Source: a virus. Taken from it: a DNA stretch of 64,000 nt. The first letter of the stretch is position 1. Every line of letters starts with the position of its first letter. A program made the position numbers and the translations under genes. Below are positions 1 to 64,000 of this stretch, piece after piece. The stretch spans positions 44,943 through 108,942 of IMG/VR virus record IMGVR_UViG_3300020439_000004; one strand, 5' to 3'. A model generated the notes under the pieces. The model worked only from the letters and a program-made list of their open reading frames with translations, had not been told where the DNA came from and did no database searches.

Positions 1-135
1 GGATCACCTTCAGAGTTGCAAGTTCTCGTTGATGACCAGTTCTCAGTTCGCCAGAACAAGATTGGTTACTACGGTAAAGTTGAAGAGGGTCGCATCTGCA
101 TTGATGACCGCGCTCTTATCGGACTTGCTGTTTAA
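1..135 (+). CDS. 3' end of probable major capsid protein (partial)
   Basis: Frame 1 reads GSPSELQVLVDDQFSVRQNKIGYYGKVEEGRICIDDRALIGLAV*, resembling an HK97-fold capsid C-terminus; followed by a strong terminator and neck genes. Confidence 0.7.
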   Translation, partial: GSPSELQVLVDDQFSVRQNKIGYYGKVEEGRICIDDRALIGLAV

Positions 136-160
136 TCGACAGACACAATCTGACATTATT

Positions 161-194
161 AAGAGTCGCCTCGAAAGGGGCGGCTCTTTTTTTT
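161..194 (+). terminator. Rho-independent terminator
   Basis: AGAGTCGCCTC-GAAA-GGGGCGGCTCT stem followed by a T run. Confidence 0.9.
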
Positions 195-220
195 GATATT
201 TTAATTAAAATTGATATTAT
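193..220 (+). promoter_or_regulatory. sigma70-type promoter, leaderless
   Basis: TTGATA-16-TATTAT with ATG 6 nt downstream. Confidence 0.55.
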
Positions 221-226
221 ATATAT

Positions 227-649
227 ATGAGTAAGAAAAAGTCTCCAAAGAAAATGACGGTATCTAAAGGTGTAGAAAAGAAGAATTTAGAGGAGTTTGA
301 TGTAACAGATGGTAAAGAAAGAGATAAAAAAGAAAAAGCTCTAGAAGAAGTAAAAGAGCTTGAAGAGTTGCTTGGAATGCCTCAAATGAATCCTTATGGA
401 ACCTTAAATAGAGACATCTTCAGACAAAGATTAGAGTCTTCATCCGCTTCAGATCTTACAGATTTAGCTGCCAGAGTAGGCGTTCCTAGAGAAAGAAATA
501 TGAATCTTTTGAGGAAATCATTACTTCAATCTTTTGATTTCTATGCTCAAAAGCATAACGTCACTGTACAAGGAAACGCTAAACCAATTATAGACCCAAG
601 TTCCCCAGACTATGAAAAAACTGTAAAGTTATTTAAAGATTTACTATAA
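227..649 (+). CDS. hypothetical protein (basic N-terminus, helical)
   Basis: 140-aa ORF between the capsid terminator and neck genes. Confidence 0.7.
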   Translation: MSKKKSPKKMTVSKGVEKKNLEEFDVTDGKERDKKEKALEEVKELEELLGMPQMNPYGTLNRDIFRQRLESSSASDLTDLAARVGVPRERNMNLLRKSLLQSFDFYAQKHNVTVQGNAKPIIDPSSPDYEKTVKLFKDLL

Positions 650-653
650 CTTT

Positions 654-1151
654 ATGAATGACTTTGGGCAATTAGCGAGTGATATAATAACATACGACTT
701 TCCAAATGATACAGGTACTTATGGTACTGGGTATATTTCTGGCTGGTTGGAAGTTAATTTAGGCGAGCTAAATGGTCTAACTCATGAGGAATTTTCTGGA
801 AATGCTACAGGAGCTATAGAGTATACTTCTGGATCTGGTTTAATGCCTGTAGAGAAAAAGATTTTCAGAAGTTTATACGAAATTCATTACTATCAAAAAT
901 CAGCCAGAGAATCTCTTAGAGGGTTTACTTATGATTCTTCTGTTGATTGGATTACAATCAAAGAGGGTGATACAACTCTACAAAGACAAAATAAAAATTC
1001 TGTTGCTAAAACATATCGGGATTTAGAAGAAATGGCTGTTGAAAAACTAGATAATCTTTTATATCAATATAATTCTACAAAATCTTCTCCACTTCAAGTT
1101 GCTGGTACAGATGGAACTTCCTCTATACTAGTTCCAGATGAAACAGACTAA
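654..1151 (+). CDS. putative head-tail adaptor/neck protein
   Basis: Position after capsid; size; ITIKEGDTTLQR beta-hairpin like gp6-type adaptors. Confidence 0.55.
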   Translation: MNDFGQLASDIITYDFPNDTGTYGTGYISGWLEVNLGELNGLTHEEFSGNATGAIEYTSGSGLMPVEKKIFRSLYEIHYYQKSARESLRGFTYDSSVDWITIKEGDTTLQRQNKNSVAKTYRDLEEMAVEKLDNLLYQYNSTKSSPLQVAGTDGTSSILVPDETD

Positions 1152-1600
1152 TGGCATCTTTACTCACAGATGCAGAAAAGACTGCAATAAATAGCGCCCT
1201 ATCTGATGTCCATGATACATTTGCTAGAGATATTTATGTTTATGTTAAAGAGGCTTCTAGTGTTCCAGCGGAATTAAATTACAATCCTTTGTATGGTAGA
1301 ACGAAAAATACAGCAAGTTTGCCATCTAATGATAATATACTTACAAAATACACCTTTGCTGCGCGTATATTCTACAATAACAGGCAGCCAGAGGAAATTG
1401 TGGATGCGAACGCCCAAATGAACTTGCTAGCCTCTGACGGCAAAATACGGATCAAAGTCAAGTCAGATGCTTATGAGAAAATTAAAATATGCTCCAGAAT
1501 AGAAGTTGATGATGAGCTTTATGTTGTAGATGGTGATCCTAAAATTGTAGGCCCATTTGATTCTCAATTTTATTCTATATACTTAAAACGTGAAAACTAA
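1151..1600 (+). CDS. putative head-closure (stopper) protein
   Basis: Synteny; beta-rich C-terminus RIEVDDELYVV. Confidence 0.5.
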   Translation: MASLLTDAEKTAINSALSDVHDTFARDIYVYVKEASSVPAELNYNPLYGRTKNTASLPSNDNILTKYTFAARIFYNNRQPEEIVDANAQMNLLASDGKIRIKVKSDAYEKIKICSRIEVDDELYVVDGDPKIVGPFDSQFYSIYLKREN

Positions 1601-2232
1601 TGCCAAGACAAGGTTTTTTATCAGCAGGTAAATTCCAAGTCACAGTTAACGCAAAAGAGTTATTAAAAGAGTTAACTGTCGATAACGACAGGGCAATGGG
1701 GACAACTATAAGAAACTATATCGCTCCTAAGTTACAACAAAAGCAGGAAAGACTAGTTAAAAACTTTAAAACAAACAAAATAACTGTAGAGTTAAAAGCT
1801 GGCCCAACAGCTTCAAATACTAGTGGTGTTTTAGGAGGTTATGGTAACTTATTTTCATTTATTGGTTTTGATGCTGGGACAGACCCGACTGATGTTATTG
1901 AAAAAATATTTGAGCAAAAATTTAGATTCAGGGTTAGAAGAATAAATAAAACAGGAAAATATAAAATAACTTTTTTTATTCCTAGCATAGAAGAGATTTA
2001 TGCCTTAACGCCTATGCCTTGGGCATCTGGATCTAGCTGGGTTGATGGTATAGAAAAAGGAATGAGTAATGTTGGTAGTTATTTGTATAGCTCTAGAGGT
2101 TTCGGACAATCTAGGGCTGGAACAGGTTTACAAGCCAAAAACAAGTCTTCTGGTGTAACTTTTAGAAACACACCATACATAACAAGACTTTTAAATAATT
2201 TTAAAAGAACTTTAGTCAATTTTACTAAATGA
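1600..2232 (+). CDS. putative neck/tail-completion protein
   Basis: Basic 210-aa protein in the neck module. Confidence 0.45.
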   Translation: MPRQGFLSAGKFQVTVNAKELLKELTVDNDRAMGTTIRNYIAPKLQQKQERLVKNFKTNKITVELKAGPTASNTSGVLGGYGNLFSFIGFDAGTDPTDVIEKIFEQKFRFRVRRINKTGKYKITFFIPSIEEIYALTPMPWASGSSWVDGIEKGMSNVGSYLYSSRGFGQSRAGTGLQAKNKSSGVTFRNTPYITRLLNNFKRTLVNFTK

Positions 2233-3104
2233 AGGCACAATTTGATCAGACATTACTATCAAGTTTTTACTTGTGGTTTGAGAATTATTTATTAAAAGAT
2301 AATTCGAAGGCTTATTCTACAGGAGCTAGCAATACATTTAAATATGTAGATTTTGCTGATGTTCCGAGTAGTCATTATGGATATCAAGGGCAATTCAAAC
2401 AACTTGTAGGAGAACATAGTGTAGATGTCCCTAACTCTGGCTTTTTCTCAGATGGAGGTTTTGTTACTGGCGATTATGATAATAATGGCGGTGTATTTAC
2501 AGACTATGACAACGGAAGATTAATATTTCCCTCTGCCTCTGGTACTGGTCTAACTTTAACAGCTAATTCTACTGTAAAAGAAGTAAATACTTATATTTCC
2601 TATGATGGTGATTTAGAGACTATTTTACATTCAGATTTCAAAGAAGCTGGAGCTAGTTATCCTTATCAATACTCAAAAGATAGCGAGTTAGATGAGCAGA
2701 TATTCTTTCTGCCAGCTTGTTTTATTTCTTTAGCTTCTTCTGATAATACAGAGTTTTCTTTTGGGGGTGAAGAAAATACAGAGTCTAGAGTAAGGGTTAT
2801 GATTCTCAGTTCTGACAATTATATTATGGATTCTGTTATGTCGTTATTTAGAGATTCAGTTAGAAATGACTTTAAAAACGTACCTTACGAAAGTTTCCCA
2901 TATGGCCCATTTTATTCTATAAAAAGCTATCCTTATACTTATGATGGATTAATTTCAGGGTTATCAAACCCAGAAACTACTCATATTGACAATGTAACTG
3001 TATCTAAAGTTGTTTCAGAACAACTAAGAGAAAACTTAAATAAGGGCATTTCTATTGGTTTTATAGACTTTGATTTATGCACTTACCGTTTCCCTAGGCT
3101 ATAA
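2229..3104 (+). CDS. putative tail terminator/neck protein
   Basis: Directly upstream of the tail tube gene; ATGA overlap. Confidence 0.45.
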   Translation: MKAQFDQTLLSSFYLWFENYLLKDNSKAYSTGASNTFKYVDFADVPSSHYGYQGQFKQLVGEHSVDVPNSGFFSDGGFVTGDYDNNGGVFTDYDNGRLIFPSASGTGLTLTANSTVKEVNTYISYDGDLETILHSDFKEAGASYPYQYSKDSELDEQIFFLPACFISLASSDNTEFSFGGEENTESRVRVMILSSDNYIMDSVMSLFRDSVRNDFKNVPYESFPYGPFYSIKSYPYTYDGLISGLSNPETTHIDNVTVSKVVSEQLRENLNKGISIGFIDFDLCTYRFPRL

Positions 3105-3108
3105 AATA

Positions 3109-3114
3109 GTGTAA
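3109..3114 (+). promoter_or_regulatory. GTGTAA putative late promoter element
   Basis: Recurrent hexamer upstream of structural and lysis genes. Confidence 0.65.
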
Positions 3115-3145
3115 AGATGGTTAAACATTTTTATTCTTAAATTTT

Positions 3146-4348
3146 ATGGCAACTTCTAGAACACGAGTAATTTCACAATCAAAAGCTGTATTTGTAGGCC
3201 CAACAGGCATAGAGCATGATACAGACTCAGGGTACATCCCTGATCAACTACACCGTATCGACACTTTTTCCTTTGATATTGATATCGCTGGAGCAAGGCA
3301 AGATATTAGAGAATTTGGTCAATTAGCAAGAATTGACTCTTTAACAATGTCAGACATAAACCCAAGTATTTCTTTCGGGTATTATTTTACTGACGGAGAA
3401 AATGAAGCTAGACTTGGATTTAATGATGATGGTATTGATAACACTGGTCCGTTATCTCAGTTTATATCAGGAATCATCACTGAAGATCCTAAAAAGAGCG
3501 TTAAAAATCTTTATGTTCTTACTGCTAAGGAAGGTATTGATGCCTTTAATAGTGGGCAAATGATAACTCCAACAAACAGAGCGCTTTCTGATGTAGTTAG
3601 CTTCGGTAATGTTGTTATTAACAATTATTCTGCAAGTTTCGCAGTTGGAGATATTCCAAGAGTTGATATCGAGGCTGAAGCTTCAAATATTTTATTTACA
3701 ACTGGAACATATAGTGGTTTCGACAACCCATCTATAAATTCAGTAGGTGAGAAACAAGCTGGAAAAGTTGCTGTTATTGCTGATCCTGATGACGGAACTG
3801 TTCCAAAAGCTCCTTCTACTGGAGATTCTACAATATCAGTTTTAAGACCAGAAGATATTACAATTACATTTACTTCCCCTAGTTTTGATATGGGTGGAAC
3901 TAACTTTAGTGATATGCATGTACAAAGTGCATCTATTGATGTACCTTTAGCAAGAGGAAACATAGAAGCCCTTGGTAAAGCAAGAGCTGTTGCTAAACCT
4001 CTTGAGTTTCCAATTGATGTAACTATGTCATTTAGCTCATTATTAAAGAACTTTGATGATGGTGCTTTAGACTTAGTTCTTACTGGATCAGCAGGTGATC
4101 AAAAGACAGATATAACTCTTTCTATTACAAATAGAGAAGATTTAGAGATTAGTAGATTTACTCTAAAGAACGCTCAATTAGATAGTCAGGCGTTCAGTCA
4201 AGGGCTTGACGATAATGAGACTGTAGATCTTACATTCTCTGCACAGATCGGTGGACCTAATACAATAACTCAAGGGTTGTTTTACAGTGGTAAAGCTGAT
4301 CCAACTGTAGATGCTACAGGTGCTACCAACAGTTACGATATAGCTTAA
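3146..4348 (+). CDS. major tail tube protein
   Basis: Acidic, beta-rich 400 aa with two tube-like halves (RQDIREFG / RGNIEALG); own promoter motif and terminator. Confidence 0.7.
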   Translation: MATSRTRVISQSKAVFVGPTGIEHDTDSGYIPDQLHRIDTFSFDIDIAGARQDIREFGQLARIDSLTMSDINPSISFGYYFTDGENEARLGFNDDGIDNTGPLSQFISGIITEDPKKSVKNLYVLTAKEGIDAFNSGQMITPTNRALSDVVSFGNVVINNYSASFAVGDIPRVDIEAEASNILFTTGTYSGFDNPSINSVGEKQAGKVAVIADPDDGTVPKAPSTGDSTISVLRPEDITITFTSPSFDMGGTNFSDMHVQSASIDVPLARGNIEALGKARAVAKPLEFPIDVTMSFSSLLKNFDDGALDLVLTGSAGDQKTDITLSITNREDLEISRFTLKNAQLDSQAFSQGLDDNETVDLTFSAQIGGPNTITQGLFYSGKADPTVDATGATNSYDIA

Positions 4349-4371
4349 CATTATAAATATATAAATAAAAC

Positions 4372-4398
4372 AGCCTCGCCTTCGGGCGGGGCTTTTTT
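4372..4398 (+). terminator. Rho-independent terminator
   Basis: AGCCTCGCC-TTCG-GGCGGGGCT followed by a T run. Confidence 0.9.
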
Positions 4399-4400
4399 AT

Positions 4401-4406
4401 GTGTAA
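4401..4406 (+). promoter_or_regulatory. GTGTAA putative late promoter element
   Basis: Right after the terminator, 8 nt before ATG. Confidence 0.7.
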
Positions 4407-4414
4407 TATACAGT

Positions 4415-5278
4415 ATGGCATTAGATAGAGTTCATTCTAGCGAGACTCAGTTGTTTTATACTGGAGTTAGAGTACCTGCTATACAGTCTATTAATTTTTC
4501 TACAGAAAAGCAGACTACTGATATCAGGCATTTAGGTCATTTGTCTTATGGAGAAAGAATATTAAACTCTAACCAAACAGTTTCATTTAGTTACTCTAAT
4601 GTCATTACTACAGGGGCTAGTGGACAAGATCCGTTTTACAATTACCAGCTATCAGATAGTGGATTTATGAATACCACAAGTTATGGATTTAACATAAAGG
4701 ATTTTGCAGGTCAAAATACTATAACTGGAGCTTATCTAAGTTCATATTCACTGAGAGGCTCTGTAGGGTCTTTTGTTGAAGGTGAATCTTCTTATGTGGG
4801 AGAAGTAGTATCTTTTGACTCTTCAAATGCTATAGGATTTAGTGACATGTCTGATGACACTTTTGATGTATTCCAACCTAGAGATATATCAATTGTAACA
4901 TCAGGCTCTATGGGTAGTGCTGGCACAGGAGTTATAAGTACAGCTAATTTAAGTATACAAAGTTTTGACATTTCAGTAGCTACCTCAAGACAACCTATAA
5001 ATAGACTAGGTTCAAGAACTCCAGAGTTTAGATATCCAAGTTTGCCTATTGATGGCACTTTGAATGTAAGTTTTTTAAAGACTGCTGTTACTGGAATAGA
5101 CATGGGGCCGCTCATAATAGATACAGGAACTATAACAGTAGAATTGAAAGATGATGCCGACGACACTATAATGAGATTTATAAATAGTGGATGTAGTTTA
5201 AAGTCTGTCTCAGAATCAGTAGATCTAGATGGAAATAATCTTTTAAACTTTTCTTACGTTATTTGTATAAAAAAATGA
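4415..5278 (+). CDS. minor tail tube paralogue
   Basis: Colinear motifs shared with 3146..4348 (DIRHLG/DIREFG, QPRDISI/RPEDITI, LPIDG/FPIDV, LDGN/LDDN). Confidence 0.6.
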   Translation: MALDRVHSSETQLFYTGVRVPAIQSINFSTEKQTTDIRHLGHLSYGERILNSNQTVSFSYSNVITTGASGQDPFYNYQLSDSGFMNTTSYGFNIKDFAGQNTITGAYLSSYSLRGSVGSFVEGESSYVGEVVSFDSSNAIGFSDMSDDTFDVFQPRDISIVTSGSMGSAGTGVISTANLSIQSFDISVATSRQPINRLGSRTPEFRYPSLPIDGTLNVSFLKTAVTGIDMGPLIIDTGTITVELKDDADDTIMRFINSGCSLKSVSESVDLDGNNLLNFSYVICIKK

Positions 5279-6537
5279 ATGTAACAGGAACTCTACCATC
5301 AGGATTTAAAAATTCAATTATAGATATTGAATTAATTGTGAATTCACCTCAAAGCGGATTTGAAGTATCTTTAATGGAAAGCGGGAAATTTCACTCCTCT
5401 AAATTAATTACTTTTTCAGGCTCTGAGGGCGCTATGTTTGATCAAAGCGGTAATTTTTTTGGTGGCTACAAAAGTGGTTCAGCACTAGATTTAAAAGTTC
5501 ACTATGATTATGCAAATTCTGGATTTTCTTATTATTTTGAAAATACTTTAATTGCTAACAACTTACAACCTACAGGAGTTAGCGAGGGAGCCACAGATGC
5601 GAGTGTTAATGCTGTAAGTTTTAAAAAGTATGGTAATTCCTCTGTATCTGTAGTTGCAAATGGAGATGCTAGAACAACTTTAGCTAAAGATGCTACAGAT
5701 CAAATAGAATCAGATATCACAGATTCCATGGATGTAGCCACTAATGGAAGCATGTTTATAGGTTATACAGATCCTGCTGGAACTTTAGAAGGGGGTGGTT
5801 TTAATGCTTTGCGCTCTGACAACTTCTGGGGTAAAGATATTGATTTTACAGCAGTAAGCGTTTGGAATAATGAAGGTGACGGAAGTGCTGGTAGTGAAGA
5901 TTTTAGGAAAAGAGCAGCAACCGCTATTACCAGAAGACACGTAGTAATGGCAAAACATTTCCCAATAGCAGCATCTCAAGTAGTTTATTTTTCAGATTCT
6001 AATGGAACTTGGATCTCTAGAACAATTGAAGCTGTAGCAAACCACGCGAGCGCTGATATTACAGTTGGCGTATTAGATGAGGATCTTCCTGAAACTGTAA
6101 CCCCTGTTAAGGTTGTGCCTTCTAATATTAATACATACTTTAGAAGAAATACCTCAACTCAGCTAATAAGTGATTTTTTTAGGCCAATAGTTGTTGGGTT
6201 TGATTTTGAGAAAAAAGGTTTATTGATGGAATTGAATAATGCAAATGATGCTTCAAACTTGTTCCGATTCCTTGCAGCAGGTTCAATTCCCAGCCCTTTT
6301 AGTAATTTATCTGAAGCTTTGGGTTCTGGAGATTCAGGAAACCCATGTTTTTTAATAATTGATGGTGAAGCAATATTAATTGGCACTTTCCACACTACAG
6401 CGTATGGGCCAGCTTTTGCTAATTATATTTCAGATATAAATACACTTATTGCCTCCGCTGATTCTTCTGCAAGTATTACTACAAATCTAGTAGTAACAGA
6501 GGCTAAGTTGCCGTTAACTACTTATTTCAGTTATTAA
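5275..6537 (+). CDS. virion protein with trypsin-like serine protease domain
   Basis: Triad motifs AITRRHVVMAKH, ADITVG, GDSGNP; start at ATG 5275 overlapping the upstream TGA. Confidence 0.7.
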   Translation: MNVTGTLPSGFKNSIIDIELIVNSPQSGFEVSLMESGKFHSSKLITFSGSEGAMFDQSGNFFGGYKSGSALDLKVHYDYANSGFSYYFENTLIANNLQPTGVSEGATDASVNAVSFKKYGNSSVSVVANGDARTTLAKDATDQIESDITDSMDVATNGSMFIGYTDPAGTLEGGGFNALRSDNFWGKDIDFTAVSVWNNEGDGSAGSEDFRKRAATAITRRHVVMAKHFPIAASQVVYFSDSNGTWISRTIEAVANHASADITVGVLDEDLPETVTPVKVVPSNINTYFRRNTSTQLISDFFRPIVVGFDFEKKGLLMELNNANDASNLFRFLAAGSIPSPFSNLSEALGSGDSGNPCFLIIDGEAILIGTFHTTAYGPAFANYISDINTLIASADSSASITTNLVVTEAKLPLTTYFSY

Positions 6538-6544
6538 TATTTTT

Positions 6545-6573
6545 TTGATAAAAGCTTAGTTATTTTTTATAAT
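6545..6573 (+). promoter_or_regulatory. sigma70-type promoter
   Basis: TTGATA-17-TATAAT with ATG 9 nt downstream. Confidence 0.75.
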
Positions 6574-6582
6574 AAAAAATAT

Positions 6583-7326
6583 ATGAGTGATTTATATACT
6601 TTTGATATCAAGAGGAAAGCTGGCGGAAAATCAAAAAAAACCATAAAAACTAAAGTTATTATTAAAAGACCAACTTTAGCACAAACTGAAGATGGTGAAT
6701 TTTTCTATGGTCAAAAATTTAATGAGTTTATTAATGCTGGCTTTCTAACTAAAGCCATGCTATCCAAGAAAATGGAAGACATAGGTGAAGGAGTCTTTTC
6801 TAAGAAAGAAAGCGCTCAAATGCAAGAAATAATGAAGCAGAATGTAGAGGCGAGTAGAATTATTGAGTTTTATGGAGAAGCAAAAGATTTAGATGAAGAG
6901 CAAGAACAAAAACTAGAGAATGCCAAAGATGATTTTGTTGCTACCCAATCTGCTCTATACCAGTATCAGAGCCAACTTAGGGATCAGTATTCACAAACAG
7001 CGGATTCAAAAGCAGAGCAAAAGTTAATAGAATGGTTTGTTTTTAACTTTTCTTTTTATGAAGATAAAATAGATAATAAAAAAGAGTTATTTCCTATCTT
7101 TCAGGGAGAGAATTATGATGATAAAAGAAAATTTTATCTATACATCTCTGATGAAGCCACTGAAATTAAAGATGACGATCTTAAAAAGGCTAAAGATATA
7201 TTTCAAGAGTCTTACGATACTTTAATTAGAGTTATTAGCATTTGGTTTAATCAATTAGGTAGGGATCAAAAGTCTATTGATAAAGCTTTGAACGATTTGT
7301 TTACAGACGAAGAAGATGCAAAATGA
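6583..7326 (+). CDS. putative tail assembly chaperone
   Basis: Charged helical protein between the tube and tape-measure genes. Confidence 0.5.
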   Translation: MSDLYTFDIKRKAGGKSKKTIKTKVIIKRPTLAQTEDGEFFYGQKFNEFINAGFLTKAMLSKKMEDIGEGVFSKKESAQMQEIMKQNVEASRIIEFYGEAKDLDEEQEQKLENAKDDFVATQSALYQYQSQLRDQYSQTADSKAEQKLIEWFVFNFSFYEDKIDNKKELFPIFQGENYDDKRKFYLYISDEATEIKDDDLKKAKDIFQESYDTLIRVISIWFNQLGRDQKSIDKALNDLFTDEEDAK

Positions 7327-8182
7327 GATATCTCCATCTCAAATTTTATTAGAAATCTCCAGAGGTTATAGCGTTTTTGAAATAAACGAAAAAATATATT
7401 TCTTTAAGCATTTCTCTATAGAGGAAATGCTAACTCTAGATGAGTTTGAAAGAGATGAAGCTAAAAGGGCTAAAAAAATGGGCCTAAAAAATGAGGGTGA
7501 GCTTTTAAAAGATGCCATGAAATATGGCGCTTGGACTCAGCAAGAAGAAGATAAAATAAAATCTCTTGAATGGACAATTAATAACTCTTATAAGGTTTTA
7601 GAAAAATTCAGCGATCCTGTCACAAAAAGAAGCTTTGAGAATCAAATAAAAGATCAAGAAGAAGAATTAAAAATATTAAAAAATAAAAAATCTAAGATTA
7701 GTTCTTACAGCGCAGAAGCTTTAGCACAGCAAAAGAAGCTCTCGAAAATGATATTTAACTCCTTATTTTACGATAAGGAGTTTACTAAAATTGTAAAAGA
7801 TAAAGATGTTGAAGTTTTAGGTGCTTTAGTTTTTTCAAAATTTAGTGAATTGGCTAATAAGGAAAATACTTTAAAGGCATGTTATTTAACTTATTTTTTT
7901 GAAGTCTTTATGGCTACTTCTAATTGCTTAGACTTATTCAAAACAGATTTTATGAATTTAACAATATTCCAAAAGGGTCTAATTTCTTACAGTCGCGCCC
8001 TTATGAACAAGATACAAAATACTAGCATCCCTGAGAAAATATACGGAGATCCTGTAAAAATGTTTGATTACAAGGAACCAAAGAAAGAAGAAAAAGAGAA
8101 CACAACGCATGGTTTAGACGATTTAAAGAGAAGAATGTCTAGCAGAGGTGGAGAACTTAAAGCTGAGGACTTTTTAGGTTGA
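7316..8182 (+). CDS. putative second tail assembly chaperone
   Basis: Coiled-coil protein directly before the tape measure. Confidence 0.5.
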   Translation: MQNEISPSQILLEISRGYSVFEINEKIYFFKHFSIEEMLTLDEFERDEAKRAKKMGLKNEGELLKDAMKYGAWTQQEEDKIKSLEWTINNSYKVLEKFSDPVTKRSFENQIKDQEEELKILKNKKSKISSYSAEALAQQKKLSKMIFNSLFYDKEFTKIVKDKDVEVLGALVFSKFSELANKENTLKACYLTYFFEVFMATSNCLDLFKTDFMNLTIFQKGLISYSRALMNKIQNTSIPEKIYGDPVKMFDYKEPKKEEKENTTHGLDDLKRRMSSRGGELKAEDFLG

Positions 8183-8183
8183 T

Positions 8184-8200
8184 TAGTGTAATTTACACTA
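8184..8200. promoter_or_regulatory. palindromic GTGTAA element (TAGTGTAA-T-TTACACTA)
   Basis: Perfect 8-bp inverted repeat filling the intergenic gap; plus-strand GTGTAA is 10 nt before the tape-measure ATG. Confidence 0.6.
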
Positions 8201-8201
8201 T

Positions 8202-11200
8202 ATGCCATCTTCTTTTGACGTAACCGCTAATGTAAATCTTGATCCCAGAAGTTTAAACGCTTCTGCGAAGAAGATTGAGCTTGCTTTAGGCCGTATTACG
8301 GGGCAAGCATCAGAATTTCAAAAATCACTTGATGCCTCTACTGCTCGTGTTTTTGCGTTCGGAGCTACAACAGCGGTTCTAAATGGAGTCAATCAGGCAT
8401 TCAAAAAACTAGTAAGTACTACTATAGAAGTAGAAAAAAGATTAATAGAAATTAATTCTATATTCCAAGCTAATGAAAAAGTATTTAACCAGTTCAGAAA
8501 CTCTATATTTCAAGTAGCAAAAGATACAGGACAAGCATTTGGAACAGTTGCAGAAGGTGCTGCGGAATTAGCTAGACAAGGTCTTAGTGCAGAAGAAACA
8601 GCTAAAAGACTAAAAGCTTCTTTGGTTTTAACAAGAATATCAGGGCTTGATGCAGAAAAGTCTGTAAAAGCTCTTACTGCTGCTATAAATGGATTTGCTT
8701 CTGCTGGACTTAGTGCAAATCAGATTGTTAATAAGTTGGTTGCTGTTGATACCGCCTTTGCTGTATCTGCTCAAGACTTGGCTGAAGCATTTAGTCGTGC
8801 TGGATCTACAGCGGAGGACGCTGGTGTTAGCTTTGACCAGCTTTTGGGTTTAGTTACAGCAGTTGAGCAGAAGACTGCTAGAGGTGGTGCTGTTATTGGT
8901 AACGCCTTTAAATCTATTTTTACAAGACTTTCTAGAGGGGACACCATAGAATCTTTAAGAGAATTAGGAGTTCAGATTGATGCAACTCAAAACGGAATAC
9001 AAAAACTAAACGCACTTTCGGTTGCTTTAGAAAATATCTCAGACCCTACTGTCGCTTCTCAAATTAAAGAGCTAGCTGGTGGTGTTTTCCAGATAAACGT
9101 TGTTAGTGCAGCATTGAAAGATTTAAGCTCTGACACTTCTATATTTGCTGGAGCTGCCAAGACAGCATCTGAAGCTACTAATGAAGCTTTTGAAAAGAAC
9201 GCAGATTTAAATAGGAGTTTAGCCGCTCAAATAAATGCTCTTATAGCAGGACTAACATCTCTAGCAGAAAGAGTTGGTTCATTAACTTTTGGACCTCTTT
9301 TAGAAAACTTATTGGGTCTTACTACAAAATTTACAGAGTTTTTAGATAAAGCATTGGACCCAGAAAAAGGTAGTGCTTTTGTAAAAGGATTATTTAAAAC
9401 AATTGGTCAGTTTCTTGGTGGTCCTGCTGTAGTTATATTTACTGGTGCTTTTGTTAAGATATTCGCGCTTGTTGCTAAGTTTGCTAAAGATGGATTAATG
9501 TCTGTCTTTGCTATTGGTTCTGAGACATCTAAAATTAGAAACATAGAAGCTGGTATTGTTGGTTTATTGCAGAAGGATAGTCAGCTAAGACAGTTAATTA
9601 CAAGTTCTACTGCTTCACAAGCTCAAAAAGAGCAAGCAATTATAAGCGCTATAAAAGCTGAAAATGCTTTACTTGCACAACAGGCATCATTGATGAACTC
9701 TATAGCTTCTGCTGCTAGAGCTAGAGGTGTTGCATCTTTTAATGCCTCAACAGGTCAATTTAAAGGTAAGAAGGGCTTTGCATCTGGCTTCATGCAAGAA
9801 GAAGCGACGGCTAGAGGGTTGGGAGCTACTGGATCAGTTAAAGCTCATTTTGGTCAAGGCACAATAGGTGGCCGCAGATTCATAATGAACAACCAAGAAG
9901 TGGAGATTCCTAACTTTGCTGGTGGTAGAGATTCTGCGGTTATACCAATGTACGCAAAAGGAGGTCCGTACAGAACAAACAAATTTTCTTCAAAATCAAC
10001 AGGATCAGCCGTAGGAAGTGCGGCAGGAGGTGGCAAAACTTTATTTATGGATGGTTCTAAATTTGGATTACTTGCCGCCTTTTCAGGTAAAAGTATTCCA
10101 AGGGAATCAAAAACAAGCCTTGATAAGTTAAGCCCACCAAGCGTTCAAGGTCTTTCACAAAGTGGTTATTCTATACAAGGTCTAAAAAGACAAGGATTTA
10201 GTCATGTTGGTGTAAGAGGACTCAAAGTTACTGCTTTAGATGCTGGTAGGCCAAATTTTAGAAAAAAGTTTCAACCAAGAATACAAAAAGCATTTGCACA
10301 ACCGTTAGTTAACTTTGGCTCTCAAATTATTGGAGATACCTTCAAAGGTAACGATACCAAGTCAATAGGCCAAGGTTTAAAAAAGAGTTCAAAAGGTGTT
10401 AAGCTTTTCTCTGATGCCGCTGAAGGTGGTATAATAGAGTCTGCAATAAAAGCTGTTATTGCGGGATCAAGAGCTGCCAGTGTTTTCAGTACTCCAAATA
10501 ATGAAAGAGCGCCATTTGATTTTGAAGAAAATACAAATCTAAGACAAAAAGATAGCGTTGCTGGTACGTTTTTTAGAGGTCAAGGTGTCAAAAGGGCAGA
10601 TGCTAAAAGAACAGCAGATAAAGATTCTGCAAGGTCTTTTATAGCAAAGATATTACAAGATAGTTCAGCTAGGTCTATGGCGCTGCCAAGGGGAAGAGGC
10701 AAGGCTGCTGGACATATTCCTAGATTTGCAAAAGGTAAAGTGCCAAAAGGTGATGGTGGTATGGGTGAAGGTGGAATGTTCTTAGCTTTATCAGGAGCAT
10801 CAATGGCTTTGAATACCATGTCTGCATCTGGCGATGAGGCTGGAGGAGCGTTGAGTGGTTTAGCGGAAACTGCAAGTAAAGCTGTAAATGCTTTGCTGAC
10901 ATTTCAAACATTAAGTTTTATAACTGGTGGTAAATTGGGTGGTCTTGTAACAAAACCCATGTCTACTCTTGGAAGAGGTATGAGAGCAGGATTTGCAGGT
11001 AAAGGTGCTGGAGCTTTAGGTGCAGGAAAAATTGGAGGATTAGGAGGATTTGGCGCAAAAGCTGGTGCATTAGGGGCTACAAAACTAGGAGCTTTTAAAG
11101 GTGCTGCCGCAATGGGTCCAGTTGGGGCTGCAATTGGAGCAGCATTTGTTGGACATGTTATAGGTTCTAAGATTGGTAATGCAATAGGAGATCAAATTAT

Positions 11201-12704
11201 TCAAAAAGGAACGGCTAAAGCTGCCAAAGAAATGAATATTGCCAACATTGGAGGCATGAATGCGGAGAGGGTTAATCTTAAGCGTCAGTTGGCTGGAGTT
11301 GGAGGTAGAGAAGGTATTGATCTATTTAATCAAACATTTGCTGGAAATCAAGAAGAAGTAAATAAAGCTTTTAAATCATATGAGGCTGCGTTAAGAGCTT
11401 CTGCTGAAAAAACTAAACAAGGAATACCTACCGAAGAAGCTAGAACCCAAGCGACGGCGGATTTTAACAAAAGATTAAAAGAGCTTGGCGGCATCACCAA
11501 GGATACAATATTCCAACAGACAGATTTCAATAGAAGGCAACAGTTTTTAAATAACAAAATTGCAGAATTAACAAGCAGAATCAATAGGGTAAAAGGCAGC
11601 TCTCAGATGAGAGATATCCAAAACAGCGCAATGATTTCTTCTAGTATGAAGGATAGAGCTGATATAATGGGAGCCTTAAAGTTTTCAGGACCAATGTCAG
11701 CATCTGTTGGTGCAGCAGTAAATGTTACTCAAAGAACATCAGCGGCATCTGATGCTCTAATGCAAAAAAGAGCATTACAAGCTCAAATGCTTACAGAGGT
11801 TGACCCTAAAAAGAGAGAAGATTTAGAAAAAAGTATAGAAGCCGCAGGAAAGAATTTTGCTAATATAGTTAAAGAGAGTTCTATAAATTTTGCGAACAAT
11901 ATTGTTGCTTTGCAGGATCAAATGAAAGCGGCGGAAGAAAAGAGATTGCAATCTAGAACTGATGAGGTTGGTAGAGATATAGGTGCTTTACAAGCTTTAG
12001 CTGAAGGTGGTATTATGACACCCAAAGGTCAGAAAGATTTCCAAGAACAAGCTAGAAAGCAAAGAGAAAAATTTGAAAAAGCACAAGCAAAGTTAGAAGC
12101 TAAAAAACCAATATTTAGAGGTTTAGGTGAGAATGAAGATCAAATAAAAACTAGATTCCAATCTTTAGCAACGAGCGCAGCAGCATCAGCTCTTGAGTTA
12201 ATAAGATCACAAGGTATTGAGCAGCTTGCCAAACTTAGAGGTGTTTCTCTTGAAACTCAACTTGCAAGCATGGGAGGTGATGTTGCTGGTCTTCTCGGCA
12301 CAGTAAGGAAATCAGGATTTGAGGCTTATGGAGCTAAAGAAACTCAACGAAGTAAAGATATCAGTGAAGCGGTAATAAATGCTGATAAAGAATATGAGTC
12401 TTTAAGTGAGGCTCTTTTTAGAAACACAAAAGCTTTAGATGCATTTGCTGAGAACTTTAGCACTGATGAAGCAGAAGGAATTCCTCAAAATGTTAAAAAA
12501 TTAGCTGAAGGTGTGCAAGCGGCGGCTAAAGGTTTTGAAAATATAAAAAATATAACTGAACCTTTTGCAAAAGTTTCAGCCATGACGGTAACTGCTGCTG
12601 AAACTGCTCAACAAGTCATTGGAAAAACAGAAGCTTCACTAAAAAACATGTTAACAAGAGTAGAAGCTTTAGAAAGAGACTCAGCAGCACTTAGAGGTGA
12701 ATAA
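8202..12704 (+). CDS. tail tape measure protein
   Basis: 1500 aa, Ala/Gly-rich, TP901-type core (AEGAAELARQG, IGNAFKSIFTRL), hydrophobic and coiled-coil segments. Confidence 0.92.
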   Translation: MPSSFDVTANVNLDPRSLNASAKKIELALGRITGQASEFQKSLDASTARVFAFGATTAVLNGVNQAFKKLVSTTIEVEKRLIEINSIFQANEKVFNQFRNSIFQVAKDTGQAFGTVAEGAAELARQGLSAEETAKRLKASLVLTRISGLDAEKSVKALTAAINGFASAGLSANQIVNKLVAVDTAFAVSAQDLAEAFSRAGSTAEDAGVSFDQLLGLVTAVEQKTARGGAVIGNAFKSIFTRLSRGDTIESLRELGVQIDATQNGIQKLNALSVALENISDPTVASQIKELAGGVFQINVVSAALKDLSSDTSIFAGAAKTASEATNEAFEKNADLNRSLAAQINALIAGLTSLAERVGSLTFGPLLENLLGLTTKFTEFLDKALDPEKGSAFVKGLFKTIGQFLGGPAVVIFTGAFVKIFALVAKFAKDGLMSVFAIGSETSKIRNIEAGIVGLLQKDSQLRQLITSSTASQAQKEQAIISAIKAENALLAQQASLMNSIASAARARGVASFNASTGQFKGKKGFASGFMQEEATARGLGATGSVKAHFGQGTIGGRRFIMNNQEVEIPNFAGGRDSAVIPMYAKGGPYRTNKFSSKSTGSAVGSAAGGGKTLFMDGSKFGLLAAFSGKSIPRESKTSLDKLSPPSVQGLSQSGYSIQGLKRQGFSHVGVRGLKVTALDAGRPNFRKKFQPRIQKAFAQPLVNFGSQIIGDTFKGNDTKSIGQGLKKSSKGVKLFSDAAEGGIIESAIKAVIAGSRAASVFSTPNNERAPFDFEENTNLRQKDSVAGTFFRGQGVKRADAKRTADKDSARSFIAKILQDSSARSMALPRGRGKAAGHIPRFAKGKVPKGDGGMGEGGMFLALSGASMALNTMSASGDEAGGALSGLAETASKAVNALLTFQTLSFITGGKLGGLVTKPMSTLGRGMRAGFAGKGAGALGAGKIGGLGGFGAKAGALGATKLGAFKGAAAMGPVGAAIGAAFVGHVIGSKIGNAIGDQIIQKGTAKAAKEMNIANIGGMNAERVNLKRQLAGVGGREGIDLFNQTFAGNQEEVNKAFKSYEAALRASAEKTKQGIPTEEARTQATADFNKRLKELGGITKDTIFQQTDFNRRQQFLNNKIAELTSRINRVKGSSQMRDIQNSAMISSSMKDRADIMGALKFSGPMSASVGAAVNVTQRTSAASDALMQKRALQAQMLTEVDPKKREDLEKSIEAAGKNFANIVKESSINFANNIVALQDQMKAAEEKRLQSRTDEVGRDIGALQALAEGGIMTPKGQKDFQEQARKQREKFEKAQAKLEAKKPIFRGLGENEDQIKTRFQSLATSAAASALELIRSQGIEQLAKLRGVSLETQLASMGGDVAGLLGTVRKSGFEAYGAKETQRSKDISEAVINADKEYESLSEALFRNTKALDAFAENFSTDEAEGIPQNVKKLAEGVQAAAKGFENIKNITEPFAKVSAMTVTAAETAQQVIGKTEASLKNMLTRVEALERDSAALRGE

Positions 12705-12709
12705 TTAAA

Positions 12710-14251
12710 ATGGCATCAATAATAGCAAACAATATAATAAGTTCCTCTTCCAATATTTCATATCAGTATAATGAAACGGAAGAAGTGTTTGGATATGTTA
12801 TATCCGCGACTTATAATTTAAATGTTGCTGATGTCGCTTTTGAAAATGGTGATGGTTTTTTAATTGCAGGTAGAGAGGCTGTAAGAGCAGCATACGCAAA
12901 GCCAGAAATTGTAGCTAGGATAGGTGGAGATGAATTTTTAAAAGGTCAAATTCAAAGTGTCTCTTTCTCAGATGGAACTTTAGTTGGTTCTGAAACTGCA
13001 AACATAACTATTCAAGAATCTAGAAGATTAGATGACTACTCTTCTACAAACTTTTGCAAATATATTCCCAATCCGCATTTAGTAAGTTCTTTTGCTGAGA
13101 CTTATAATTTTACTAGATCAGAGGATACATATAGCTATTCAAGAGATATAAATTTAACATACAAGCAAGGAGCTGGAGATAGGTTCTTAAATGACGCTAG
13201 AATTTTCCTTACTCAATATTATTTTGCTAACAGGCCATCATTCGGATTCCAATCAGATGGTATATCTGAAGACGCTACATTTAATAAAGACTACAGGGGT
13301 TTACTCACAGAGAAATACGACCTCATAGGTCTGACAGTTGGATTAACAGAAAATTTTAATTCTTCTTTTATAGATAATACTAATCATATTTCTAGAAAAG
13401 AAACCCAAACAACAACAGTTGATGAAAAGGGTTATCTTAAAAAGACATTTGCTTTTGAATTAACGTCACTAAGATTTGATTCGCAGAACATATTGCAAGA
13501 GGCTATGAAGACAATCATAGCTGAAGTCATGACAGCTCAAGGGTCAACTCTTGGAGATCCTTCATCAATATCTAAGGGTATTAAAAAAGATGGCAACTCT
13601 GCATCTTTAAGTATTAGTTTTTCTACAAACCCCACAGAAAGACAAGGCGACTTAGTAACCTACTCTGTTGAAGAGAGAAAAAATCAAAAATTTAAAGACT
13701 ATATATTATCCGCGACCTACAAGGCTAAAGGTAAAACCGATAGAGAAAAATTTAATAAAGCTAAAACTTTATGGATTTCAGACAAAGATAATAATATAAC
13801 TAAAGTACAAAGTGTATTTGCTGGATTGCCCACAATATTTGAGAAAGATAGAAACTCTAACTTTCAAAAGACTGAAGGGATTATAACAGAAACTATAACT
13901 TTTACAGACGACCCAGCTTATAAAAATCAATCAGATGGGTTACTTAAATTAAAGATAACATCTTCTAACACAAAAAAGATAAGAAGAAATGAATTGGTTT
14001 ATGATCTTGGAGATTTAAAAGAGAAGCTTGTTGTGAGTGATTTAGAAAGTGTAGGTCAAGCATCAGTAACTGCTACAACGACTATAGATCCAAATAGAGA
14101 TTTATTTGGAGGGAAAGATAAATTACTCAATAAGACTTCTGATATGCAAGAGTTTGTTACAGGCTCAAAAGTTTTTACCACTTCAGATGTTGTAAATGTA
14201 AACTTAGGAGAAGGAACCTCGACTAGAACAATAAATTATTTATATATTTAA
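12710..14251 (+). CDS. tail tip protein (distal-tail-like)
   Basis: Follows the tape measure; beta-rich. Confidence 0.55.
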   Translation: MASIIANNIISSSSNISYQYNETEEVFGYVISATYNLNVADVAFENGDGFLIAGREAVRAAYAKPEIVARIGGDEFLKGQIQSVSFSDGTLVGSETANITIQESRRLDDYSSTNFCKYIPNPHLVSSFAETYNFTRSEDTYSYSRDINLTYKQGAGDRFLNDARIFLTQYYFANRPSFGFQSDGISEDATFNKDYRGLLTEKYDLIGLTVGLTENFNSSFIDNTNHISRKETQTTTVDEKGYLKKTFAFELTSLRFDSQNILQEAMKTIIAEVMTAQGSTLGDPSSISKGIKKDGNSASLSISFSTNPTERQGDLVTYSVEERKNQKFKDYILSATYKAKGKTDREKFNKAKTLWISDKDNNITKVQSVFAGLPTIFEKDRNSNFQKTEGIITETITFTDDPAYKNQSDGLLKLKITSSNTKKIRRNELVYDLGDLKEKLVVSDLESVGQASVTATTTIDPNRDLFGGKDKLLNKTSDMQEFVTGSKVFTTSDVVNVNLGEGTSTRTINYLYI

Positions 14252-15864
14252 TGGCTGATCCTACTATAACATACGGAAGTTACACATTTCCAACTCCAAG
14301 TCCTCTTGTAGCGGAAACATCAAATCCTATTGTTATAAGTGGACAATCTGATTTTTTCTTAGATGAAGTTAATTTAGTTGGAACTTTAACTGGCGCTAAC
14401 CTTAGTGGATTGCATGTCAGAAAAATGCAAATGATTAGTGGTTTGCTGTCAGAATTTCAGACTCTTACTGTTACAGGAGATAATAAAGGAAAGTTTTATA
14501 GTGGAGCAAAACCAACATCAATAAGTTTTTCTGAGTCAGACTTAACAACAATTCTACCTTACTCTGTAACATTTGAGGCTTACTCGTCTGGTACTTTTAG
14601 TAAGTTTTTTGGTGTTGTAGATCCACAAGATAATTGGACTTTCTCAGAACAAGATGGAAGAGTTTCTAATGCTTCGCATACCGTTTCTGCAAGAGGATTA
14701 AATCTGGGTAATAGCGTAAGCGCATTAACAAACGCAAAGAATTTTGTATCTGGTAGAATTACAGGAAGTAATGGAGGTTATAGAGATATTAGTTTATTCC
14801 AAACAGGCGCTAAAGCTTTCCTAAGATCAAGAACAGAAACTATAGATAATAAAGCAAGCTCATACACTATCACCGAGCAATATAATTATTCTACTAGCGA
14901 TACTACAATTAATAATAATCCAAGTGGTATACTAGAATCAAACTCTCAGATATCCTTAGACTCTCAAGGAAAAGTTTCTGTAACTATAAATGGCAGCTTG
15001 AAAGGTTCTATAGATGCAAACTCTACTGGCGCTCTTCTAACAACAGGAAACTTCACTCCTACTCAGGCTCAAGAGCTAGCTGTAAATGCAGTAGCTTCTT
15101 CTCTTTCTGATTTTGAATCAGGAGCATATACTTTTTCAAACGTTGGTCCAAGTTCTTATGAATACCAATTAAATACAGGAAGCAATACTTTAAATTTTTC
15201 TTTTACCTTCACCGATTCTTCTAACACCGAACAATCTGGGAATATATTGCATACCAAATCAGCTTCAGTGAGTTGCTCCAAAGATGATGCTAATACAAAA
15301 GTCTCTATTAATGGTGAATTAAAGTATCACTCAAATGCTTCTGTCATAAATTCCACAGGTGACCCTACATCAAGTCAACAATGGTTAGAGTTAAGAAGAG
15401 AATTTAGTGGTATAAACTTTTTTAATTTGGCTGTAGAAGCGTTACAGGACTTTACTGGATGTGCGACTGGTTACCAAATAAGCGGGTTAAATTTAAATGA
15501 AACACCAATAGAAAGTGGTGTTAATAAAAATCCATTTGAAGGAACTATATCTTATAATGTTTCTTTTGATAATAAGCTTGATTTAAGTAATGGTGAGTTG
15601 ACTGGTTTAAGAGTTTCTATAACTGATACTAGGCCAATACAGGTAAGTGGGATAAAGCCATCTATCGCGGGCTTCGCCACACAAAATGTTAAAGAAAGAC
15701 AAATGGGCTTGTATGCGGTGTCTGCCACTTGCGAAGGAGACACTGGAACTTTGCCAACTTTAGCAACCAACGTAAACAAATATATCACAGGTGTTTTTGA
15801 CCAAGCTAAAAGCGAAAGTGTTGGAGAAAATACTATATCTTTTAACTTAAGTAGATATTATTAA
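14251..15864 (+). CDS. tail tip structural protein, S/T-G rich
   Basis: Beta-rich; possible distant paralogue of 12710..14251. Confidence 0.55.
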   Translation: MADPTITYGSYTFPTPSPLVAETSNPIVISGQSDFFLDEVNLVGTLTGANLSGLHVRKMQMISGLLSEFQTLTVTGDNKGKFYSGAKPTSISFSESDLTTILPYSVTFEAYSSGTFSKFFGVVDPQDNWTFSEQDGRVSNASHTVSARGLNLGNSVSALTNAKNFVSGRITGSNGGYRDISLFQTGAKAFLRSRTETIDNKASSYTITEQYNYSTSDTTINNNPSGILESNSQISLDSQGKVSVTINGSLKGSIDANSTGALLTTGNFTPTQAQELAVNAVASSLSDFESGAYTFSNVGPSSYEYQLNTGSNTLNFSFTFTDSSNTEQSGNILHTKSASVSCSKDDANTKVSINGELKYHSNASVINSTGDPTSSQQWLELRREFSGINFFNLAVEALQDFTGCATGYQISGLNLNETPIESGVNKNPFEGTISYNVSFDNKLDLSNGELTGLRVSITDTRPIQVSGIKPSIAGFATQNVKERQMGLYAVSATCEGDTGTLPTLATNVNKYITGVFDQAKSESVGENTISFNLSRYY

Positions 15865-15866
15865 TT

Positions 15867-17243
15867 ATGTCAACGAGCGGAGTACAATATGCAATAAATC
15901 ATAATTTTACCAGCAATGACCCTTTGTTGATTTATTATGATTTTTCTAGTGGAACAGGAACAGCTCTTTCTTTTACAAGTGATGTAGACGCAAGAGTAGA
16001 CAACCAAGAGCCAGCAGTAAATACAACTCCATACGCTGGAGTTATAATAAATTCTAGAGCTGGAACAGAAACAGCCGCAAAGACATATGCAACTGGAGCA
16101 TTTTTAAGCGAAAATAAGGCTAGATTAAGTGCATCAAATATCAAAGTTGATGCATCTAATTTAAACTTTAATTCATTAACTGCTATATTTGATTTTGAGT
16201 TTGATACTGCACATCCCGTAACTGGTGGAGTTTTATTTGGAGCCTTAGAAAAAACTCTTGAGACTATTAATGGAGAAATTATAACAGGATCTAAAGGGTA
16301 TAATTTTGGAATAACTGATAGAGGTAAACTCTACTATCAAGGCTTTGATCGTCATGGAGATTTTATACATGTCGCATCAGAAATTGAGCTATCTAAAAGA
16401 AATTTAATATCTTTTTCTTTAGATTCTAATACTTTAGAAGTGGCTAGAGTTGATTATCTTAACGAAAAAATACATAGTCAAAACTATACTCTAGATACTT
16501 CTTTTATAGCTAACTCAGATAACTTTTACTTAGGAGGGTCAAATACCTTTTACAAAACATCAAGTCCAAGTGACACAACGTTTAGTGGTTTCATAAATGA
16601 GTTCGCTTTGATTTCAGGGTACATTTCTACTGATATTGTTAAAAGTATAGGCAGTGGAATGATAGGGGAGTACTTCTTCAGCTCAGGAGCTGCAACTACT
16701 AAAGAACAAATCACAGGTTATTCAGAAACAATAATTTATAAAACTGGCATCACTGGATACGACTTCAATCAAACTGGTCTTCTTACAATAACCACAGGAA
16801 GAGATATGCAAACAGGATCGTTTGCTTCAGATTCTACAAGCTCTATTAACGAAGGGGATAAATATTTTAAATTTTATACTTTAGATAATGGCGATGTAAA
16901 AACATTTTATAAAGAAGAGATTGGATTTTTAGATCCTGATTCTGGTTTTAATTATGCTCCAACAGGTTCTGGAGCGTTCGCTACTTTAGGTTTGAATAAT
17001 ATTACTGGAGTTATAAACACTTTTGCAGAAACAACTGGTGTTGATGATGCTGGCAATATTACAATTAAACTTTACGAGAGTATAGTTCAAACAGGAACAT
17101 TAAATGAAATAAGCGGTATAACTACAACAGCTCTAACAGAAACAATCAACGTGCCAGCTATTCCAGTATCAGGAATAACACTATCAGGAAACTCTGAAGA
17201 CTTAAAGAAAGATTACATCTACTATATGGGACAAAGGCTATGA
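15867..17243 (+). CDS. tail protein with ConA/LamG-like domain
   Basis: LLIYYDF ... FYLGG ... FSGFINEFALI pattern. Confidence 0.55.
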   Translation: MSTSGVQYAINHNFTSNDPLLIYYDFSSGTGTALSFTSDVDARVDNQEPAVNTTPYAGVIINSRAGTETAAKTYATGAFLSENKARLSASNIKVDASNLNFNSLTAIFDFEFDTAHPVTGGVLFGALEKTLETINGEIITGSKGYNFGITDRGKLYYQGFDRHGDFIHVASEIELSKRNLISFSLDSNTLEVARVDYLNEKIHSQNYTLDTSFIANSDNFYLGGSNTFYKTSSPSDTTFSGFINEFALISGYISTDIVKSIGSGMIGEYFFSSGAATTKEQITGYSETIIYKTGITGYDFNQTGLLTITTGRDMQTGSFASDSTSSINEGDKYFKFYTLDNGDVKTFYKEEIGFLDPDSGFNYAPTGSGAFATLGLNNITGVINTFAETTGVDDAGNITIKLYESIVQTGTLNEISGITTTALTETINVPAIPVSGITLSGNSEDLKKDYIYYMGQRL

Positions 17244-18061
17244 TATACAATTACATATTTTCTACAGGTGATGCCACTATATCAGGATGCACTCTTTCTG
17301 GTTATAGCGGGCAGAAAGATAATTCATCAAGTTTTCAAGACAACTTCTATTATAACTCTGCACTAATAACAGGTTTAAAGAATATGAAGTTAGCCTCCAA
17401 TGGACAAACTTTATATGAAGAAGGACCGATTGAAACTGAGGCAACAAATGAAACTGTATATCAAATATTATCAGGAGATTTCTTTTTAAAGACTGGTGCT
17501 GTTGATCAGTTTGATAGGAATAAACTTTTTGGAGATTCTACAACTCCATTCAAGTCTACATATAATGTTTCATATGAAAAATACACTGGCAAATCAGCCG
17601 TAGGTCTAGGAAGCGCTGCTGCTGAGCTTGGGCCAGCACTTAAATCAGGTATAAGTGGAATTGAAACAGCTTTGAATTTTGAAGATTATGAATATTTCTT
17701 GAATGGTCAAAAAGTATACTCTGGAGTAGGTGTTGGGGTTTCTGCTGGAGTTGGAACTCAGTTTATGTTGAATTTTGATAGCTCTAGTTATGGAGGAATA
17801 ATTACAACAGCTAATAAATCAAATTTTAAAGGTTTTGCTTTTATAAAGCAGGGTAGAACAAATGACATAACAGGGGAGAATCCTGATGTGTATGGGACAG
17901 GATTTGTAGAAGATCAAACATCTTTTTACTTAAATGGAGTAAAAGAGTCTGATGATATGTATCTAGAAATGTATACAGGTGTAACTATTGTAAGAACAGG
18001 TGTGTCTGCTGGGGTTTTTGCCTTTGGAGTACCCACTGAAACAGCAAGTGTGAGCTTATGA
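17240..18061 (+). CDS. tail structural protein
   Basis: Repeated F/YLNG(Q/V)K motifs; tail operon. Confidence 0.5.
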   Translation: MIYNYIFSTGDATISGCTLSGYSGQKDNSSSFQDNFYYNSALITGLKNMKLASNGQTLYEEGPIETEATNETVYQILSGDFFLKTGAVDQFDRNKLFGDSTTPFKSTYNVSYEKYTGKSAVGLGSAAAELGPALKSGISGIETALNFEDYEYFLNGQKVYSGVGVGVSAGVGTQFMLNFDSSSYGGIITTANKSNFKGFAFIKQGRTNDITGENPDVYGTGFVEDQTSFYLNGVKESDDMYLEMYTGVTIVRTGVSAGVFAFGVPTETASVSL

Positions 18062-20748
18062 GTTTAGAAACTATAAATAGCGTAGATATAAATTTTTCTA
18101 ATGGTGCAGGTGGACACACTGCAACAGTAAACTCAACTGTTGATGTAAAAAACTCAGACGGATCTCCTTCTTTGGGAGTTGTTGATGGAGAGATAGGGTC
18201 TAAGAATTATTTTTCTAAAGATGAGATAAATAATATTATGTCTAGATTCATATGTACATCTCTTACTAAAAATCAAGGTCCAATAGGGTTAACCGTTTCT
18301 AGAAAATATTCAGACATAACATCTCTAACATTAAACTCTTACTTGGTAATGGTTCGAGGCGTGAATGCACCGCCAGATAACTCTGACTCTTTCGAGGGTA
18401 TGTTTCCATTTTTCTCAGAGGTAAAGGGAAGTCCTTTAAAATCTTACCCATCTACTAGCGTTAGAGAAATTGAAGGTAAAAGAATTTTAGTTGTTGGTAG
18501 AATATACAACTATGAAAGCGCAACTGTACTAAATGGCTTGAAAGTTTCTTTGGTTTATAATGATCAAGAATTGAAAAAAAATCTTTGCTTGAATCAAGAT
18601 ACTGTAACTCAACCGTATAAAGACTCGCCAAGTTTAGTTAATTACACTTTGAAGTTTGGATATACCTTGAATGAATATTTGGAGATGCTTGATCATGTAG
18701 GTATAGTTCATAAAGGTTTAGAAAATGTAGAAAACGGAGACACTATTTTATTTGAGAATAGTGGCACTTTAGCAGATGTAACTTCCGCTATAGCAGCTTA
18801 CTTTGGTTATTATTATTTTATTGATCCAAATACAGGGCATTTAAATTTCATTGATAGTAGAATAGCGTCTGATATAGAAATTACTGACTTCACGCAAACA
18901 ACTGACGAAAATATTGTTTCTGCTACTTTCACTGAAGACAAGTTTACTCCAGAAATAGTTAATGCTTATGTAGGAAGTGCAGATAAACCTAGCATCAATA
19001 CAGAACAAGGTAGATTTAAATTTGGTGATGGAGGAGATGGTAATGGACGTTCTACTAAATTAAATTTTTTCCAACTTACAAAAGAGGACACTACAGCATC
19101 AAATGGGGATATTGCTCTAACTTCAGATGTAATAAGTCTTTATTACATGTTTTTCGCTTTGGGTTTTGAAGGTAGCAAACATTTATTTGATATATATACA
19201 TATGCTTTGATGCTTAATAACTTTTTATATAGACCTAAATTTAGGATTCTTTTTCCACAAGGCGGTGATAACGGTGGCTTGCAGTTTAATAACCTTGAAA
19301 ACTTTCCAAAAAGATTAATAAAATTTGAAAGAAATTCTTTTTGTCGAGATGCAAAATCCCCCCAAAAACATGAATTAGGTATTATTGATACTTTTGCTAT
19401 AAGAGGAGCGCAACTATCTTTAGATGGCCAGACGATAACAAAGTATTCCATACACAATTCTCCTGAAGAATTTTTACAAAATAATGTTATAAAGGATGAT
19501 GCAAATGTAAAAAGATTAGCGAAGGTGGGAAAATTACCTAACGCTTTTGATAATATCAATGGGTTAACTGAAGCCGCTGCATACCCTATAAGTTATCAAG
19601 CAATAAAAGGAGCTGATGGAGAACCAATTCAAGTAGGAAAACCGTCAGAAAGCGACTTATTTAGTTTTTTACAGGGTTACTTTGAATTTGCAGGAGGTCT
19701 TTATATAACTTCTGGAATGTCTGAAGATAAAGCTAGTAGACTTGTTAATATAGAAGATAAAGGTTTTGAGCTTCTCGGACCCTTTGATAAAGATACAACA
19801 TTTGCAGACGCAGCAGACGAGCAAGGTGTACAGGCTGAAGTTTTTCAATGGCTTATAAACTATAGAGGTTTTACAAAAGCTTCAAAAATTAGAGAATTAA
19901 CTGGAGCAGCGCTTTTTGGACAAAAGGACGTTGGAGATTTTCATTATATAGCTGTTAAAAAGTGGGCTAGAGCCGCTACAATACCAAGAGTCAGGGGTGG
20001 CGATCAAGCTGGTTTTATTAAAGAACAAACTGACAAATATAGATTTCTTCTAAATATGGCTGATATTGAAGAAAGTGATGCGGGTTCAAATACAATTTTG
20101 ATAGAGTCACGGGATGAGGCCATTGGTAAAAAAGATTTATTTGATAGAGTTACTGAATTAGCAACAGTTTCAAGATTCGGTTATAGAAGAGCTGTTAAAG
20201 AAGCCGCCAATCTTGATCGTAGACAATTTCAAATGAACGCAGAAATTCTTAAAAAGAGAATACGTGCCAATGACGATCAGGAGCAAGAAGATAAAGAAGA
20301 AAATAATCAGCTTGTAGGAGATCCTGTCGATAATGAAAAACTAAAAGAGTTGTTGCAAAGATACGACTTAAAATCTTTCAATTTTGATGCACCTAAAACT
20401 GATCAATATACACCCTTAAGTTTAGTAGTAGCTAATGGTTCTACTGTCGAGGTCAACGCATTAAGGGAAGCAACTCAAAAGAGTTATTTAGAAACCCCTC
20501 CAAAAAATTTAAAATCATCTTCAAAAACAATTTATGGATTAGAGATACCTTCAGAGTTTAAAATAACTACAAGTTCTTTTCAAATAAGGGTTGGTTCTGA
20601 TGGTATAACAACAACTATTGGGGAATCAACACTTAAGCTAATACCGCCGACTAAAGAGTTTATTGTAAATCAAGCTATGGAAACTATAGGAACTCCTTCT
20701 ATAAATCCAAGACTAAGATCTACTCAGAGAAATTACTTAGGTTTATAA
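18058..20748 (+). CDS. putative baseplate hub/central tail protein
   Basis: 896 aa ending the tail operon; hub-like TLADVTSAIAAYFGYYYF. Confidence 0.5.
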   Translation: MSLETINSVDINFSNGAGGHTATVNSTVDVKNSDGSPSLGVVDGEIGSKNYFSKDEINNIMSRFICTSLTKNQGPIGLTVSRKYSDITSLTLNSYLVMVRGVNAPPDNSDSFEGMFPFFSEVKGSPLKSYPSTSVREIEGKRILVVGRIYNYESATVLNGLKVSLVYNDQELKKNLCLNQDTVTQPYKDSPSLVNYTLKFGYTLNEYLEMLDHVGIVHKGLENVENGDTILFENSGTLADVTSAIAAYFGYYYFIDPNTGHLNFIDSRIASDIEITDFTQTTDENIVSATFTEDKFTPEIVNAYVGSADKPSINTEQGRFKFGDGGDGNGRSTKLNFFQLTKEDTTASNGDIALTSDVISLYYMFFALGFEGSKHLFDIYTYALMLNNFLYRPKFRILFPQGGDNGGLQFNNLENFPKRLIKFERNSFCRDAKSPQKHELGIIDTFAIRGAQLSLDGQTITKYSIHNSPEEFLQNNVIKDDANVKRLAKVGKLPNAFDNINGLTEAAAYPISYQAIKGADGEPIQVGKPSESDLFSFLQGYFEFAGGLYITSGMSEDKASRLVNIEDKGFELLGPFDKDTTFADAADEQGVQAEVFQWLINYRGFTKASKIRELTGAALFGQKDVGDFHYIAVKKWARAATIPRVRGGDQAGFIKEQTDKYRFLLNMADIEESDAGSNTILIESRDEAIGKKDLFDRVTELATVSRFGYRRAVKEAANLDRRQFQMNAEILKKRIRANDDQEQEDKEENNQLVGDPVDNEKLKELLQRYDLKSFNFDAPKTDQYTPLSLVVANGSTVEVNALREATQKSYLETPPKNLKSSSKTIYGLEIPSEFKITTSSFQIRVGSDGITTTIGESTLKLIPPTKEFIVNQAMETIGTPSINPRLRSTQRNYLGL

Positions 20749-20750
20749 TA

Positions 20751-21527
20751 TCAACCTTGAGCTTTTCTAATAAGAGCTATAAGTATTCTGCACTCTTTGG
20801 CGGGAACATCATTAAAGCTGTTCCAGTCTTTTATGTCTTCATTCTTGTAGGTTTCACTCTTCCACAAAGTTCTTAGATAATTTTTAAAGTCATCAAAGTC
20901 AGTGATATTTAAAACTTCTGCTAAAGTTTTTTGTAATGTTCCAGTAGGTGTGATTGCAAAAATTTGAGAAGCTTGTCCTGATTTCTTTTGTATTGGGGTC
21001 TTGTTTTCAGATTTATCTATCTCATCTGCTCCAACAATATGAACGCCTAGATAATTTCTAACGCATCTTACAAAAGCTCTATTGCAAGCAATAGTTTCTA
21101 GGAATTTAGCGCAGAAAGAATCCGTGTTATCTAAGGTTGCATTTGCTGTATCTGAGTAAATTACAGAATATTCAGAGACAGACTCATAGTTATTACACCA
21201 AGTTATAGTACATTTAGCTACAACATATTCTTCTGTAACATTAGTTACATCAAAGTTGACTGATGTATATCCTCTGAGTTTTGCTAATTCCTTTATACCT
21301 CCTAGCATTACTAAGAGTTGATTATCTTTCAATCCTTCAGTGCTAGTAGGAACATCCATTTTCCTAGCCTCAAACCAATCTTTATTAGCATAAAGATATT
21401 CAGGCTTGATCATAGCCCGCCAATTTACAGATCCATCATCATTAAACTTGTAATCTACATTTTCTAATAAACCATGAATATCCCTCTTGTAGATATCGGG
21501 ACCGTAAATCTTCTTTTTAGTCATCAA
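20751..21527 (-). CDS. ssDNA-annealing protein (Rad52/Sak-like)
   Basis: GGIKELAKLRG, VVAKCTITW, ETIACNRAFVRCVRNYLG. Confidence 0.55.
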   Translation of the reverse strand: MMTKKKIYGPDIYKRDIHGLLENVDYKFNDDGSVNWRAMIKPEYLYANKDWFEARKMDVPTSTEGLKDNQLLVMLGGIKELAKLRGYTSVNFDVTNVTEEYVVAKCTITWCNNYESVSEYSVIYSDTANATLDNTDSFCAKFLETIACNRAFVRCVRNYLGVHIVGADEIDKSENKTPIQKKSGQASQIFAITPTGTLQKTLAEVLNITDFDDFKNYLRTLWKSETYKNEDIKDWNSFNDVPAKECRILIALIRKAQG

Positions 21528-22641
21528 CGGTATTATAAATCATAAGCCAATCTAAGTCAACAAATAAATCATTCTCATTTTTTCTTTCATTCCTATCATA
21601 ATGACTTTCATAAATATTATTGCCGCAAATAATCTTTTTTCTGCTTTTTATTTTTAATGAATTTAAATTAACTCCTTCTAGTAATTTTTTATTGGTTTTT
21701 ATGATTTCGGGTTTTTTATTTTGATGTATGAGATAATCAAAGAATTTTACTCTTTCTTTATCTATGTTTTTACTGTCTGTACATACTAGGGTTGTTTCTA
21801 GCCCAGATTTCTTAAGAAGATCTACAAAGTCTTTATCAAAAGAATCAGCTTCATAGGTAATCCTCTGTATTCTTTTTGACATTAATATGCTAGCATCTAT
21901 TGGATTTTTTGTTGTAACTTCTGCGGGAGTAAATTGTAGAATTTTGCTTAGTGCATCCTCATTGTGAGCCAAGTCCATTCTTATTGAAACAGGGCCGCCT
22001 TGAAAATTAGTTGGCTGTGATGGAACAACTTCAATACAATTAAATATTGATCTTGGCCCCATATAAATAGTTTCTTCTTTTATATTTTTATCTATCTCTA
22101 AAACATCAAGAACTGCTTGAGCTATTTTTTCTGGTTTGATTAAATTAATTGTTTTTGGGTTTTCTTCTAAAGCAAAAGATGGCCTTCTACCATCTCTATC
22201 GGATTCTATTGTTATAGCTTTACTTTTTTTATTCCACAAAGGGTCGCAAGTATTTGCATAAGTGTGTGAGTATATCCCAACAACAGGCTTATCAAAAGCA
22301 GAAGCTAGGTGAACTGGAACGCTATCAATCCCTACATGACCTAGTGATTTTTGAATAATGTAGCTACTTTGTTTTAAAGAAAAAGTTGGAATATGTCTGT
22401 CTACACCTTCTATAGTTTCTTCTCCAAAAGCTCCTATTTGTATTATTTTTATATCTCCTAGATGCGGCTTTAATAGTTCAATAACTTCTGGCCAAAAATT
22501 ATATTCTTTAGCTTGAACTTTTTTGTCATTGTGGATTGTAATGTATTTATCAAAGGGTACAGGAAAGAAGTGAGGCTTTATTACAGGCTTTCCTATTCTA
22601 ACTCCGCAAGATTTTGCATATTCTTCTGCTAAATGACTCAT
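21517..22641 (-). CDS. GT9 (heptosyltransferase-like) C-terminal lobe plus an extra domain
   Basis: YITIH..K.Y..W, QIG, HVGIDSVPVHLASAFDKPVVGIY. Confidence 0.8.
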   Translation of the reverse strand: MSHLAEEYAKSCGVRIGKPVIKPHFFPVPFDKYITIHNDKKVQAKEYNFWPEVIELLKPHLGDIKIIQIGAFGEETIEGVDRHIPTFSLKQSSYIIQKSLGHVGIDSVPVHLASAFDKPVVGIYSHTYANTCDPLWNKKSKAITIESDRDGRRPSFALEENPKTINLIKPEKIAQAVLDVLEIDKNIKEETIYMGPRSIFNCIEVVPSQPTNFQGGPVSIRMDLAHNEDALSKILQFTPAEVTTKNPIDASILMSKRIQRITYEADSFDKDFVDLLKKSGLETTLVCTDSKNIDKERVKFFDYLIHQNKKPEIIKTNKKLLEGVNLNSLKIKSRKKIICGNNIYESHYDRNERKNENDLFVDLDWLMIYNTVDD

Positions 22642-24359
22642 CTTAATTTAAATTGTGTTTTATCTTTTCCGTTGTGCGTATAGCTGTATGTTCTTTGAGT
22701 TGTTGCATGAGGAAAGAATGCTATATCAAAATATCCTTGATTATCCCCTCTGCCTTCAAGCACATAACAATTATCTATTTGTGGTTGATAGGGTAAAACC
22801 TTTTCTAAGTCAGGATTGTCATCAATCATGTGAAAATACTGAGGTTTAGTAAAGACATAAATCTTTTTATCTGGGTAAAGTTTTTTTACATTATGTATTA
22901 GTGAGTTTATCATTAACACATCCCCAGCAGAGTCAGGCATTACAATAGCTAGTCTGTCTTCTTGTTTTGTATCTCCCAGTACATCCTCTAAGCTTGGAGT
23001 TTTTTGTTCTTCTTTTTTAACCTCATCTATTGCTAAAGGTTTCTTTAAGGAAAATAAAATATGTTTTAGTTTGTTAGCTATAACTGGAATTGAGAATGTA
23101 TTTTGTACATACCTAATTCCATTGGTTGTAATTTTATATTTAATAGCTTCATCCATCATATAAACCTTTTTTAATTTTGCGGCTATATCAAAAGGACAAG
23201 TTGAAGCTTTTACAAATTGTGTTTGAGGTTCTCTATACTCATTCCATTTTAAAGGGAGTCCTCCTTGATCCTCGTAGCACGAATCAGTACCACAAGAATA
23301 TTCAGTGACTAATGTAATTAAACCCGCAGCCTTTGCTTCTTGAATCGGCAGTTCTTGGCCTCCACTTGTAAAAGGATGACAATATACATCCATGCAGTTG
23401 TATATTTCATTTAGTTGAATTTCAGTAACACCCTTTCCGCTAGTCTTTGTCTTTAATTGTTTTTCAGCTCCACAAGCTGGACATTTTAATTCCTCGCCCT
23501 GATATGGCTGAACATGGTAATGATCACATTTATGACAAAGATAGGTTGCTAAGACATCTTCCTTGTCTACATTTTTCTCTTTTAAGTATCTTGGAATATC
23601 CCAACCTTGACCTACTTCAGACCAGTCGGTGTGAAGTAATAGCTTTGGTTTAGATTGAGGATTTTTTTCTTTAAACTTTCTAAAACCATCAAGTAAATTT
23701 GGTACTGATTTTCTAAGTTGATTTTTAAAAACAAACCCAATGACATAATTATCAGAAAGATTAAATCTTTTTCTTATATCGTCTCTATTATCAAGAGGTT
23801 TAAAGTTTGTATAATCAACAGCGCCATGAAGAGTCTCAACATTTTTATGACCAAGCTTTTTCATTTCTTGCTCTGCAAACGATGCCCATACTAGCATTTT
23901 ATCGCAGTGAGGTTCCATTTGTAATGCTTGATCTAAAATTGGAACACTATCTAAAGTTGTCCAAAGAATTTTATTTATTTTATTCCACCAAGGTTTTTGT
24001 TCGTATTGAGGAAAAGCCCAGATATCTTCCACTCCAATATATACATCAGGCTTGCAGTCTTCTACAATTTCATCTATGGCATAACCTCCATAGGCATTGT
24101 ATCTATCTTTTAAAGGGTCTCCTTGTATCTGTTGTAATATATTTGGATCTTGATTTAGAGTTCCATAAGATTTCCAAGGTGTTAAAAGTTCGGTTCCATA
24201 TCTTATGCCGTTAGCAGCTTCAAAAACTTCTATCCTTGGATCTTCATGTAAGGCTAATAGTATATTTCTGGCATTTTTGCCAAAACCTGTAACCATCCTA
24301 GAATGGTTAGAATGAAATAAAACTTTTAGTTTTTTAGAAGGGGACTTCTTCGTCATCAT
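22638..24359 (-). CDS. GT4 glycosyltransferase with CxxC/CxxC insert, fused to a GT9 N-terminal lobe
   Basis: NQLRKSVPNLL, GGQELPIQEAKAAG; CHKC..CPAC; C-terminal SAGDVLMINSLIHNVKKLYPD..NPDLEKV. Confidence 0.8.
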   Translation of the reverse strand: MMTKKSPSKKLKVLFHSNHSRMVTGFGKNARNILLALHEDPRIEVFEAANGIRYGTELLTPWKSYGTLNQDPNILQQIQGDPLKDRYNAYGGYAIDEIVEDCKPDVYIGVEDIWAFPQYEQKPWWNKINKILWTTLDSVPILDQALQMEPHCDKMLVWASFAEQEMKKLGHKNVETLHGAVDYTNFKPLDNRDDIRKRFNLSDNYVIGFVFKNQLRKSVPNLLDGFRKFKEKNPQSKPKLLLHTDWSEVGQGWDIPRYLKEKNVDKEDVLATYLCHKCDHYHVQPYQGEELKCPACGAEKQLKTKTSGKGVTEIQLNEIYNCMDVYCHPFTSGGQELPIQEAKAAGLITLVTEYSCGTDSCYEDQGGLPLKWNEYREPQTQFVKASTCPFDIAAKLKKVYMMDEAIKYKITTNGIRYVQNTFSIPVIANKLKHILFSLKKPLAIDEVKKEEQKTPSLEDVLGDTKQEDRLAIVMPDSAGDVLMINSLIHNVKKLYPDKKIYVFTKPQYFHMIDDNPDLEKVLPYQPQIDNCYVLEGRGDNQGYFDIAFFPHATTQRTYSYTHNGKDKTQFKLR

Positions 24360-24897
24360 CTTCGTCTATTTGGGGTTCTTTTTGCGCTGGTTTTTTATAC
24401 TCTTTTTTAGGCACTGTGGAAGATTCAAATGACTGTTTTATAAATTCTTTTAGTAGTTGAGCTAAAACTTCAACTTCTCCAGCCTCAAGAGGTATCCTAA
24501 ATATTTGTGTAGAATTTCTAGTTATATTAATACCAAAGGCTGGTGTTTCATACCATTTGTCTCCATCTTTTTCTTTTACTTTTCGCTTTTTATCCCAAGG
24601 CGCGAATTTAATTATTGTTGTATCTTGATCTTTTTTATGGAATGCAACAAAAGGTATTCTATTTTTAAATGAAGATAAGATTTCACCTGCCTCTATAAGC
24701 GATAAAGCTGTAGTAGCAGATTTCTCAGGGTTTTTTGCATTCTCCTTGAAAGAGCCTGTTTTTCTGTCATCATTCCAGCTAAATTGCTGGATCATTGAAA
24801 CAAAAAGTACAGGTTTGCCATTATTGCCTTTGTTGATGGAAAAGCTGAAAGCTGCACCTTGATTTTTAGAGTTTGGCTTATAAAGAGTAAAATTCAT
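24334..24897 (-). CDS. putative ssDNA-binding protein
   Basis: SSB-like acidic tail DEDDDEEVPF. Confidence 0.5.
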   Translation of the reverse strand: MNFTLYKPNSKNQGAAFSFSINKGNNGKPVLFVSMIQQFSWNDDRKTGSFKENAKNPEKSATTALSLIEAGEILSSFKNRIPFVAFHKKDQDTTIIKFAPWDKKRKVKEKDGDKWYETPAFGINITRNSTQIFRIPLEAGEVEVLAQLLKEFIKQSFESSTVPKKEYKKPAQKEPQIDEDDDEEVPF

Positions 24898-24904
24898 TGA
24901 ATTA

Positions 24905-24910
24905 GTGTAA
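24905..24910 (+). promoter_or_regulatory. GTGTAA putative late promoter element
   Basis: Upstream of the lone plus-strand virion gene. Confidence 0.6.
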
Positions 24911-24927
24911 AGTTATTTAGATAATCT

Positions 24928-24956
24928 ATTGTAGTATGGCATTTAATAAAATTCAA
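24928..24956 (-). promoter_or_regulatory. sigma70-type promoter for the SSB/GT operon
   Basis: Minus strand TTGAAT-17-TACAAT. Confidence 0.55.
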
Positions 24957-25691
24957 CCTGAACAGATACAATTAGCGACTTTTTTCAGTTCTTCTGGAGA
25001 TATTTCTATAGATCAAACTGACACTGGGGTTGGTTTAAATTTATCTAGAGAAATTACTGGGGATTTTTACTTAACTGGACATACTTCTAATCCTCTTGTT
25101 ATCAATAAGAGACCTGTATTTAGCATGCCTATAACTGGCACAAATACTATAGATGATTTTACTAGCGGCACTTTTGTTTTCAATGGGGCTGGCAATACTG
25201 TAAGTGGTACAAGAAATATGGTTATTAATGGTGCTAGTAATGTATTTACAGGAAATGGTGTTGATAATGTTGTTGTAAATGGAGCTTCTAGTGATTTTGG
25301 GTCAGGTACAAATAGTTGTACAAGTTTAGCTGGAGATGGGGCTGACTTTGCCAATCAAATTACAGGAGCTGTAATAATAACTGATGTTACAACTAGCACT
25401 CCTGCTGCAATATCAAATCATTCAATGTTGATAGATTTTGATTCTGGAACCTTTTTCGCTGGCGGGGATGTAAGGTTTTCTACAGATATAAATGTAGCTA
25501 GCGCCTCTTCTGGAATGTTCTCTGGAGACTTGAATGTTATTGGAGATACGTTATTGGGAGAAAATTTTAGAATGCCTCTTTTTTCAGGTCAAACAGTAGT
25601 GGCTGATTCTGGGCAAATGATGTTTTCTGGAGGTAGACCGATTTTCCATGACGGAACTTCTTGGGTCGGAATAACTACAGAACCTATTTAA
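24936..25691 (+). CDS. short fibre-like virion protein
   Basis: NGAxN repeats and a GAVIITD..LIDFDSG motif also present in the large fibre. Confidence 0.55.
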   Translation: MAFNKIQPEQIQLATFFSSSGDISIDQTDTGVGLNLSREITGDFYLTGHTSNPLVINKRPVFSMPITGTNTIDDFTSGTFVFNGAGNTVSGTRNMVINGASNVFTGNGVDNVVVNGASSDFGSGTNSCTSLAGDGADFANQITGAVIITDVTTSTPAAISNHSMLIDFDSGTFFAGGDVRFSTDINVASASSGMFSGDLNVIGDTLLGENFRMPLFSGQTVVADSGQMMFSGGRPIFHDGTSWVGITTEPI

Positions 25692-26077
25692 TCAAATTCA
25701 ACCTTAACGTCTTTAGTCTCAAAGGTTTTCTTTTGACCAAGTTCTGATGTGTGTTTTTTGCCACCTGTAGCTTTTGAATAATTTTCAAGCGCTTTTTGCT
25801 TTACTGGATCTACGCCTCCATTAATTTCTGCTCTCCGTTCACTAAGTTCTGCTGAATAGTCCAATAGATCGCCTACAGTACCTTTCATATTGGCCGTCTT
25901 TTCAACATAGTTATTTGCACTAAAAGGATCATCACTGGCTGATATGGCCATATTTGGAGCAAAAAAGACCCTTTCCCACTCAACACCATCTTTGGAGTAA
26001 GTATGAGGGTCATTCATAGATTGAACAACTTCCTCATACTCCTCCTCGGTAGGGTGTTTGTAGATGTAAATAGGCAT
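25688..26077 (-). CDS. FmdB-like small protein (cysteines absent)
   Basis: MPIYIYKHP..EEVVQSMND..WERVFFAP. Confidence 0.5.
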   Translation of the reverse strand: MPIYIYKHPTEEEYEEVVQSMNDPHTYSKDGVEWERVFFAPNMAISASDDPFSANNYVEKTANMKGTVGDLLDYSAELSERRAEINGGVDPVKQKALENYSKATGGKKHTSELGQKKTFETKDVKVEFD

Positions 26078-26409
26078 TAATCAACAGAGATTTCTCTTCT
26101 CTCACTTACACATTTTTTAGGCAATGTGATTGTAAGTAGTCCGTCTTTTGTAGTTGATTTGATATGATCAACTGAGACAGCTCCATATAAATTTAATTTT
26201 AATTCCTTTTCACGGCTATCATTTTTAGCTTTAACTTCTAAAACTTCGTTTGTAGCAGTGATAGTGATGTCATCTTTTGAAAATCCAGCAAGCTCTGCTT
26301 CAGCTACATAGACATCTCCAGATTCTTTCATTGTTATATAATTCTTCGTCGTATTTCCAAATACATCAAAGAGTGAGTCGTATAAATGGGTGTTTAATTT
26401 GTAATTCAT
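26077..26409 (-). CDS. small heat shock protein (Hsp20)
   Basis: AELAGFSKDDITI, DGLLTITLPK alpha-crystallin motifs; likely start 26409. Confidence 0.85.
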   Translation of the reverse strand: MNYKLNTHLYDSLFDVFGNTTKNYITMKESGDVYVAEAELAGFSKDDITITATNEVLEVKAKNDSREKELKLNLYGAVSVDHIKSTTKDGLLTITLPKKCVSERREISVD

Positions 26410-26444
26410 AATACTTATATTATTAACATAATTTGTGCCATAAC

Positions 26445-27533
26445 TCAAACACTGTATATACAGTCTAAGATAGAATCTATGGTCTTTTTATAGGTAAATT
26501 TGTCACGCAATTTTGTCCCTTCTGTGTTAATTTGTCCCACTTTTTCTTCTGCTTTTTCCATAGCAGAGAGTATAGCTTTACCATCTAATTTGTAATATTG
26601 TCCTTGATTGAATGGAGCGCCCTCTTTGAAAAACAAGTTATCATAACAAGGTTGCTTTCCTATGGGATCTACAAGTATGGCGTTGTCTTTTGTGGCCCAA
26701 TCTTTATGTGAACTACAGTTACTTACTAAAGACCATTTACCCAAAGCTGTAGCGTTAAATGCGGGTAAATTCCAACCTTCGCCATTTGATAAGCCAGATA
26801 AATCAATATCAATATTGTTCATTAATATATTCACCTCTTCGTTTGTTTTAAGATGAGGTAAAAAATTAATATTACTCCAATGTTGATTCATTGTAGAGCT
26901 ATTAATAGCCTGTTGCATTTGCTCTTGATTTAAAAAAGAATTATTTACCAAGCAACTCAACTGATATTTAGGATTATTGCCATATTTATTCAGCCATAAT
27001 TGTATCAAAGCTTGAGTATTTTTTCTTCTTTCAAACTTTCCAATCAACCCAAAATGAATAACTTCTTTATCAAATTCTTTTGGTATTTCTTTAAAGTCTG
27101 GGTCAAAACCAAGAGGTACTGCGGAGACGTTTGTGCAGCCTTTTTGCTTAAATGCATCGGCAGCTTCCGTTGAAGAAAAGAAAACGTGTTTCTGCATTTT
27201 AACAATGTTAACTTCCTCTGTTGTTGGAGAATCTAATTCATAAAAAGTATATAGATATTGATTTTGACCTAATGTTTTTTCTGATCCATTTAAGTGCCAA
27301 AGTTTTAAAGTGGGAGTATCTTTATCAAGTTTTGCTAGCCTTTGTGCCGCGATTGAGGATGTCCATTGTTTAAAATCATCATCAATAGTATTGAAAGCTG
27401 AAAAATCTCCTTGATCTCCTATAGGATGAAGACTGATATCAATATCTTGCTCCTTTAAAACTCTTAAAAAGTTTATAGAAACATTACCAAAGCTCAATGC
27501 ATTTATAGGAGCTTCAAAGTTTAATTTTTTCAT
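26445..27533 (-). CDS. GT4-family glycosyltransferase
   Basis: GKFERRKN, SNGEGWNLPAFNATALGK. Confidence 0.8.
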   Translation of the reverse strand: MKKLNFEAPINALSFGNVSINFLRVLKEQDIDISLHPIGDQGDFSAFNTIDDDFKQWTSSIAAQRLAKLDKDTPTLKLWHLNGSEKTLGQNQYLYTFYELDSPTTEEVNIVKMQKHVFFSSTEAADAFKQKGCTNVSAVPLGFDPDFKEIPKEFDKEVIHFGLIGKFERRKNTQALIQLWLNKYGNNPKYQLSCLVNNSFLNQEQMQQAINSSTMNQHWSNINFLPHLKTNEEVNILMNNIDIDLSGLSNGEGWNLPAFNATALGKWSLVSNCSSHKDWATKDNAILVDPIGKQPCYDNLFFKEGAPFNQGQYYKLDGKAILSAMEKAEEKVGQINTEGTKLRDKFTYKKTIDSILDCIYSV

Positions 27534-28140
27534 TTTCTATTTTGTTTTTTAATTCTTTTATGGCTCTATCATGGATATTTATGCAACCTTGAGCTGAAAG
27601 ATTTACTTTTTCTGCCACTAGTTTCCAAGGTTTTAATTTACATCCTTTGCCGTTAAAATATCTTTCATTAAAGATTGTTTTAAGGCGTTCGTCTTTATGT
27701 TTAAAGATTAAGTTTAAAATTCTTTTAAATGAGTCGTTAAACAGACAACTTTCATCAGGGGTTTTGTGTTTATCTTTTTGGTTGTTCCTTTTTTGTTCTT
27801 CCCTTTCTTCAAAGCTGACTAGTCTTGAATTCTTTTTATTTTTAGTTTTTTGGGTTAAGCACATATACTTGGTTTTATTCGCCAAGTGTGTAGAAAATTT
27901 AGCTTTTTCAGGCTTATATTCTAAAGCAGCTTTATAAATAACATAATCTTTATCTTCCATAATATCATTTATTTGATTGAAAGATAAGCCGTTATAGCCA
28001 AACTTTTTAAGCATGTCCACATAAATACCAGAATGCCTAGAAATTAACTCTTGGAGAGCTAATTCATCGTTTTTTTCTTGTATTAAAACCGCTAAGTCGG
28101 TGTCTGTCAGAGATTTAGTCAATAAACTACTATATTTCAT
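27514..28140 (-). CDS. phage sigma70-family sigma factor (probable late sigma)
   Basis: ALQELISRHSG, AALEYKPEKAKFSTHL (region 2), C-terminal HTH; may start at TTG 28122. Confidence 0.8.
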   Translation of the reverse strand: MKYSSLLTKSLTDTDLAVLIQEKNDELALQELISRHSGIYVDMLKKFGYNGLSFNQINDIMEDKDYVIYKAALEYKPEKAKFSTHLANKTKYMCLTQKTKNKKNSRLVSFEEREEQKRNNQKDKHKTPDESCLFNDSFKRILNLIFKHKDERLKTIFNERYFNGKGCKLKPWKLVAEKVNLSAQGCINIHDRAIKELKNKIENEKIKL

Positions 28141-28156
28141 AAATAAAAAAAATCAA
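28129..28156 (-). promoter_or_regulatory. sigma70-type promoter of the sigma gene
   Basis: Minus strand TTGATT-16-TATAGT with in-frame TTG 6 nt downstream. Confidence 0.55.
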
Positions 28157-28173
28157 CTTTTTTTTGATTTTTG

Positions 28174-28201
28174 TTGACAGGGGTAAAAATTTTCCTATCA
28201 T
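28174..28201 (+). promoter_or_regulatory. sigma70-type promoter firing into the repeat region
   Basis: TTGACA-16-TATCAT. Confidence 0.6.
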
Positions 28202-28332
28202 TACGTAATCCGTAAGGTTACGATATCCTTTACTTACCTTCACTGTAAGGTTACGATATAACTATTACGTCACCCTCTTAACGTAAACCTTACGAAAAAT
28301 ATTTATATTACTTCGTAATATATAAATATTTT
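28200..28332. repeat. iteron-like repeats plus AT-rich palindrome (candidate origin)
   Basis: GTAAGGTTACGATAT twice, 33 nt apart; inverted variant; nine TTACG/CGTAA; 37-nt near-perfect palindrome. Confidence 0.6.
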
Positions 28333-28391
28333 AAGCTTCGCTTTTTTTATAAAAATAATTAATTGACATACTTCTCTCGTCGTATAAGCTC

Positions 28392-28397
28392 GTGTAA
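28392..28397 (+). promoter_or_regulatory. GTGTAA element before RNR
   Basis: 9 nt before ATG. Confidence 0.55.
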
Positions 28398-28406
28398 ATT
28401 TACGCA

Positions 28407-29378
28407 ATGATTTTTGAAGAACAAGTATCCAGAAAGCCAGATCACTACCCATGGGCGCAAGAGTTCATTGAAGCTATGCACAATGGGTTTTGGACTGATA
28501 AAGAGTTTAGTTTCACAAGTGATGTTCAAGATTTTAAAGTAAATCTGAATGAGACTGAAAAAGAGATGGTGATTAGAACACTATCTGCAATAGGTCAAAT
28601 TGAGGTTGCTGTTAAAAAGTTCTGGAGCAAACTTGGAGACAATTTGCCACATCCTAGCTTAACAGACCTTGGCTATGTTATGGCAAACATAGAGGTCATT
28701 CACAACAATGCTTATGAGCGCTTGCTAAAAGTTTTAGGGCTTGAGGACATTTTTGAGCAGAACTTAAAATTAGATTTTATTGAGGGTCGTGTTAAATACT
28801 TAAGAAAGTACAATCACAAATTTTACAAAGATTCAAAGAAACAATATGTTTACTCAATTATTCTTTTCACGCTTTTTGTAGAAAATGTTTCTTTGTTTTC
28901 TCAGTTCTATATTATCAACTGGTTCAATCGTTACCGCAATGTGCTTAAAGACACTGGCCAACAGGTTAAGTACACTAGAAATGAAGAAAATATTCATGCT
29001 TTAGCTGGCATAAAGATTGTAAATACAATCAGAGAAGAGCATCCTGAATTATTTGATGAAGAGTTAGAAGAGAGAATTCTACAAGAAGCTGAAGCCGCCT
29101 TTAAAGCGGAATCAAAAATTGTAGATTGGATGATCAATGGCTTTAATGAAAAAGGTTTGAGCGCTCCAGTTTTAAAAGAGTTCATAAAAAGTAGAATTAA
29201 TGATTCTTTAGAACAAATTAACTTTAAAAAAGCTTTTGAGGTTGACAAGTCTTTGTTAGAAGATACAGTGTGGTTTGAAGAAGAATTATTAGGCAATAAC
29301 GCTACTGATTTTTTCCATACTAGACCTGTGGAATATTCAAAAAATTCTCAAACATTTGACGCTGACGATTTATTCTAA
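28407..29378 (+). CDS. nrdB: ribonucleotide reductase beta subunit (class Id-like)
   Basis: QIEVAVK, EVIHNNAY, ENVSLFSQF, EENIH, DFF. Confidence 0.93.
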   Translation: MIFEEQVSRKPDHYPWAQEFIEAMHNGFWTDKEFSFTSDVQDFKVNLNETEKEMVIRTLSAIGQIEVAVKKFWSKLGDNLPHPSLTDLGYVMANIEVIHNNAYERLLKVLGLEDIFEQNLKLDFIEGRVKYLRKYNHKFYKDSKKQYVYSIILFTLFVENVSLFSQFYIINWFNRYRNVLKDTGQQVKYTRNEENIHALAGIKIVNTIREEHPELFDEELEERILQEAEAAFKAESKIVDWMINGFNEKGLSAPVLKEFIKSRINDSLEQINFKKAFEVDKSLLEDTVWFEEELLGNNATDFFHTRPVEYSKNSQTFDADDLF

Positions 29379-31024
29379 TGAAAGACTACTACTGGTTAAA
29401 CGAAGATTCTATTAAGTTCCTTGAAAGAGGGTATCTCAAAGAAGGAGAAACCCCAGAGAAGAGGATAAGAGATATAGCAGAAGCTGCTGAAAAATACCTT
29501 AAACAAGGTGGATTTGCTGATAAATTTGAGGGGTATATAAAGCAAGGTTTTTATTCTCTTGCTAGCCCAGTTTGGTCAAATTTTGGAAGATCAAGAGGTT
29601 TGCCCATTTCTTGCAATGGTGTTTACATTGAAGACAAAATGCACTCTATTTTAGAGAAGCAAGCTGAAGTTGGCATGCAAACAAAACATGGGTCAGGCAC
29701 TTCTGGTTATTTCGGTTCTCTCAGAGGCAGAGGCGTTCCAATTAGTGTTGGTGGAGTTTCTGCTGGAGCTGTATACTTTATGGAACTATTTGACAAAGTT
29801 GCATCTATTGTATCTCAAGGTCATGTCAGAAGAGGATCTTTTGCGGCATATCTTCCTGTTGATCATCCAGACATAGAAGAGTTTCTTAGAATTAGAAGTG
29901 AAGGTAATCCAATACAAGAAATGTCTTTTGCGGTTTGTATAAATGACGAGTGGATGCAATCCATGGTTGATGGAGATAAAGATAAAAGAAAAGTTTGGGC
30001 TAACATTATAAAGAAAAGATTTGAAACTGGATATCCTTATATTTTCTTTACAGATAATGCGAACAATCAAGCTCCAGAATGTTATAAAGATAAAGACTTA
30101 AAAATTCATGCATCAAATTTATGCAGTGAGATAGCATTGCATTCTTCTGAAGATGAATCTTTTGTTTGTTGTCTATCTTCTCTTAACTTGTTGAGATGGG
30201 ATGAAATAAAAGAAACTGATGCAGTGGAAACATTAGTTAAATTTTTGGATGCCGTTATGGAGGAGTATATCTATAAAACAGAAAATATTCCCTTTATGAA
30301 ATCTTGTCATAACTTTGCTAAAAGACAAAGAGCTTTAGGTATGGGTGTGCTTGGATGGCATTCTTTGTTGCAATCAAAAATGATTTCCTTCGAAAGCATG
30401 GAGGCTAAGTTTCTAAATCTTGAGATACATAACATAATAAAAGAAAGAGCTGACAGAGCAACTCATGAATTAGCTGAAGAATTTGGAGAGCCAGAATACC
30501 TTAAAGGTTACGGCAGAAGAAATGTAACTACCATGGCAATAGCTCCAACAACTTCTAGCTCATTTATACTTGGTCAAGTTTCTCCATCAATAGAGCCTCT
30601 TAATAGTAATTATTTCACCAAAGATTTAGCTAAAGGTAAGTTTACTTTTAAAAATCAATTCTTAGAGCAACTCTTAGAAGAAAAAGGGAAAAATAATCAG
30701 ACTACTTGGAAATCTATTTTAGTTAAAGGTGGTTCTGTACAACACTTAGATTTTCTATCTGATGAAGAAAAAGCTGTATTTAAAACTTTTGGAGAAATTT
30801 CTCAAAAAGAAATAGTAATTCAAGCCGCACAAAGGCAAAGATATATTGACCAAGGGCAAAGTTTGAATGTTATGATTTCTCCGAAATGCCCGCCAAAGCA
30901 AGTCAGCGAGCTATTAATTTACGGTTGGGAGCAAGGCGTTAAGAGTTTTTACTATCAAAGAAGTGCTAATCCTAGCCAAGAATTAGCTAGATCTATACTT
31001 GATTGTAGTTCCTGCGAAGGATAA
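29378..31024 (+). CDS. nrdA: ribonucleotide reductase alpha subunit, no ATP cone
   Basis: GLPISC, SNLCSEI, AIAPTTSSS, IDQGQSLN, C-terminal CSSCEG. Confidence 0.95.
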   Translation: MKDYYWLNEDSIKFLERGYLKEGETPEKRIRDIAEAAEKYLKQGGFADKFEGYIKQGFYSLASPVWSNFGRSRGLPISCNGVYIEDKMHSILEKQAEVGMQTKHGSGTSGYFGSLRGRGVPISVGGVSAGAVYFMELFDKVASIVSQGHVRRGSFAAYLPVDHPDIEEFLRIRSEGNPIQEMSFAVCINDEWMQSMVDGDKDKRKVWANIIKKRFETGYPYIFFTDNANNQAPECYKDKDLKIHASNLCSEIALHSSEDESFVCCLSSLNLLRWDEIKETDAVETLVKFLDAVMEEYIYKTENIPFMKSCHNFAKRQRALGMGVLGWHSLLQSKMISFESMEAKFLNLEIHNIIKERADRATHELAEEFGEPEYLKGYGRRNVTTMAIAPTTSSSFILGQVSPSIEPLNSNYFTKDLAKGKFTFKNQFLEQLLEEKGKNNQTTWKSILVKGGSVQHLDFLSDEEKAVFKTFGEISQKEIVIQAAQRQRYIDQGQSLNVMISPKCPPKQVSELLIYGWEQGVKSFYYQRSANPSQELARSILDCSSCEG

Positions 31025-31061
31025 TTTCCCTTTCTAAAAGTGTAGTGTATATACAGTCACT

Positions 31062-31181
31062 ATGGCTGAATTATACACAATACTAACAGAGGAGCAGGAT
31101 ACGCAAGATCCTGACTTTACGTCAGATGATACCTTAGCTTTTATTTTAGGTAAAATAGACGAAGAAATCTCTGAAGATTAG
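31062..31181 (+). CDS. small acidic protein, 39 aa (not in track)
   Basis: MAELYTILTEEQDTQDPDFTSDDTLAFILGKIDEEISED*, preceded by GTGTAGTGTAT. Confidence 0.55.
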   Translation: MAELYTILTEEQDTQDPDFTSDDTLAFILGKIDEEISED

Positions 31182-31209
31182 TTGAAAAAAACAAAATTAA
31201 TCTTAAAAT
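31182..31209 (+). promoter_or_regulatory. sigma70-type promoter of the GT2-GT9-FkbM-gmd operon
   Basis: TTGAAA-16-TAAAAT. Confidence 0.55.
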
Positions 31210-31216
31210 AGAGAAG

Positions 31217-31288
31217 TCAGGGATTAAGCTCCTTGAGGTCATAGTATGCCTCTGGGTCAAATAATTTTTGGCTCAGAGGTTTATGATT
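31217..31288 (+). promoter_or_regulatory. structured 5' leader, two hairpins, start codon paired
   Basis: TCAGGGA/TCCTTGA; GCCTCTGGGTCAAA/TTTGGCTCAGAGGT extended by GGTCATAG/TTATGATT. Confidence 0.55.
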
Positions 31289-31894
31289 ACTTTTGCTATA
31301 ACTGTCGCAGATGAACTTTTTGAATTTAAAAGGCTTATAAATTCTTTACAGCCTTACGTTTATCCACAAGAAGAGATTGTTGTACTTGCAGATAAAAATA
31401 AAGTTACAAAAGAAATAGAGGAACATTGTGATTTATGTGGATTAAAAATTAATTTTTTTAATTTTCAAAATGACTTTTCTGAGTTTAAGAACGAGCTTTT
31501 TAATCTATCTACAAAGGATTATCTATTCCAAATTGATGCTGACGAACAAATACCCCCATCTCTTATACATATATTAAGACAAGTAGCCTCTCAAAAGAAA
31601 GTTGATTTGCTTTGGATTCCTAGAATTAATATAGTTCAAGGCGCTACTGAAGAAGATATAAAAAATTTCAACTGGAACATAAATGAGCTGGGATGGGAGG
31701 GCTTTCCAGATTTTCAATCTAGGTTTGTTTCAACTAAAGGTGATATCAGATGGAAGAATAAAGTACATGAAATTTTAACTGGCGCTAAAAATCAAGCTAG
31801 GATAGAAGAAAAACCAATAGAACTTTATTCTATTCTTCATGTGAAGCATATAGATAAACAAAAGAAACAAAATAATTATTATGACACAATCTAA
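31283..31894 (+). CDS. GT2-family glycosyltransferase
   Basis: DFSEFKN, FQIDADE, VHE motifs. Confidence 0.85.
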   Translation: MITFAITVADELFEFKRLINSLQPYVYPQEEIVVLADKNKVTKEIEEHCDLCGLKINFFNFQNDFSEFKNELFNLSTKDYLFQIDADEQIPPSLIHILRQVASQKKVDLLWIPRINIVQGATEEDIKNFNWNINELGWEGFPDFQSRFVSTKGDIRWKNKVHEILTGAKNQARIEEKPIELYSILHVKHIDKQKKQNNYYDTI

Positions 31895-32699
31895 GATTTT
31901 AGTAAGGGCGGAAGGAGGATTAGGTGATTGTTTATTAGCAAATAGGTTTATACCTGCCATAAGAGAGAAGCATCCAAACTCTGAAGTCACCTTTGCGTTA
32001 GATAACGATAGAGGTGAAACATTTCAGTTAGATGTTCTTTACCATTTCTACAAAAGAATGAGTGATACTTACTCTTTTTTTGCTGATCATAATCCTGATG
32101 ACTTTGATTATTTTTATGATCTACATATAGATAAAATGCTTTGGACTACTTATGACTTTGATTGGTTAAGTAGATTTTATTATTTTCCAAAACCAAAAGT
32201 AAAAATAGAAAAGCAAGATTATGTTTGTTTGCATTTAACTCATAATAAATGGCCTCCTAAAAATTTGCCTAAATATTATTTAGATCAAGTAGTCAAATCA
32301 ATTAAACAGGTGGCCCCTTCGGTAAAAGCTATATGCACTGAATCTGAAATAGGTTCTTACTGCAATATTCTTACTGAGGATGAGATAGTTTGTGGAGATA
32401 TAGTTACGGCTTGTGAAACTGTTGCTGGCGCAAAGGCATTTGTAACAATAGACTCAGGATTTAAATATATAGCTTATGCGTATGGTGTCCCAACAATAGA
32501 AACAGCAGACTACTATACAGATGTAGGGCAAATTCACCCAATGATAAAAGCTAGGTGGTTGCCATTTAATGAAAGAGGATTGCCTTTATTATGTAATGTT
32601 GATTTTTTTAAAGTGGCTCTATATAATATCTTCAATAATAAAATTTCTACAATTTTTCCATTCTTTAGCAAAAACGAAAATATTTTTAAACTATCATGA
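31881..32699 (+). CDS. GT9-like glycosyltransferase
   Basis: GGLGDCLL..IREKHP; FVTIDSGFKYIAYAYGVP. Confidence 0.75.
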   Translation: MTQSKILVRAEGGLGDCLLANRFIPAIREKHPNSEVTFALDNDRGETFQLDVLYHFYKRMSDTYSFFADHNPDDFDYFYDLHIDKMLWTTYDFDWLSRFYYFPKPKVKIEKQDYVCLHLTHNKWPPKNLPKYYLDQVVKSIKQVAPSVKAICTESEIGSYCNILTEDEIVCGDIVTACETVAGAKAFVTIDSGFKYIAYAYGVPTIETADYYTDVGQIHPMIKARWLPFNERGLPLLCNVDFFKVALYNIFNNKISTIFPFFSKNENIFKLS

Positions 32700-33382
32700 C
32701 AGAGTCACAAAACTTAAAACTCCAGCAAATTGAAATGAATATAGGAGGAGTCGGAATTAGCTGCTTTGACTTTCCAACAAGTATGACTCCCTATGGAACA
32801 AAAGAAGTGATATTGGGAAATAAATTTAAATTTGATGAAGTGGATATAGGAGAAGGTGACAATTATGTTGAAGTAGGCGCTCATAATGGACTGTTGGCTT
32901 TTTATGTAGCTAGAATTTTTCCTAAAGCGAATATACATATTTTTGAGTGTAACCCTGTTATGGTTACAGCAATCAACTATGGTATTGCAGTAAACGGGTT
33001 TAGTAATATCAGATGTTATCCATTTGGTTTAAGCAACTATAATGGAAATTGTGATTTTGGTGTCAACTTGGAGAATACAGGAGGGTCAAGTATGCTTATA
33101 CATGATGGGCATCATGTAAAAAATCAGAAAGTTAAAGTTTTAGATTTTGAAACCGTGCTATCAACTTTTGATAATATTAAATATTTAAAAATAGACATTG
33201 AAGGAGAGGAATTTAAAATATTTAGTAGTTTAATTTCTAAAGATTCTAAATTTTTTGATAGAGTTTCTACATTAAATTTAGAATTACATGATGAGATATA
33301 TCCAGATCTAAATTTAGACAGAAAAGGTATAAAAGAATATCTATCAACATATGATGATTTAAATATTATATATCAAGATTGA
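32696..33382 (+). CDS. FkbM-family methyltransferase
   Basis: EVGAHNG, FECNP, LKIDIEGEE. Confidence 0.88.
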   Translation: MTESQNLKLQQIEMNIGGVGISCFDFPTSMTPYGTKEVILGNKFKFDEVDIGEGDNYVEVGAHNGLLAFYVARIFPKANIHIFECNPVMVTAINYGIAVNGFSNIRCYPFGLSNYNGNCDFGVNLENTGGSSMLIHDGHHVKNQKVKVLDFETVLSTFDNIKYLKIDIEGEEFKIFSSLISKDSKFFDRVSTLNLELHDEIYPDLNLDRKGIKEYLSTYDDLNIIYQD

Positions 33383-34449
33383 TGAAAAAAGTAATAGTTA
33401 CAGGTGTTACAGGCCAAGATGGTAGTAATATGGTTGATTATCTCTTGAGAGAGACTGATCACATTATAATTGGCGGAGTAAGAAGACTTAGTGTTAAAAA
33501 TCATCAGAATATTGAACACTTAGAAAATGAAGATAGATTTTTCTTAATTGACTTAGATGTAACTGATGCTCAAAACACTGATGAGGTAATAGCTGAACAT
33601 AAGCCAGATTATTTTATTAATTTTGCCGCTAATTCTTTTGTTGGAACAAGTTGGAAAATGCCAACTCAACACATGGAGACAAATGCTTTAGCTGTACTAC
33701 ATCAACTTGAAGCTATAAAAAGACATTGCCCTGATTGTAGATATTATAATGCAGGATCTTCTGAAGAGTTTGGAGATGTAATCTGCACACCTCAAAGTGA
33801 ACTGCATCCATTAAGACCTCGTAGTCCATATGGAGCTTCTAAATGTTCAGCTAGACATTTAGTAAAAGTTTACAGAGACTCTTATGACCTATACGCTGTT
33901 CAAGGTTGGCTTTTCAATCACGAAGGAACAAGGAGGGGTGAAGAATTTGTGACTCGAAAAATAACTAAAAATGTCGCTCGCATTTCTTTTGAGTACTCTA
34001 AAGAAAAAACCTTTAAACCTTTAGTTCTTGGAAATGTTGATTCAAAGCGAGATTGGAGTGATTCTGAAGATTTTATGGATGGTATATGGAGAATGTTAAA
34101 TCAAGATGATTTTGATTCTTATATAGACAACAATTATAAACCAAAGGAATATGTGCTTTCTTCTGATGAAACTCACACAATAAGAGAGTTCGTTGAAGAG
34201 GCTTTTCATATAGCTGGCTTTCATAGATCCATGTGTCGCTGGGAAGGCAAAGGAGTGCATGAAAAATATTATCATGGAGATGATCTACTAGTAGAAATTA
34301 GTGATAAATTTTACAGACCTGCTGAAGTTGACTTGCTTTATGGTGATTCTTCTAGAGCGAGAAAAGATTTAGAATGGCAGCCTAAAACAGATTTTACAGG
34401 TTTAGTGACTAAAATGGTAAAATATGATTTAGAGCTTGCAAAATCTTAA
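33379..34449 (+). CDS. gmd: GDP-mannose 4,6-dehydratase
   Basis: GVTGQDG, SSEEFG, SPYGASK, FNHE, FVTRKIT, RPAEVDLL. Confidence 0.93.
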   Translation: MMKKVIVTGVTGQDGSNMVDYLLRETDHIIIGGVRRLSVKNHQNIEHLENEDRFFLIDLDVTDAQNTDEVIAEHKPDYFINFAANSFVGTSWKMPTQHMETNALAVLHQLEAIKRHCPDCRYYNAGSSEEFGDVICTPQSELHPLRPRSPYGASKCSARHLVKVYRDSYDLYAVQGWLFNHEGTRRGEEFVTRKITKNVARISFEYSKEKTFKPLVLGNVDSKRDWSDSEDFMDGIWRMLNQDDFDSYIDNNYKPKEYVLSSDETHTIREFVEEAFHIAGFHRSMCRWEGKGVHEKYYHGDDLLVEISDKFYRPAEVDLLYGDSSRARKDLEWQPKTDFTGLVTKMVKYDLELAKS

Positions 34450-34464
34450 AATCTATTCTAACCT
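34436..34464 (+). promoter_or_regulatory. sigma70-type promoter of the replication operon, leaderless
   Basis: TTGCAA-17-TAACCT with ATG 5 nt downstream. Confidence 0.45.
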
Positions 34465-34469
34465 CTGGC

Positions 34470-34931
34470 ATGCCTAGAGGTTATAAACTTTGTTCAAAAT
34501 GTGGTGATAATATCCCTTCATTTTCAAAAAAATGTAAATGTGGAGAGGTTTTTTCTACCAAAAAGAGGGTAAAAAAACCTGCAAATGAAGGTCATAAAAG
34601 GTTGGTAGATTTTATCTCTAGAAATCTTCCAAATAAGTTATCTTCAAAAGAAATGTCTAGAGAAATTCACGTAGCAAAAATTATGCTAAAAACTTGCTAT
34701 GATGATTATGATTTCTTAGCTAAGTATAAAATACCTAGTTGGGTTAAAAAAAGAAATACTTTGCTTTGGTTTAAAACTAAAGATGGCAAAAAGTATTTAA
34801 ATTCTAAATATAATGAATATTTATTTCAACCTGAAGTAAAAGAAGATATTTTTGTTGACGAGGGGGAAATTAAGGGTGAGAATGTAGAATATAAGAAGAA
34901 AAAGAGTTTAAGAGAATTTTTAGATGAGTAA
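34470..34931 (+). CDS. basic protein with N-terminal Zn ribbon
   Basis: CSKC..CKC. Confidence 0.65.
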   Translation: MPRGYKLCSKCGDNIPSFSKKCKCGEVFSTKKRVKKPANEGHKRLVDFISRNLPNKLSSKEMSREIHVAKIMLKTCYDDYDFLAKYKIPSWVKKRNTLLWFKTKDGKKYLNSKYNEYLFQPEVKEDIFVDEGEIKGENVEYKKKKSLREFLDE

Positions 34932-36051
34932 GAAAAAAGATAAAGGTAAAAGTGCTAGTGATTTTTCTAGCGAGTATTTTAAGTCAAACAAAGACGATCA
35001 TTATAATTTTGCGAAAGCCGCAGAAGAGTATTTAGTTTCGAGTGGATCTATGTATATGGATCACGTTCTTGGTGGTGGATTTGGTGCAGGTCTACATAGA
35101 TTTACAGGAGCAAACGAAGGTGGTAAAACTAACGCCGCATTACATGTAATGTTTAACATGTTAAAAAGCGTAAATAAAGCTAAAGGTCTTTTTATAAAAG
35201 CAGAAGGTAGATTAAGTAAAGAAATAAAAGAGAGGTCTGGTCTTAAATTCGTCTATGATCCAGCAAAATGGGTGAGCGGAACATGTTTAGTTTTTGAATG
35301 TAATGTTTTTGATACTGTAATAGATTATCTAAGAGGTCTTCTTCAGAATAATAGTGAAGATGAAAGGTTTTGCATAATCATAGATAGTATGGATGGAATG
35401 ATAGCCAAAGATGACTTAGATAAAAGTACTCATGAAGCTAGAAAAGTCGCAGCAGGAGCTTTAATTACGTCAGACTTTTTAAAAAGAGTCAGCCTTGGAA
35501 TGTCAAAGTTTGGACATATGTGTATTATGATATCTCAAGTGAGATCAGCTATCAAAGCTAGTCAATATACAAAAAGCGATCCCAATAATCAAACTAACAG
35601 TAGTGGTGGTAATGCTATTCTACATTATCCAGATTGGATTTTAGAATTTAAAAAAAGAAAACAAGCTGATCTTTTCTTACAAGACTCAGGAGCAACATTA
35701 AGTCTTACAAATAAACCAATAGGTCATATAGCAACAGTTCAAATACTAAAATCTACAAATGAAACTACAGGTCAAACAGTTCAATATCCTATAAAGTACG
35801 GGAGAACAAACGGGCGGTCTATATGGGTAGAAAAAGAAGTTATAGATATGCTTCTCATGTGGTCTTATTTGCAAAAGAGAAGCTCTTGGATTACAGTTGA
35901 TTCAACGCTGCTTGAACACTGCAAATCTAATAAACTAGATATGCCTGAAAAATTCCAAGGTACAAATAAAATTTTAGAGAGCCTTGAGGAGAATCCTCAA
36001 ATTAAAGATATCTTAAAAGATTTTGTACAGAAAGAAATAATGGCCCAATGA
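34924..36051 (+). CDS. recA: RecA/UvsX-like recombinase
   Basis: Walker A GANEGGKT, AEGR, IIIDS, ISQVR, SGGNA. Confidence 0.85.
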   Translation: MSKKKDKGKSASDFSSEYFKSNKDDHYNFAKAAEEYLVSSGSMYMDHVLGGGFGAGLHRFTGANEGGKTNAALHVMFNMLKSVNKAKGLFIKAEGRLSKEIKERSGLKFVYDPAKWVSGTCLVFECNVFDTVIDYLRGLLQNNSEDERFCIIIDSMDGMIAKDDLDKSTHEARKVAAGALITSDFLKRVSLGMSKFGHMCIMISQVRSAIKASQYTKSDPNNQTNSSGGNAILHYPDWILEFKKRKQADLFLQDSGATLSLTNKPIGHIATVQILKSTNETTGQTVQYPIKYGRTNGRSIWVEKEVIDMLLMWSYLQKRSSWITVDSTLLEHCKSNKLDMPEKFQGTNKILESLEENPQIKDILKDFVQKEIMAQ

Positions 36052-36461
36052 TTTTCCTTTGCACAAATGGCAGAAAGAAAAAAATAGCAAACTCAGTAAA
36101 ATATCTAATAGACTGGGATGCTGACTGTAAAAGCGGTATTCAAAAAACAGTAAAAAATGTTTTATACGATAATTGGTTTGCTGATGTAGTCTTTGAAGAA
36201 TTTCCAGTTGCAGGTACTAGGTTGACTTTTGATTTTTTTAATGCTACAAGAAATATAGCAGTTGAAGTTGATGGAAATCAGCATTATAAGTATAACAAAT
36301 TTTTTCACTCTAATTCTAGACAAAACTTTTTGTCCCAACTCCAAAGAGATGAAAAAAAAGAATACTTTTGTGAAATTAATAACATAGAACTTATTAGGAT
36401 TTTAGAGTCTGAAATAGTTGAAGGCAAATTCCCTGATAAAATTTTTTTAAATAGTATATAA
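36048..36461 (+). CDS. Vsr/DUF559-like endonuclease
   Basis: DFF..AVEVDGNQHY..RDEKK..C..NNIELIRI. Confidence 0.75.
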   Translation: MIFLCTNGRKKKIANSVKYLIDWDADCKSGIQKTVKNVLYDNWFADVVFEEFPVAGTRLTFDFFNATRNIAVEVDGNQHYKYNKFFHSNSRQNFLSQLQRDEKKEYFCEINNIELIRILESEIVEGKFPDKIFLNSI

Positions 36462-36462
36462 T

Positions 36463-36687
36463 ATGTCTCTTGTTGAAGAAGAAAGCGCGTTACCACAATC
36501 TCTACTACAAAAACTTTATGATTCAACAGGGTCATCTACAGGAGGTAATAAAGGCTTTTTGCTTGTTTATGTAAACTCTGAAGGTGAACCTGTTATAAGC
36601 GGTAAAACAGAAAATTCTTGTGTAGAAATGGCTTTGACAAAGCTGTTAGAATTAAGCCTTAAAAATGATGAAAGTTTAAGTAGATGA
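36463..36687 (+). CDS. hypothetical protein
   Basis: 74-aa ORF tiling the operon. Confidence 0.65.
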   Translation: MSLVEEESALPQSLLQKLYDSTGSSTGGNKGFLLVYVNSEGEPVISGKTENSCVEMALTKLLELSLKNDESLSR

Positions 36688-38234
36688 TTAGCTCCCAAAG
36701 TTTAGAGAAAAATGTTTTAAGTTGCATACTCCAACACCAACATAAGTGGGAGGAGGTGGCCACTTATCTGAATGAAGATGATTTTTATAGTGAAGACTCT
36801 AAAGTTAATTGTTCTATATTTAAGTTGCTGAAACATTCTCTAGATAGTGCAGAAAGAATAGATGAGCATATTCTAATAGAAAGATTAAAATCTTTAGGTG
36901 TTTCTTTTCCTGATAGCATTGATGTAAGTGAATATATCAGACAAATGGCATTTATACCAATCTCTGAAGATTTGCTATTGCCTAATGTAAAAGAGTTAAA
37001 AAAATATTCGGCAAGAAGGCATATATATAATGCTTGTGTGAAAGTGAGCAAATATGTCAAAAATATAGACCCTAATTTTAAATACTCAGAGATTATAGAT
37101 CAGTGTGATAAAATTTATAATACTGAGCTTCAAAATTTTGAGGGTGGAGAAACTGAAACCCAAAACTTGTTTGAGTTAATGGTTCCTGTTATTGAAGAAC
37201 GTGGAGAAAACCCAAAGCAAGAGTTTGGAATGATGGGTCCACATAAAAGAATAAATGAGATATATGGGTCTTTGCTTCTAGCAGGAAATATTTCAGTGAT
37301 AGTGGCGAGATCAGGTGTTGGTAAAACTAATTTCTGCATGGATTTCACCACTAAAGTTTCCAAGCAATATAATGTTCCTGTAGTTCATTTTGACAATGGA
37401 GAGATGAGTGAAGAAGAGTTGATTTTTAGGCAAGCTTCAGCATTAACAGGATTACCTATTTGGCTTTTTCAAACTGGTGACTGGAGAAGTCATTCATACA
37501 ATGGTATACCTGCTGAAGAGATAACAAAAAAAGTCAGAGACACTCTTGATGAAGTTAAGAATATGAAATTCTACTATGAGAACGTTGCAGGAATGACCCC
37601 TGATGAAATGTGTTCTTTATTAAAGAGATTGTACTATACAAAAGTTGGAAGAGGCAACCCTATGATTTTCAGCTTTGATTACATTAAAAGTGATTTTTCT
37701 AAGATGGGAGATAGCCCATGGCAACAAGTTTCTTACATGGTACATAGGTTCAAGCAAGCGATACATAGAGAATTATGTTTTGAAGGCAATCCTTGTGTAT
37801 CTATGATTACTTCTGTTCAAGCAAATAGATTTGGAATTACAAATAACAGGGGTGCTGATACTATAGTTGATGATGAAAGTGTTGTATCTCTTTCTGATGG
37901 CATTACGCAATTTTGTTCTCACTTATTTCTTCTTCGCAAAAAAGTTGTAGAGGAAATGAATCAAGATGGAGCTGATAGAGGAACTCATAAATTAATAAAT
38001 TTAAAATCAAGACATTTAGGTAAAAATCCACTCAGAGCAATCAATGATGTTGAAATGCTTGATGGCTCTAAGCAAAGAAACTATATAAATTTAGAGTTTA
38101 GAAATTTTGCTGTTAAAGAGAAGGGTGATCTGCAAGACATTGTTGACGCACAATCAGGGGCTAATGTAAACGTCGTTACAAATAACGGAGAAGAAGTTCC
38201 AATGACATTAAGGGCTTCAAATCTTTTTGATTAA
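36684..38234 (+). CDS. dnaB: replicative DNA helicase
   Basis: EKNVLSCIL N-domain, ARSGVGKT, EMS, FDYI, QANR. Confidence 0.9.
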   Translation: MISSQSLEKNVLSCILQHQHKWEEVATYLNEDDFYSEDSKVNCSIFKLLKHSLDSAERIDEHILIERLKSLGVSFPDSIDVSEYIRQMAFIPISEDLLLPNVKELKKYSARRHIYNACVKVSKYVKNIDPNFKYSEIIDQCDKIYNTELQNFEGGETETQNLFELMVPVIEERGENPKQEFGMMGPHKRINEIYGSLLLAGNISVIVARSGVGKTNFCMDFTTKVSKQYNVPVVHFDNGEMSEEELIFRQASALTGLPIWLFQTGDWRSHSYNGIPAEEITKKVRDTLDEVKNMKFYYENVAGMTPDEMCSLLKRLYYTKVGRGNPMIFSFDYIKSDFSKMGDSPWQQVSYMVHRFKQAIHRELCFEGNPCVSMITSVQANRFGITNNRGADTIVDDESVVSLSDGITQFCSHLFLLRKKVVEEMNQDGADRGTHKLINLKSRHLGKNPLRAINDVEMLDGSKQRNYINLEFRNFAVKEKGDLQDIVDAQSGANVNVVTNNGEEVPMTLRASNLFD

Positions 38235-39271
38235 TGAGCTATAAAGATATCTTAGAAAACTTAGGCTACAAACTCAGTGACCATGGAAGTTACTGGAGGA
38301 CTAACGCTCTGTATAGATCTGGTGATAATTCTACAGCTTTGCAAATTTATAAGGATTCTGGAGTTTGGAAAGACTATGTTGAGGATAGTATGTTCCTACC
38401 ATTTGAAGTTCTTGTTCAAAAAACAACAAAAACGTCTAATGTAAAATCTATCTTAAAAGACTTAAAAACAACAAGCTTAAGTGTAAAAACTGAGAAAAAC
38501 CTATTGAAAGAAGAAAAAACATATGACCCTATCTGTCTTAAAAGGCTACTCCCTCATTATGATTTTTATTTAAATAAAAATATCTCAAAACAGACACTTT
38601 TAGATTTTAAATGCGGATTAGCTCATTCTGGACCTATGTACCAAAGAATGGTTTTTCCAATATTTAGAGATGATAAAAGAATTCATGGGTTCTCTGGCAG
38701 GAAAATAACCAATGACGATAGGCCAAAATGGTTACACAAGGGCAAAACTGCAAATTGGTTTTATCCTTATTTTACTATTGATGAAGTTGAGGAACAAATA
38801 AATCTAAAAAAACAAGTTCATATAGTAGAGTCTATAGGAGATTGCATGGCTCTTTATAATTGTGGGATAAAAAACGTTTTAGTTTCTTTTGGTTTGAATA
38901 TGTCTCCTAAATTTATTGCAAGATTGGCAGCTTTAAATTTACAAAACATTTATATCTCTTATAATAATGATAGTGATTCAGAAAGGAACAGAGGTTTTGA
39001 AGGTGCAGTTAAATCCATCTTTAAACTTTCAGATGCTGTAGATTTTGACAGGATTTATTTCTGTCCTCCTGACAGCAATGATTTTGGAGATATGACAAAA
39101 GAGCAAATATATTTTTACGAGGATAGGTGTTTTTCTGCCGATCATCAAACCTCTATGCATAAAGTTATATCAATCGCAGAAGAGATGGATAAGAAAGGGA
39201 TAAATAAATCTTTTTCTCAGTCTCTAAAGAAACTGAAGAAAAAATATAAATTTTATTATGGGCGACTATGA
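38234..39271 (+). CDS. dnaG: DNA primase (TOPRIM)
   Basis: RMVFPI, GFSGR, PKW, VESIGD, NND. Confidence 0.85.
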   Translation: MSYKDILENLGYKLSDHGSYWRTNALYRSGDNSTALQIYKDSGVWKDYVEDSMFLPFEVLVQKTTKTSNVKSILKDLKTTSLSVKTEKNLLKEEKTYDPICLKRLLPHYDFYLNKNISKQTLLDFKCGLAHSGPMYQRMVFPIFRDDKRIHGFSGRKITNDDRPKWLHKGKTANWFYPYFTIDEVEEQINLKKQVHIVESIGDCMALYNCGIKNVLVSFGLNMSPKFIARLAALNLQNIYISYNNDSDSERNRGFEGAVKSIFKLSDAVDFDRIYFCPPDSNDFGDMTKEQIYFYEDRCFSADHQTSMHKVISIAEEMDKKGINKSFSQSLKKLKKKYKFYYGRL

Positions 39272-40298
39272 AAACAAACCGTTATCAGCGTCTAGAATAA
39301 AAACATTACAAACTTGTTCTTGGCAATACTGGTGCAAATATCACTTAAAACTTCCTGATAGATCAAACGAAGGAAGTCTGCGAGGTACTATATGTCATGC
39401 CATTTTTGAAAATCTTGGCAACCCAAGACATAAAAAACACTATACAAGAATAATTAAAACTCAAAACACTTACGCTTCTCCACCTATCAAAAGGATGGTT
39501 GAAGCTTATGCTAAAAAACATGGCATAGACGATTTTGAAAATATGGATCTTATTAACAGAATGACTGTTGAAGGGTTGAATTGTGATTTTTTTGGAGCTA
39601 AAGATGGGAAACCTACAGAGTCTATAAGTGAAAAAGATTTTGATATTTCTATAACAGAAGATGGTAAAAATTACAGAATCCTAGGATTTATAGATAAGTT
39701 GTTTCTTTTCAAGCGGAAAAGTTTAGCAATAATTAGAGACTTTAAAACATCTAAGCAAATGTTTTCTGGCAAAGATTATACAGACAACATTCAAAACTTA
39801 ATGTACTGCTTGGCTGTTAAACACCTTTATCCAGACTTTCTTAAAAGACAGATGGAGTTTTTGTTTTTAAAGTTTGATTGCAATAACGAAGGTATGATGA
39901 GGATGGAAAACTTAAATGAGGAGGAGTTAGAAGGGTTTGAATATTTTCTTACAGAGGTTCAAGAAATTATTAATAATTTTAATTCAGATTCTGCGACTAA
40001 AAATTTAGCATACAATAAAGGTTATCTAGGTAGAGATGATGGCTTTGCTGGTAGAGTTGTCTGCGGCAGAGCAGATTATGCAGGTCAATTAAAAAGGGAT
40101 GGAACTTTAATGTGGCATTGCCCTTTTAAGTTTCCAAAGAAGTTTTATGTGCTTAAAGATAAAGATGGGGAGGTGATATCTTCATCTGAGGATAAAAATG
40201 TATTGCAAGAGAAAAAGACAGATGAGCAGGATATAGAAATGAGAAATTATGATGGTTGTCCTGCTTTTTCTTTTGACAACACTGATGACTTACTTTAA
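39258..40298 (+). CDS. PD-(D/E)XK RecB/Cas4-like exonuclease
   Basis: LSASRI..C, GTICH, GFID, DFKT, QxxxY, C-terminal cysteines. Confidence 0.85.
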   Translation: MGDYENKPLSASRIKTLQTCSWQYWCKYHLKLPDRSNEGSLRGTICHAIFENLGNPRHKKHYTRIIKTQNTYASPPIKRMVEAYAKKHGIDDFENMDLINRMTVEGLNCDFFGAKDGKPTESISEKDFDISITEDGKNYRILGFIDKLFLFKRKSLAIIRDFKTSKQMFSGKDYTDNIQNLMYCLAVKHLYPDFLKRQMEFLFLKFDCNNEGMMRMENLNEEELEGFEYFLTEVQEIINNFNSDSATKNLAYNKGYLGRDDGFAGRVVCGRADYAGQLKRDGTLMWHCPFKFPKKFYVLKDKDGEVISSSEDKNVLQEKKTDEQDIEMRNYDGCPAFSFDNTDDLL

Positions 40299-40301
40299 GA
40301 T
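40273..40301 (+). promoter_or_regulatory. sigma70-type promoter, leaderless GTG
   Basis: TTGACA-17-TAAGAT with GTG 6 nt downstream. Confidence 0.65.
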
Positions 40302-40307
40302 TTAAAA

Positions 40308-41009
40308 GTGATCATTCCACTTTTTAAAACTAGCTACAGCATAGGTAAATCTTTATTAAGAATTGAAGATATCATAACCATAGCTCAAGACAATAAACTA
40401 AAGAAAGTTACATTAGTTGAAGATAACTTCTATGGATTTAGAGCTGCTAATTCTGCCTTTCTTCATGCAGATATTCCTATGGTTTATGGAGTAAGAATCC
40501 CAGTCTTTCAAAGTGAATCAGAAAGATCAAGTAAACTTGTATTTTTTGCAAAAAACAATAGAGGTTTAAATAATCTTAGAAATTTATATAGTAAATCAAA
40601 ATTAAGTGCTTTAGAAGTTTTAAATATTTCTAATATAGAAGATTCAGAACTGGAAGATATAAAAATAGGAGTGCCTTTTTACGATTCCTATATTTATAAT
40701 AACATTTTTCATTTTGGTTTGTGTGATCTAAATTTAGACGGCTATGATCATTTTTACATGGAAGAGGATAATAATCATCCCTTTGATTTTCAAATTAAAG
40801 AAAAGCTTAAAAACTTAAATATCAAAACACAAAAAACAAAAACAATCTATTATAGAAATAGAGAAGACTTTGAAGCTTTCCAAATGTACAAAGCTGTATG
40901 TGCAAGAAAGCAAGGAAAAGTCCCAACTTATAGTAAGCCAAATCTGAATGACTTTTGCTCAGATGATTTTTGCTTTGAATCATATTTAGAAAATAATGCT
41001 TCCATATAA
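40308..41009 (+). CDS. stand-alone PHP domain of DNA polymerase III alpha
   Basis: TSYSIGKSLLRIEDI, VYGV, LVFFAKNNRGLNNL. Confidence 0.8.
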   Translation: MIIPLFKTSYSIGKSLLRIEDIITIAQDNKLKKVTLVEDNFYGFRAANSAFLHADIPMVYGVRIPVFQSESERSSKLVFFAKNNRGLNNLRNLYSKSKLSALEVLNISNIEDSELEDIKIGVPFYDSYIYNNIFHFGLCDLNLDGYDHFYMEEDNNHPFDFQIKEKLKNLNIKTQKTKTIYYRNREDFEAFQMYKAVCARKQGKVPTYSKPNLNDFCSDDFCFESYLENNASI

Positions 41010-41610
41010 TCAAAAATATTTAGTTGTAGACACTGAGACTGAAGGTCTTAATTTACATTCTTCTAAAGCTTGGCAACTCTCTTGGATTGTTTGTCAAGGC
41101 AATAAAATTTTAGAAGAACATGACGAGTTTATAGCACATAAAAATTTAAACATCCCAGAGGTTGTTAAAAAAATGACTGGATTTAATTGGGATAAGTATA
41201 ATCAAAAATCTAAATCTCTTTCGAAGGTTTGGTCTAAATTTGAAAGCTATTTATATGACCCAAAATATATTATAGTAGGTCAAAATTTATTGGGGTTTGA
41301 TGTTTATATGTTGGCTCTTTTACAAAAAATGTTAGGTCAACAACCTGACTACTCTTATTTACCTAGAATTTATGACACAAGAGCTTTGGCTAAAGCATAT
41401 AGAGAAAACCTTGATAAACCAAAAGATAATTTCCTAAGTTGGCAGTATAAAATCATTAACAATAGAAGCTTGAAAGCTAAAGTGTCTCAAGGCACTTTAT
41501 TAAAATTCTTTGACATTGACCACGATGAGTCTAAATTACATGACGCTCTTTATGACATAAAAAAATGTTTTGAAGTCTTTTGTGAGTTAAAAAGAAGAAT
41601 GGATTTATGA
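40996..41610 (+). CDS. dnaQ: DEDDh 3'-5' exonuclease (epsilon-like)
   Basis: DTETEG, QN..FD, HDALYD. Confidence 0.85.
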   Translation: MLPYNQKYLVVDTETEGLNLHSSKAWQLSWIVCQGNKILEEHDEFIAHKNLNIPEVVKKMTGFNWDKYNQKSKSLSKVWSKFESYLYDPKYIIVGQNLLGFDVYMLALLQKMLGQQPDYSYLPRIYDTRALAKAYRENLDKPKDNFLSWQYKIINNRSLKAKVSQGTLLKFFDIDHDESKLHDALYDIKKCFEVFCELKRRMDL

Positions 41611-44189
41611 TTTTTGATGACTGTACCATATACGATGACTGTGAACCAGCAGGAGTAGAGCTTCCAAAGACCATTGTTAAATCGAGCAAACTCAAAGAAA
41701 TAGGCTTAAATGCTGATAGCTCGACAAAAGAGATTTTATACGAACTTGCTCGAAAGGGTTTAAGAGAAAAGGGTATTACTAAGTATAAAAATAAAGATGT
41801 TTACTTTGAAAGAACTAAACAGGAATTAGAAACATTTGAAGAGTTAGGATTCACTGATTATATATTACTTAACTGGGATGTTTTAAATTTTTGCCACGAT
41901 AATAAAATACCGACTGGAGCGGGTCGAGGTTCTGCGGCAGGTTCCCTTGTATTATACTTACTAGGAGTAACTAATATTGACCCTATTCCTAATAGTTTAT
42001 TTTTTGAGAGATTTGTATCAAAATCTAGAGCTAAAAAAGTTACAGATAAAAAGGGTAAAGAATTTCTTGTGGGTAGTCTTTTGCCTGATGTTGACTCTGA
42101 TATTTCATATGACCAAAGACATAAAGTTATATCTTATATAGAAAAACAACACGAAGGAAGGACAGCTAAAATATTAACATTTAATACTTTTAGTTCAAAA
42201 CTTTGCATTAAAGAGGCGGCAAAATATTTTGATGAGGCTTCTGAGGAACGGGCGATGAGGATTTCAGATTCTATACCTAAACTTCATGGACAGGTCTTGC
42301 CTCTTGAAACTGCTTTTGTAGAAAGTGATAAATTTAGAGAGTGGGCGAGAGAGCATCATCATACTTATAAAAATGCGCTGAAGGTACAAGGATTACCGAA
42401 AAATACTGGGGTTCATCCCTCTGGTATTGCAATTTGTTCTCAAAAAATATCAGATGTAGTTCCTCTTCAAAAAACTAAAGATGGAGATCTTGTCACTGGC
42501 TACAATATGGATGATGTCGCAGACCTGATGGTTAAGTTTGATATCTTGGGATTGAGAACTTTAACAATCGCTCATAAATGCTGTGAAAAAGTTAATATAG
42601 ATATAGATGACATTGACCCTAATGATGATTTTATATATGAAAAGCTTCAAGATTTTAAACATCCAGCAGGTTTGTTTCAAATTTCTGCTGAGACAAACTA
42701 TAGAGTTTGCAAGGATGTAAAGCCTGAAAATTTAACAGAGTTATCTGACGTTATAGCTTTAGCTAGACCTGCGGCATTAGAGCATGTGCAGACATATATA
42801 CAGCAAAAAAGAGCTTTAACTGAGCTAAACTTACATCCAGAGCTAGATAAGATTCTTTCATGGTCTAAAAACGTAATCTTATTTCAAGAGCAGATTATGC
42901 AAATAGCTAATAAAGTTTTTGGGTTTACTTTAGAAGAAGCGGAAACGCTTAGAAGAATAGTTGGAAAGAAAAAAGTTGATCAAATGCCTCAATGGCGACA
43001 AAAGATTTTTGATGCCGCAGAAGAAAAAGGTTTAGATGAAAGAGTAGCAGAGTTTTATTGGGTGTCACTAGAAGCTTCTGCACACTATTCTTTTAATAAA
43101 TCTCATAGCTTTGCTTATGCTGATTTGGCAGCTAAAACTATCTACCTTAAATATAAATATCCGCAAGAATTCTTTTTGTCTATACTAGAGTGTTCTGAAT
43201 TTGAGCCAGATCCATTAGAAACCATTAGCTTAGTTAGCCAAGAATTAAAATCATTTAAAATAGATTTATTGCCACCATGTTTATATAAATCAGACTTTGA
43301 TTTTAAAATAGAAGGCAGAAATATTAGATATGGGTTGAAATCTATAAAAGGTGTTTCAGATAAAAACTTAAAAAGCTTAATTGATTTTAGAGGTTTTCAA
43401 TTTAATGACCGATATGAAATCTTTGTTGCCGCTAAAGAATGTGGTATTCCTATAAATGTTTTGTCTTCTTTGATACAAGCAGGATTAATGGACAATACGT
43501 CTGAGGACAATCCTATTTCAAGAAGCAAATTAGTTTTGCAAGCTCAGTCTTTTAATCTTTTAACTGACAGAGAAAAAAGAAACTTTTCTAGATTAGCGCC
43601 AAGATTGGGATTCAACATATTAAAAGCCATACAACAGGCTTTATTTAATAAAATTCTAGCTGATGACGGAAAAATATTAATAAAGGAAAGTAGATTCAAT
43701 ACCTTTCGCTCTAAATATGACAGGTATAGAGATATTTATTATAAAAATAAAGACCATGAAAAATTTGCGTCTTGGACTTTTGAGAATAGCCTTTTAGGGT
43801 TTTCATATTCATACGACTTAAAACAATGTTTTGAGGATGATGACGATGTAGATAATTTACATTACTTGTCTGACATTGAAGATTTAGGAGACAGAACAAG
43901 GTTTTGTTCTATATGTTTAGTAAAGGACTTCTTCACAAAGGAATCTCAAGCTGGCAATAAATATATGATCATGACTTTATCTGATAATACAGCCACAAAG
44001 AATATGATGTTTATAGATGGCAGAGATAATGAGAAGTTTAGTGACTTTATGAGTTCAAATAAACTAAAGAAAAATGACGTAGTCCACTTGACTGCGAGTA
44101 AATCCAATAATACTATTTTCATTGACGAATTAAAAATAAAAGGCCCAGAGATATACATGTATAAGAGGCAAGTTAAAAAGAAAAAATAG
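41607..44189 (+). CDS. dnaE: DNA polymerase III alpha catalytic core, lacking PHP
   Basis: GRGSAAGSLV, FERF, PDVDSD, HPSG, KFDILGL, FNKSH. Confidence 0.93.
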   Translation: MIFDDCTIYDDCEPAGVELPKTIVKSSKLKEIGLNADSSTKEILYELARKGLREKGITKYKNKDVYFERTKQELETFEELGFTDYILLNWDVLNFCHDNKIPTGAGRGSAAGSLVLYLLGVTNIDPIPNSLFFERFVSKSRAKKVTDKKGKEFLVGSLLPDVDSDISYDQRHKVISYIEKQHEGRTAKILTFNTFSSKLCIKEAAKYFDEASEERAMRISDSIPKLHGQVLPLETAFVESDKFREWAREHHHTYKNALKVQGLPKNTGVHPSGIAICSQKISDVVPLQKTKDGDLVTGYNMDDVADLMVKFDILGLRTLTIAHKCCEKVNIDIDDIDPNDDFIYEKLQDFKHPAGLFQISAETNYRVCKDVKPENLTELSDVIALARPAALEHVQTYIQQKRALTELNLHPELDKILSWSKNVILFQEQIMQIANKVFGFTLEEAETLRRIVGKKKVDQMPQWRQKIFDAAEEKGLDERVAEFYWVSLEASAHYSFNKSHSFAYADLAAKTIYLKYKYPQEFFLSILECSEFEPDPLETISLVSQELKSFKIDLLPPCLYKSDFDFKIEGRNIRYGLKSIKGVSDKNLKSLIDFRGFQFNDRYEIFVAAKECGIPINVLSSLIQAGLMDNTSEDNPISRSKLVLQAQSFNLLTDREKRNFSRLAPRLGFNILKAIQQALFNKILADDGKILIKESRFNTFRSKYDRYRDIYYKNKDHEKFASWTFENSLLGFSYSYDLKQCFEDDDDVDNLHYLSDIEDLGDRTRFCSICLVKDFFTKESQAGNKYMIMTLSDNTATKNMMFIDGRDNEKFSDFMSSNKLKKNDVVHLTASKSNNTIFIDELKIKGPEIYMYKRQVKKKK

Positions 44190-46511
44190 ATGGTTCAATT
44201 ACCCTTTACTCCACATATAGAAGGTGTTCTTCAGAAGTCTAAAGATTTATCTGTAATCTTAGAAAGAAACGGCGTTGATTTAGATATATTGTTTCACTGT
44301 TTTATTAGTGACTTGAGTTTATCTTGCATTTCTATATTTAAGAAAATTGGAGTGGATGGAGGTGAACTGATAAAAGACTCAAGAAATATTTTACATAAAA
44401 AGAGAAAAAACAAAAATATATCTGATAAGTTCAAAACAGATGCTAGAAAGTTTTTAAAGTTTTGCGAGAAGCTTTGTAAAGACACTTACTCTTTGGATTA
44501 TATTCCGCCAGAGGTAATGTTGATGAATTTTTTTGATGAACAATTCACCCCTAAAGTTCTAAAAGAGTCTTTTCCAGAAGGAGTAGAAGCTGCTGATAGC
44601 GTAAGGTTTGGCATAGTTGCAGAATGTGCTTTAGTTATAAAAGACTTTGAAGCAGAAAAGATAGAATCAAGACTAAAAGAGCTTGAGGAGACTCCTGACA
44701 ACTGGATAGACATGTTTGACAATAATGAAATATTGTCTCAGTTTGCAGAGAATCTTAATGCAAAAGCGGCGGCTGGTGAATTTGATAAGATTGTAGACTA
44801 TGATGGGAAGATTGATGAGCTTGCAACTATTTTGTGTCGCAAAAAGAAACCAAATGCGATATTGGTTGGCCCTGCTGGCACTGGCAAAACTTCATTAGTA
44901 GAAGGGTTAGCAACAAAAATAGCAGCAGGAGATGCTCCAGAGCTTATAGCTAATAAAGTAATTTATTCTGTTAGTTTATCTAGCATGGTTGCTGGTACTG
45001 AGTACAGAGGTCAATTTGAAAAGCGGCTAGAAGATTTTGTAAATGAAGCTAAAAAATATACAAACTTAATTTTATTTATAGATGAGATACACACTTTGAT
45101 TGGAGCAGGGGGAGCTAATAACAATTCTCTTGAAGCTTCTAATATTCTAAAGCCAGAATTGGCTAGAGGAACAATAAGTTGTATCGGTGCTACAACTATA
45201 AATGAGTATACAAACACAATAAAGAAAGATACTGCTCTTGATAGAAGATTTGAAAGGGTTGTAGTAAAAGAGCCTTCTAAGTTTCAGATGGAGGAGATTT
45301 TACCTACTATTGTTTCTTATTATGAAACATTTCATGGTGTGGAATATAGCGATGAATTTTTAAATAACATCATAAAATATTGTGAAAAATATACTCCAAA
45401 TAAATATTACCCAGATAAAGCTATTGATGTTATAGATCATTGTGGCGCTCAAGCAAAAGTTACATATTGGGATGTAAAACCATCTATCAAAGAAATGCAG
45501 ACAGAGATAGTTGAATCTGCACTTCATCCAGAAAAAGATCATTCTGCTTTAATAGAGAAGCTTAATAAAAGTTTGGAAAAATGGGTTGAGTCTGATGAAA
45601 CTGCAAATAAACCAGAGGTAACCCGTTTTCACTTAAAAGAATTTTTTGATAGAAAGGTCAATCCTTTAAATAAAAAAAATAAAATAAATAAAGTGTTTGA
45701 TTGTTTTTCTAAATCTTTTGTAGGTCAAGCAGATATCCTAGAAGAGTTAAAACATGAAATTATTTTAAGTAGTATTGGTGTTAGAACTACTAGAAAATTT
45801 TCTACTCCAGAATGTTACGTTATCAGCGGTGAAGAATCTAGTGGTAAATCGCTGTTTTGTGAGCTATTAGAAGACTCTCTACAAAAGCATGGAGTAAATG
45901 TTTTATCTTATAATGGTATTCATTTTTCAGATAATTTTTCTCCACATAAAATTGCATCCTCCCAAGGTAACAACACTTCAATATGCGAAAAGATTGTTAT
46001 AACTCCTAATAGTGTTTTAATTATAGATGACTTTCATAAGATAGATAAAACTGCTGTACCTATTTTTAATCAGATACTTAAAGAGGGTAAGATTCAGATG
46101 AATAATGGAGATGTTGCAGATTTTTCAAATTGTAAAATCTTTTTAACAAGCTGCTTATCTCACACTAGTCAACTTGGCTTCAATATAGAAAGATCCCGCA
46201 ATGATGACCCCCTCATACATAAAGATATTTATTCTTTGGTTAAGAACTCTTTTATTTTAAATGAATTAAAAACAAAAGATTTGCGTAGAATTTTATGGAA
46301 CAAACTTAGAAACATAAAGGCTAATTTAGAAGACAATGGGGTCTATTTAGATTTTACTGTTAAATATATTTCTAATAATGTAGAAAAGATAAAAGATGAA
46401 GCGTCTCCGATTAAAAGCTTGAATGAATTAGTAGCATCAAAGATTAAGCCATTCATCTCTGAATGTATCTCTAATGGTAATGATAAAATAAAACTTTTTG
46501 TTGAAAAATAA
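44190..46511 (+). CDS. ClpA/ClpC-like Hsp100 ATPase
   Basis: GPAGTGKT, YRGQFE, FIDEIH, ALDRRF, PDKAID; degenerate NBD2; LGF loop. Confidence 0.88.
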   Translation: MVQLPFTPHIEGVLQKSKDLSVILERNGVDLDILFHCFISDLSLSCISIFKKIGVDGGELIKDSRNILHKKRKNKNISDKFKTDARKFLKFCEKLCKDTYSLDYIPPEVMLMNFFDEQFTPKVLKESFPEGVEAADSVRFGIVAECALVIKDFEAEKIESRLKELEETPDNWIDMFDNNEILSQFAENLNAKAAAGEFDKIVDYDGKIDELATILCRKKKPNAILVGPAGTGKTSLVEGLATKIAAGDAPELIANKVIYSVSLSSMVAGTEYRGQFEKRLEDFVNEAKKYTNLILFIDEIHTLIGAGGANNNSLEASNILKPELARGTISCIGATTINEYTNTIKKDTALDRRFERVVVKEPSKFQMEEILPTIVSYYETFHGVEYSDEFLNNIIKYCEKYTPNKYYPDKAIDVIDHCGAQAKVTYWDVKPSIKEMQTEIVESALHPEKDHSALIEKLNKSLEKWVESDETANKPEVTRFHLKEFFDRKVNPLNKKNKINKVFDCFSKSFVGQADILEELKHEIILSSIGVRTTRKFSTPECYVISGEESSGKSLFCELLEDSLQKHGVNVLSYNGIHFSDNFSPHKIASSQGNNTSICEKIVITPNSVLIIDDFHKIDKTAVPIFNQILKEGKIQMNNGDVADFSNCKIFLTSCLSHTSQLGFNIERSRNDDPLIHKDIYSLVKNSFILNELKTKDLRRILWNKLRNIKANLEDNGVYLDFTVKYISNNVEKIKDEASPIKSLNELVASKIKPFISECISNGNDKIKLFVEK

Positions 46512-46533
46512 AATTATTAGTAGATCATAAAGT

Positions 46534-46704
46534 ATGAGCGGCTCAGTAGCTAAGAAAATAAGAAAATTAGTTGGGTATCATCCAAAAAATGAAAATCCAA
46601 TGATAAAAAAACTTTACAAGAAACTAAAAGGGCGTTATTATGCCCTTGGACCTTCTGCCTTTTGGAAAAGTGTTGAAGGTAAATTTAATTCTAATAACTC
46701 ATGA
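46534..46704 (+). CDS. small basic protein, 56 aa (not in track)
   Basis: MSGSVAKKIRKLVGYHPKNENPMIKKLYKKLKGRYYALG...; ATGA overlap with the next gene. Confidence 0.65.
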   Translation: MSGSVAKKIRKLVGYHPKNENPMIKKLYKKLKGRYYALGPSAFWKSVEGKFNSNNS

Positions 46705-46916
46705 GTGATACAAATACAAAAACTAACGACGAATGGAAAAAGCGCGAACTAGGCGCTCTTTGGCGAGTTGAAGGTAGAAACCAATCTTTCTATAGTGGAG
46801 AGATTGCTTTATCTGACGGTTCAAAGCAGAAAATCGTCATCTTTAAAAATAAATTCAAAGAGCAAGGCACTAAACAGCCTGATCTAAGAATTTATCAGAG
46901 CATGGATACTGAGTAA
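46701..46916 (+). CDS. small phage protein (DUF736-like)
   Basis: LGALW..YSG..IVIFKN..QPDLRIY. Confidence 0.6.
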   Translation: MSDTNTKTNDEWKKRELGALWRVEGRNQSFYSGEIALSDGSKQKIVIFKNKFKEQGTKQPDLRIYQSMDTE

Positions 46917-47137
46917 TGGATGCTGAAAAACAAGAAGAGTTAAAAGCTCTTTTAGTATCTGAAATGGTATCTAGAATCACGGTAGCGGAGGCTGTCAATA
47001 TAATGCACAACATCGCTATTTCGGAAGTCGATAAAAATATCGCAAAAATGTCTGATGAGGAGAAACTCTCAGCTTTGGAGGAACTTACAAAAAGAGTAAA
47101 TCCTTCTGAAGAAAATGAGTCAAATTTGGAAATTTAA
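46916..47137 (+). CDS. hypothetical protein
   Basis: 73-aa acidic helical ORF. Confidence 0.65.
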   Translation: MDAEKQEELKALLVSEMVSRITVAEAVNIMHNIAISEVDKNIAKMSDEEKLSALEELTKRVNPSEENESNLEI

Positions 47138-47153
47138 GTGTAAGACACAGAGA

Positions 47154-47630
47154 ATGCCTTATACTCTTTCTTTTTTAGATCAAAAATTATATACCAGTTT
47201 ATCTTTTGATGCTGATATAAAATTTCCTGAGTCCAGTGACTTTGTTAAGAGGTTTTGGATTTTGAAGGAATATAAAAAAGTAAGTTCAGATTTGGAGCTT
47301 TCAGAGTCTAAAGATTCTGACAAACAAATGACAAGCTCTTCTTCTTATGAGATACACAAAAGGTTTCAAGGCGATGAACTTATCGTTGAGATAGTTCAAA
47401 GCCTTGCTTTTTGTGAAGAATTTGATTATTTTAGCAAGGCAGATTTTGATTTGCCTACAGGAGATGAAGAATTAGATAAAATGCTTACCGATATAAAAGA
47501 TTCTGATTTTGATGAATCAGTTATAAAAGCTTGTATCTTAGATAGTGTGCTTCAAGGCAACTATCCTCAAAATCCTGATGACGAACCAAAAGAGGAAGAA
47601 GAAGAGTCCTCTGAGGAACCAAGTGAATAG
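47154..47630 (+). CDS. hypothetical acidic protein
   Basis: Start moved to ATG 47154, 10 nt after GTGTAA (47138). Confidence 0.6.
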   Translation: MPYTLSFLDQKLYTSLSFDADIKFPESSDFVKRFWILKEYKKVSSDLELSESKDSDKQMTSSSSYEIHKRFQGDELIVEIVQSLAFCEEFDYFSKADFDLPTGDEELDKMLTDIKDSDFDESVIKACILDSVLQGNYPQNPDDEPKEEEEESSEEPSE

Positions 47631-48459
47631 AGTTTTAATAACTGGAGCTGGCGGTTTTATAGGAGGTAACTTAGCCGCATATTTAGAAGCTTGTGGCTTT
47701 CAAGTTACAAGATTTGATATATCTTTAGGTAACACTGGTTATCCAGATATTTTTAATCAAGATTTTGTTATTCATCTTGGTGCAAATTCAAGCACTACAG
47801 AAACCGATCTAAAAAAAATATTAGATCAAAACTTTGAATACTCGGCCAACCTTTACAAGATGTGCGAGGCTTATGAGATAAAGTTTCAATATGCTAGTAG
47901 CGCATCTGTTTATGGCGCATCTAAAACTTTCAAAGAAGATGAGTTTTGTAAACCATTAAGTCCTTATGCTTTTAGCAAGTATATGTTTGACTGTTGGTTA
48001 ATGAATCAAGAATATCCATACCAAGGTTTTAGATATTTTAATGTGTACGGTTTGGGTGAAGATAAAAAAGGAAAGCAAGCTAGTCCTGTTTCAAAATTTA
48101 TAAAAGAAGCGCAGACAGGCGGTAAGATAAAAATCTTTGAGAAAAGCGAAAAATATAAAAGAGATTTTGTTTCTGTAGATGATGTGTGTGAAATGCACTA
48201 CAAGCTTTTGGCAAATGACGCTTCAGGAATATTTAACATAGGTACAGGTGAGCCTATCTCTTTCAGAGATGTAGCAGAGATAATAAAAGAAAATTCTAAC
48301 TCTGAGATAGAAGAAATACCAATGCCCAAAGAGCTAAAAGGGCAGTATCAAAAATTTACAAAAGCTGATATATCAAAGCTAAATGAAATAATTGGTGATT
48401 ATGAGTGGAAAAGTGTAAGTGAATATGTAGAAGAAAACATTGATGCTTTCCTTAATTAA
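47623..48459 (+). CDS. hldD: ADP-L-glycero-D-manno-heptose 6-epimerase
   Basis: ITGAGGFIG, HLGANSSTTE, YASSASVYG, YAFSK, FRYFNVYG, RDFV; GTG start. Confidence 0.88.
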   Translation: MNRVLITGAGGFIGGNLAAYLEACGFQVTRFDISLGNTGYPDIFNQDFVIHLGANSSTTETDLKKILDQNFEYSANLYKMCEAYEIKFQYASSASVYGASKTFKEDEFCKPLSPYAFSKYMFDCWLMNQEYPYQGFRYFNVYGLGEDKKGKQASPVSKFIKEAQTGGKIKIFEKSEKYKRDFVSVDDVCEMHYKLLANDASGIFNIGTGEPISFRDVAEIIKENSNSEIEEIPMPKELKGQYQKFTKADISKLNEIIGDYEWKSVSEYVEENIDAFLN

Positions 48460-48709
48460 AAGTGTTTTAAAATCAATTGAGCTATATTTATCTTTAAAAA
48501 ATAAGCTCTTCTACATAGAATTAAGACATAACCATGAAAAAACACGCAAAAGAATTATTCAAGAGCTTGAAGATATTAGGGCTAGTGGCGGTGATGCAGA
48601 CCGTGCTGATCTCTTGCGAGACGAACTCATCCGTGAAGACGCAAGTTTTAAATATTTATCAGCCTTCTACGCTGAGTCTAGAGAAGGGAAGTCCGATAAG
48701 GACAACTAA
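48443..48709 (+). CDS. putative i-spanin-like coiled-coil protein
   Basis: Overlapped in the +1 frame by a lipoprotein gene; GTGTAA at 48413. Confidence 0.45.
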   Translation: MLSLIKSVLKSIELYLSLKNKLFYIELRHNHEKTRKRIIQELEDIRASGGDADRADLLRDELIREDASFKYLSAFYAESREGKSDKDN

Positions 48710-48803
48710 AGGTATTTACACTCCTCAAGCCGATGAGGTTTGGCACTCTGATGCGAGGTTCCGCAAACTTGAGCGCCAGTTATATTTTCCCAGCAATAAG
48801 TGA
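48534..48803 (+). CDS. lipoprotein, putative o-spanin
   Basis: Basic N-terminus, hydrophobic stretch, lipobox LISC. Confidence 0.6.
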   Translation: MKKHAKELFKSLKILGLVAVMQTVLISCETNSSVKTQVLNIYQPSTLSLEKGSPIRTTKGIYTPQADEVWHSDARFRKLERQLYFPSNK

Positions 48804-48810
48804 GCTTTTT

Positions 48811-48816
48811 GTGTAA
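48811..48816 (+). promoter_or_regulatory. GTGTAA putative late promoter element
   Basis: 9 nt before ATG. Confidence 0.7.
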
Positions 48817-48825
48817 TTAAGACAA

Positions 48826-50376
48826 ATGGCTTTTATTACTGGAATTCCTATTAGAAATAGTATACACACCGAAGAATCCACAAGTGTGGCTGATTGGGGT
48901 AAATACAGGTCAGAATTAACTGGTCTTTATATTACTGGTGAGGGTACTGGAGCGATGTATGAACAATACGCGGCGCAAGATTTCAGAGAGTACAATAAAA
49001 AAATACATGATTTAGGTCTTAATGAATTTAACTCAGACCTTTATTTGAGGCCATTTGATGCTGGGTTTAGATATACGCATGATCCATTATTAGGCAAATA
49101 TAGCAACGCTGCTGGAGCTTATTCTACAAAAGATATAGGTTTTGGAGGTTATCTCATGAGCATCAGAACAAACGCTGATGCACTAAACAGGGAAGCTTAT
49201 GTTTTAGGAGATACTACTGGCAATATTTCATTAGAAGCTATGGTAGCACCAACAGGAACTGGATTTCCTAATTACACATATGAATTTGGTAATACTTTAG
49301 GAACAGGATCTCAAAACGGTCCGTATGAAGTTGAAACCTTTCAATCTAATATATCAGGAAGAGAATATGAACTAACTCGCGTCAAAACTGGTTGGTTTGA
49401 AGATTTAACTGGTTATATGAATACTTATGAGGCGTTTCCCGCTTATGAACTAAGCAGCGATGTTGAAGCGCAAAGTTTTGCTTTAAATATTCCAAAAGCT
49501 CCTGATGGAAGTGTATTAGTCTATCCGTATAGAGTTTTATATTTTGGCTTTTTAAATGTCTGGGTAGTAAATACTTGGAGACTTAAAGATGGGGATACTG
49601 AGGCAACTGAGGAAGCTTTCTATGTTTACAAAAGTGAAGCTGAAGCAGCAGGTGCAGGATTACAATTCGGACCGCAAAATTTTGTTGTAAGCGCGAAGCC
49701 TGTCTATTCCACTTTAGGAGCTTTTGTAGGCCAAGCTAACGCATATGTCACAGACTGGTACGATCAGTCTCATACAGGGTCAGAGCGGAACAACCTCATA
49801 CAAGAAACTGCGGCTGATCAACCTACTATTGTTAATGGCGGCTCTTTAGTGACAGATTCAAGTGGAAATACAGCTTTAGATTTTGACGGAAGCAATCATC
49901 ACATGACATTAAATACTGGGTTTTCTAGTACTTTGAATATAAGTGGTTTAGCTTCTTATACTGTTTTTGAAGCTGATACTACAGGGGCGAATCAAATGGT
50001 TGCCTGTTTAGGAAGTTTTGCTGATTCAACCAAGAGATGGTACTGTCCTTATTTATTTAACGGCACATTTAGTATGAATTATGGTGGAAGTGCTGCTTTT
50101 TCTACTACAGCTAACACAAATTTAAATTTAATTAGCATGACAGCCGATTCAACACAAGGTGCAATGAGAGGTTTCTTAAATGGATCTCAAGTAGGAGGAA
50201 ATGGCACTTTGGAAAATAAAAGTGGAGGAACCTCTCTTGTAGGAGTTGGAGGCTTGGGTGACAGTTTACATTTTAACGGGAAGATTGGAGAGTTTCTTAT
50301 TTATTCAGGCGAAGGCGTATCAACAAATAGAGAAGCTATAGAAGCTAATATAAACAAAAGGTTCGGTATTTATTAA
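48826..50376 (+). CDS. virion protein with C-terminal LamG/ConA-like domain
   Basis: AGAYS, YVTDWYDQS, QPTIV, ALDFDG, FNGKIGEFLIY. Confidence 0.7.
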   Translation: MAFITGIPIRNSIHTEESTSVADWGKYRSELTGLYITGEGTGAMYEQYAAQDFREYNKKIHDLGLNEFNSDLYLRPFDAGFRYTHDPLLGKYSNAAGAYSTKDIGFGGYLMSIRTNADALNREAYVLGDTTGNISLEAMVAPTGTGFPNYTYEFGNTLGTGSQNGPYEVETFQSNISGREYELTRVKTGWFEDLTGYMNTYEAFPAYELSSDVEAQSFALNIPKAPDGSVLVYPYRVLYFGFLNVWVVNTWRLKDGDTEATEEAFYVYKSEAEAAGAGLQFGPQNFVVSAKPVYSTLGAFVGQANAYVTDWYDQSHTGSERNNLIQETAADQPTIVNGGSLVTDSSGNTALDFDGSNHHMTLNTGFSSTLNISGLASYTVFEADTTGANQMVACLGSFADSTKRWYCPYLFNGTFSMNYGGSAAFSTTANTNLNLISMTADSTQGAMRGFLNGSQVGGNGTLENKSGGTSLVGVGGLGDSLHFNGKIGEFLIYSGEGVSTNREAIEANINKRFGIY

Positions 50377-50379
50377 TAT

Positions 50380-50670
50380 ATGAAATATTTACTTTTTAAT
50401 ACAAAACAAGAAGCTCAAAACAGGAGCGCACAAGAAGCACAAGCAAGATGTTGTTCTGGCACTACAAAATATTGGTGGACAGTGAAACAAACTAAAGCGG
50501 GCAAATGGGCTTTATGTATTGATAATCCATATCCAAGGGTAACAGAAGAAACCATAGAATTTGATGGTGAAGAAATGACAGTGCCGACTAACTCTTTAGC
50601 AGGATTAACTCCAACAGAAATATCAAATTTAAAAAATTCTGTCGTCTGGCCTGATGTTCCAACTCTTTAA
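50380..50670 (+). CDS. hypothetical protein, possibly a partner of the LamG protein
   Basis: 96-aa ORF directly downstream. Confidence 0.6.
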   Translation: MKYLLFNTKQEAQNRSAQEAQARCCSGTTKYWWTVKQTKAGKWALCIDNPYPRVTEETIEFDGEEMTVPTNSLAGLTPTEISNLKNSVVWPDVPTL

Positions 50671-50713
50671 AAAAAAGTTGATAAATATTATTTAGTGAAT
50701 AATATGTATATAT

Positions 50714-50920
50714 ATGAAAACTATTGAATTCACTGATCAGGAATTGCAGGTTCTCACACAACTTTTGGACATCGCAGTAAAAGCTGGCGGTCTCAATGTT
50801 GCTGAAGCTGCAAGCGTACTCGCAAGGAAAATTTCTCAAGAAATTGAGCAAACTCCTCAATTTGCAGAACCTTCAATCGCTCCCGTAGAGGATGACGAAG
50901 AAGAAAGCGGAGAGGAATAA
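50714..50920 (+). CDS. small acidic protein
   Basis: 68 aa; TTGATA-16-TAATAT upstream (50678-50705). Confidence 0.65.
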   Translation: MKTIEFTDQELQVLTQLLDIAVKAGGLNVAEAASVLARKISQEIEQTPQFAEPSIAPVEDDEEESGEE

Positions 50921-50966
50921 AATATTTCCCTTGACGATTACAAAATTGTAATATAAAGTTAAGATT

Positions 50967-51644
50967 ATGAAGAAATTTATTCTTACACTACTATTGGGCG
51001 CTATTTTTGGTAGCGCAGCGCATGGGACAACTATTGCAGATTCTTCTGTAGGAGTTGGCTTTTCAGCTTATAACTTCGAAACAAGTAGAGGTTTAGCAGC
51101 TAGAGAAGATGCTCTTGGTTACTCCCTTGATTTAACAGCACCTCTTAACGGCGGAGACCTCTCATTTAATGTCGGTTTGTATGATGTTGATGGAGATTCT
51201 GAAGATTCAGATTATTCTATCACCTATACAAAAGGCATTGAACTATTTGGTCAAAAGCTAGGAGCTACAGCAAGTTTCTCTGGACTTGATTCCACTTTTG
51301 GGGACAGAGATGAAATTGCAGTTGGCTTATCTTACAAGTACTCTCTATTAGATACATCATGGGCAGTTTGGCATGATTTAGATAATGAGTGGTATGGTGT
51401 TGAGATCGGAGCTTCAAGCACTTTTGAGACTCCTATTTCAAGCCTATCAGTAACCCCATTTGTCACTGTTAACCTTGTAGATGAGTATACAGCAGTTGAG
51501 GCTGGTCTTAAAGCAGGTTGGTCTATCACTGATCAATTATCCGTACTCTCTAAGATTTCATATAACAATAATGATTTCGAAGGATCTTCTTTTGAAGTAG
51601 AAGATGAGTGGATTATTGGAGCAGGAATAGGCTTCAAATTCTAA
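50967..51644 (+). CDS. outer-membrane beta-barrel (porin-like)
   Basis: Signal peptide, alternating beta strands, C-terminal GAGIGFKF; promoter TTGACG-17-TAAAGT. Confidence 0.8.
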   Translation: MKKFILTLLLGAIFGSAAHGTTIADSSVGVGFSAYNFETSRGLAAREDALGYSLDLTAPLNGGDLSFNVGLYDVDGDSEDSDYSITYTKGIELFGQKLGATASFSGLDSTFGDRDEIAVGLSYKYSLLDTSWAVWHDLDNEWYGVEIGASSTFETPISSLSVTPFVTVNLVDEYTAVEAGLKAGWSITDQLSVLSKISYNNNDFEGSSFEVEDEWIIGAGIGFKF

Positions 51645-51681
51645 TTTAAATTAATTTTTAATTAGTTTTAATAACAAAATT

Positions 51682-51711
51682 AAAAAGCTCTCCGCAAGGA
51701 GGGCTTTTTTT
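51682..51711 (+). terminator. Rho-independent terminator, possibly bidirectional
   Basis: AAAAAGCTCTCC-GCAA-GGAGGGCTTTTTTT. Confidence 0.9.
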
Positions 51712-51717
51712 GTGTAA
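51712..51717 (+). promoter_or_regulatory. GTGTAA putative late promoter of the lysis cassette
   Basis: After the terminator, 9 nt before ATG. Confidence 0.7.
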
Positions 51718-51726
51718 GTACTTTCA

Positions 51727-52044
51727 ATGGAACCAGAAAAATCCTTGTTAAAAGAATTCCTTCAGGGTGGATGGCTAGTCCCTTTGATTGGAGCCGCCGC
51801 CATGTTTGCTAGACTTTTGTCTGCAAATAACGAGTTAAGCTTAAAACAACAATTTAAAAGAATCCTTACAGCCGCTATCGCTTCAGGTATTGCTTGGTTT
51901 GTTCTAGAGCAAACGGATGTATCTTCTCTTACTAAAGCTATAACTTATGGAATAATAGGTGTTGTTAGTCCTGAAGTTATAGGAGGTATAGTTAGATTGG
52001 GTCAGAAGTTTGAGACTAGTCCTTGGAAATTTTTTAAAAAATGA
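51727..52044 (+). CDS. holin-like membrane protein
   Basis: 105 aa, about 3 TM segments, upstream of the endolysin. Confidence 0.6.
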   Translation: MEPEKSLLKEFLQGGWLVPLIGAAAMFARLLSANNELSLKQQFKRILTAAIASGIAWFVLEQTDVSSLTKAITYGIIGVVSPEVIGGIVRLGQKFETSPWKFFKK

Positions 52045-52286
52045 AATCTAAGTATATAATATTTTGCATATTAGGTATAGTAGCAGCATTTGCTGCTCAA
52101 TTTCTTTCTATCTACAATGAATTACATGGCTTATTATTACATGGATATAAAACAGAATTATCTGTTGATGATATGAAACATTTGCTTGATGAAAACATGT
52201 ATAATTTTAAATCTTCTATAACAAAAATGTTGGCGTTGCTTTTTGTTATAGGTATTTGCGCGTCGTTTAAGAAAAAATGTTACTAA
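52041..52286 (+). CDS. 2-TM membrane protein (holin/antiholin candidate)
   Basis: Hydrophobic termini; in the lysis cassette. Confidence 0.5.
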   Translation: MKSKYIIFCILGIVAAFAAQFLSIYNELHGLLLHGYKTELSVDDMKHLLDENMYNFKSSITKMLALLFVIGICASFKKKCY

Positions 52287-52287
52287 A

Positions 52288-52908
52288 ATGAATTTTAAAG
52301 GTAAAAAAGAAGTAGTTAAAGCTGTACAAAAACTATTGGGCGTTTCTGCTGATGGGGCTGATGGTCCTGTAACTTGGAATGCTATTTTAGCAAAGTTATC
52401 CACAAAGAATGCTCCAGTGCCAGATGGTGATATACCTCAAAAAATGGTTTCATTAGCTAGAGAAGAAATAGGAGTTTCTGAAGTTGATGGGAGTAACTGC
52501 GGGCCAAGGGTGGATGAATACAAAGCGGCTACTTGGCTTGATCCAGATAAAGGTTGGCCATGGTGTGCTGCTTTTATTTGTTGGCTAGTCAGAGAGGCAA
52601 TTGAAGGTGAGGATGTAAAGTTTAAAAGACCAAGAACTGCTGGTGCTTGGGATTTTGAGAATTGGGCTAAACAGCAAGTTTCAAATGGTATAGATCTTCG
52701 CAAACCAACAAATGGAAACATTAAAGCTGGAGATATAGTTGTATTTACTTTTTCTCATATAGGTATAGCTGTCAAAGATATAGACTCAAGTGGTTATGTA
52801 GTAACTATAGAGGGAAATACAAATGGCGCTGGAAGCAGAGAAGGTGGATCTGTCTTAGAGAAGAAGCGCCATGTTTCTAAAATAAGAAGCAGAATAAGAA
52901 TTCTTTAA
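52288..52908 (+). CDS. endolysin: peptidoglycan-binding domain plus CHAP
   Basis: VKAVQKLLG..ADGADGPVTW; PWCAAF, HIGI, IEGNT. Confidence 0.9.
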   Translation: MNFKGKKEVVKAVQKLLGVSADGADGPVTWNAILAKLSTKNAPVPDGDIPQKMVSLAREEIGVSEVDGSNCGPRVDEYKAATWLDPDKGWPWCAAFICWLVREAIEGEDVKFKRPRTAGAWDFENWAKQQVSNGIDLRKPTNGNIKAGDIVVFTFSHIGIAVKDIDSSGYVVTIEGNTNGAGSREGGSVLEKKRHVSKIRSRIRIL

Positions 52909-52951
52909 TATTTTGTTGCTTTATTTTCTTTTTACGTTATTTCTTTTTTAA

Positions 52952-53248
52952 ATGAAAGATGTACCTATAAAAGTTGATAGAAATGAAATATTTAATTTTG
53001 TAGTTGGTAAGTCTATTTTTGACCCTATAGAAAAATGCATAGACCCTACTAGGTATGAAGTCTTTGATACTTTCATCTATGATAATGAAACTGACAGAAA
53101 GTATGTACAAGGGCCAGTTTACAATAGATTTTGCTGGGAAGTGACTAAACTAAAAAACTTATCAGAAAATATGACAGGTGCAGAAATTATAAGAATTTGC
53201 GAAGAATTAGAGGAAATAGCCCCCAAACTTGTCAATCTTGAGAAATAA
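52952..53248 (+). CDS. hypothetical protein
   Basis: 98-aa ORF. Confidence 0.6.
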   Translation: MKDVPIKVDRNEIFNFVVGKSIFDPIEKCIDPTRYEVFDTFIYDNETDRKYVQGPVYNRFCWEVTKLKNLSENMTGAEIIRICEELEEIAPKLVNLEK

Positions 53249-53298
53249 TTCCCCGTTGTGGTTCTTTGTGTAATATATTGTATAACCTATAATATATT

Positions 53299-53487
53299 AT
53301 GGAAGTAATTCTCAAATTAATTGAAGACAATCCTTGGTTCGGTGTTCTTACCGCCGCAATCGCTTTAGCATCTGCAATTACAGCAGCAACTCCTACACCC
53401 AAAAAAGGTACTATTTGGGCTAAAATCTACGCTCTTATTGATTGGGCTGCGATTAACATAGGAAAAGCTAAAGATAAAGGGGAATAA
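53299..53487 (+). CDS. small holin-like membrane protein
   Basis: ALASAITAATPTP..AINIGKAK; GTGTAA at 53268. Confidence 0.55.
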   Translation: MEVILKLIEDNPWFGVLTAAIALASAITAATPTPKKGTIWAKIYALIDWAAINIGKAKDKGE

Positions 53488-53490
53488 TCC

Positions 53491-53518
53491 TTGAATAATC
53501 TTTGTGATAGGCTATAAT
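53491..53518 (+). promoter_or_regulatory. sigma70-type promoter of the heptose operon, leaderless
   Basis: TTGAAT-16-TATAAT with ATG 7 nt downstream. Confidence 0.7.
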
Positions 53519-53525
53519 ACTCTTA

Positions 53526-53900
53526 ATGAGTATGCAGCCTATTTTTAGCCGATTAGAAGTTCACCCCAAGGGTTGGGGAGAAGAGCTTTGGATTACCAAC
53601 AATTATAAATATTGTGGTAAAATTTTACGTTTTAAACAGGGGTCTTCCTTCTCAATGCATTATCACATTCAGAAGGAAGAAACTTGGTGTGTCACTAGAG
53701 GTAAACTAAAGTTAGAATATTTTAATTTAGAGACTTCTGAACGCCTTGAAAAAGAATTAGTAGAAGGCGACACTGTTCATTTAAAACCTTGCATCCCGCA
53801 CAAGTTGACAGCATTAGAAGATTCAGATGTCTTTGAAGTCAGCACTCAACATTTCAATGAGGACTCTTATAGAGTAGAAAAAGGCTCATCGCAGAAATGA
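53526..53900 (+). CDS. cupin sugar-phosphate isomerase (type II PMI-like)
   Basis: KGWG.E, SMHYH..KEETW, PH, EVST. Confidence 0.75.
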   Translation: MSMQPIFSRLEVHPKGWGEELWITNNYKYCGKILRFKQGSSFSMHYHIQKEETWCVTRGKLKLEYFNLETSERLEKELVEGDTVHLKPCIPHKLTALEDSDVFEVSTQHFNEDSYRVEKGSSQK

Positions 53901-54643
53901 AGTTTTTAGTTATAGGTGAAACTTGCAAAGACGAGTTTTGCTATGGCAAAGCTAATCGTTTGTGTCCAGAAGCTCCTGTTCCTGTATTTATACCAGATCA
54001 TAATACAAGCAACTTAGGTATGGCGGCTAATGTTTATGAAAATATGCGGGCTATAGATAACGAGACTCATAAAGATATACCTTTTAAAAATGACATAGCA
54101 TTAAGTACTAATTACTGCGTTGGTTCTAAAACTAGATATATTGACATAGAATCAAATCAAATGTTTTTAAGGGTTGATACAGATAAGTATGAACCTTGTG
54201 ACAAACTGCCAGAAAACATAGAATCATTTGATGCTGTTATTGTTTCAGATTATAACAAAGGATATTTAACAGACTCGCAGTTAAGAGAGATTGCGAGTAG
54301 AAGCAAATTAAGTTTTTTAGATACTAAAAAACAATACAATCAAGAATGGGCTAATTTGTTTACTTTTATTAAGATAAACGATAAAGAGTACAAGGAGAAT
54401 GGTTGGACACATCAAGGAGAGAATTTAATAATCACAAAAGGTTCAAAGGGTTGTTGGTACAATAATAAAGATTATAAACTTAGCAAACCTTCAGAAGTTA
54501 GAGATGTTTCAGGCGCAGGAGATACATTTTTAGCTGCATTTGCTTATTCATATACAGCCACCAAAGATGTTGAATGCTCAATAATATATGCCCAAGATTG
54601 TTGTCAAAGAGTAATTAAAAAGAAAGGTGTTGCTACAATATGA
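53897..54643 (+). CDS. hldA: heptose-7-phosphate kinase (HldE kinase domain)
   Basis: RLCPEAPVPV, GMAANV, KTRY, SDYNKG, DVSGAGDT. Confidence 0.88.
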   Translation: MKFLVIGETCKDEFCYGKANRLCPEAPVPVFIPDHNTSNLGMAANVYENMRAIDNETHKDIPFKNDIALSTNYCVGSKTRYIDIESNQMFLRVDTDKYEPCDKLPENIESFDAVIVSDYNKGYLTDSQLREIASRSKLSFLDTKKQYNQEWANLFTFIKINDKEYKENGWTHQGENLIITKGSKGCWYNNKDYKLSKPSEVRDVSGAGDTFLAAFAYSYTATKDVECSIIYAQDCCQRVIKKKGVATI

Positions 54644-55134
54644 AACATAAAAAAATAATGTCTTTTGACGAGATTAAACAAGAGAGACTTTTTGCAAAGC
54701 AATTAGAAGATGCTGGTATAAAAAAGTTTTTTATATTTACTAATGGATGTTTTGATTTATTTCATGCTGGACATGCTAGCTTACTCAATGCTATGAAAAA
54801 TGCCTGTAGCTTAAATTCAAAGTTGGTTGTTGGCATAAATGGAGATGCGAGCGTTAAATCCATAAAAGGTAAGGATAGACCGATAATACCAGCAAAACAA
54901 AGAGCTTATACAGTAGCCTGTCATGAAGCTGTTGATTATGTTTTTATTTTCAATACTAAAACTGTATCAAAACAACTAAAAGAACTTCAGCCAGATTTTT
55001 GGTGCAAAGGCGGCGATTATGATGAAGATTCTTTAAATAAATCAGAGCTAAAAGCAAAAGGCAATGCTATATTAAAAGTTATACCATTTATAGAAAACAT
55101 AAGCACTAGTGATATTATTAAAAAAATAAAATGA
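54640..55134 (+). CDS. hldC: heptose-1-phosphate nucleotidyltransferase (HldE domain II)
   Basis: FTNGCFDLFHAGH, INGDASV..KG..RP, KGGDY, STS.II. Confidence 0.9.
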   Translation: MKHKKIMSFDEIKQERLFAKQLEDAGIKKFFIFTNGCFDLFHAGHASLLNAMKNACSLNSKLVVGINGDASVKSIKGKDRPIIPAKQRAYTVACHEAVDYVFIFNTKTVSKQLKELQPDFWCKGGDYDEDSLNKSELKAKGNAILKVIPFIENISTSDIIKKIK

Positions 55135-55469
55135 AATATATTGTAGACATTGATGGCACAATTTGCACACATGACAGTCCAGATACCCCTTATGAGCAAG
55201 CAAGGCCAATAAAAGATAGAATACATTTTTTTAATCAATTATTTGATGCTGGTCATGAAATAGTTTATTGGACTGCTAGAGGGGGAAATAGCGGTAAAGA
55301 TCATTCAGCTTTAACTAAAAAACAGCTTGATGAATGGGGTGTTAAAAGAACAAAACTAATGATGGGGAAACCTCCATATGATTATTGGATTGATGATAAA
55401 GCTTATAATGTAAAAGATTTTTTTATGACTGATACAACAACAGGAAAAACAGAAACAATTACATTATGA
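55131..55469 (+). CDS. capless HAD phosphatase
   Basis: DIDGT, WTARG, GKP, IDDKA. Confidence 0.8.
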   Translation: MKYIVDIDGTICTHDSPDTPYEQARPIKDRIHFFNQLFDAGHEIVYWTARGGNSGKDHSALTKKQLDEWGVKRTKLMMGKPPYDYWIDDKAYNVKDFFMTDTTTGKTETITL

Positions 55470-56002
55470 TATCTAATAAAGCTAAAAGCTTATCTTCAGC
55501 AGGTCACATAACTCAGTCTTTTAAAGCGGGTACGGAGGGTCAGCAAAGGTTCTATGACTCTTGTAGAGCTTTAAATAAAGATATAAAGAAAACCTCAAAA
55601 GCTGATGATATTGGTAATCACACGGACTTTGTTGTAGATGGTCAGACTTTTGATGTTAAAGGTTTAAAAAAGACGCAAAAAGAGGGCAAAATTATACTAG
55701 AGATAAAAAATGTCCAAGGTAAAATGGGCTGGTGCAATCACGAGCTAAAACCTGAGTGGATAGCTTTTGATTTTGGTGCGTTTTTCCTTTGTGTTCGAAA
55801 TACTCATCTGAGAGAGTTAGCAGAAAATAAATGCGATTGGACTGATGAAGTGTCTAAAATCAATAATGCTTTATATAAAGGTTATACTAGAAAAGATAGG
55901 AAAGATTTAATGACAGTTGTAACACTTTTTGATGTTTTAAATACATGCGAGCATTGGTTTTTACCTTATCAGGAATATCGTTCCCCAATGGAGCTTTTGT
56001 AG
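55466..56002 (+). CDS. PD-(D/E)XK-like nuclease
   Basis: D..HTDF..TFDVKG..LEIKNV.G..GW. Confidence 0.55.
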   Translation: MISNKAKSLSSAGHITQSFKAGTEGQQRFYDSCRALNKDIKKTSKADDIGNHTDFVVDGQTFDVKGLKKTQKEGKIILEIKNVQGKMGWCNHELKPEWIAFDFGAFFLCVRNTHLRELAENKCDWTDEVSKINNALYKGYTRKDRKDLMTVVTLFDVLNTCEHWFLPYQEYRSPMELL

Positions 56003-56030
56003 TGTAAAAGCAATAAAATATATATATATT

Positions 56031-57608
56031 ATGCCGCTTCCAGTACCTAAGAACAATGAGAAAAAGAGCGACTTTATGAGTCGTTGTGTTACAAGCTTAA
56101 CAGAAAAAGAAGAATTCAACGACAATAAACAGAGAGTTGCTGTTTGTATGAACATTTTCAGCGATTCTGAGTCGAAAGCATCTGTTGTTACTGGAGAAGG
56201 AGAAGATAAAAAACTTTTCTTTTCTGAGGCTGCAAACGAAAATAAAACTTTAAACAAGCCCTTTAGAACTCCTAAAGGTCCAAAGAAGTTTTCAGTCTAT
56301 GTAAAAAATAAAAAAGGAAACGTCGTTAAAGTTAATTTTGGAGATCCAAACATGGAGATTAAAAGAGACGATCCTAAAAGAAGAAAAGCATTTAGAGATA
56401 GACATAGTTGCGATACAGCTAAAGATAAAACAACTCCTAGATATTGGTCATGTAAAATGTGGAGTGCTAGAAGCGTCACTAATATAACTAAGGGATCAGA
56501 GGAATATGAGTGGGATGGAGAAACACTATTTGACCATGACGAGCTTTTGTCTGCTTGTCCATCATTAGCTTATGTTGATGAAATAACAGAGGAATCAGAA
56601 GCAGCAAAACGTCGTGGTCCTAAAAGCGGAGCGCAGACACCAGCAGAGCCAAGTGAAAGAAGAAAAGGTTCTAAAAGAAATCCAAAAGGTAGTGCTAAAA
56701 AAGGTGGTGGCAAAATCACATTTAGTGAAAAGACAACTAATGCACTAAAAGAAAAAGTAAAGGCTCACAATGCTAAATATTCCAAGAAGGTGACTTTAGG
56801 TCAGTTGAAGCGTGTTTATAGGCGTGGTGCTGGAGCTTTCAGCACATCTCATAGACCAAATATGAGTAGACATGGCTGGGCTATGGCTAGAGTAAATACA
56901 TTTCTTAAAATGATGAGAGGTGGAAAGGTAAAAGAGTCATACAGAAAAGCTGATCAAGATATAGCTAAAGCAGCTTACAAAGATAAAAAAGTTTATGGCA
57001 TGGACATGGATGATAAAGAAAAGACCATGTTTAAATCCTATATGAGTCATTGTATGATGACTGATGGTGAGCTTGTCGATACAAAGGGCATGGACATGGA
57101 TAAAACAATGTCTACTTGTGCAGTTCAGTACAAGAAAGATAGAGCCATGCTTATGGAAGAGAACGAGGGCAAGCTAACCGAAAAACAAAAAAGTTTACCT
57201 AGCTGGCTTCAGAAAGAGATTCTAAAAAAACAAAAACAAAAAGAAAGTAAAGCTGCTCATCACGAAAAGAAGAAAAAATCTTATGGCGCTCCTGATGTTA
57301 TGAAGCATTACTTTGAGACTAAGGAAGAAGCTGAAAAAGATGCAGAGAAGATGGGTTTGAAAGGTATTCACACTCATAAAACTGATGATGGAAAGACTTT
57401 GTATATGGCAGGTCCAAATCATGAGGCGTTTATGAAGCGTCATAATGAGATTTTAAAAGAGAAAGAAAAGTCTGATAGTAGTCTTTGGGAGAATATCAGA
57501 AAGAAAAAAGAGCGTATTAAAAGCGGTTCTGGAGAAAAAATGAGAAAAAAAGGCGATAAGGGCGCTCCTACACCAGAGCAAATGAGGAGGGCTAAAGGTG
57601 ATGGCTGA
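56031..57608 (+). CDS. basic multi-module protein (possible head-internal polyprotein)
   Basis: Small phage modules joined by S(K/E)A(A/S)-type linkers; GTGTAA at 56002. Confidence 0.6.
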   Translation: MPLPVPKNNEKKSDFMSRCVTSLTEKEEFNDNKQRVAVCMNIFSDSESKASVVTGEGEDKKLFFSEAANENKTLNKPFRTPKGPKKFSVYVKNKKGNVVKVNFGDPNMEIKRDDPKRRKAFRDRHSCDTAKDKTTPRYWSCKMWSARSVTNITKGSEEYEWDGETLFDHDELLSACPSLAYVDEITEESEAAKRRGPKSGAQTPAEPSERRKGSKRNPKGSAKKGGGKITFSEKTTNALKEKVKAHNAKYSKKVTLGQLKRVYRRGAGAFSTSHRPNMSRHGWAMARVNTFLKMMRGGKVKESYRKADQDIAKAAYKDKKVYGMDMDDKEKTMFKSYMSHCMMTDGELVDTKGMDMDKTMSTCAVQYKKDRAMLMEENEGKLTEKQKSLPSWLQKEILKKQKQKESKAAHHEKKKKSYGAPDVMKHYFETKEEAEKDAEKMGLKGIHTHKTDDGKTLYMAGPNHEAFMKRHNEILKEKEKSDSSLWENIRKKKERIKSGSGEKMRKKGDKGAPTPEQMRRAKGDG

Positions 57609-57936
57609 TCAGCCTAGGCGGGGTGTAGATAGTAAATTTTTAATTTCTTTATTAACAGGCTTGGCTTTACAAGCGGCTGGAGTTATTTGGTGGGCAAGCA
57701 ATTTGCAGAGTGCTGTACAACATAATGATTTCCAAATTCAAATGATTGGCAAAGATGTTGAGAAACATGCTATTTTTGTTCGTGATTGGCCAGCAGGGAA
57801 GTGGGGTAGCGGATCTTTACCTGACGATGTTAAGCAAAATTTAAAAATTTCTATGCTTGAGCTTGATGTAGAGAAAATAATGGAAAAGCTCTATAATGGT
57901 ACTCCTCCAGCAAGAAGTAATAAATCTACTAATTAA
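57601..57936 (+). CDS. membrane-anchored protein
   Basis: N-terminal TM ISLLTGLALQAAGVIWWAS. Confidence 0.6.
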   Translation: MADQPRRGVDSKFLISLLTGLALQAAGVIWWASNLQSAVQHNDFQIQMIGKDVEKHAIFVRDWPAGKWGSGSLPDDVKQNLKISMLELDVEKIMEKLYNGTPPARSNKSTN

Positions 57937-57948
57937 AATTAATTTTAA

Positions 57949-58113
57949 TTACCTGCAAGCCCCATAAATTAGTGCTGCCGCTATAATTAATAGCACTACT
58001 GTTGGCACATCATCCCAAGGGAATTTAAACTGCTTTTTAAAATCTTTGGCTTCTTTCTTTGTTCTAGGTCGCTCGCTCACTCTGCTTCTTGGGTAATCTT
58101 CGTCTATGGTCAT
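57949..58113 (-). CDS. small membrane protein, 54 aa (not in track)
   Basis: MTIDEDYPRSRVSERPRTKKEAKDFKKQFKFPWDDVPTVVLLIIAAALIYGACR*. Confidence 0.5.
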   Translation of the reverse strand: MTIDEDYPRSRVSERPRTKKEAKDFKKQFKFPWDDVPTVVLLIIAAALIYGACR

Positions 58114-58234
58114 TTTACACTACTTACATCCATAAGCAAGTTTGGTAAAAAAAAGTACGTGTCATTTCTGTAACATGCTTTCATTTTTCGAATAAAAATT
58201 GAAATAGGTGTAATTATTTTATATCATTATTAAA

Positions 58235-58582
58235 GTGAAAACCATCGTAAAAAAGACCATAAAGTTTGAAACAAAGCGGCACGACTTTGATAATGATTTT
58301 GCATATATTGAACATTGGCAGAATACAACGCTCAAAGATTGCTATTTTGCAGAAAAACAATATCTTTTTCCAGATGGATCGCTAAAAATAGGTGGTACTA
58401 AGTATTTTTATTCGCCTTTCTCTGGAGAAGATATAGAAAAAGAGATCAAACCCGTTAATTTTAATAAATTTAAATGGTTTGACAGATTATTTTATATAAA
58501 CAGAGAAGGTGAGATTTGTCCTATTAACCAAAAGTGTGAGTTAGACAACGGATTATCTTCTACAAAAAATGAAGATATTTAA
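58235..58582 (+). CDS. hypothetical protein
   Basis: 115 aa; GTGTAA at 58208; TAATG coupling to the fibre gene. Confidence 0.6.
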   Translation: MKTIVKKTIKFETKRHDFDNDFAYIEHWQNTTLKDCYFAEKQYLFPDGSLKIGGTKYFYSPFSGEDIEKEIKPVNFNKFKWFDRLFYINREGEICPINQKCELDNGLSSTKNEDI

Positions 58583-61500
58583 TGGCTAACATATTTGAAG
58601 ACGGATTTGTAGATACTTCTCAGCACGTTTATAGGGATTTTAGTGTTCCAAACACTGATCCTTTTGGTGTTAGCATATTTGCGAATACCAATTCAAATGG
58701 TGTACCAACTAGCTATAGCTATAGTTTCAACCAAGCTTATGCTTTTAATAGCGCTATAGGGTCTGGAGAGTTGAGTAGAGCTAGTGGAGTTATAGAAGGA
58801 ATGGATGATTCCTTCACTGTTCCAGTGGGTGAGGATATTGAGTTCAAAGTTGGCTTAAGGATAAACAAACAAAACTTAATAATAGAAAAAGCAACTTTCT
58901 ATACGGGAGAGCCTTCTCAAGAAGGACAAGATGAAAGTTCAGGTATTTACCCAGTTTTTGCTTATAAAACAGAAGATAATGATAAGTTTTATACTGGTGT
59001 TTATCAAATATGCACTGTTAGAGACGGAAGTGTTATCACTAGAACCATAAGGGATAATATTTATTTAGATAATATCCAAATCAAACAGCTTGGCGTAACG
59101 GGCGCTCCTTCAAATGGTGAAGGTGGGCAGGTTCACCTAATTCAAGAATCTGGTCAGTATGACAGTTCTGTACCAATTCTTTTTAGAGGTATTTCAGGAG
59201 GATCTGGAATACAAGTTACTTATGATTCTACTAATGCATCTGGTGGTAATTTTATCGTTATAGATACAACTGGCGCTGCTGGGGGCGGCTACGGGCCTGT
59301 TTGGACTGGAGCTAATACTGGTGATTATGGTGAACCTGTATATGTAGACGGAACAGGGCCAGTTGCCTTAGATAAAGCAGCTTTTAGAAAATTAAAATCA
59401 TCTGATGATTCTGTTGGGATAGGATCGGCAGATTCTAACACTACTATAGATTTTACTGTTGACCTTCAAAGCACGACAGATGGTGGCAACACTACCACTA
59501 ATGATATCAATATAAATGGGTCTAAACTTTATTTTGATGGCGATAGTAATAAATCACTAGAAGGAGATACCGATGATACTCTTTTATTAGGTATAGGTGT
59601 TACTAATCTAAAATCAAAACAAGCTGATGTAGTAAGCTTATTCCCTGATAACTCTGTAGCTATGGCTACAATGGATTACAGTATAAATGCTACCTCTCCA
59701 GCGACAGGTGCTGTAATTATTGGAGGTACAGGAAATAGAATAAGCGGTCATTACAATGTAATAACTGCGGGTGTTTTTAATAAAATTTCAGGTAAGGATT
59801 TTAACTTTATTGGGGGAGGTTCAGGCAATGACGTAAATTTTGCTCAATTTTCATCTTCTCTTGGGGGTAAAAACAACGATATAAGTGGTGCTAATTATTC
59901 TGTTTTATTAGGTGGAGATCAGAATTTAATTAAAACAGGACATGCACATTTTCTTGGTGGAGGTGTACAGAACAAAATTTCAGGTAGTGCTAGCATAATT
60001 TCCAATGCTTTAGTTGGAGGAACAGAAAACAAAATACTTGATGCTACTTACTCATTCATCGGTGCAGGAGCGACAAATACAATTTATGCTAATAACTCTG
60101 TAATTGGTGGAGGTACAAGCAATATAGCTTCTGGTGATTCCTCTGTAATCATGGGAGGTAGCAATAATAAAGTTTTAGCTGATTATGGATTAGCTGCTGG
60201 TAGATATTCTACAGTACAAGAAAACCATGATGGCGCTTTTGTTTTATCAGATAGCAACACAACAGAAACTTTATCTTCTGGCGCAAATACTTTAACACTA
60301 AATTTTAAAAGCGGTGTTTATGTTGACTCTGATAGTGGTATTTATATAAATGGTAATCCTGTACTAACAGGAGTTAGTGGATCTGAGGGAGATACTTTAC
60401 AGATTGTTACTGATAGAGGTGCTACTACAACAAATGCTATTTCACTTTATAACTTAAGTGATATTAATCCAAGATTATCTGTAGGTAGAGCGTCAAATCA
60501 ATCAATTGATATAAATGTAGTAGATCTTGATAACACTATTACAGCTAACCAAGATAGTGACGCTGACGGAGATCATAAATTTATTCTTGATAGAGAGTTT
60601 TCTGGTACAGGAAAAAACGACTTCCAAATTGCTAAATCTGGAGTTACACAGCTAACAGTAGATACTGATGGTAATGTAGGTATTGGCACAGATGTACCTT
60701 CAGGAAAATTAGATGTCAATGGAGCAATTCATGCAAGAGGAGGCACAGTTGCTGGCAATACAGGAGAATCTAACACTACTAATGCAGCTATAGTTCTTCA
60801 AGATAATAACTATATTTACGGACAGACTTCTAATAATTACTTAAGAAAGATTATCGGAAGAGACTCCGCTGGAGTAATTACTGTAGGACAAGGCGGAACT
60901 GCTATTGTAAAAGAAATTTCATTTGAAGCGGGTAATCATAGTGATGGAAAATACACCTTCCATTCAGGAACTACAGAATTAGCAAGAATACAAGCGGATG
61001 GTAACATGGGTATTGGCACAGATTCTCCAAGTGCTAGACTTCATGTCAACGGCCCTTCTGCGGGATTTGCAGAAGCTTTAAGGTTGCAAAGGGCAGGTGG
61101 TAATTATTATTCTGTTGGTTTAGATAATAGTAGAGTTAATTTTGCTTATAATAGTCAAACTACTGCAAACTCAACGCTTGTTATAGATGGTCCTAGTACT
61201 AGAGTTGGTATAGGTACACATGCTCCAAATCAAACTCTTCATGTTGATGGTAAAACTCAATTAGGAACAAATGGATTCACAGAAGGTGGATTGATTATAA
61301 ATTATGCCTCATTAAGTGAGACAAAAGGTGGAGCAAATACAATTCTAGGTAATGCGGTATATGCAGGAACCACAAATAATACATTCAGAAGAACAAAAGG
61401 CGATGCAGGTAATTATATTGCTTTAGGCTACAATAAAGGAATAACTTTCCATACTAATGTCACAGGAAATACCAGTGATGATTATGATATAAATAATCAT

Positions 61501-64000
61501 GAGCAGATGCGTATTACCACAGGAGGTTCAGTCGGTATAGGAACAACTAGTCCATCTGCTCATTTAACAATAGCTAAAACCGATCCAAAAATAACACTTT
61601 ATGATACTGCTGGAGCGAACTCAGATCCAAATGGAGAGATTACATTCAACGAGACTGCTACTTCAGAAAACTTTGCGATTAAATACAATGGAGCTAATGA
61701 TAGATTAGAATTTAATTCACCTCTTGATGGCAATACTGGTATAATGGTAATTACCAGATCTCAAAACGTTGGTATAGGATTAACTAATCCAGCTACAAAA
61801 TTAGAGGTCGCTGGAGAAACTATTATAGATGGTGGTGTAGGAGTAAATAGTTCAGCGACATTACACCTTAGACAAAAAGGAGATACAGCTAATGATGGTC
61901 TAGCAATAACAAGTTCACATGCGACTTCTCACAGAATATGGAAAGATGCTAATGGTAAATTAAATATCGGGCCATCGTCAGACACAGATGCTTTTGTTAT
62001 AGATTTAAATGGCAAGGTTGGTATAGGAACAAATAATCCAAATTTAGTTACCCATATTTACTTTACAGGCAACGATGGACTCAGAGTTCAATCTACTGAA
62101 AATCACTCAAACATAGATATAAGGTCACATGCTGATTATGGAGCTTATCTACGTTTCATGGATGCCGATAGTAGATATTGGCTGCAAGCAAGATCTGACG
62201 ATAAGTTACAATTTAGACCAAATGCTACTTCTCTAGAATCTGCTAGTATTTACTTTGATGAGACTGGTAAAGTTGGTATTGGGGTCAGCAACCCAACAGA
62301 GAAGTTAGAAATAAATCCAGATACTGATGTTTCTGCTGTTATTGGTAAAGCGCATGTTGGATACATAGGAACCTCTGATCATGCTGGATTCAGTCATGTT
62401 GATTTCGCCACCAGTAGTAATTATGCTTTAAGACAAAATTCTGTTGGAAATACATTTTTAAATTGTAAAACAGCAGGGACTATTGGGTTTAATATCAATA
62501 ATTCGACAATAGCAGCTTTTGATAACGGTGGAGATTTTCATGTTGATACAGATACTTTATTTGTAGATGCTTCTGCTGATAGAGTTGGTATTAATGATTC
62601 TACTCCTTCTTATGCTTTAGATGTTAATGGAACCATAAGAACACAATCAGGATTATTAGGAACTCAATTTGGGACTGGTCCATGCACAACAATAGATGGA
62701 TTTTTTGCTAGTACATCTACAGAAGACTATGGATTCCAGAATGCGTTATTAATGAACGACCTCGCTGGTTTCACAAAGTGGGCTGGTGTAACAATAGCAA
62801 CCTCTGGTTTATATAAAGCAAGATCAGGAAGTGCAGGATCATATACATATGGCGATGAAGCTGGCACTGGAGATTTTGCAAGAGCATTTCAAGCTAATAA
62901 TAATACTGTAGGAAGTTGGTATACAGATTCTGGTCCTGATGGAGACATAACAACTGGTGCTGCTAATAGTGGTTCTGTAGAATTGTATTTTAACGGTGTT
63001 AAATCTTTAAATTATAGCGCACAAGCGGCTGTAATATTTGGCTCTAATCCATTTAGAGCTACTCATGTTAAAATAGAAGCATTAAGAACGGGAGTATGGC
63101 AAACAATTGTTGATACAACTGGTAATGACAAAACTGCGGTTATAGCAAGAATTGCAGGTAATGGAGGAGGTGCAAATGCTACCACTGGACTCAGATATAC
63201 TTTTGCTAAAGCGGGAAGCTATTTTAGAATAAATAATTTTTATGCCGCCGATTACGATCTTGGCAATGACTTATCTTATGGTGGTCAATATTATATTGAT
63301 AAATATTATGATGGTCGCCATTACTCTACTCTTCGCCCTGTAACAGATGGTGAAGCAGACCTTGGAACATCTAGTGTTAGATATGGTAGTTCTTACATAG
63401 ATTATGGAAGGTTTACTAATGCTGTTGGCGTAGGAACAGATACTTTAACTTATCGTTTAAATGTATCAAGTTCTGATAATAATCTTGCTTCCTTTACATC
63501 AACAACTAATAAAGCCTCCATTATAATACAAGATGATACTACTCTTGGTTATTTCTCTGCCGAAAACGATATCATATCTATAGGAGCTTCAGCAGGAGCA
63601 ACTGCAACTAATTTATGTATAAATCAAAACAATAATCGTGTTGGTATTGGTACAAATGTACCGCAAACAATACTTCATACCCGCACTAGTGATAACGTAA
63701 CAGCTAGATTTCAAAGCACCACAGCTACATCAAAAATAGTTATAAAAGACGATGCTTTAGATGGAAGAATTGGAGTAGCAAGTGCTAGTGATAGCTTATC
63801 TCTTGGATTTGAAGCTGCCCATGACGATCAACCACTTCACATTTCTACTGGTGGAAATGTAGGTATAGGAACAAGTAATCCTTCAACAATGCTTCATGTT
63901 GAAGGCACTGGAACTTTCCATTCTGTAGACATTACAGGTACATCAACACTTACTGTTTCTGGTAAAGTTGGTATAGGAACAACTAATCCAGATCTTAAAT
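58582..64000 (+). CDS. long tail fibre/receptor-binding protein (partial, >1800 aa, runs off the window)
   Basis: ATG 58582 (MANIFEDGF...); same frame at the window end; GGxxNxI repeats and about 12 G(N/K)VGIGTxxP-type repeats. Confidence 0.88.
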   Translation, partial: MANIFEDGFVDTSQHVYRDFSVPNTDPFGVSIFANTNSNGVPTSYSYSFNQAYAFNSAIGSGELSRASGVIEGMDDSFTVPVGEDIEFKVGLRINKQNLIIEKATFYTGEPSQEGQDESSGIYPVFAYKTEDNDKFYTGVYQICTVRDGSVITRTIRDNIYLDNIQIKQLGVTGAPSNGEGGQVHLIQESGQYDSSVPILFRGISGGSGIQVTYDSTNASGGNFIVIDTTGAAGGGYGPVWTGANTGDYGEPVYVDGTGPVALDKAAFRKLKSSDDSVGIGSADSNTTIDFTVDLQSTTDGGNTTTNDININGSKLYFDGDSNKSLEGDTDDTLLLGIGVTNLKSKQADVVSLFPDNSVAMATMDYSINATSPATGAVIIGGTGNRISGHYNVITAGVFNKISGKDFNFIGGGSGNDVNFAQFSSSLGGKNNDISGANYSVLLGGDQNLIKTGHAHFLGGGVQNKISGSASIISNALVGGTENKILDATYSFIGAGATNTIYANNSVIGGGTSNIASGDSSVIMGGSNNKVLADYGLAAGRYSTVQENHDGAFVLSDSNTTETLSSGANTLTLNFKSGVYVDSDSGIYINGNPVLTGVSGSEGDTLQIVTDRGATTTNAISLYNLSDINPRLSVGRASNQSIDINVVDLDNTITANQDSDADGDHKFILDREFSGTGKNDFQIAKSGVTQLTVDTDGNVGIGTDVPSGKLDVNGAIHARGGTVAGNTGESNTTNAAIVLQDNNYIYGQTSNNYLRKIIGRDSAGVITVGQGGTAIVKEISFEAGNHSDGKYTFHSGTTELARIQADGNMGIGTDSPSARLHVNGPSAGFAEALRLQRAGGNYYSVGLDNSRVNFAYNSQTTANSTLVIDGPSTRVGIGTHAPNQTLHVDGKTQLGTNGFTEGGLIINYASLSETKGGANTILGNAVYAGTTNNTFRRTKGDAGNYIALGYNKGITFHTNVTGNTSDDYDINNHEQMRITTGGSVGIGTTSPSAHLTIAKTDPKITLYDTAGANSDPNGEITFNETATSENFAIKYNGANDRLEFNSPLDGNTGIMVITRSQNVGIGLTNPATKLEVAGETIIDGGVGVNSSATLHLRQKGDTANDGLAITSSHATSHRIWKDANGKLNIGPSSDTDAFVIDLNGKVGIGTNNPNLVTHIYFTGNDGLRVQSTENHSNIDIRSHADYGAYLRFMDADSRYWLQARSDDKLQFRPNATSLESASIYFDETGKVGIGVSNPTEKLEINPDTDVSAVIGKAHVGYIGTSDHAGFSHVDFATSSNYALRQNSVGNTFLNCKTAGTIGFNINNSTIAAFDNGGDFHVDTDTLFVDASADRVGINDSTPSYALDVNGTIRTQSGLLGTQFGTGPCTTIDGFFASTSTEDYGFQNALLMNDLAGFTKWAGVTIATSGLYKARSGSAGSYTYGDEAGTGDFARAFQANNNTVGSWYTDSGPDGDITTGAANSGSVELYFNGVKSLNYSAQAAVIFGSNPFRATHVKIEALRTGVWQTIVDTTGNDKTAVIARIAGNGGGANATTGLRYTFAKAGSYFRINNFYAADYDLGNDLSYGGQYYIDKYYDGRHYSTLRPVTDGEADLGTSSVRYGSSYIDYGRFTNAVGVGTDTLTYRLNVSSSDNNLASFTSTTNKASIIIQDDTTLGYFSAENDIISIGASAGATATNLCINQNNNRVGIGTNVPQTILHTRTSDNVTARFQSTTATSKIVIKDDALDGRIGVASASDSLSLGFEAAHDDQPLHISTGGNVGIGTSNPSTMLHVEGTGTFHSVDITGTSTLTVSGKVGIGTTNPDLK

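Follow-up and report, generated by a model that had tools for sequence, protein, structure and literature searches.

A viral gene cassette predicted to make ADP-heptose with a cupin and a small HAD protein in the places of GmhA and GmhB

ADP-heptose is the precursor of the lipopolysaccharide (LPS) core and also the ligand that the innate immune receptor ALPK1 recognises. GmhA, the isomerase of the first step, has been pursued as an antibiotic-adjuvant target. We studied a 64,000-nucleotide stretch of a contig from an uncultured marine phage, hereafter the window, which encodes relatives of the heptose kinase, nucleotidyltransferase and epimerase. Neither GmhA nor the canonical phosphatase GmhB is among its genes, and a cupin and a 112-residue HAD protein are encoded beside the kinase and nucleotidyltransferase. 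Could these two proteins carry out the isomerase and phosphatase steps, as an earlier note on the window had proposed? From comparative genomics and gene context we conclude that they probably do: we put at roughly two in three the probability that the block is an ADP-heptose cassette in which the cupin stands in for GmhA and the HAD protein (the mini-HAD) for GmhB.

Gene content of the locus

The cupin, kinase, nucleotidyltransferase and HAD genes (Table 1) are arranged as previously described, with ATGA at all three of their junctions. A fourth ATGA, absent from that description, couples the HAD gene to a 178-aa ORF. This ORF has no significant match in Pfam, NCBIfam or PHROG and is found elsewhere only in the two closest relatives of the locus (L085 and L086); on these grounds we rejected it as a sixth pathway gene. 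The proposed promoter is less secure: it is a consensus match, and such sites are no more numerous in the region than in shuffled sequence (11 observed versus 15.4 expected). It lies 7 nt from the cupin ATG, and a transcript from it would be near-leaderless.

Table 1. Features of the window that bear on the proposed heptose pathway (positions within the window)
Position	Strand	Feature	Assignment or remark
21517..22641	-	374-aa protein	GT9 (heptosyltransferase) domain
33379-34449		Gmd	GDP-mannose 4,6-dehydratase
47623..48459	+	278-aa SDR	HldD-like ADP-glycero-manno-heptose 6-epimerase
53491..53518	+	promoter-like TTGAAT-16-TATAAT	consensus match only, 10/12
53526..53900	+	124-aa cupin ORF	proposed sedoheptulose-7-phosphate isomerase, non-orthologous to GmhA
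53897..54643	+	248-aa PfkB-family kinase, HldA / HldE domain I-like	putative heptose-7-phosphate 1-kinase
54640..55134	+	164-aa HIGH-type nucleotidyltransferase, HldC / HldE domain II-like	putative heptose-1-phosphate adenylyltransferase
55131..55469	+	112-aa capless HAD, AfhF / 1xpj / EcbF-BcbF type	proposed heptose-1,7-bisphosphate 7-phosphatase
55466..56002	+	178-aa ORF	same transcription unit, outside conserved cassette

The kinase scores 110.2 bits against TIGR02198 (rfaE_dom_I; E 1e-31, cut-off 345), 70.8 bits against a second HldE-type model and 37.5 bits against ribokinase, the next other family. It also matches PfkB (56.5 bits) and has the GAGD catalytic motif; its N-terminus is shorter than that of HldE, and the protein falls short of HldE domain I by about 60 residues. 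The nucleotidyltransferase reaches 134.3 bits against TIGR02199 (rfaE_dom_II; cut-off 181.5) and 118.9 bits against a second HldE-type model, with 44 bits for the next other family. It matches CTP_transf_like (60.6 bits) and carries HAGH and ISTS; in its (F/L)xxGxSTT motif, for which a rule has been described (PMC11573728), position five is Ile, not Arg. An HldD gene had been placed at position 47623, and an SDR does begin there, from a GTG that overlaps the upstream stop. It scores 233.9 bits against TIGR02197 (cut-off 274.6) and 193.4 bits against NF008360, versus 71 bits for GalE, the next other family, and has GAGGFIG and Y-x3-K motifs. Since all three enzymes fall below the NCBIfam equivalog cut-offs, the substrates given for them are predictions. 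The 374-aa protein matches Glyco_transf_9 at 32.8 bits (cut-off 22), over profile positions 170-227 only, and is a likely consumer of ADP-heptose.

The contig measures 108,942 bp. CheckV estimates it to be 79% complete, which leaves roughly a fifth of the genome out of view. The virus encodes a DnaE-type polymerase whose best matches are only 26-31% identical, so neither a close relative nor a host can be named. Nowhere in this 79%-complete contig did we find a SIS or SIS_2 domain or a sequence resembling GmhA or GmhB, and a tblastn search of it with E. coli GmhB returned nothing. The absence of GmhA and canonical GmhB that had been reported for the window thus holds for the rest of the contig as well.

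How might the pathway run? The cupin would act first, as a sedoheptulose-7-phosphate isomerase in GmhA's stead. A divalent metal may be bound by H45, H47, E52 and H92, K50 may stabilise the intermediate, and a C-terminal block of S, T, H and R residues may hold the 7-phosphate. The PfkB kinase would then phosphorylate O1, the HAD protein would take off the 7-phosphate, the HIGH-type nucleotidyltransferase would add AMP, and the HldD-like SDR, encoded 6 kb upstream, would epimerise C6. The product would be used by the GT9 heptosyltransferase encoded elsewhere in the window. The substrates, the metal, the residue roles, and the product and its target are all predictions.

The cupin and the GmhA step

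Cupins are defined by a double-stranded beta-helix, a motif 1 of the form GX5HXHX3-4EX6G and a His-bearing motif 2. The 124-aa protein scores 28.3 bits against Cupin_2 (PF07883; cut-off 27.2), matches motif 1 exactly at residues 39-59 (G39-x5-H45-x-H47-x4-E52-x6-G59) and has H92 in motif 2 (within PHK 91-93); its AF2 model is all-beta (pLDDT 93.8). K50 and a C-terminal block (S106, T107, H109, D113, S114, Y115 and R116) are invariant in the family, whose specific invariant blocks are KGWGxExW at the N-terminus and STQHxxxDSYR at the C-terminus. The protein has no SIS match in Pfam or NCBIfam and is not a GmhA/SIS_2 (PF13580) member. Hence, it is at most GmhA-like in function, not by membership.

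Sequence searches of the PDB, whether by single sequence or by profile, returned generic cupins only, such as oxalate decarboxylase and quercetinase, and so are uninformative on function. Viral cupin clusters in the ESM Atlas bear automatic names only. The top fold match was the cupin domain of CapF (Z 15.2; E 3e-8 in a second search), which acts on a UDP-keto-sugar and not on a sugar phosphate, a point against the isomerase reading. Perhaps, then, the cupin is a later tailoring enzyme, an epimerase or keto-isomerase acting on ADP-heptose or a heptose phosphate in the manner of CapF, WbuC or RmlC-type proteins, with heptose-7-phosphate coming from a host GmhA or an unrecognised isomerase? The CapF score is only 1 to 1.6 Z units above those of more than 10 unrelated cupins. 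Indeed, the fold search does not discriminate between cupin functions, since Z 12-15 covers enzymes, seed proteins and CENP-C. A match to WbuC (TIGR04366) is weak, at 23.5 bits far under the cut-off of 42, and neither Pfam nor NCBIfam gave a match to RmlC or FdtA. Tailoring by cupins does have a precedent in the C3/C5 epimerases of Campylobacter heptose modification (PMC7949155); the present cassette, however, is without a conserved 4-dehydrogenase partner.

Cupins that interconvert aldoses and ketoses can be compared with the reaction we favour. The D-lyxose/D-mannose isomerases (7nzo, 2y0o and 3kmh), the archaeal phosphomannose isomerases (7zvy and 7zvm) and the cupin phosphoglucose isomerase (1j3p) share the monocupin fold with our protein at Z 12.4-14.4, the best being 7zvy, a 112-aa protein (Z 14.4), and 7nzo giving Z 13.6. 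Also in common is a metal motif of the 3His/1Glu type in which a Lys stands two positions ahead of the Glu. This H-x-H...K-x-E pattern is present in the viral cupin, its K-x-E matching the K86/E88 pair of the Thermofilum lyxose isomerase TsLI (PMC8378251). The lyxose/mannose and phosphomannose isomerases yield manno-configured aldoses, whereas the cupin phosphoglucose isomerase yields a gluco product. The viral family differs from all of these in its low identity to them (16-25%), in its own invariant blocks and in the heptulose phosphate proposed as substrate. It matches Pfam Lyx_isomer (PF07385) marginally, at 22.0 bits (cut-off 20.8), over profile positions 84-134 only (50/222 positions), and NF051472 at 16.9 bits against a cut-off of 350; members of that isomerase family run to about 180-220 aa, with a Mn site and a catalytic Lys/Glu pair.

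Does the cupin take GmhA's place in heptose loci? Of the 70 viral loci in which a kinase and a nucleotidyltransferase occur together, 46 had the cupin only, 10 had GmhA only, 14 had neither within the DNA examined and none had both (Fisher p 5e-6, uncorrected for relatedness; the loci are mutually related, so this p overstates their independence). The exclusivity of cupin and gmhA across phage hld clusters that the earlier note envisaged was thus borne out. When loci were sampled around the nucleotidyltransferase, the cupin was present in 51 of 80, GmhA in 2-3 and both in none. Sampling around GmhA gave 16 viral loci with a kinase or nucleotidyltransferase, all lacking the cupin. Clustering the nucleotidyltransferases at 70% identity left 34 cupin-only and 11 GmhA-only clusters.

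Cellular loci gave a similar picture. GmhA was found within 10 kb of the cupin in 0 of 80; kinase and nucleotidyltransferase were both present in 18, half of which (9/18) also had canonical GmhB. The pathway order cupin-kinase-GmhB-nucleotidyltransferase was seen in 7 of the 12 GmhB-bearing cellular cupin loci (e.g., L064, L031, L056 and L067). The cupin comes first in operons of CPR bacteria and of DPANN archaea, such as cupin-kinase-GmhB-nucleotidyltransferase-HldD. On the other side, most cellular cupin loci, from Planctomycetota, Binatia and deltaproteobacteria, lack heptose genes in the surrounding 10 kb. In the top 150 profile matches, the cupin was fused to the mini-HAD in five, to the nucleotidyltransferase in three, to a PfkB kinase in one and to a SIS domain in none.

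We also looked for GmhA beyond the loci. No SIS_2 domain was detected in three complete cyanomyovirus genomes with the cassette (P-SSM2, S-CAM1 and S-SM2) or in 13 long cupin-bearing viral records with it. CPR genomes and most DPANN genomes with the cupin operon had no full-length SIS_2 protein. In the closed genome of a Planctomycetales member (CP060262.1), HldC (182.9 bits) is present together with the cupin, and SIS_2 is absent. Strict genome-wide exclusivity fails: three cupin-bearing MAGs, two deltaproteobacterial and one from Methanosarcinales, have clear GmhA-like genes elsewhere. In one viral contig (L239), a divergent cupin lies 1.4 kb from a GmhA-like ORF.

GmhA elsewhere in some cupin-bearing genomes is what a tailoring role would allow. 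Such a role, however, leaves unexplained why cupin and GmhA never occur in one heptose locus, and where heptose-7-phosphate would come from in the SIS_2-free CPR genomes and the closed Planctomycetales genome with HldC; it also sits poorly with fusions to enzymes of the early steps, the kinase and the phosphatase. We regard it as unlikely. Exclusivity, the occupation of the GmhA slot beside GmhB and the fusions support, on comparative-genomic grounds, the earlier proposal that the cupin is a non-orthologous sedoheptulose-7-phosphate isomerase.

The small HAD protein and the sugar that is made

The mini-HAD has the motifs D6-x-D8-G-T10 (DIDGT), T48, K80 (GKP) and D88-D89. Motifs I-IV are conserved across 26 homologues, which places it in the HAD superfamily, and its model shows an alternating strand/helix core (pLDDT 81.9). 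Its best fold match is AfhF (9iqw), with 1xpj also among the best. The family profile aligns end to end with both, at E 9.7e-23 (83.7 bits) for 9iqw and E 4.8e-14 for 1xpj, and this full-length homology to AfhF, 1xpj and the EcbF/BcbF capsule phosphatases (TIGR01689) comes with 28-29% identity. The single sequence scores 20.2 bits against TIGR01689, for which the cut-off is 162, so it is a divergent relative and not an equivalog. AfhF, encoded by E. coli phage HY126 and about 120 aa long, is a Mg-dependent D-arabinose-1,5-bisphosphate phosphatase of a phage NDP-sugar pathway; ahead of the nucleotidyl transfer step, it strips a sugar 1,omega-bisphosphate of its terminal phosphate (PMC13326640). 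This homology argues for the earlier assignment of the 112-aa protein as a candidate heptose-1,7-bisphosphate phosphatase.

GmhB is likewise capless, has HAD motifs I-IV, and occupies the same operon slot for the same proposed reaction. It differs in length (about 190 aa) and shows no detectable sequence match: the mini-HAD matched no GmhB-type NCBIfam model and is not a GmhB by sequence membership. The fold match is weak (Foldseek E 0.03-0.07; 3l8h, E 0.03; 2gmw, E 0.055). In the viral kinase-nucleotidyltransferase loci, the mini-HAD was found in 24, GmhB in 12 and both in none; 34 of the 70 had neither phosphatase within the DNA examined. The mini-HAD directly adjoins GmhA in one locus (L230) and lies about 1 kb from it in another (L241).

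Is the product ADP-L,D-manno-heptose? The cupin might instead be a ketose-phosphate isomerase with another substrate or another outcome at C2, giving a gluco-heptose, or converting a hexose or pentose phosphate on the way to an ADP-mannose-like or arabinose-like product. All three HldE/HldD-like enzymes do score under their equivalog cut-offs, the kinase is short, and the characterised relative of the mini-HAD acts on an arabinose bisphosphate. However, rfaE_dom_I, rfaE_dom_II and heptose_epim are each the top family by far, a C6 epimerase is meaningful only with a heptose, and the window encodes a GT9 heptosyltransferase domain. Moreover, canonical GmhB takes the mini-HAD's place in otherwise equal operons. 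In the arabinose pathway, the partners of AfhF are an arabinose-5-phosphate isomerase of the SIS type and a bifunctional kinase/uridylyltransferase from unrelated families, and the product goes onto DNA cytosine; the partners of the mini-HAD here are HldE/HldD-type enzymes and GT9. An arabinose/DNA-modification cassette, which the AfhF match had brought to mind, is unlikely given those partners, and we judge another sugar product in general to be slightly more doubtful than a tailoring role.

Finally, it is very improbable that the cupin is a phosphomannose isomerase that makes mannose-6-phosphate for the Gmd of this phage and sits in the heptose operon by accident. In favour of this are weak matches to MannoseP_isomer (type II phosphomannose isomerase, PF01050; 18.6 bits, below the cut-off of 23.6) and GMP_PMI (14.8 bits) and the good fold match to 7zvy. 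Across hundreds of loci and in fusions, however, the cupin is tied to kinase, nucleotidyltransferase, HAD and HldD, not to gmd, which here lies 20 kb off in a separate operon, so that the gene neighbourhoods give no support for a hexose-phosphate isomerase feeding Gmd. Some relatives of the cupin do pass the PF01050 cut-off (P0250, 37.3 bits; P0255, 24.9; P0130, 24.8).

Relation to known systems and consequences

The cassette as we read it resembles the classical route in logic. GmhA (EC 5.3.1.28) catalyses the reaction proposed for the cupin, and it occurs in tridomain enzymes with heptose kinase and nucleotidyltransferase (Tang et al., PMC11573728); the cupin, too, adjoins or is fused to these partners. 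The proteins themselves are different: GmhA is a SIS alpha/beta protein of about 190 aa, whereas the cupin is a 124-aa double-stranded beta-helix with a His/His/Glu/His metal site and no sequence similarity to it.

The same five proteins are found in cyanomyoviruses as T4-GC 304-308 (PSSM2_309-313 of P-SSM2, and in S-CAM1, S-SM2 and others). The P-SSM2 cupin is 42% and its HAD protein, PSSM2_311, 48% identical to those described here. The virus studied here is not T4-like, has another gene order and carries hldD 6 kb away. In a DNA-level search against phage records, the sole match was 80 nt in S-SM2. Public records name the HAD protein "phosphoheptose isomerase", as PHROG 1238 also does wrongly, and the cupin "nucleotidyltransferase" or "cysteine dioxygenase".

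In 2021 Iyer et al. (PMC7824862) described the cyanomyovirus clusters as a combination of HIGH nucleotidyltransferases, HAD phosphatases, PfkB kinases and sugar isomerases of the cupin fold, without naming the reaction proposed here. In the literature we covered, which is incomplete, no report ties a cupin to sedoheptulose-7-phosphate isomerase activity. According to a survey by Tang et al. (PMC11461863), viruses lack the phosphatase. The replacement of GmhA and GmhB proposed here appears, from sequence comparison, to recur in many phages of the ocean and also in tiny bacteria and in archaea.

Might the cassette be more than a like-for-like swap? The heptose-7-phosphate could have another C2 configuration, other ketose phosphates could be used, or GT9-type heptosylation by the phage could be directed at virion proteins or DNA and not at host LPS. 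We consider this a long shot; if true, it would amount to a glycan system specific to phages that relies on two classes of enzyme not recognised before.

If the cupin does perform the GmhA step, cupin and SIS proteins would have converged once more on a shared reaction, as they have for phosphoglucose isomerase (PMC8378251), and annotation errors of long standing in PHROGs and in the genomes of model cyanophages would be corrected. Surveys based on GmhA and GmhB would then undercount heptose producers, and the groups undercounted would be ocean phages, CPR bacteria, DPANN archaea and Planctomycetota.

The putative heptose operon and its surroundings

The window covers the right-hand 64 kb of an IMG/VR virus record of 108,942 bp, which CheckV estimates to be 79% complete. 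Reading its ORFs, we recovered the gene set described in the earlier note: a cupin, a PfkB kinase, a HIGH-type nucleotidyltransferase (NT) and a short HAD protein (mini-HAD), with ATGA at every junction. The 178-aa ORF that follows had no significant Pfam, NCBIfam or PHROG match. That one promoter drives the operon was upheld in part: the proposed site exists, but it is a consensus match only, and promoter-like sites in the region do not outnumber those in shuffles. The HldD-like gene was also where the note had placed it.

Features of the phage
Feature	Position	Strand	Remarks
GT9 (heptosyltransferase) domain protein	21517-22641	-	32.8 bits, C-lobe only
573-aa ORF	22638-24359	-	overlaps GT9 gene; no Pfam match
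Second sugar operon	31268-34449	+	GT2, 272-aa ORF, methyltransferase, dehydratase
GDP-mannose 4,6-dehydratase (Gmd)	33379-34449	+	in second sugar operon
DnaE-type polymerase, then 773-aa protein	41607-46511	+	
HldD-like SDR	47623	+	GTG start
206-aa CHAP-domain protein	52288-52908	+	33.9 bits; just upstream of heptose operon
Promoter-like site TTGAAT-16-TATAAT	53491-53518	+	7 nt upstream of cupin ATG
Four-ORF run	53526-55469	+	124-aa cupin, 248-aa PfkB kinase, 164-aa HIGH-type NT, 112-aa HAD
178-aa ORF	55466-56002	+	ATGA overlap with HAD; otherwise only in two closest relatives, L085 and L086

The kinase best matched HldE domain I (TIGR02198, 110 bits; next other family ribokinase, 37.5), the NT HldE domain II (TIGR02199, 134 bits) and the SDR HldD (TIGR02197, 234 bits; next GalE, 71). 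Because all of these scores fall under the NCBIfam equivalog cut-offs, we regard the three proteins as divergent relatives. All three keep intact catalytic motifs: the kinase has GAGD, the NT has HAGH and ISTS, and the SDR has GAGGFIG and YxxxK. The earlier note had found no SIS-fold GmhA or canonical GmhB in the window; extending the search to the whole contig, 79% complete, we again found neither SIS nor SIS_2 domains, nor any sequence resembling GmhA or GmhB.

The GT9 protein is a likely user of ADP-heptose, and the CHAP-domain protein is probably an endolysin. The second sugar operon encodes a weak GT2 that falls slightly short of its cut-off (22.6 against 23.3 bits), an ORF without assignment, a methyltransferase of the FkbM type and a clear match to GDP-mannose 4,6-dehydratase (321 bits); a 6-deoxyhexose is thus also made or modified by the phage. 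The DnaE-type polymerase has at most 31% identity to any phage record, and the 773-aa protein hits a PHROG labelled as an ATP-dependent protease and, more weakly, clamp loaders. No cultured phage is closely related to this one.

Cupin and GmhA across loci and genomes

Does the cupin stand in for GmhA? We sampled 80 viral loci centred on the HldC-like NT and 80 centred on GmhA, with flanks up to 10 kb, and scored them by tblastn and HMMs built for this analysis. NT-centred loci carried the cupin in 51 cases and GmhA in 2-3, never both. Kinase or NT accompanied GmhA in 16 of the GmhA-centred loci, none of which had a cupin (0/16). The mutual exclusivity proposed for phage hld clusters was borne out: among 70 loci with kinase and NT, 46 were cupin-only, 10 GmhA-only and 14 neither, while none had both (Fisher p 5e-6, which overstates independence, as the loci are related). 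Collapsing the NTs at 70% identity left 34 cupin-only and 11 GmhA-only clusters. When the threshold was loosened to 50%, one of the clusters held both kinds of locus, so the isomerase type was switched inside one pathway lineage. No SIS_2 domain was found in 13 long cupin-bearing viral records (one 93% complete) or in S-SM2, P-SSM2 and S-CAM1, whose genomes are complete. The sole viral exception, L239:3152-5766 (IMGVR_UViG_3300005690_000045), pairs a divergent cupin (60 bits) with a GmhA-like ORF (93 bits) at a distance of 1.4 kb; neither kinase nor NT was detected nearby.

A scan of prokaryotes, each species represented by a single genome, yielded 80 cellular cupin loci, from Patescibacteria (CPR), DPANN and other archaea, Planctomycetota, Binatia and deltaproteobacterial MAGs. 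GmhA lay within 10 kb of none (0/80); the same flanks held a kinase in 22, an NT in 20, canonical GmhB in 12 and a mini-HAD in 5. Seven of the 12 GmhB-bearing loci (L064 10001-13194, for example, and L031, L056, L067 and L068) have the order cupin-kinase-GmhB-NT, in some with HldD next, an arrangement that mirrors the reaction sequence. In deltaproteobacterial MAGs L028 and L010, an HldE-type gene sits ~11 kb from the cupin, apparently on the same contig, with no heptose gene within 10 kb; a 10-kb flank therefore undercounts linkage.

Whole-genome searches found no full-length SIS_2 protein in CPR and most DPANN genomes with such operons; the matches there were C-terminal partial ones, in ORFs mostly of ~440-670 aa. 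In Planctomycetales, the closed chromosome CP060262.1 carries the cupin and an HldC that passes the cut-off (182.9 bits), with no SIS_2 match at E 1e-3. Clear GmhA-like genes (127-162 bits) do occur elsewhere in two deltaproteobacterial MAGs and one Methanosarcinales MAG with the cupin. Exclusivity at the genome level is thus not absolute; since bacteria often keep two heptose pathways, this limits the reading but does not refute it.

Searched with the cupin profile, 1.84 billion cluster representatives gave 6,219 relatives with E of 1e-3 or lower, of which 157 reached 1e-30 or lower. The best 150 of the 6,219 included five mini-HAD-cupin fusions, three of NT with cupin in either order and one PfkB-cupin, and no SIS-domain fusion. 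Hence the cupin is found fused to each of the route's three other enzymes, a parallel to the canonical pathway, where tridomain enzymes unite isomerase, kinase and nucleotidyltransferase (PMC11573728).

The cupin protein and other readings of it

The cupin matches Cupin_2 (28.3 bits, cut-off 27.2) and Lyx_isomer (22.0 bits, cut-off 20.8, spanning just 50 of 222 profile positions), and type II phosphomannose isomerase below threshold. Its AF2 model (pLDDT 93.8) has fold matches generic for cupins: the CapF cupin domain (Z 15.2), the 112-aa Thermococcus phosphomannose isomerase 7zvy (14.4), D-lyxose isomerases 7nzo (13.6) and 3kmh (12.4), and cupin phosphoglucose isomerase 1j3p (12.6). Motif 1 fits the canonical pattern exactly. 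In the family alignment, H45, H47, E52 and H92 are invariant and form the canonical 3His/1Glu metal site, and K50, two residues ahead of E52, is also invariant. The same spacing separates K86 and E88 of Thermofilum lyxose isomerase; there the Lys stabilises the cis-enediol, and the Glu has been proposed as the base (PMC8378251). Two family-specific invariant blocks, KGWGxExW and STQHxxxDSYR, would hold the sugar phosphate; the roles given to individual residues are predictions.

Likeness to CapF and WbuC suggests instead a later-acting tailoring enzyme. We consider this unlikely, as it leaves unexplained the cupin/GmhA exclusivity, the GmhA-free genomes and the fusions to early-step enzymes. 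It is likewise improbable that the cassette makes something other than ADP-heptose: all the enzymes score under their equivalog cut-offs and a relative of the HAD whose activity is known works on a pentose, but the C6 epimerase of HldD type, the swapping of canonical GmhB for the mini-HAD and the GT9 domain in the window all point to heptose. That the cupin is a phosphomannose isomerase supplying Gmd is very doubtful, as gene linkage gives it no support.

The mini-HAD and misnamed cyanophage genes

We favour the cupin as sedoheptulose-7-phosphate isomerase, with the mini-HAD as the putative heptose-1,7-bisphosphate phosphatase. All four HAD motifs are conserved across 26 mini-HAD homologues. 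The closest PDB fold to its model (pLDDT 81.9) is 9iqw, AfhF of phage HY126 (Foldseek E 2e-5, 28-29% identity); the family profile aligns over full length with AfhF (E 9.7e-23), and GmhB was absent among that search's matches. AfhF is reportedly a Mg-dependent phosphatase that, in a phage pathway to an NDP-sugar, converts arabinose-1,5-bisphosphate to arabinose-1-phosphate before the nucleotidyl group is transferred (PMC13326640), the same step as proposed here, one sugar class removed. The 70 viral kinase-NT loci carried a mini-HAD in 24 cases, GmhB in 12 and both in none. The mini-HAD directly adjoins GmhA at L230 and lies ~1 kb from it at L241.

The NDP-heptose pathway itself is textbook, and this cassette is already known in cyanophages, but misnamed. 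A protein search found the cupin in 35 phage records, from T4-like cyanophages and marine single-cell viruses. P-SSM2 genes 309-313 (T4-GC 304-308) are annotated as NT, kinase, "phosphoheptose isomerase", "putative nucleotidyltransferase" and epimerase. The 114-aa "phosphoheptose isomerase" lacks a SIS domain and is a homologue of the window HAD (48% identity); the "putative nucleotidyltransferase", "cysteine dioxygenase" in RefSeq, is a cupin homologue (42%). The wrong names affect P-SSM2 (AY939844.2) genes 311 and 312 and PHROGs 1238 and 7851, and run through public records of both families: the mini-HAD label recurs in PHROGs, the two cupin labels across GenBank, RefSeq and PHROGs. Iyer et al. 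(2021) listed cupin-fold sugar isomerases, PfkB kinases, HIGH nucleotidyltransferases and HAD phosphatases in cyanophage sugar clusters, leaving the heptose isomerase step unattributed (PMC7824862). Beyond that generic remark, the literature searched describes neither replacement, cupin for GmhA or mini-HAD for GmhB. As a commentary relays it, the survey by Tang et al. found the phosphatase absent from viruses (PMC11461863); on that account, the mini-HAD family would fill this gap.
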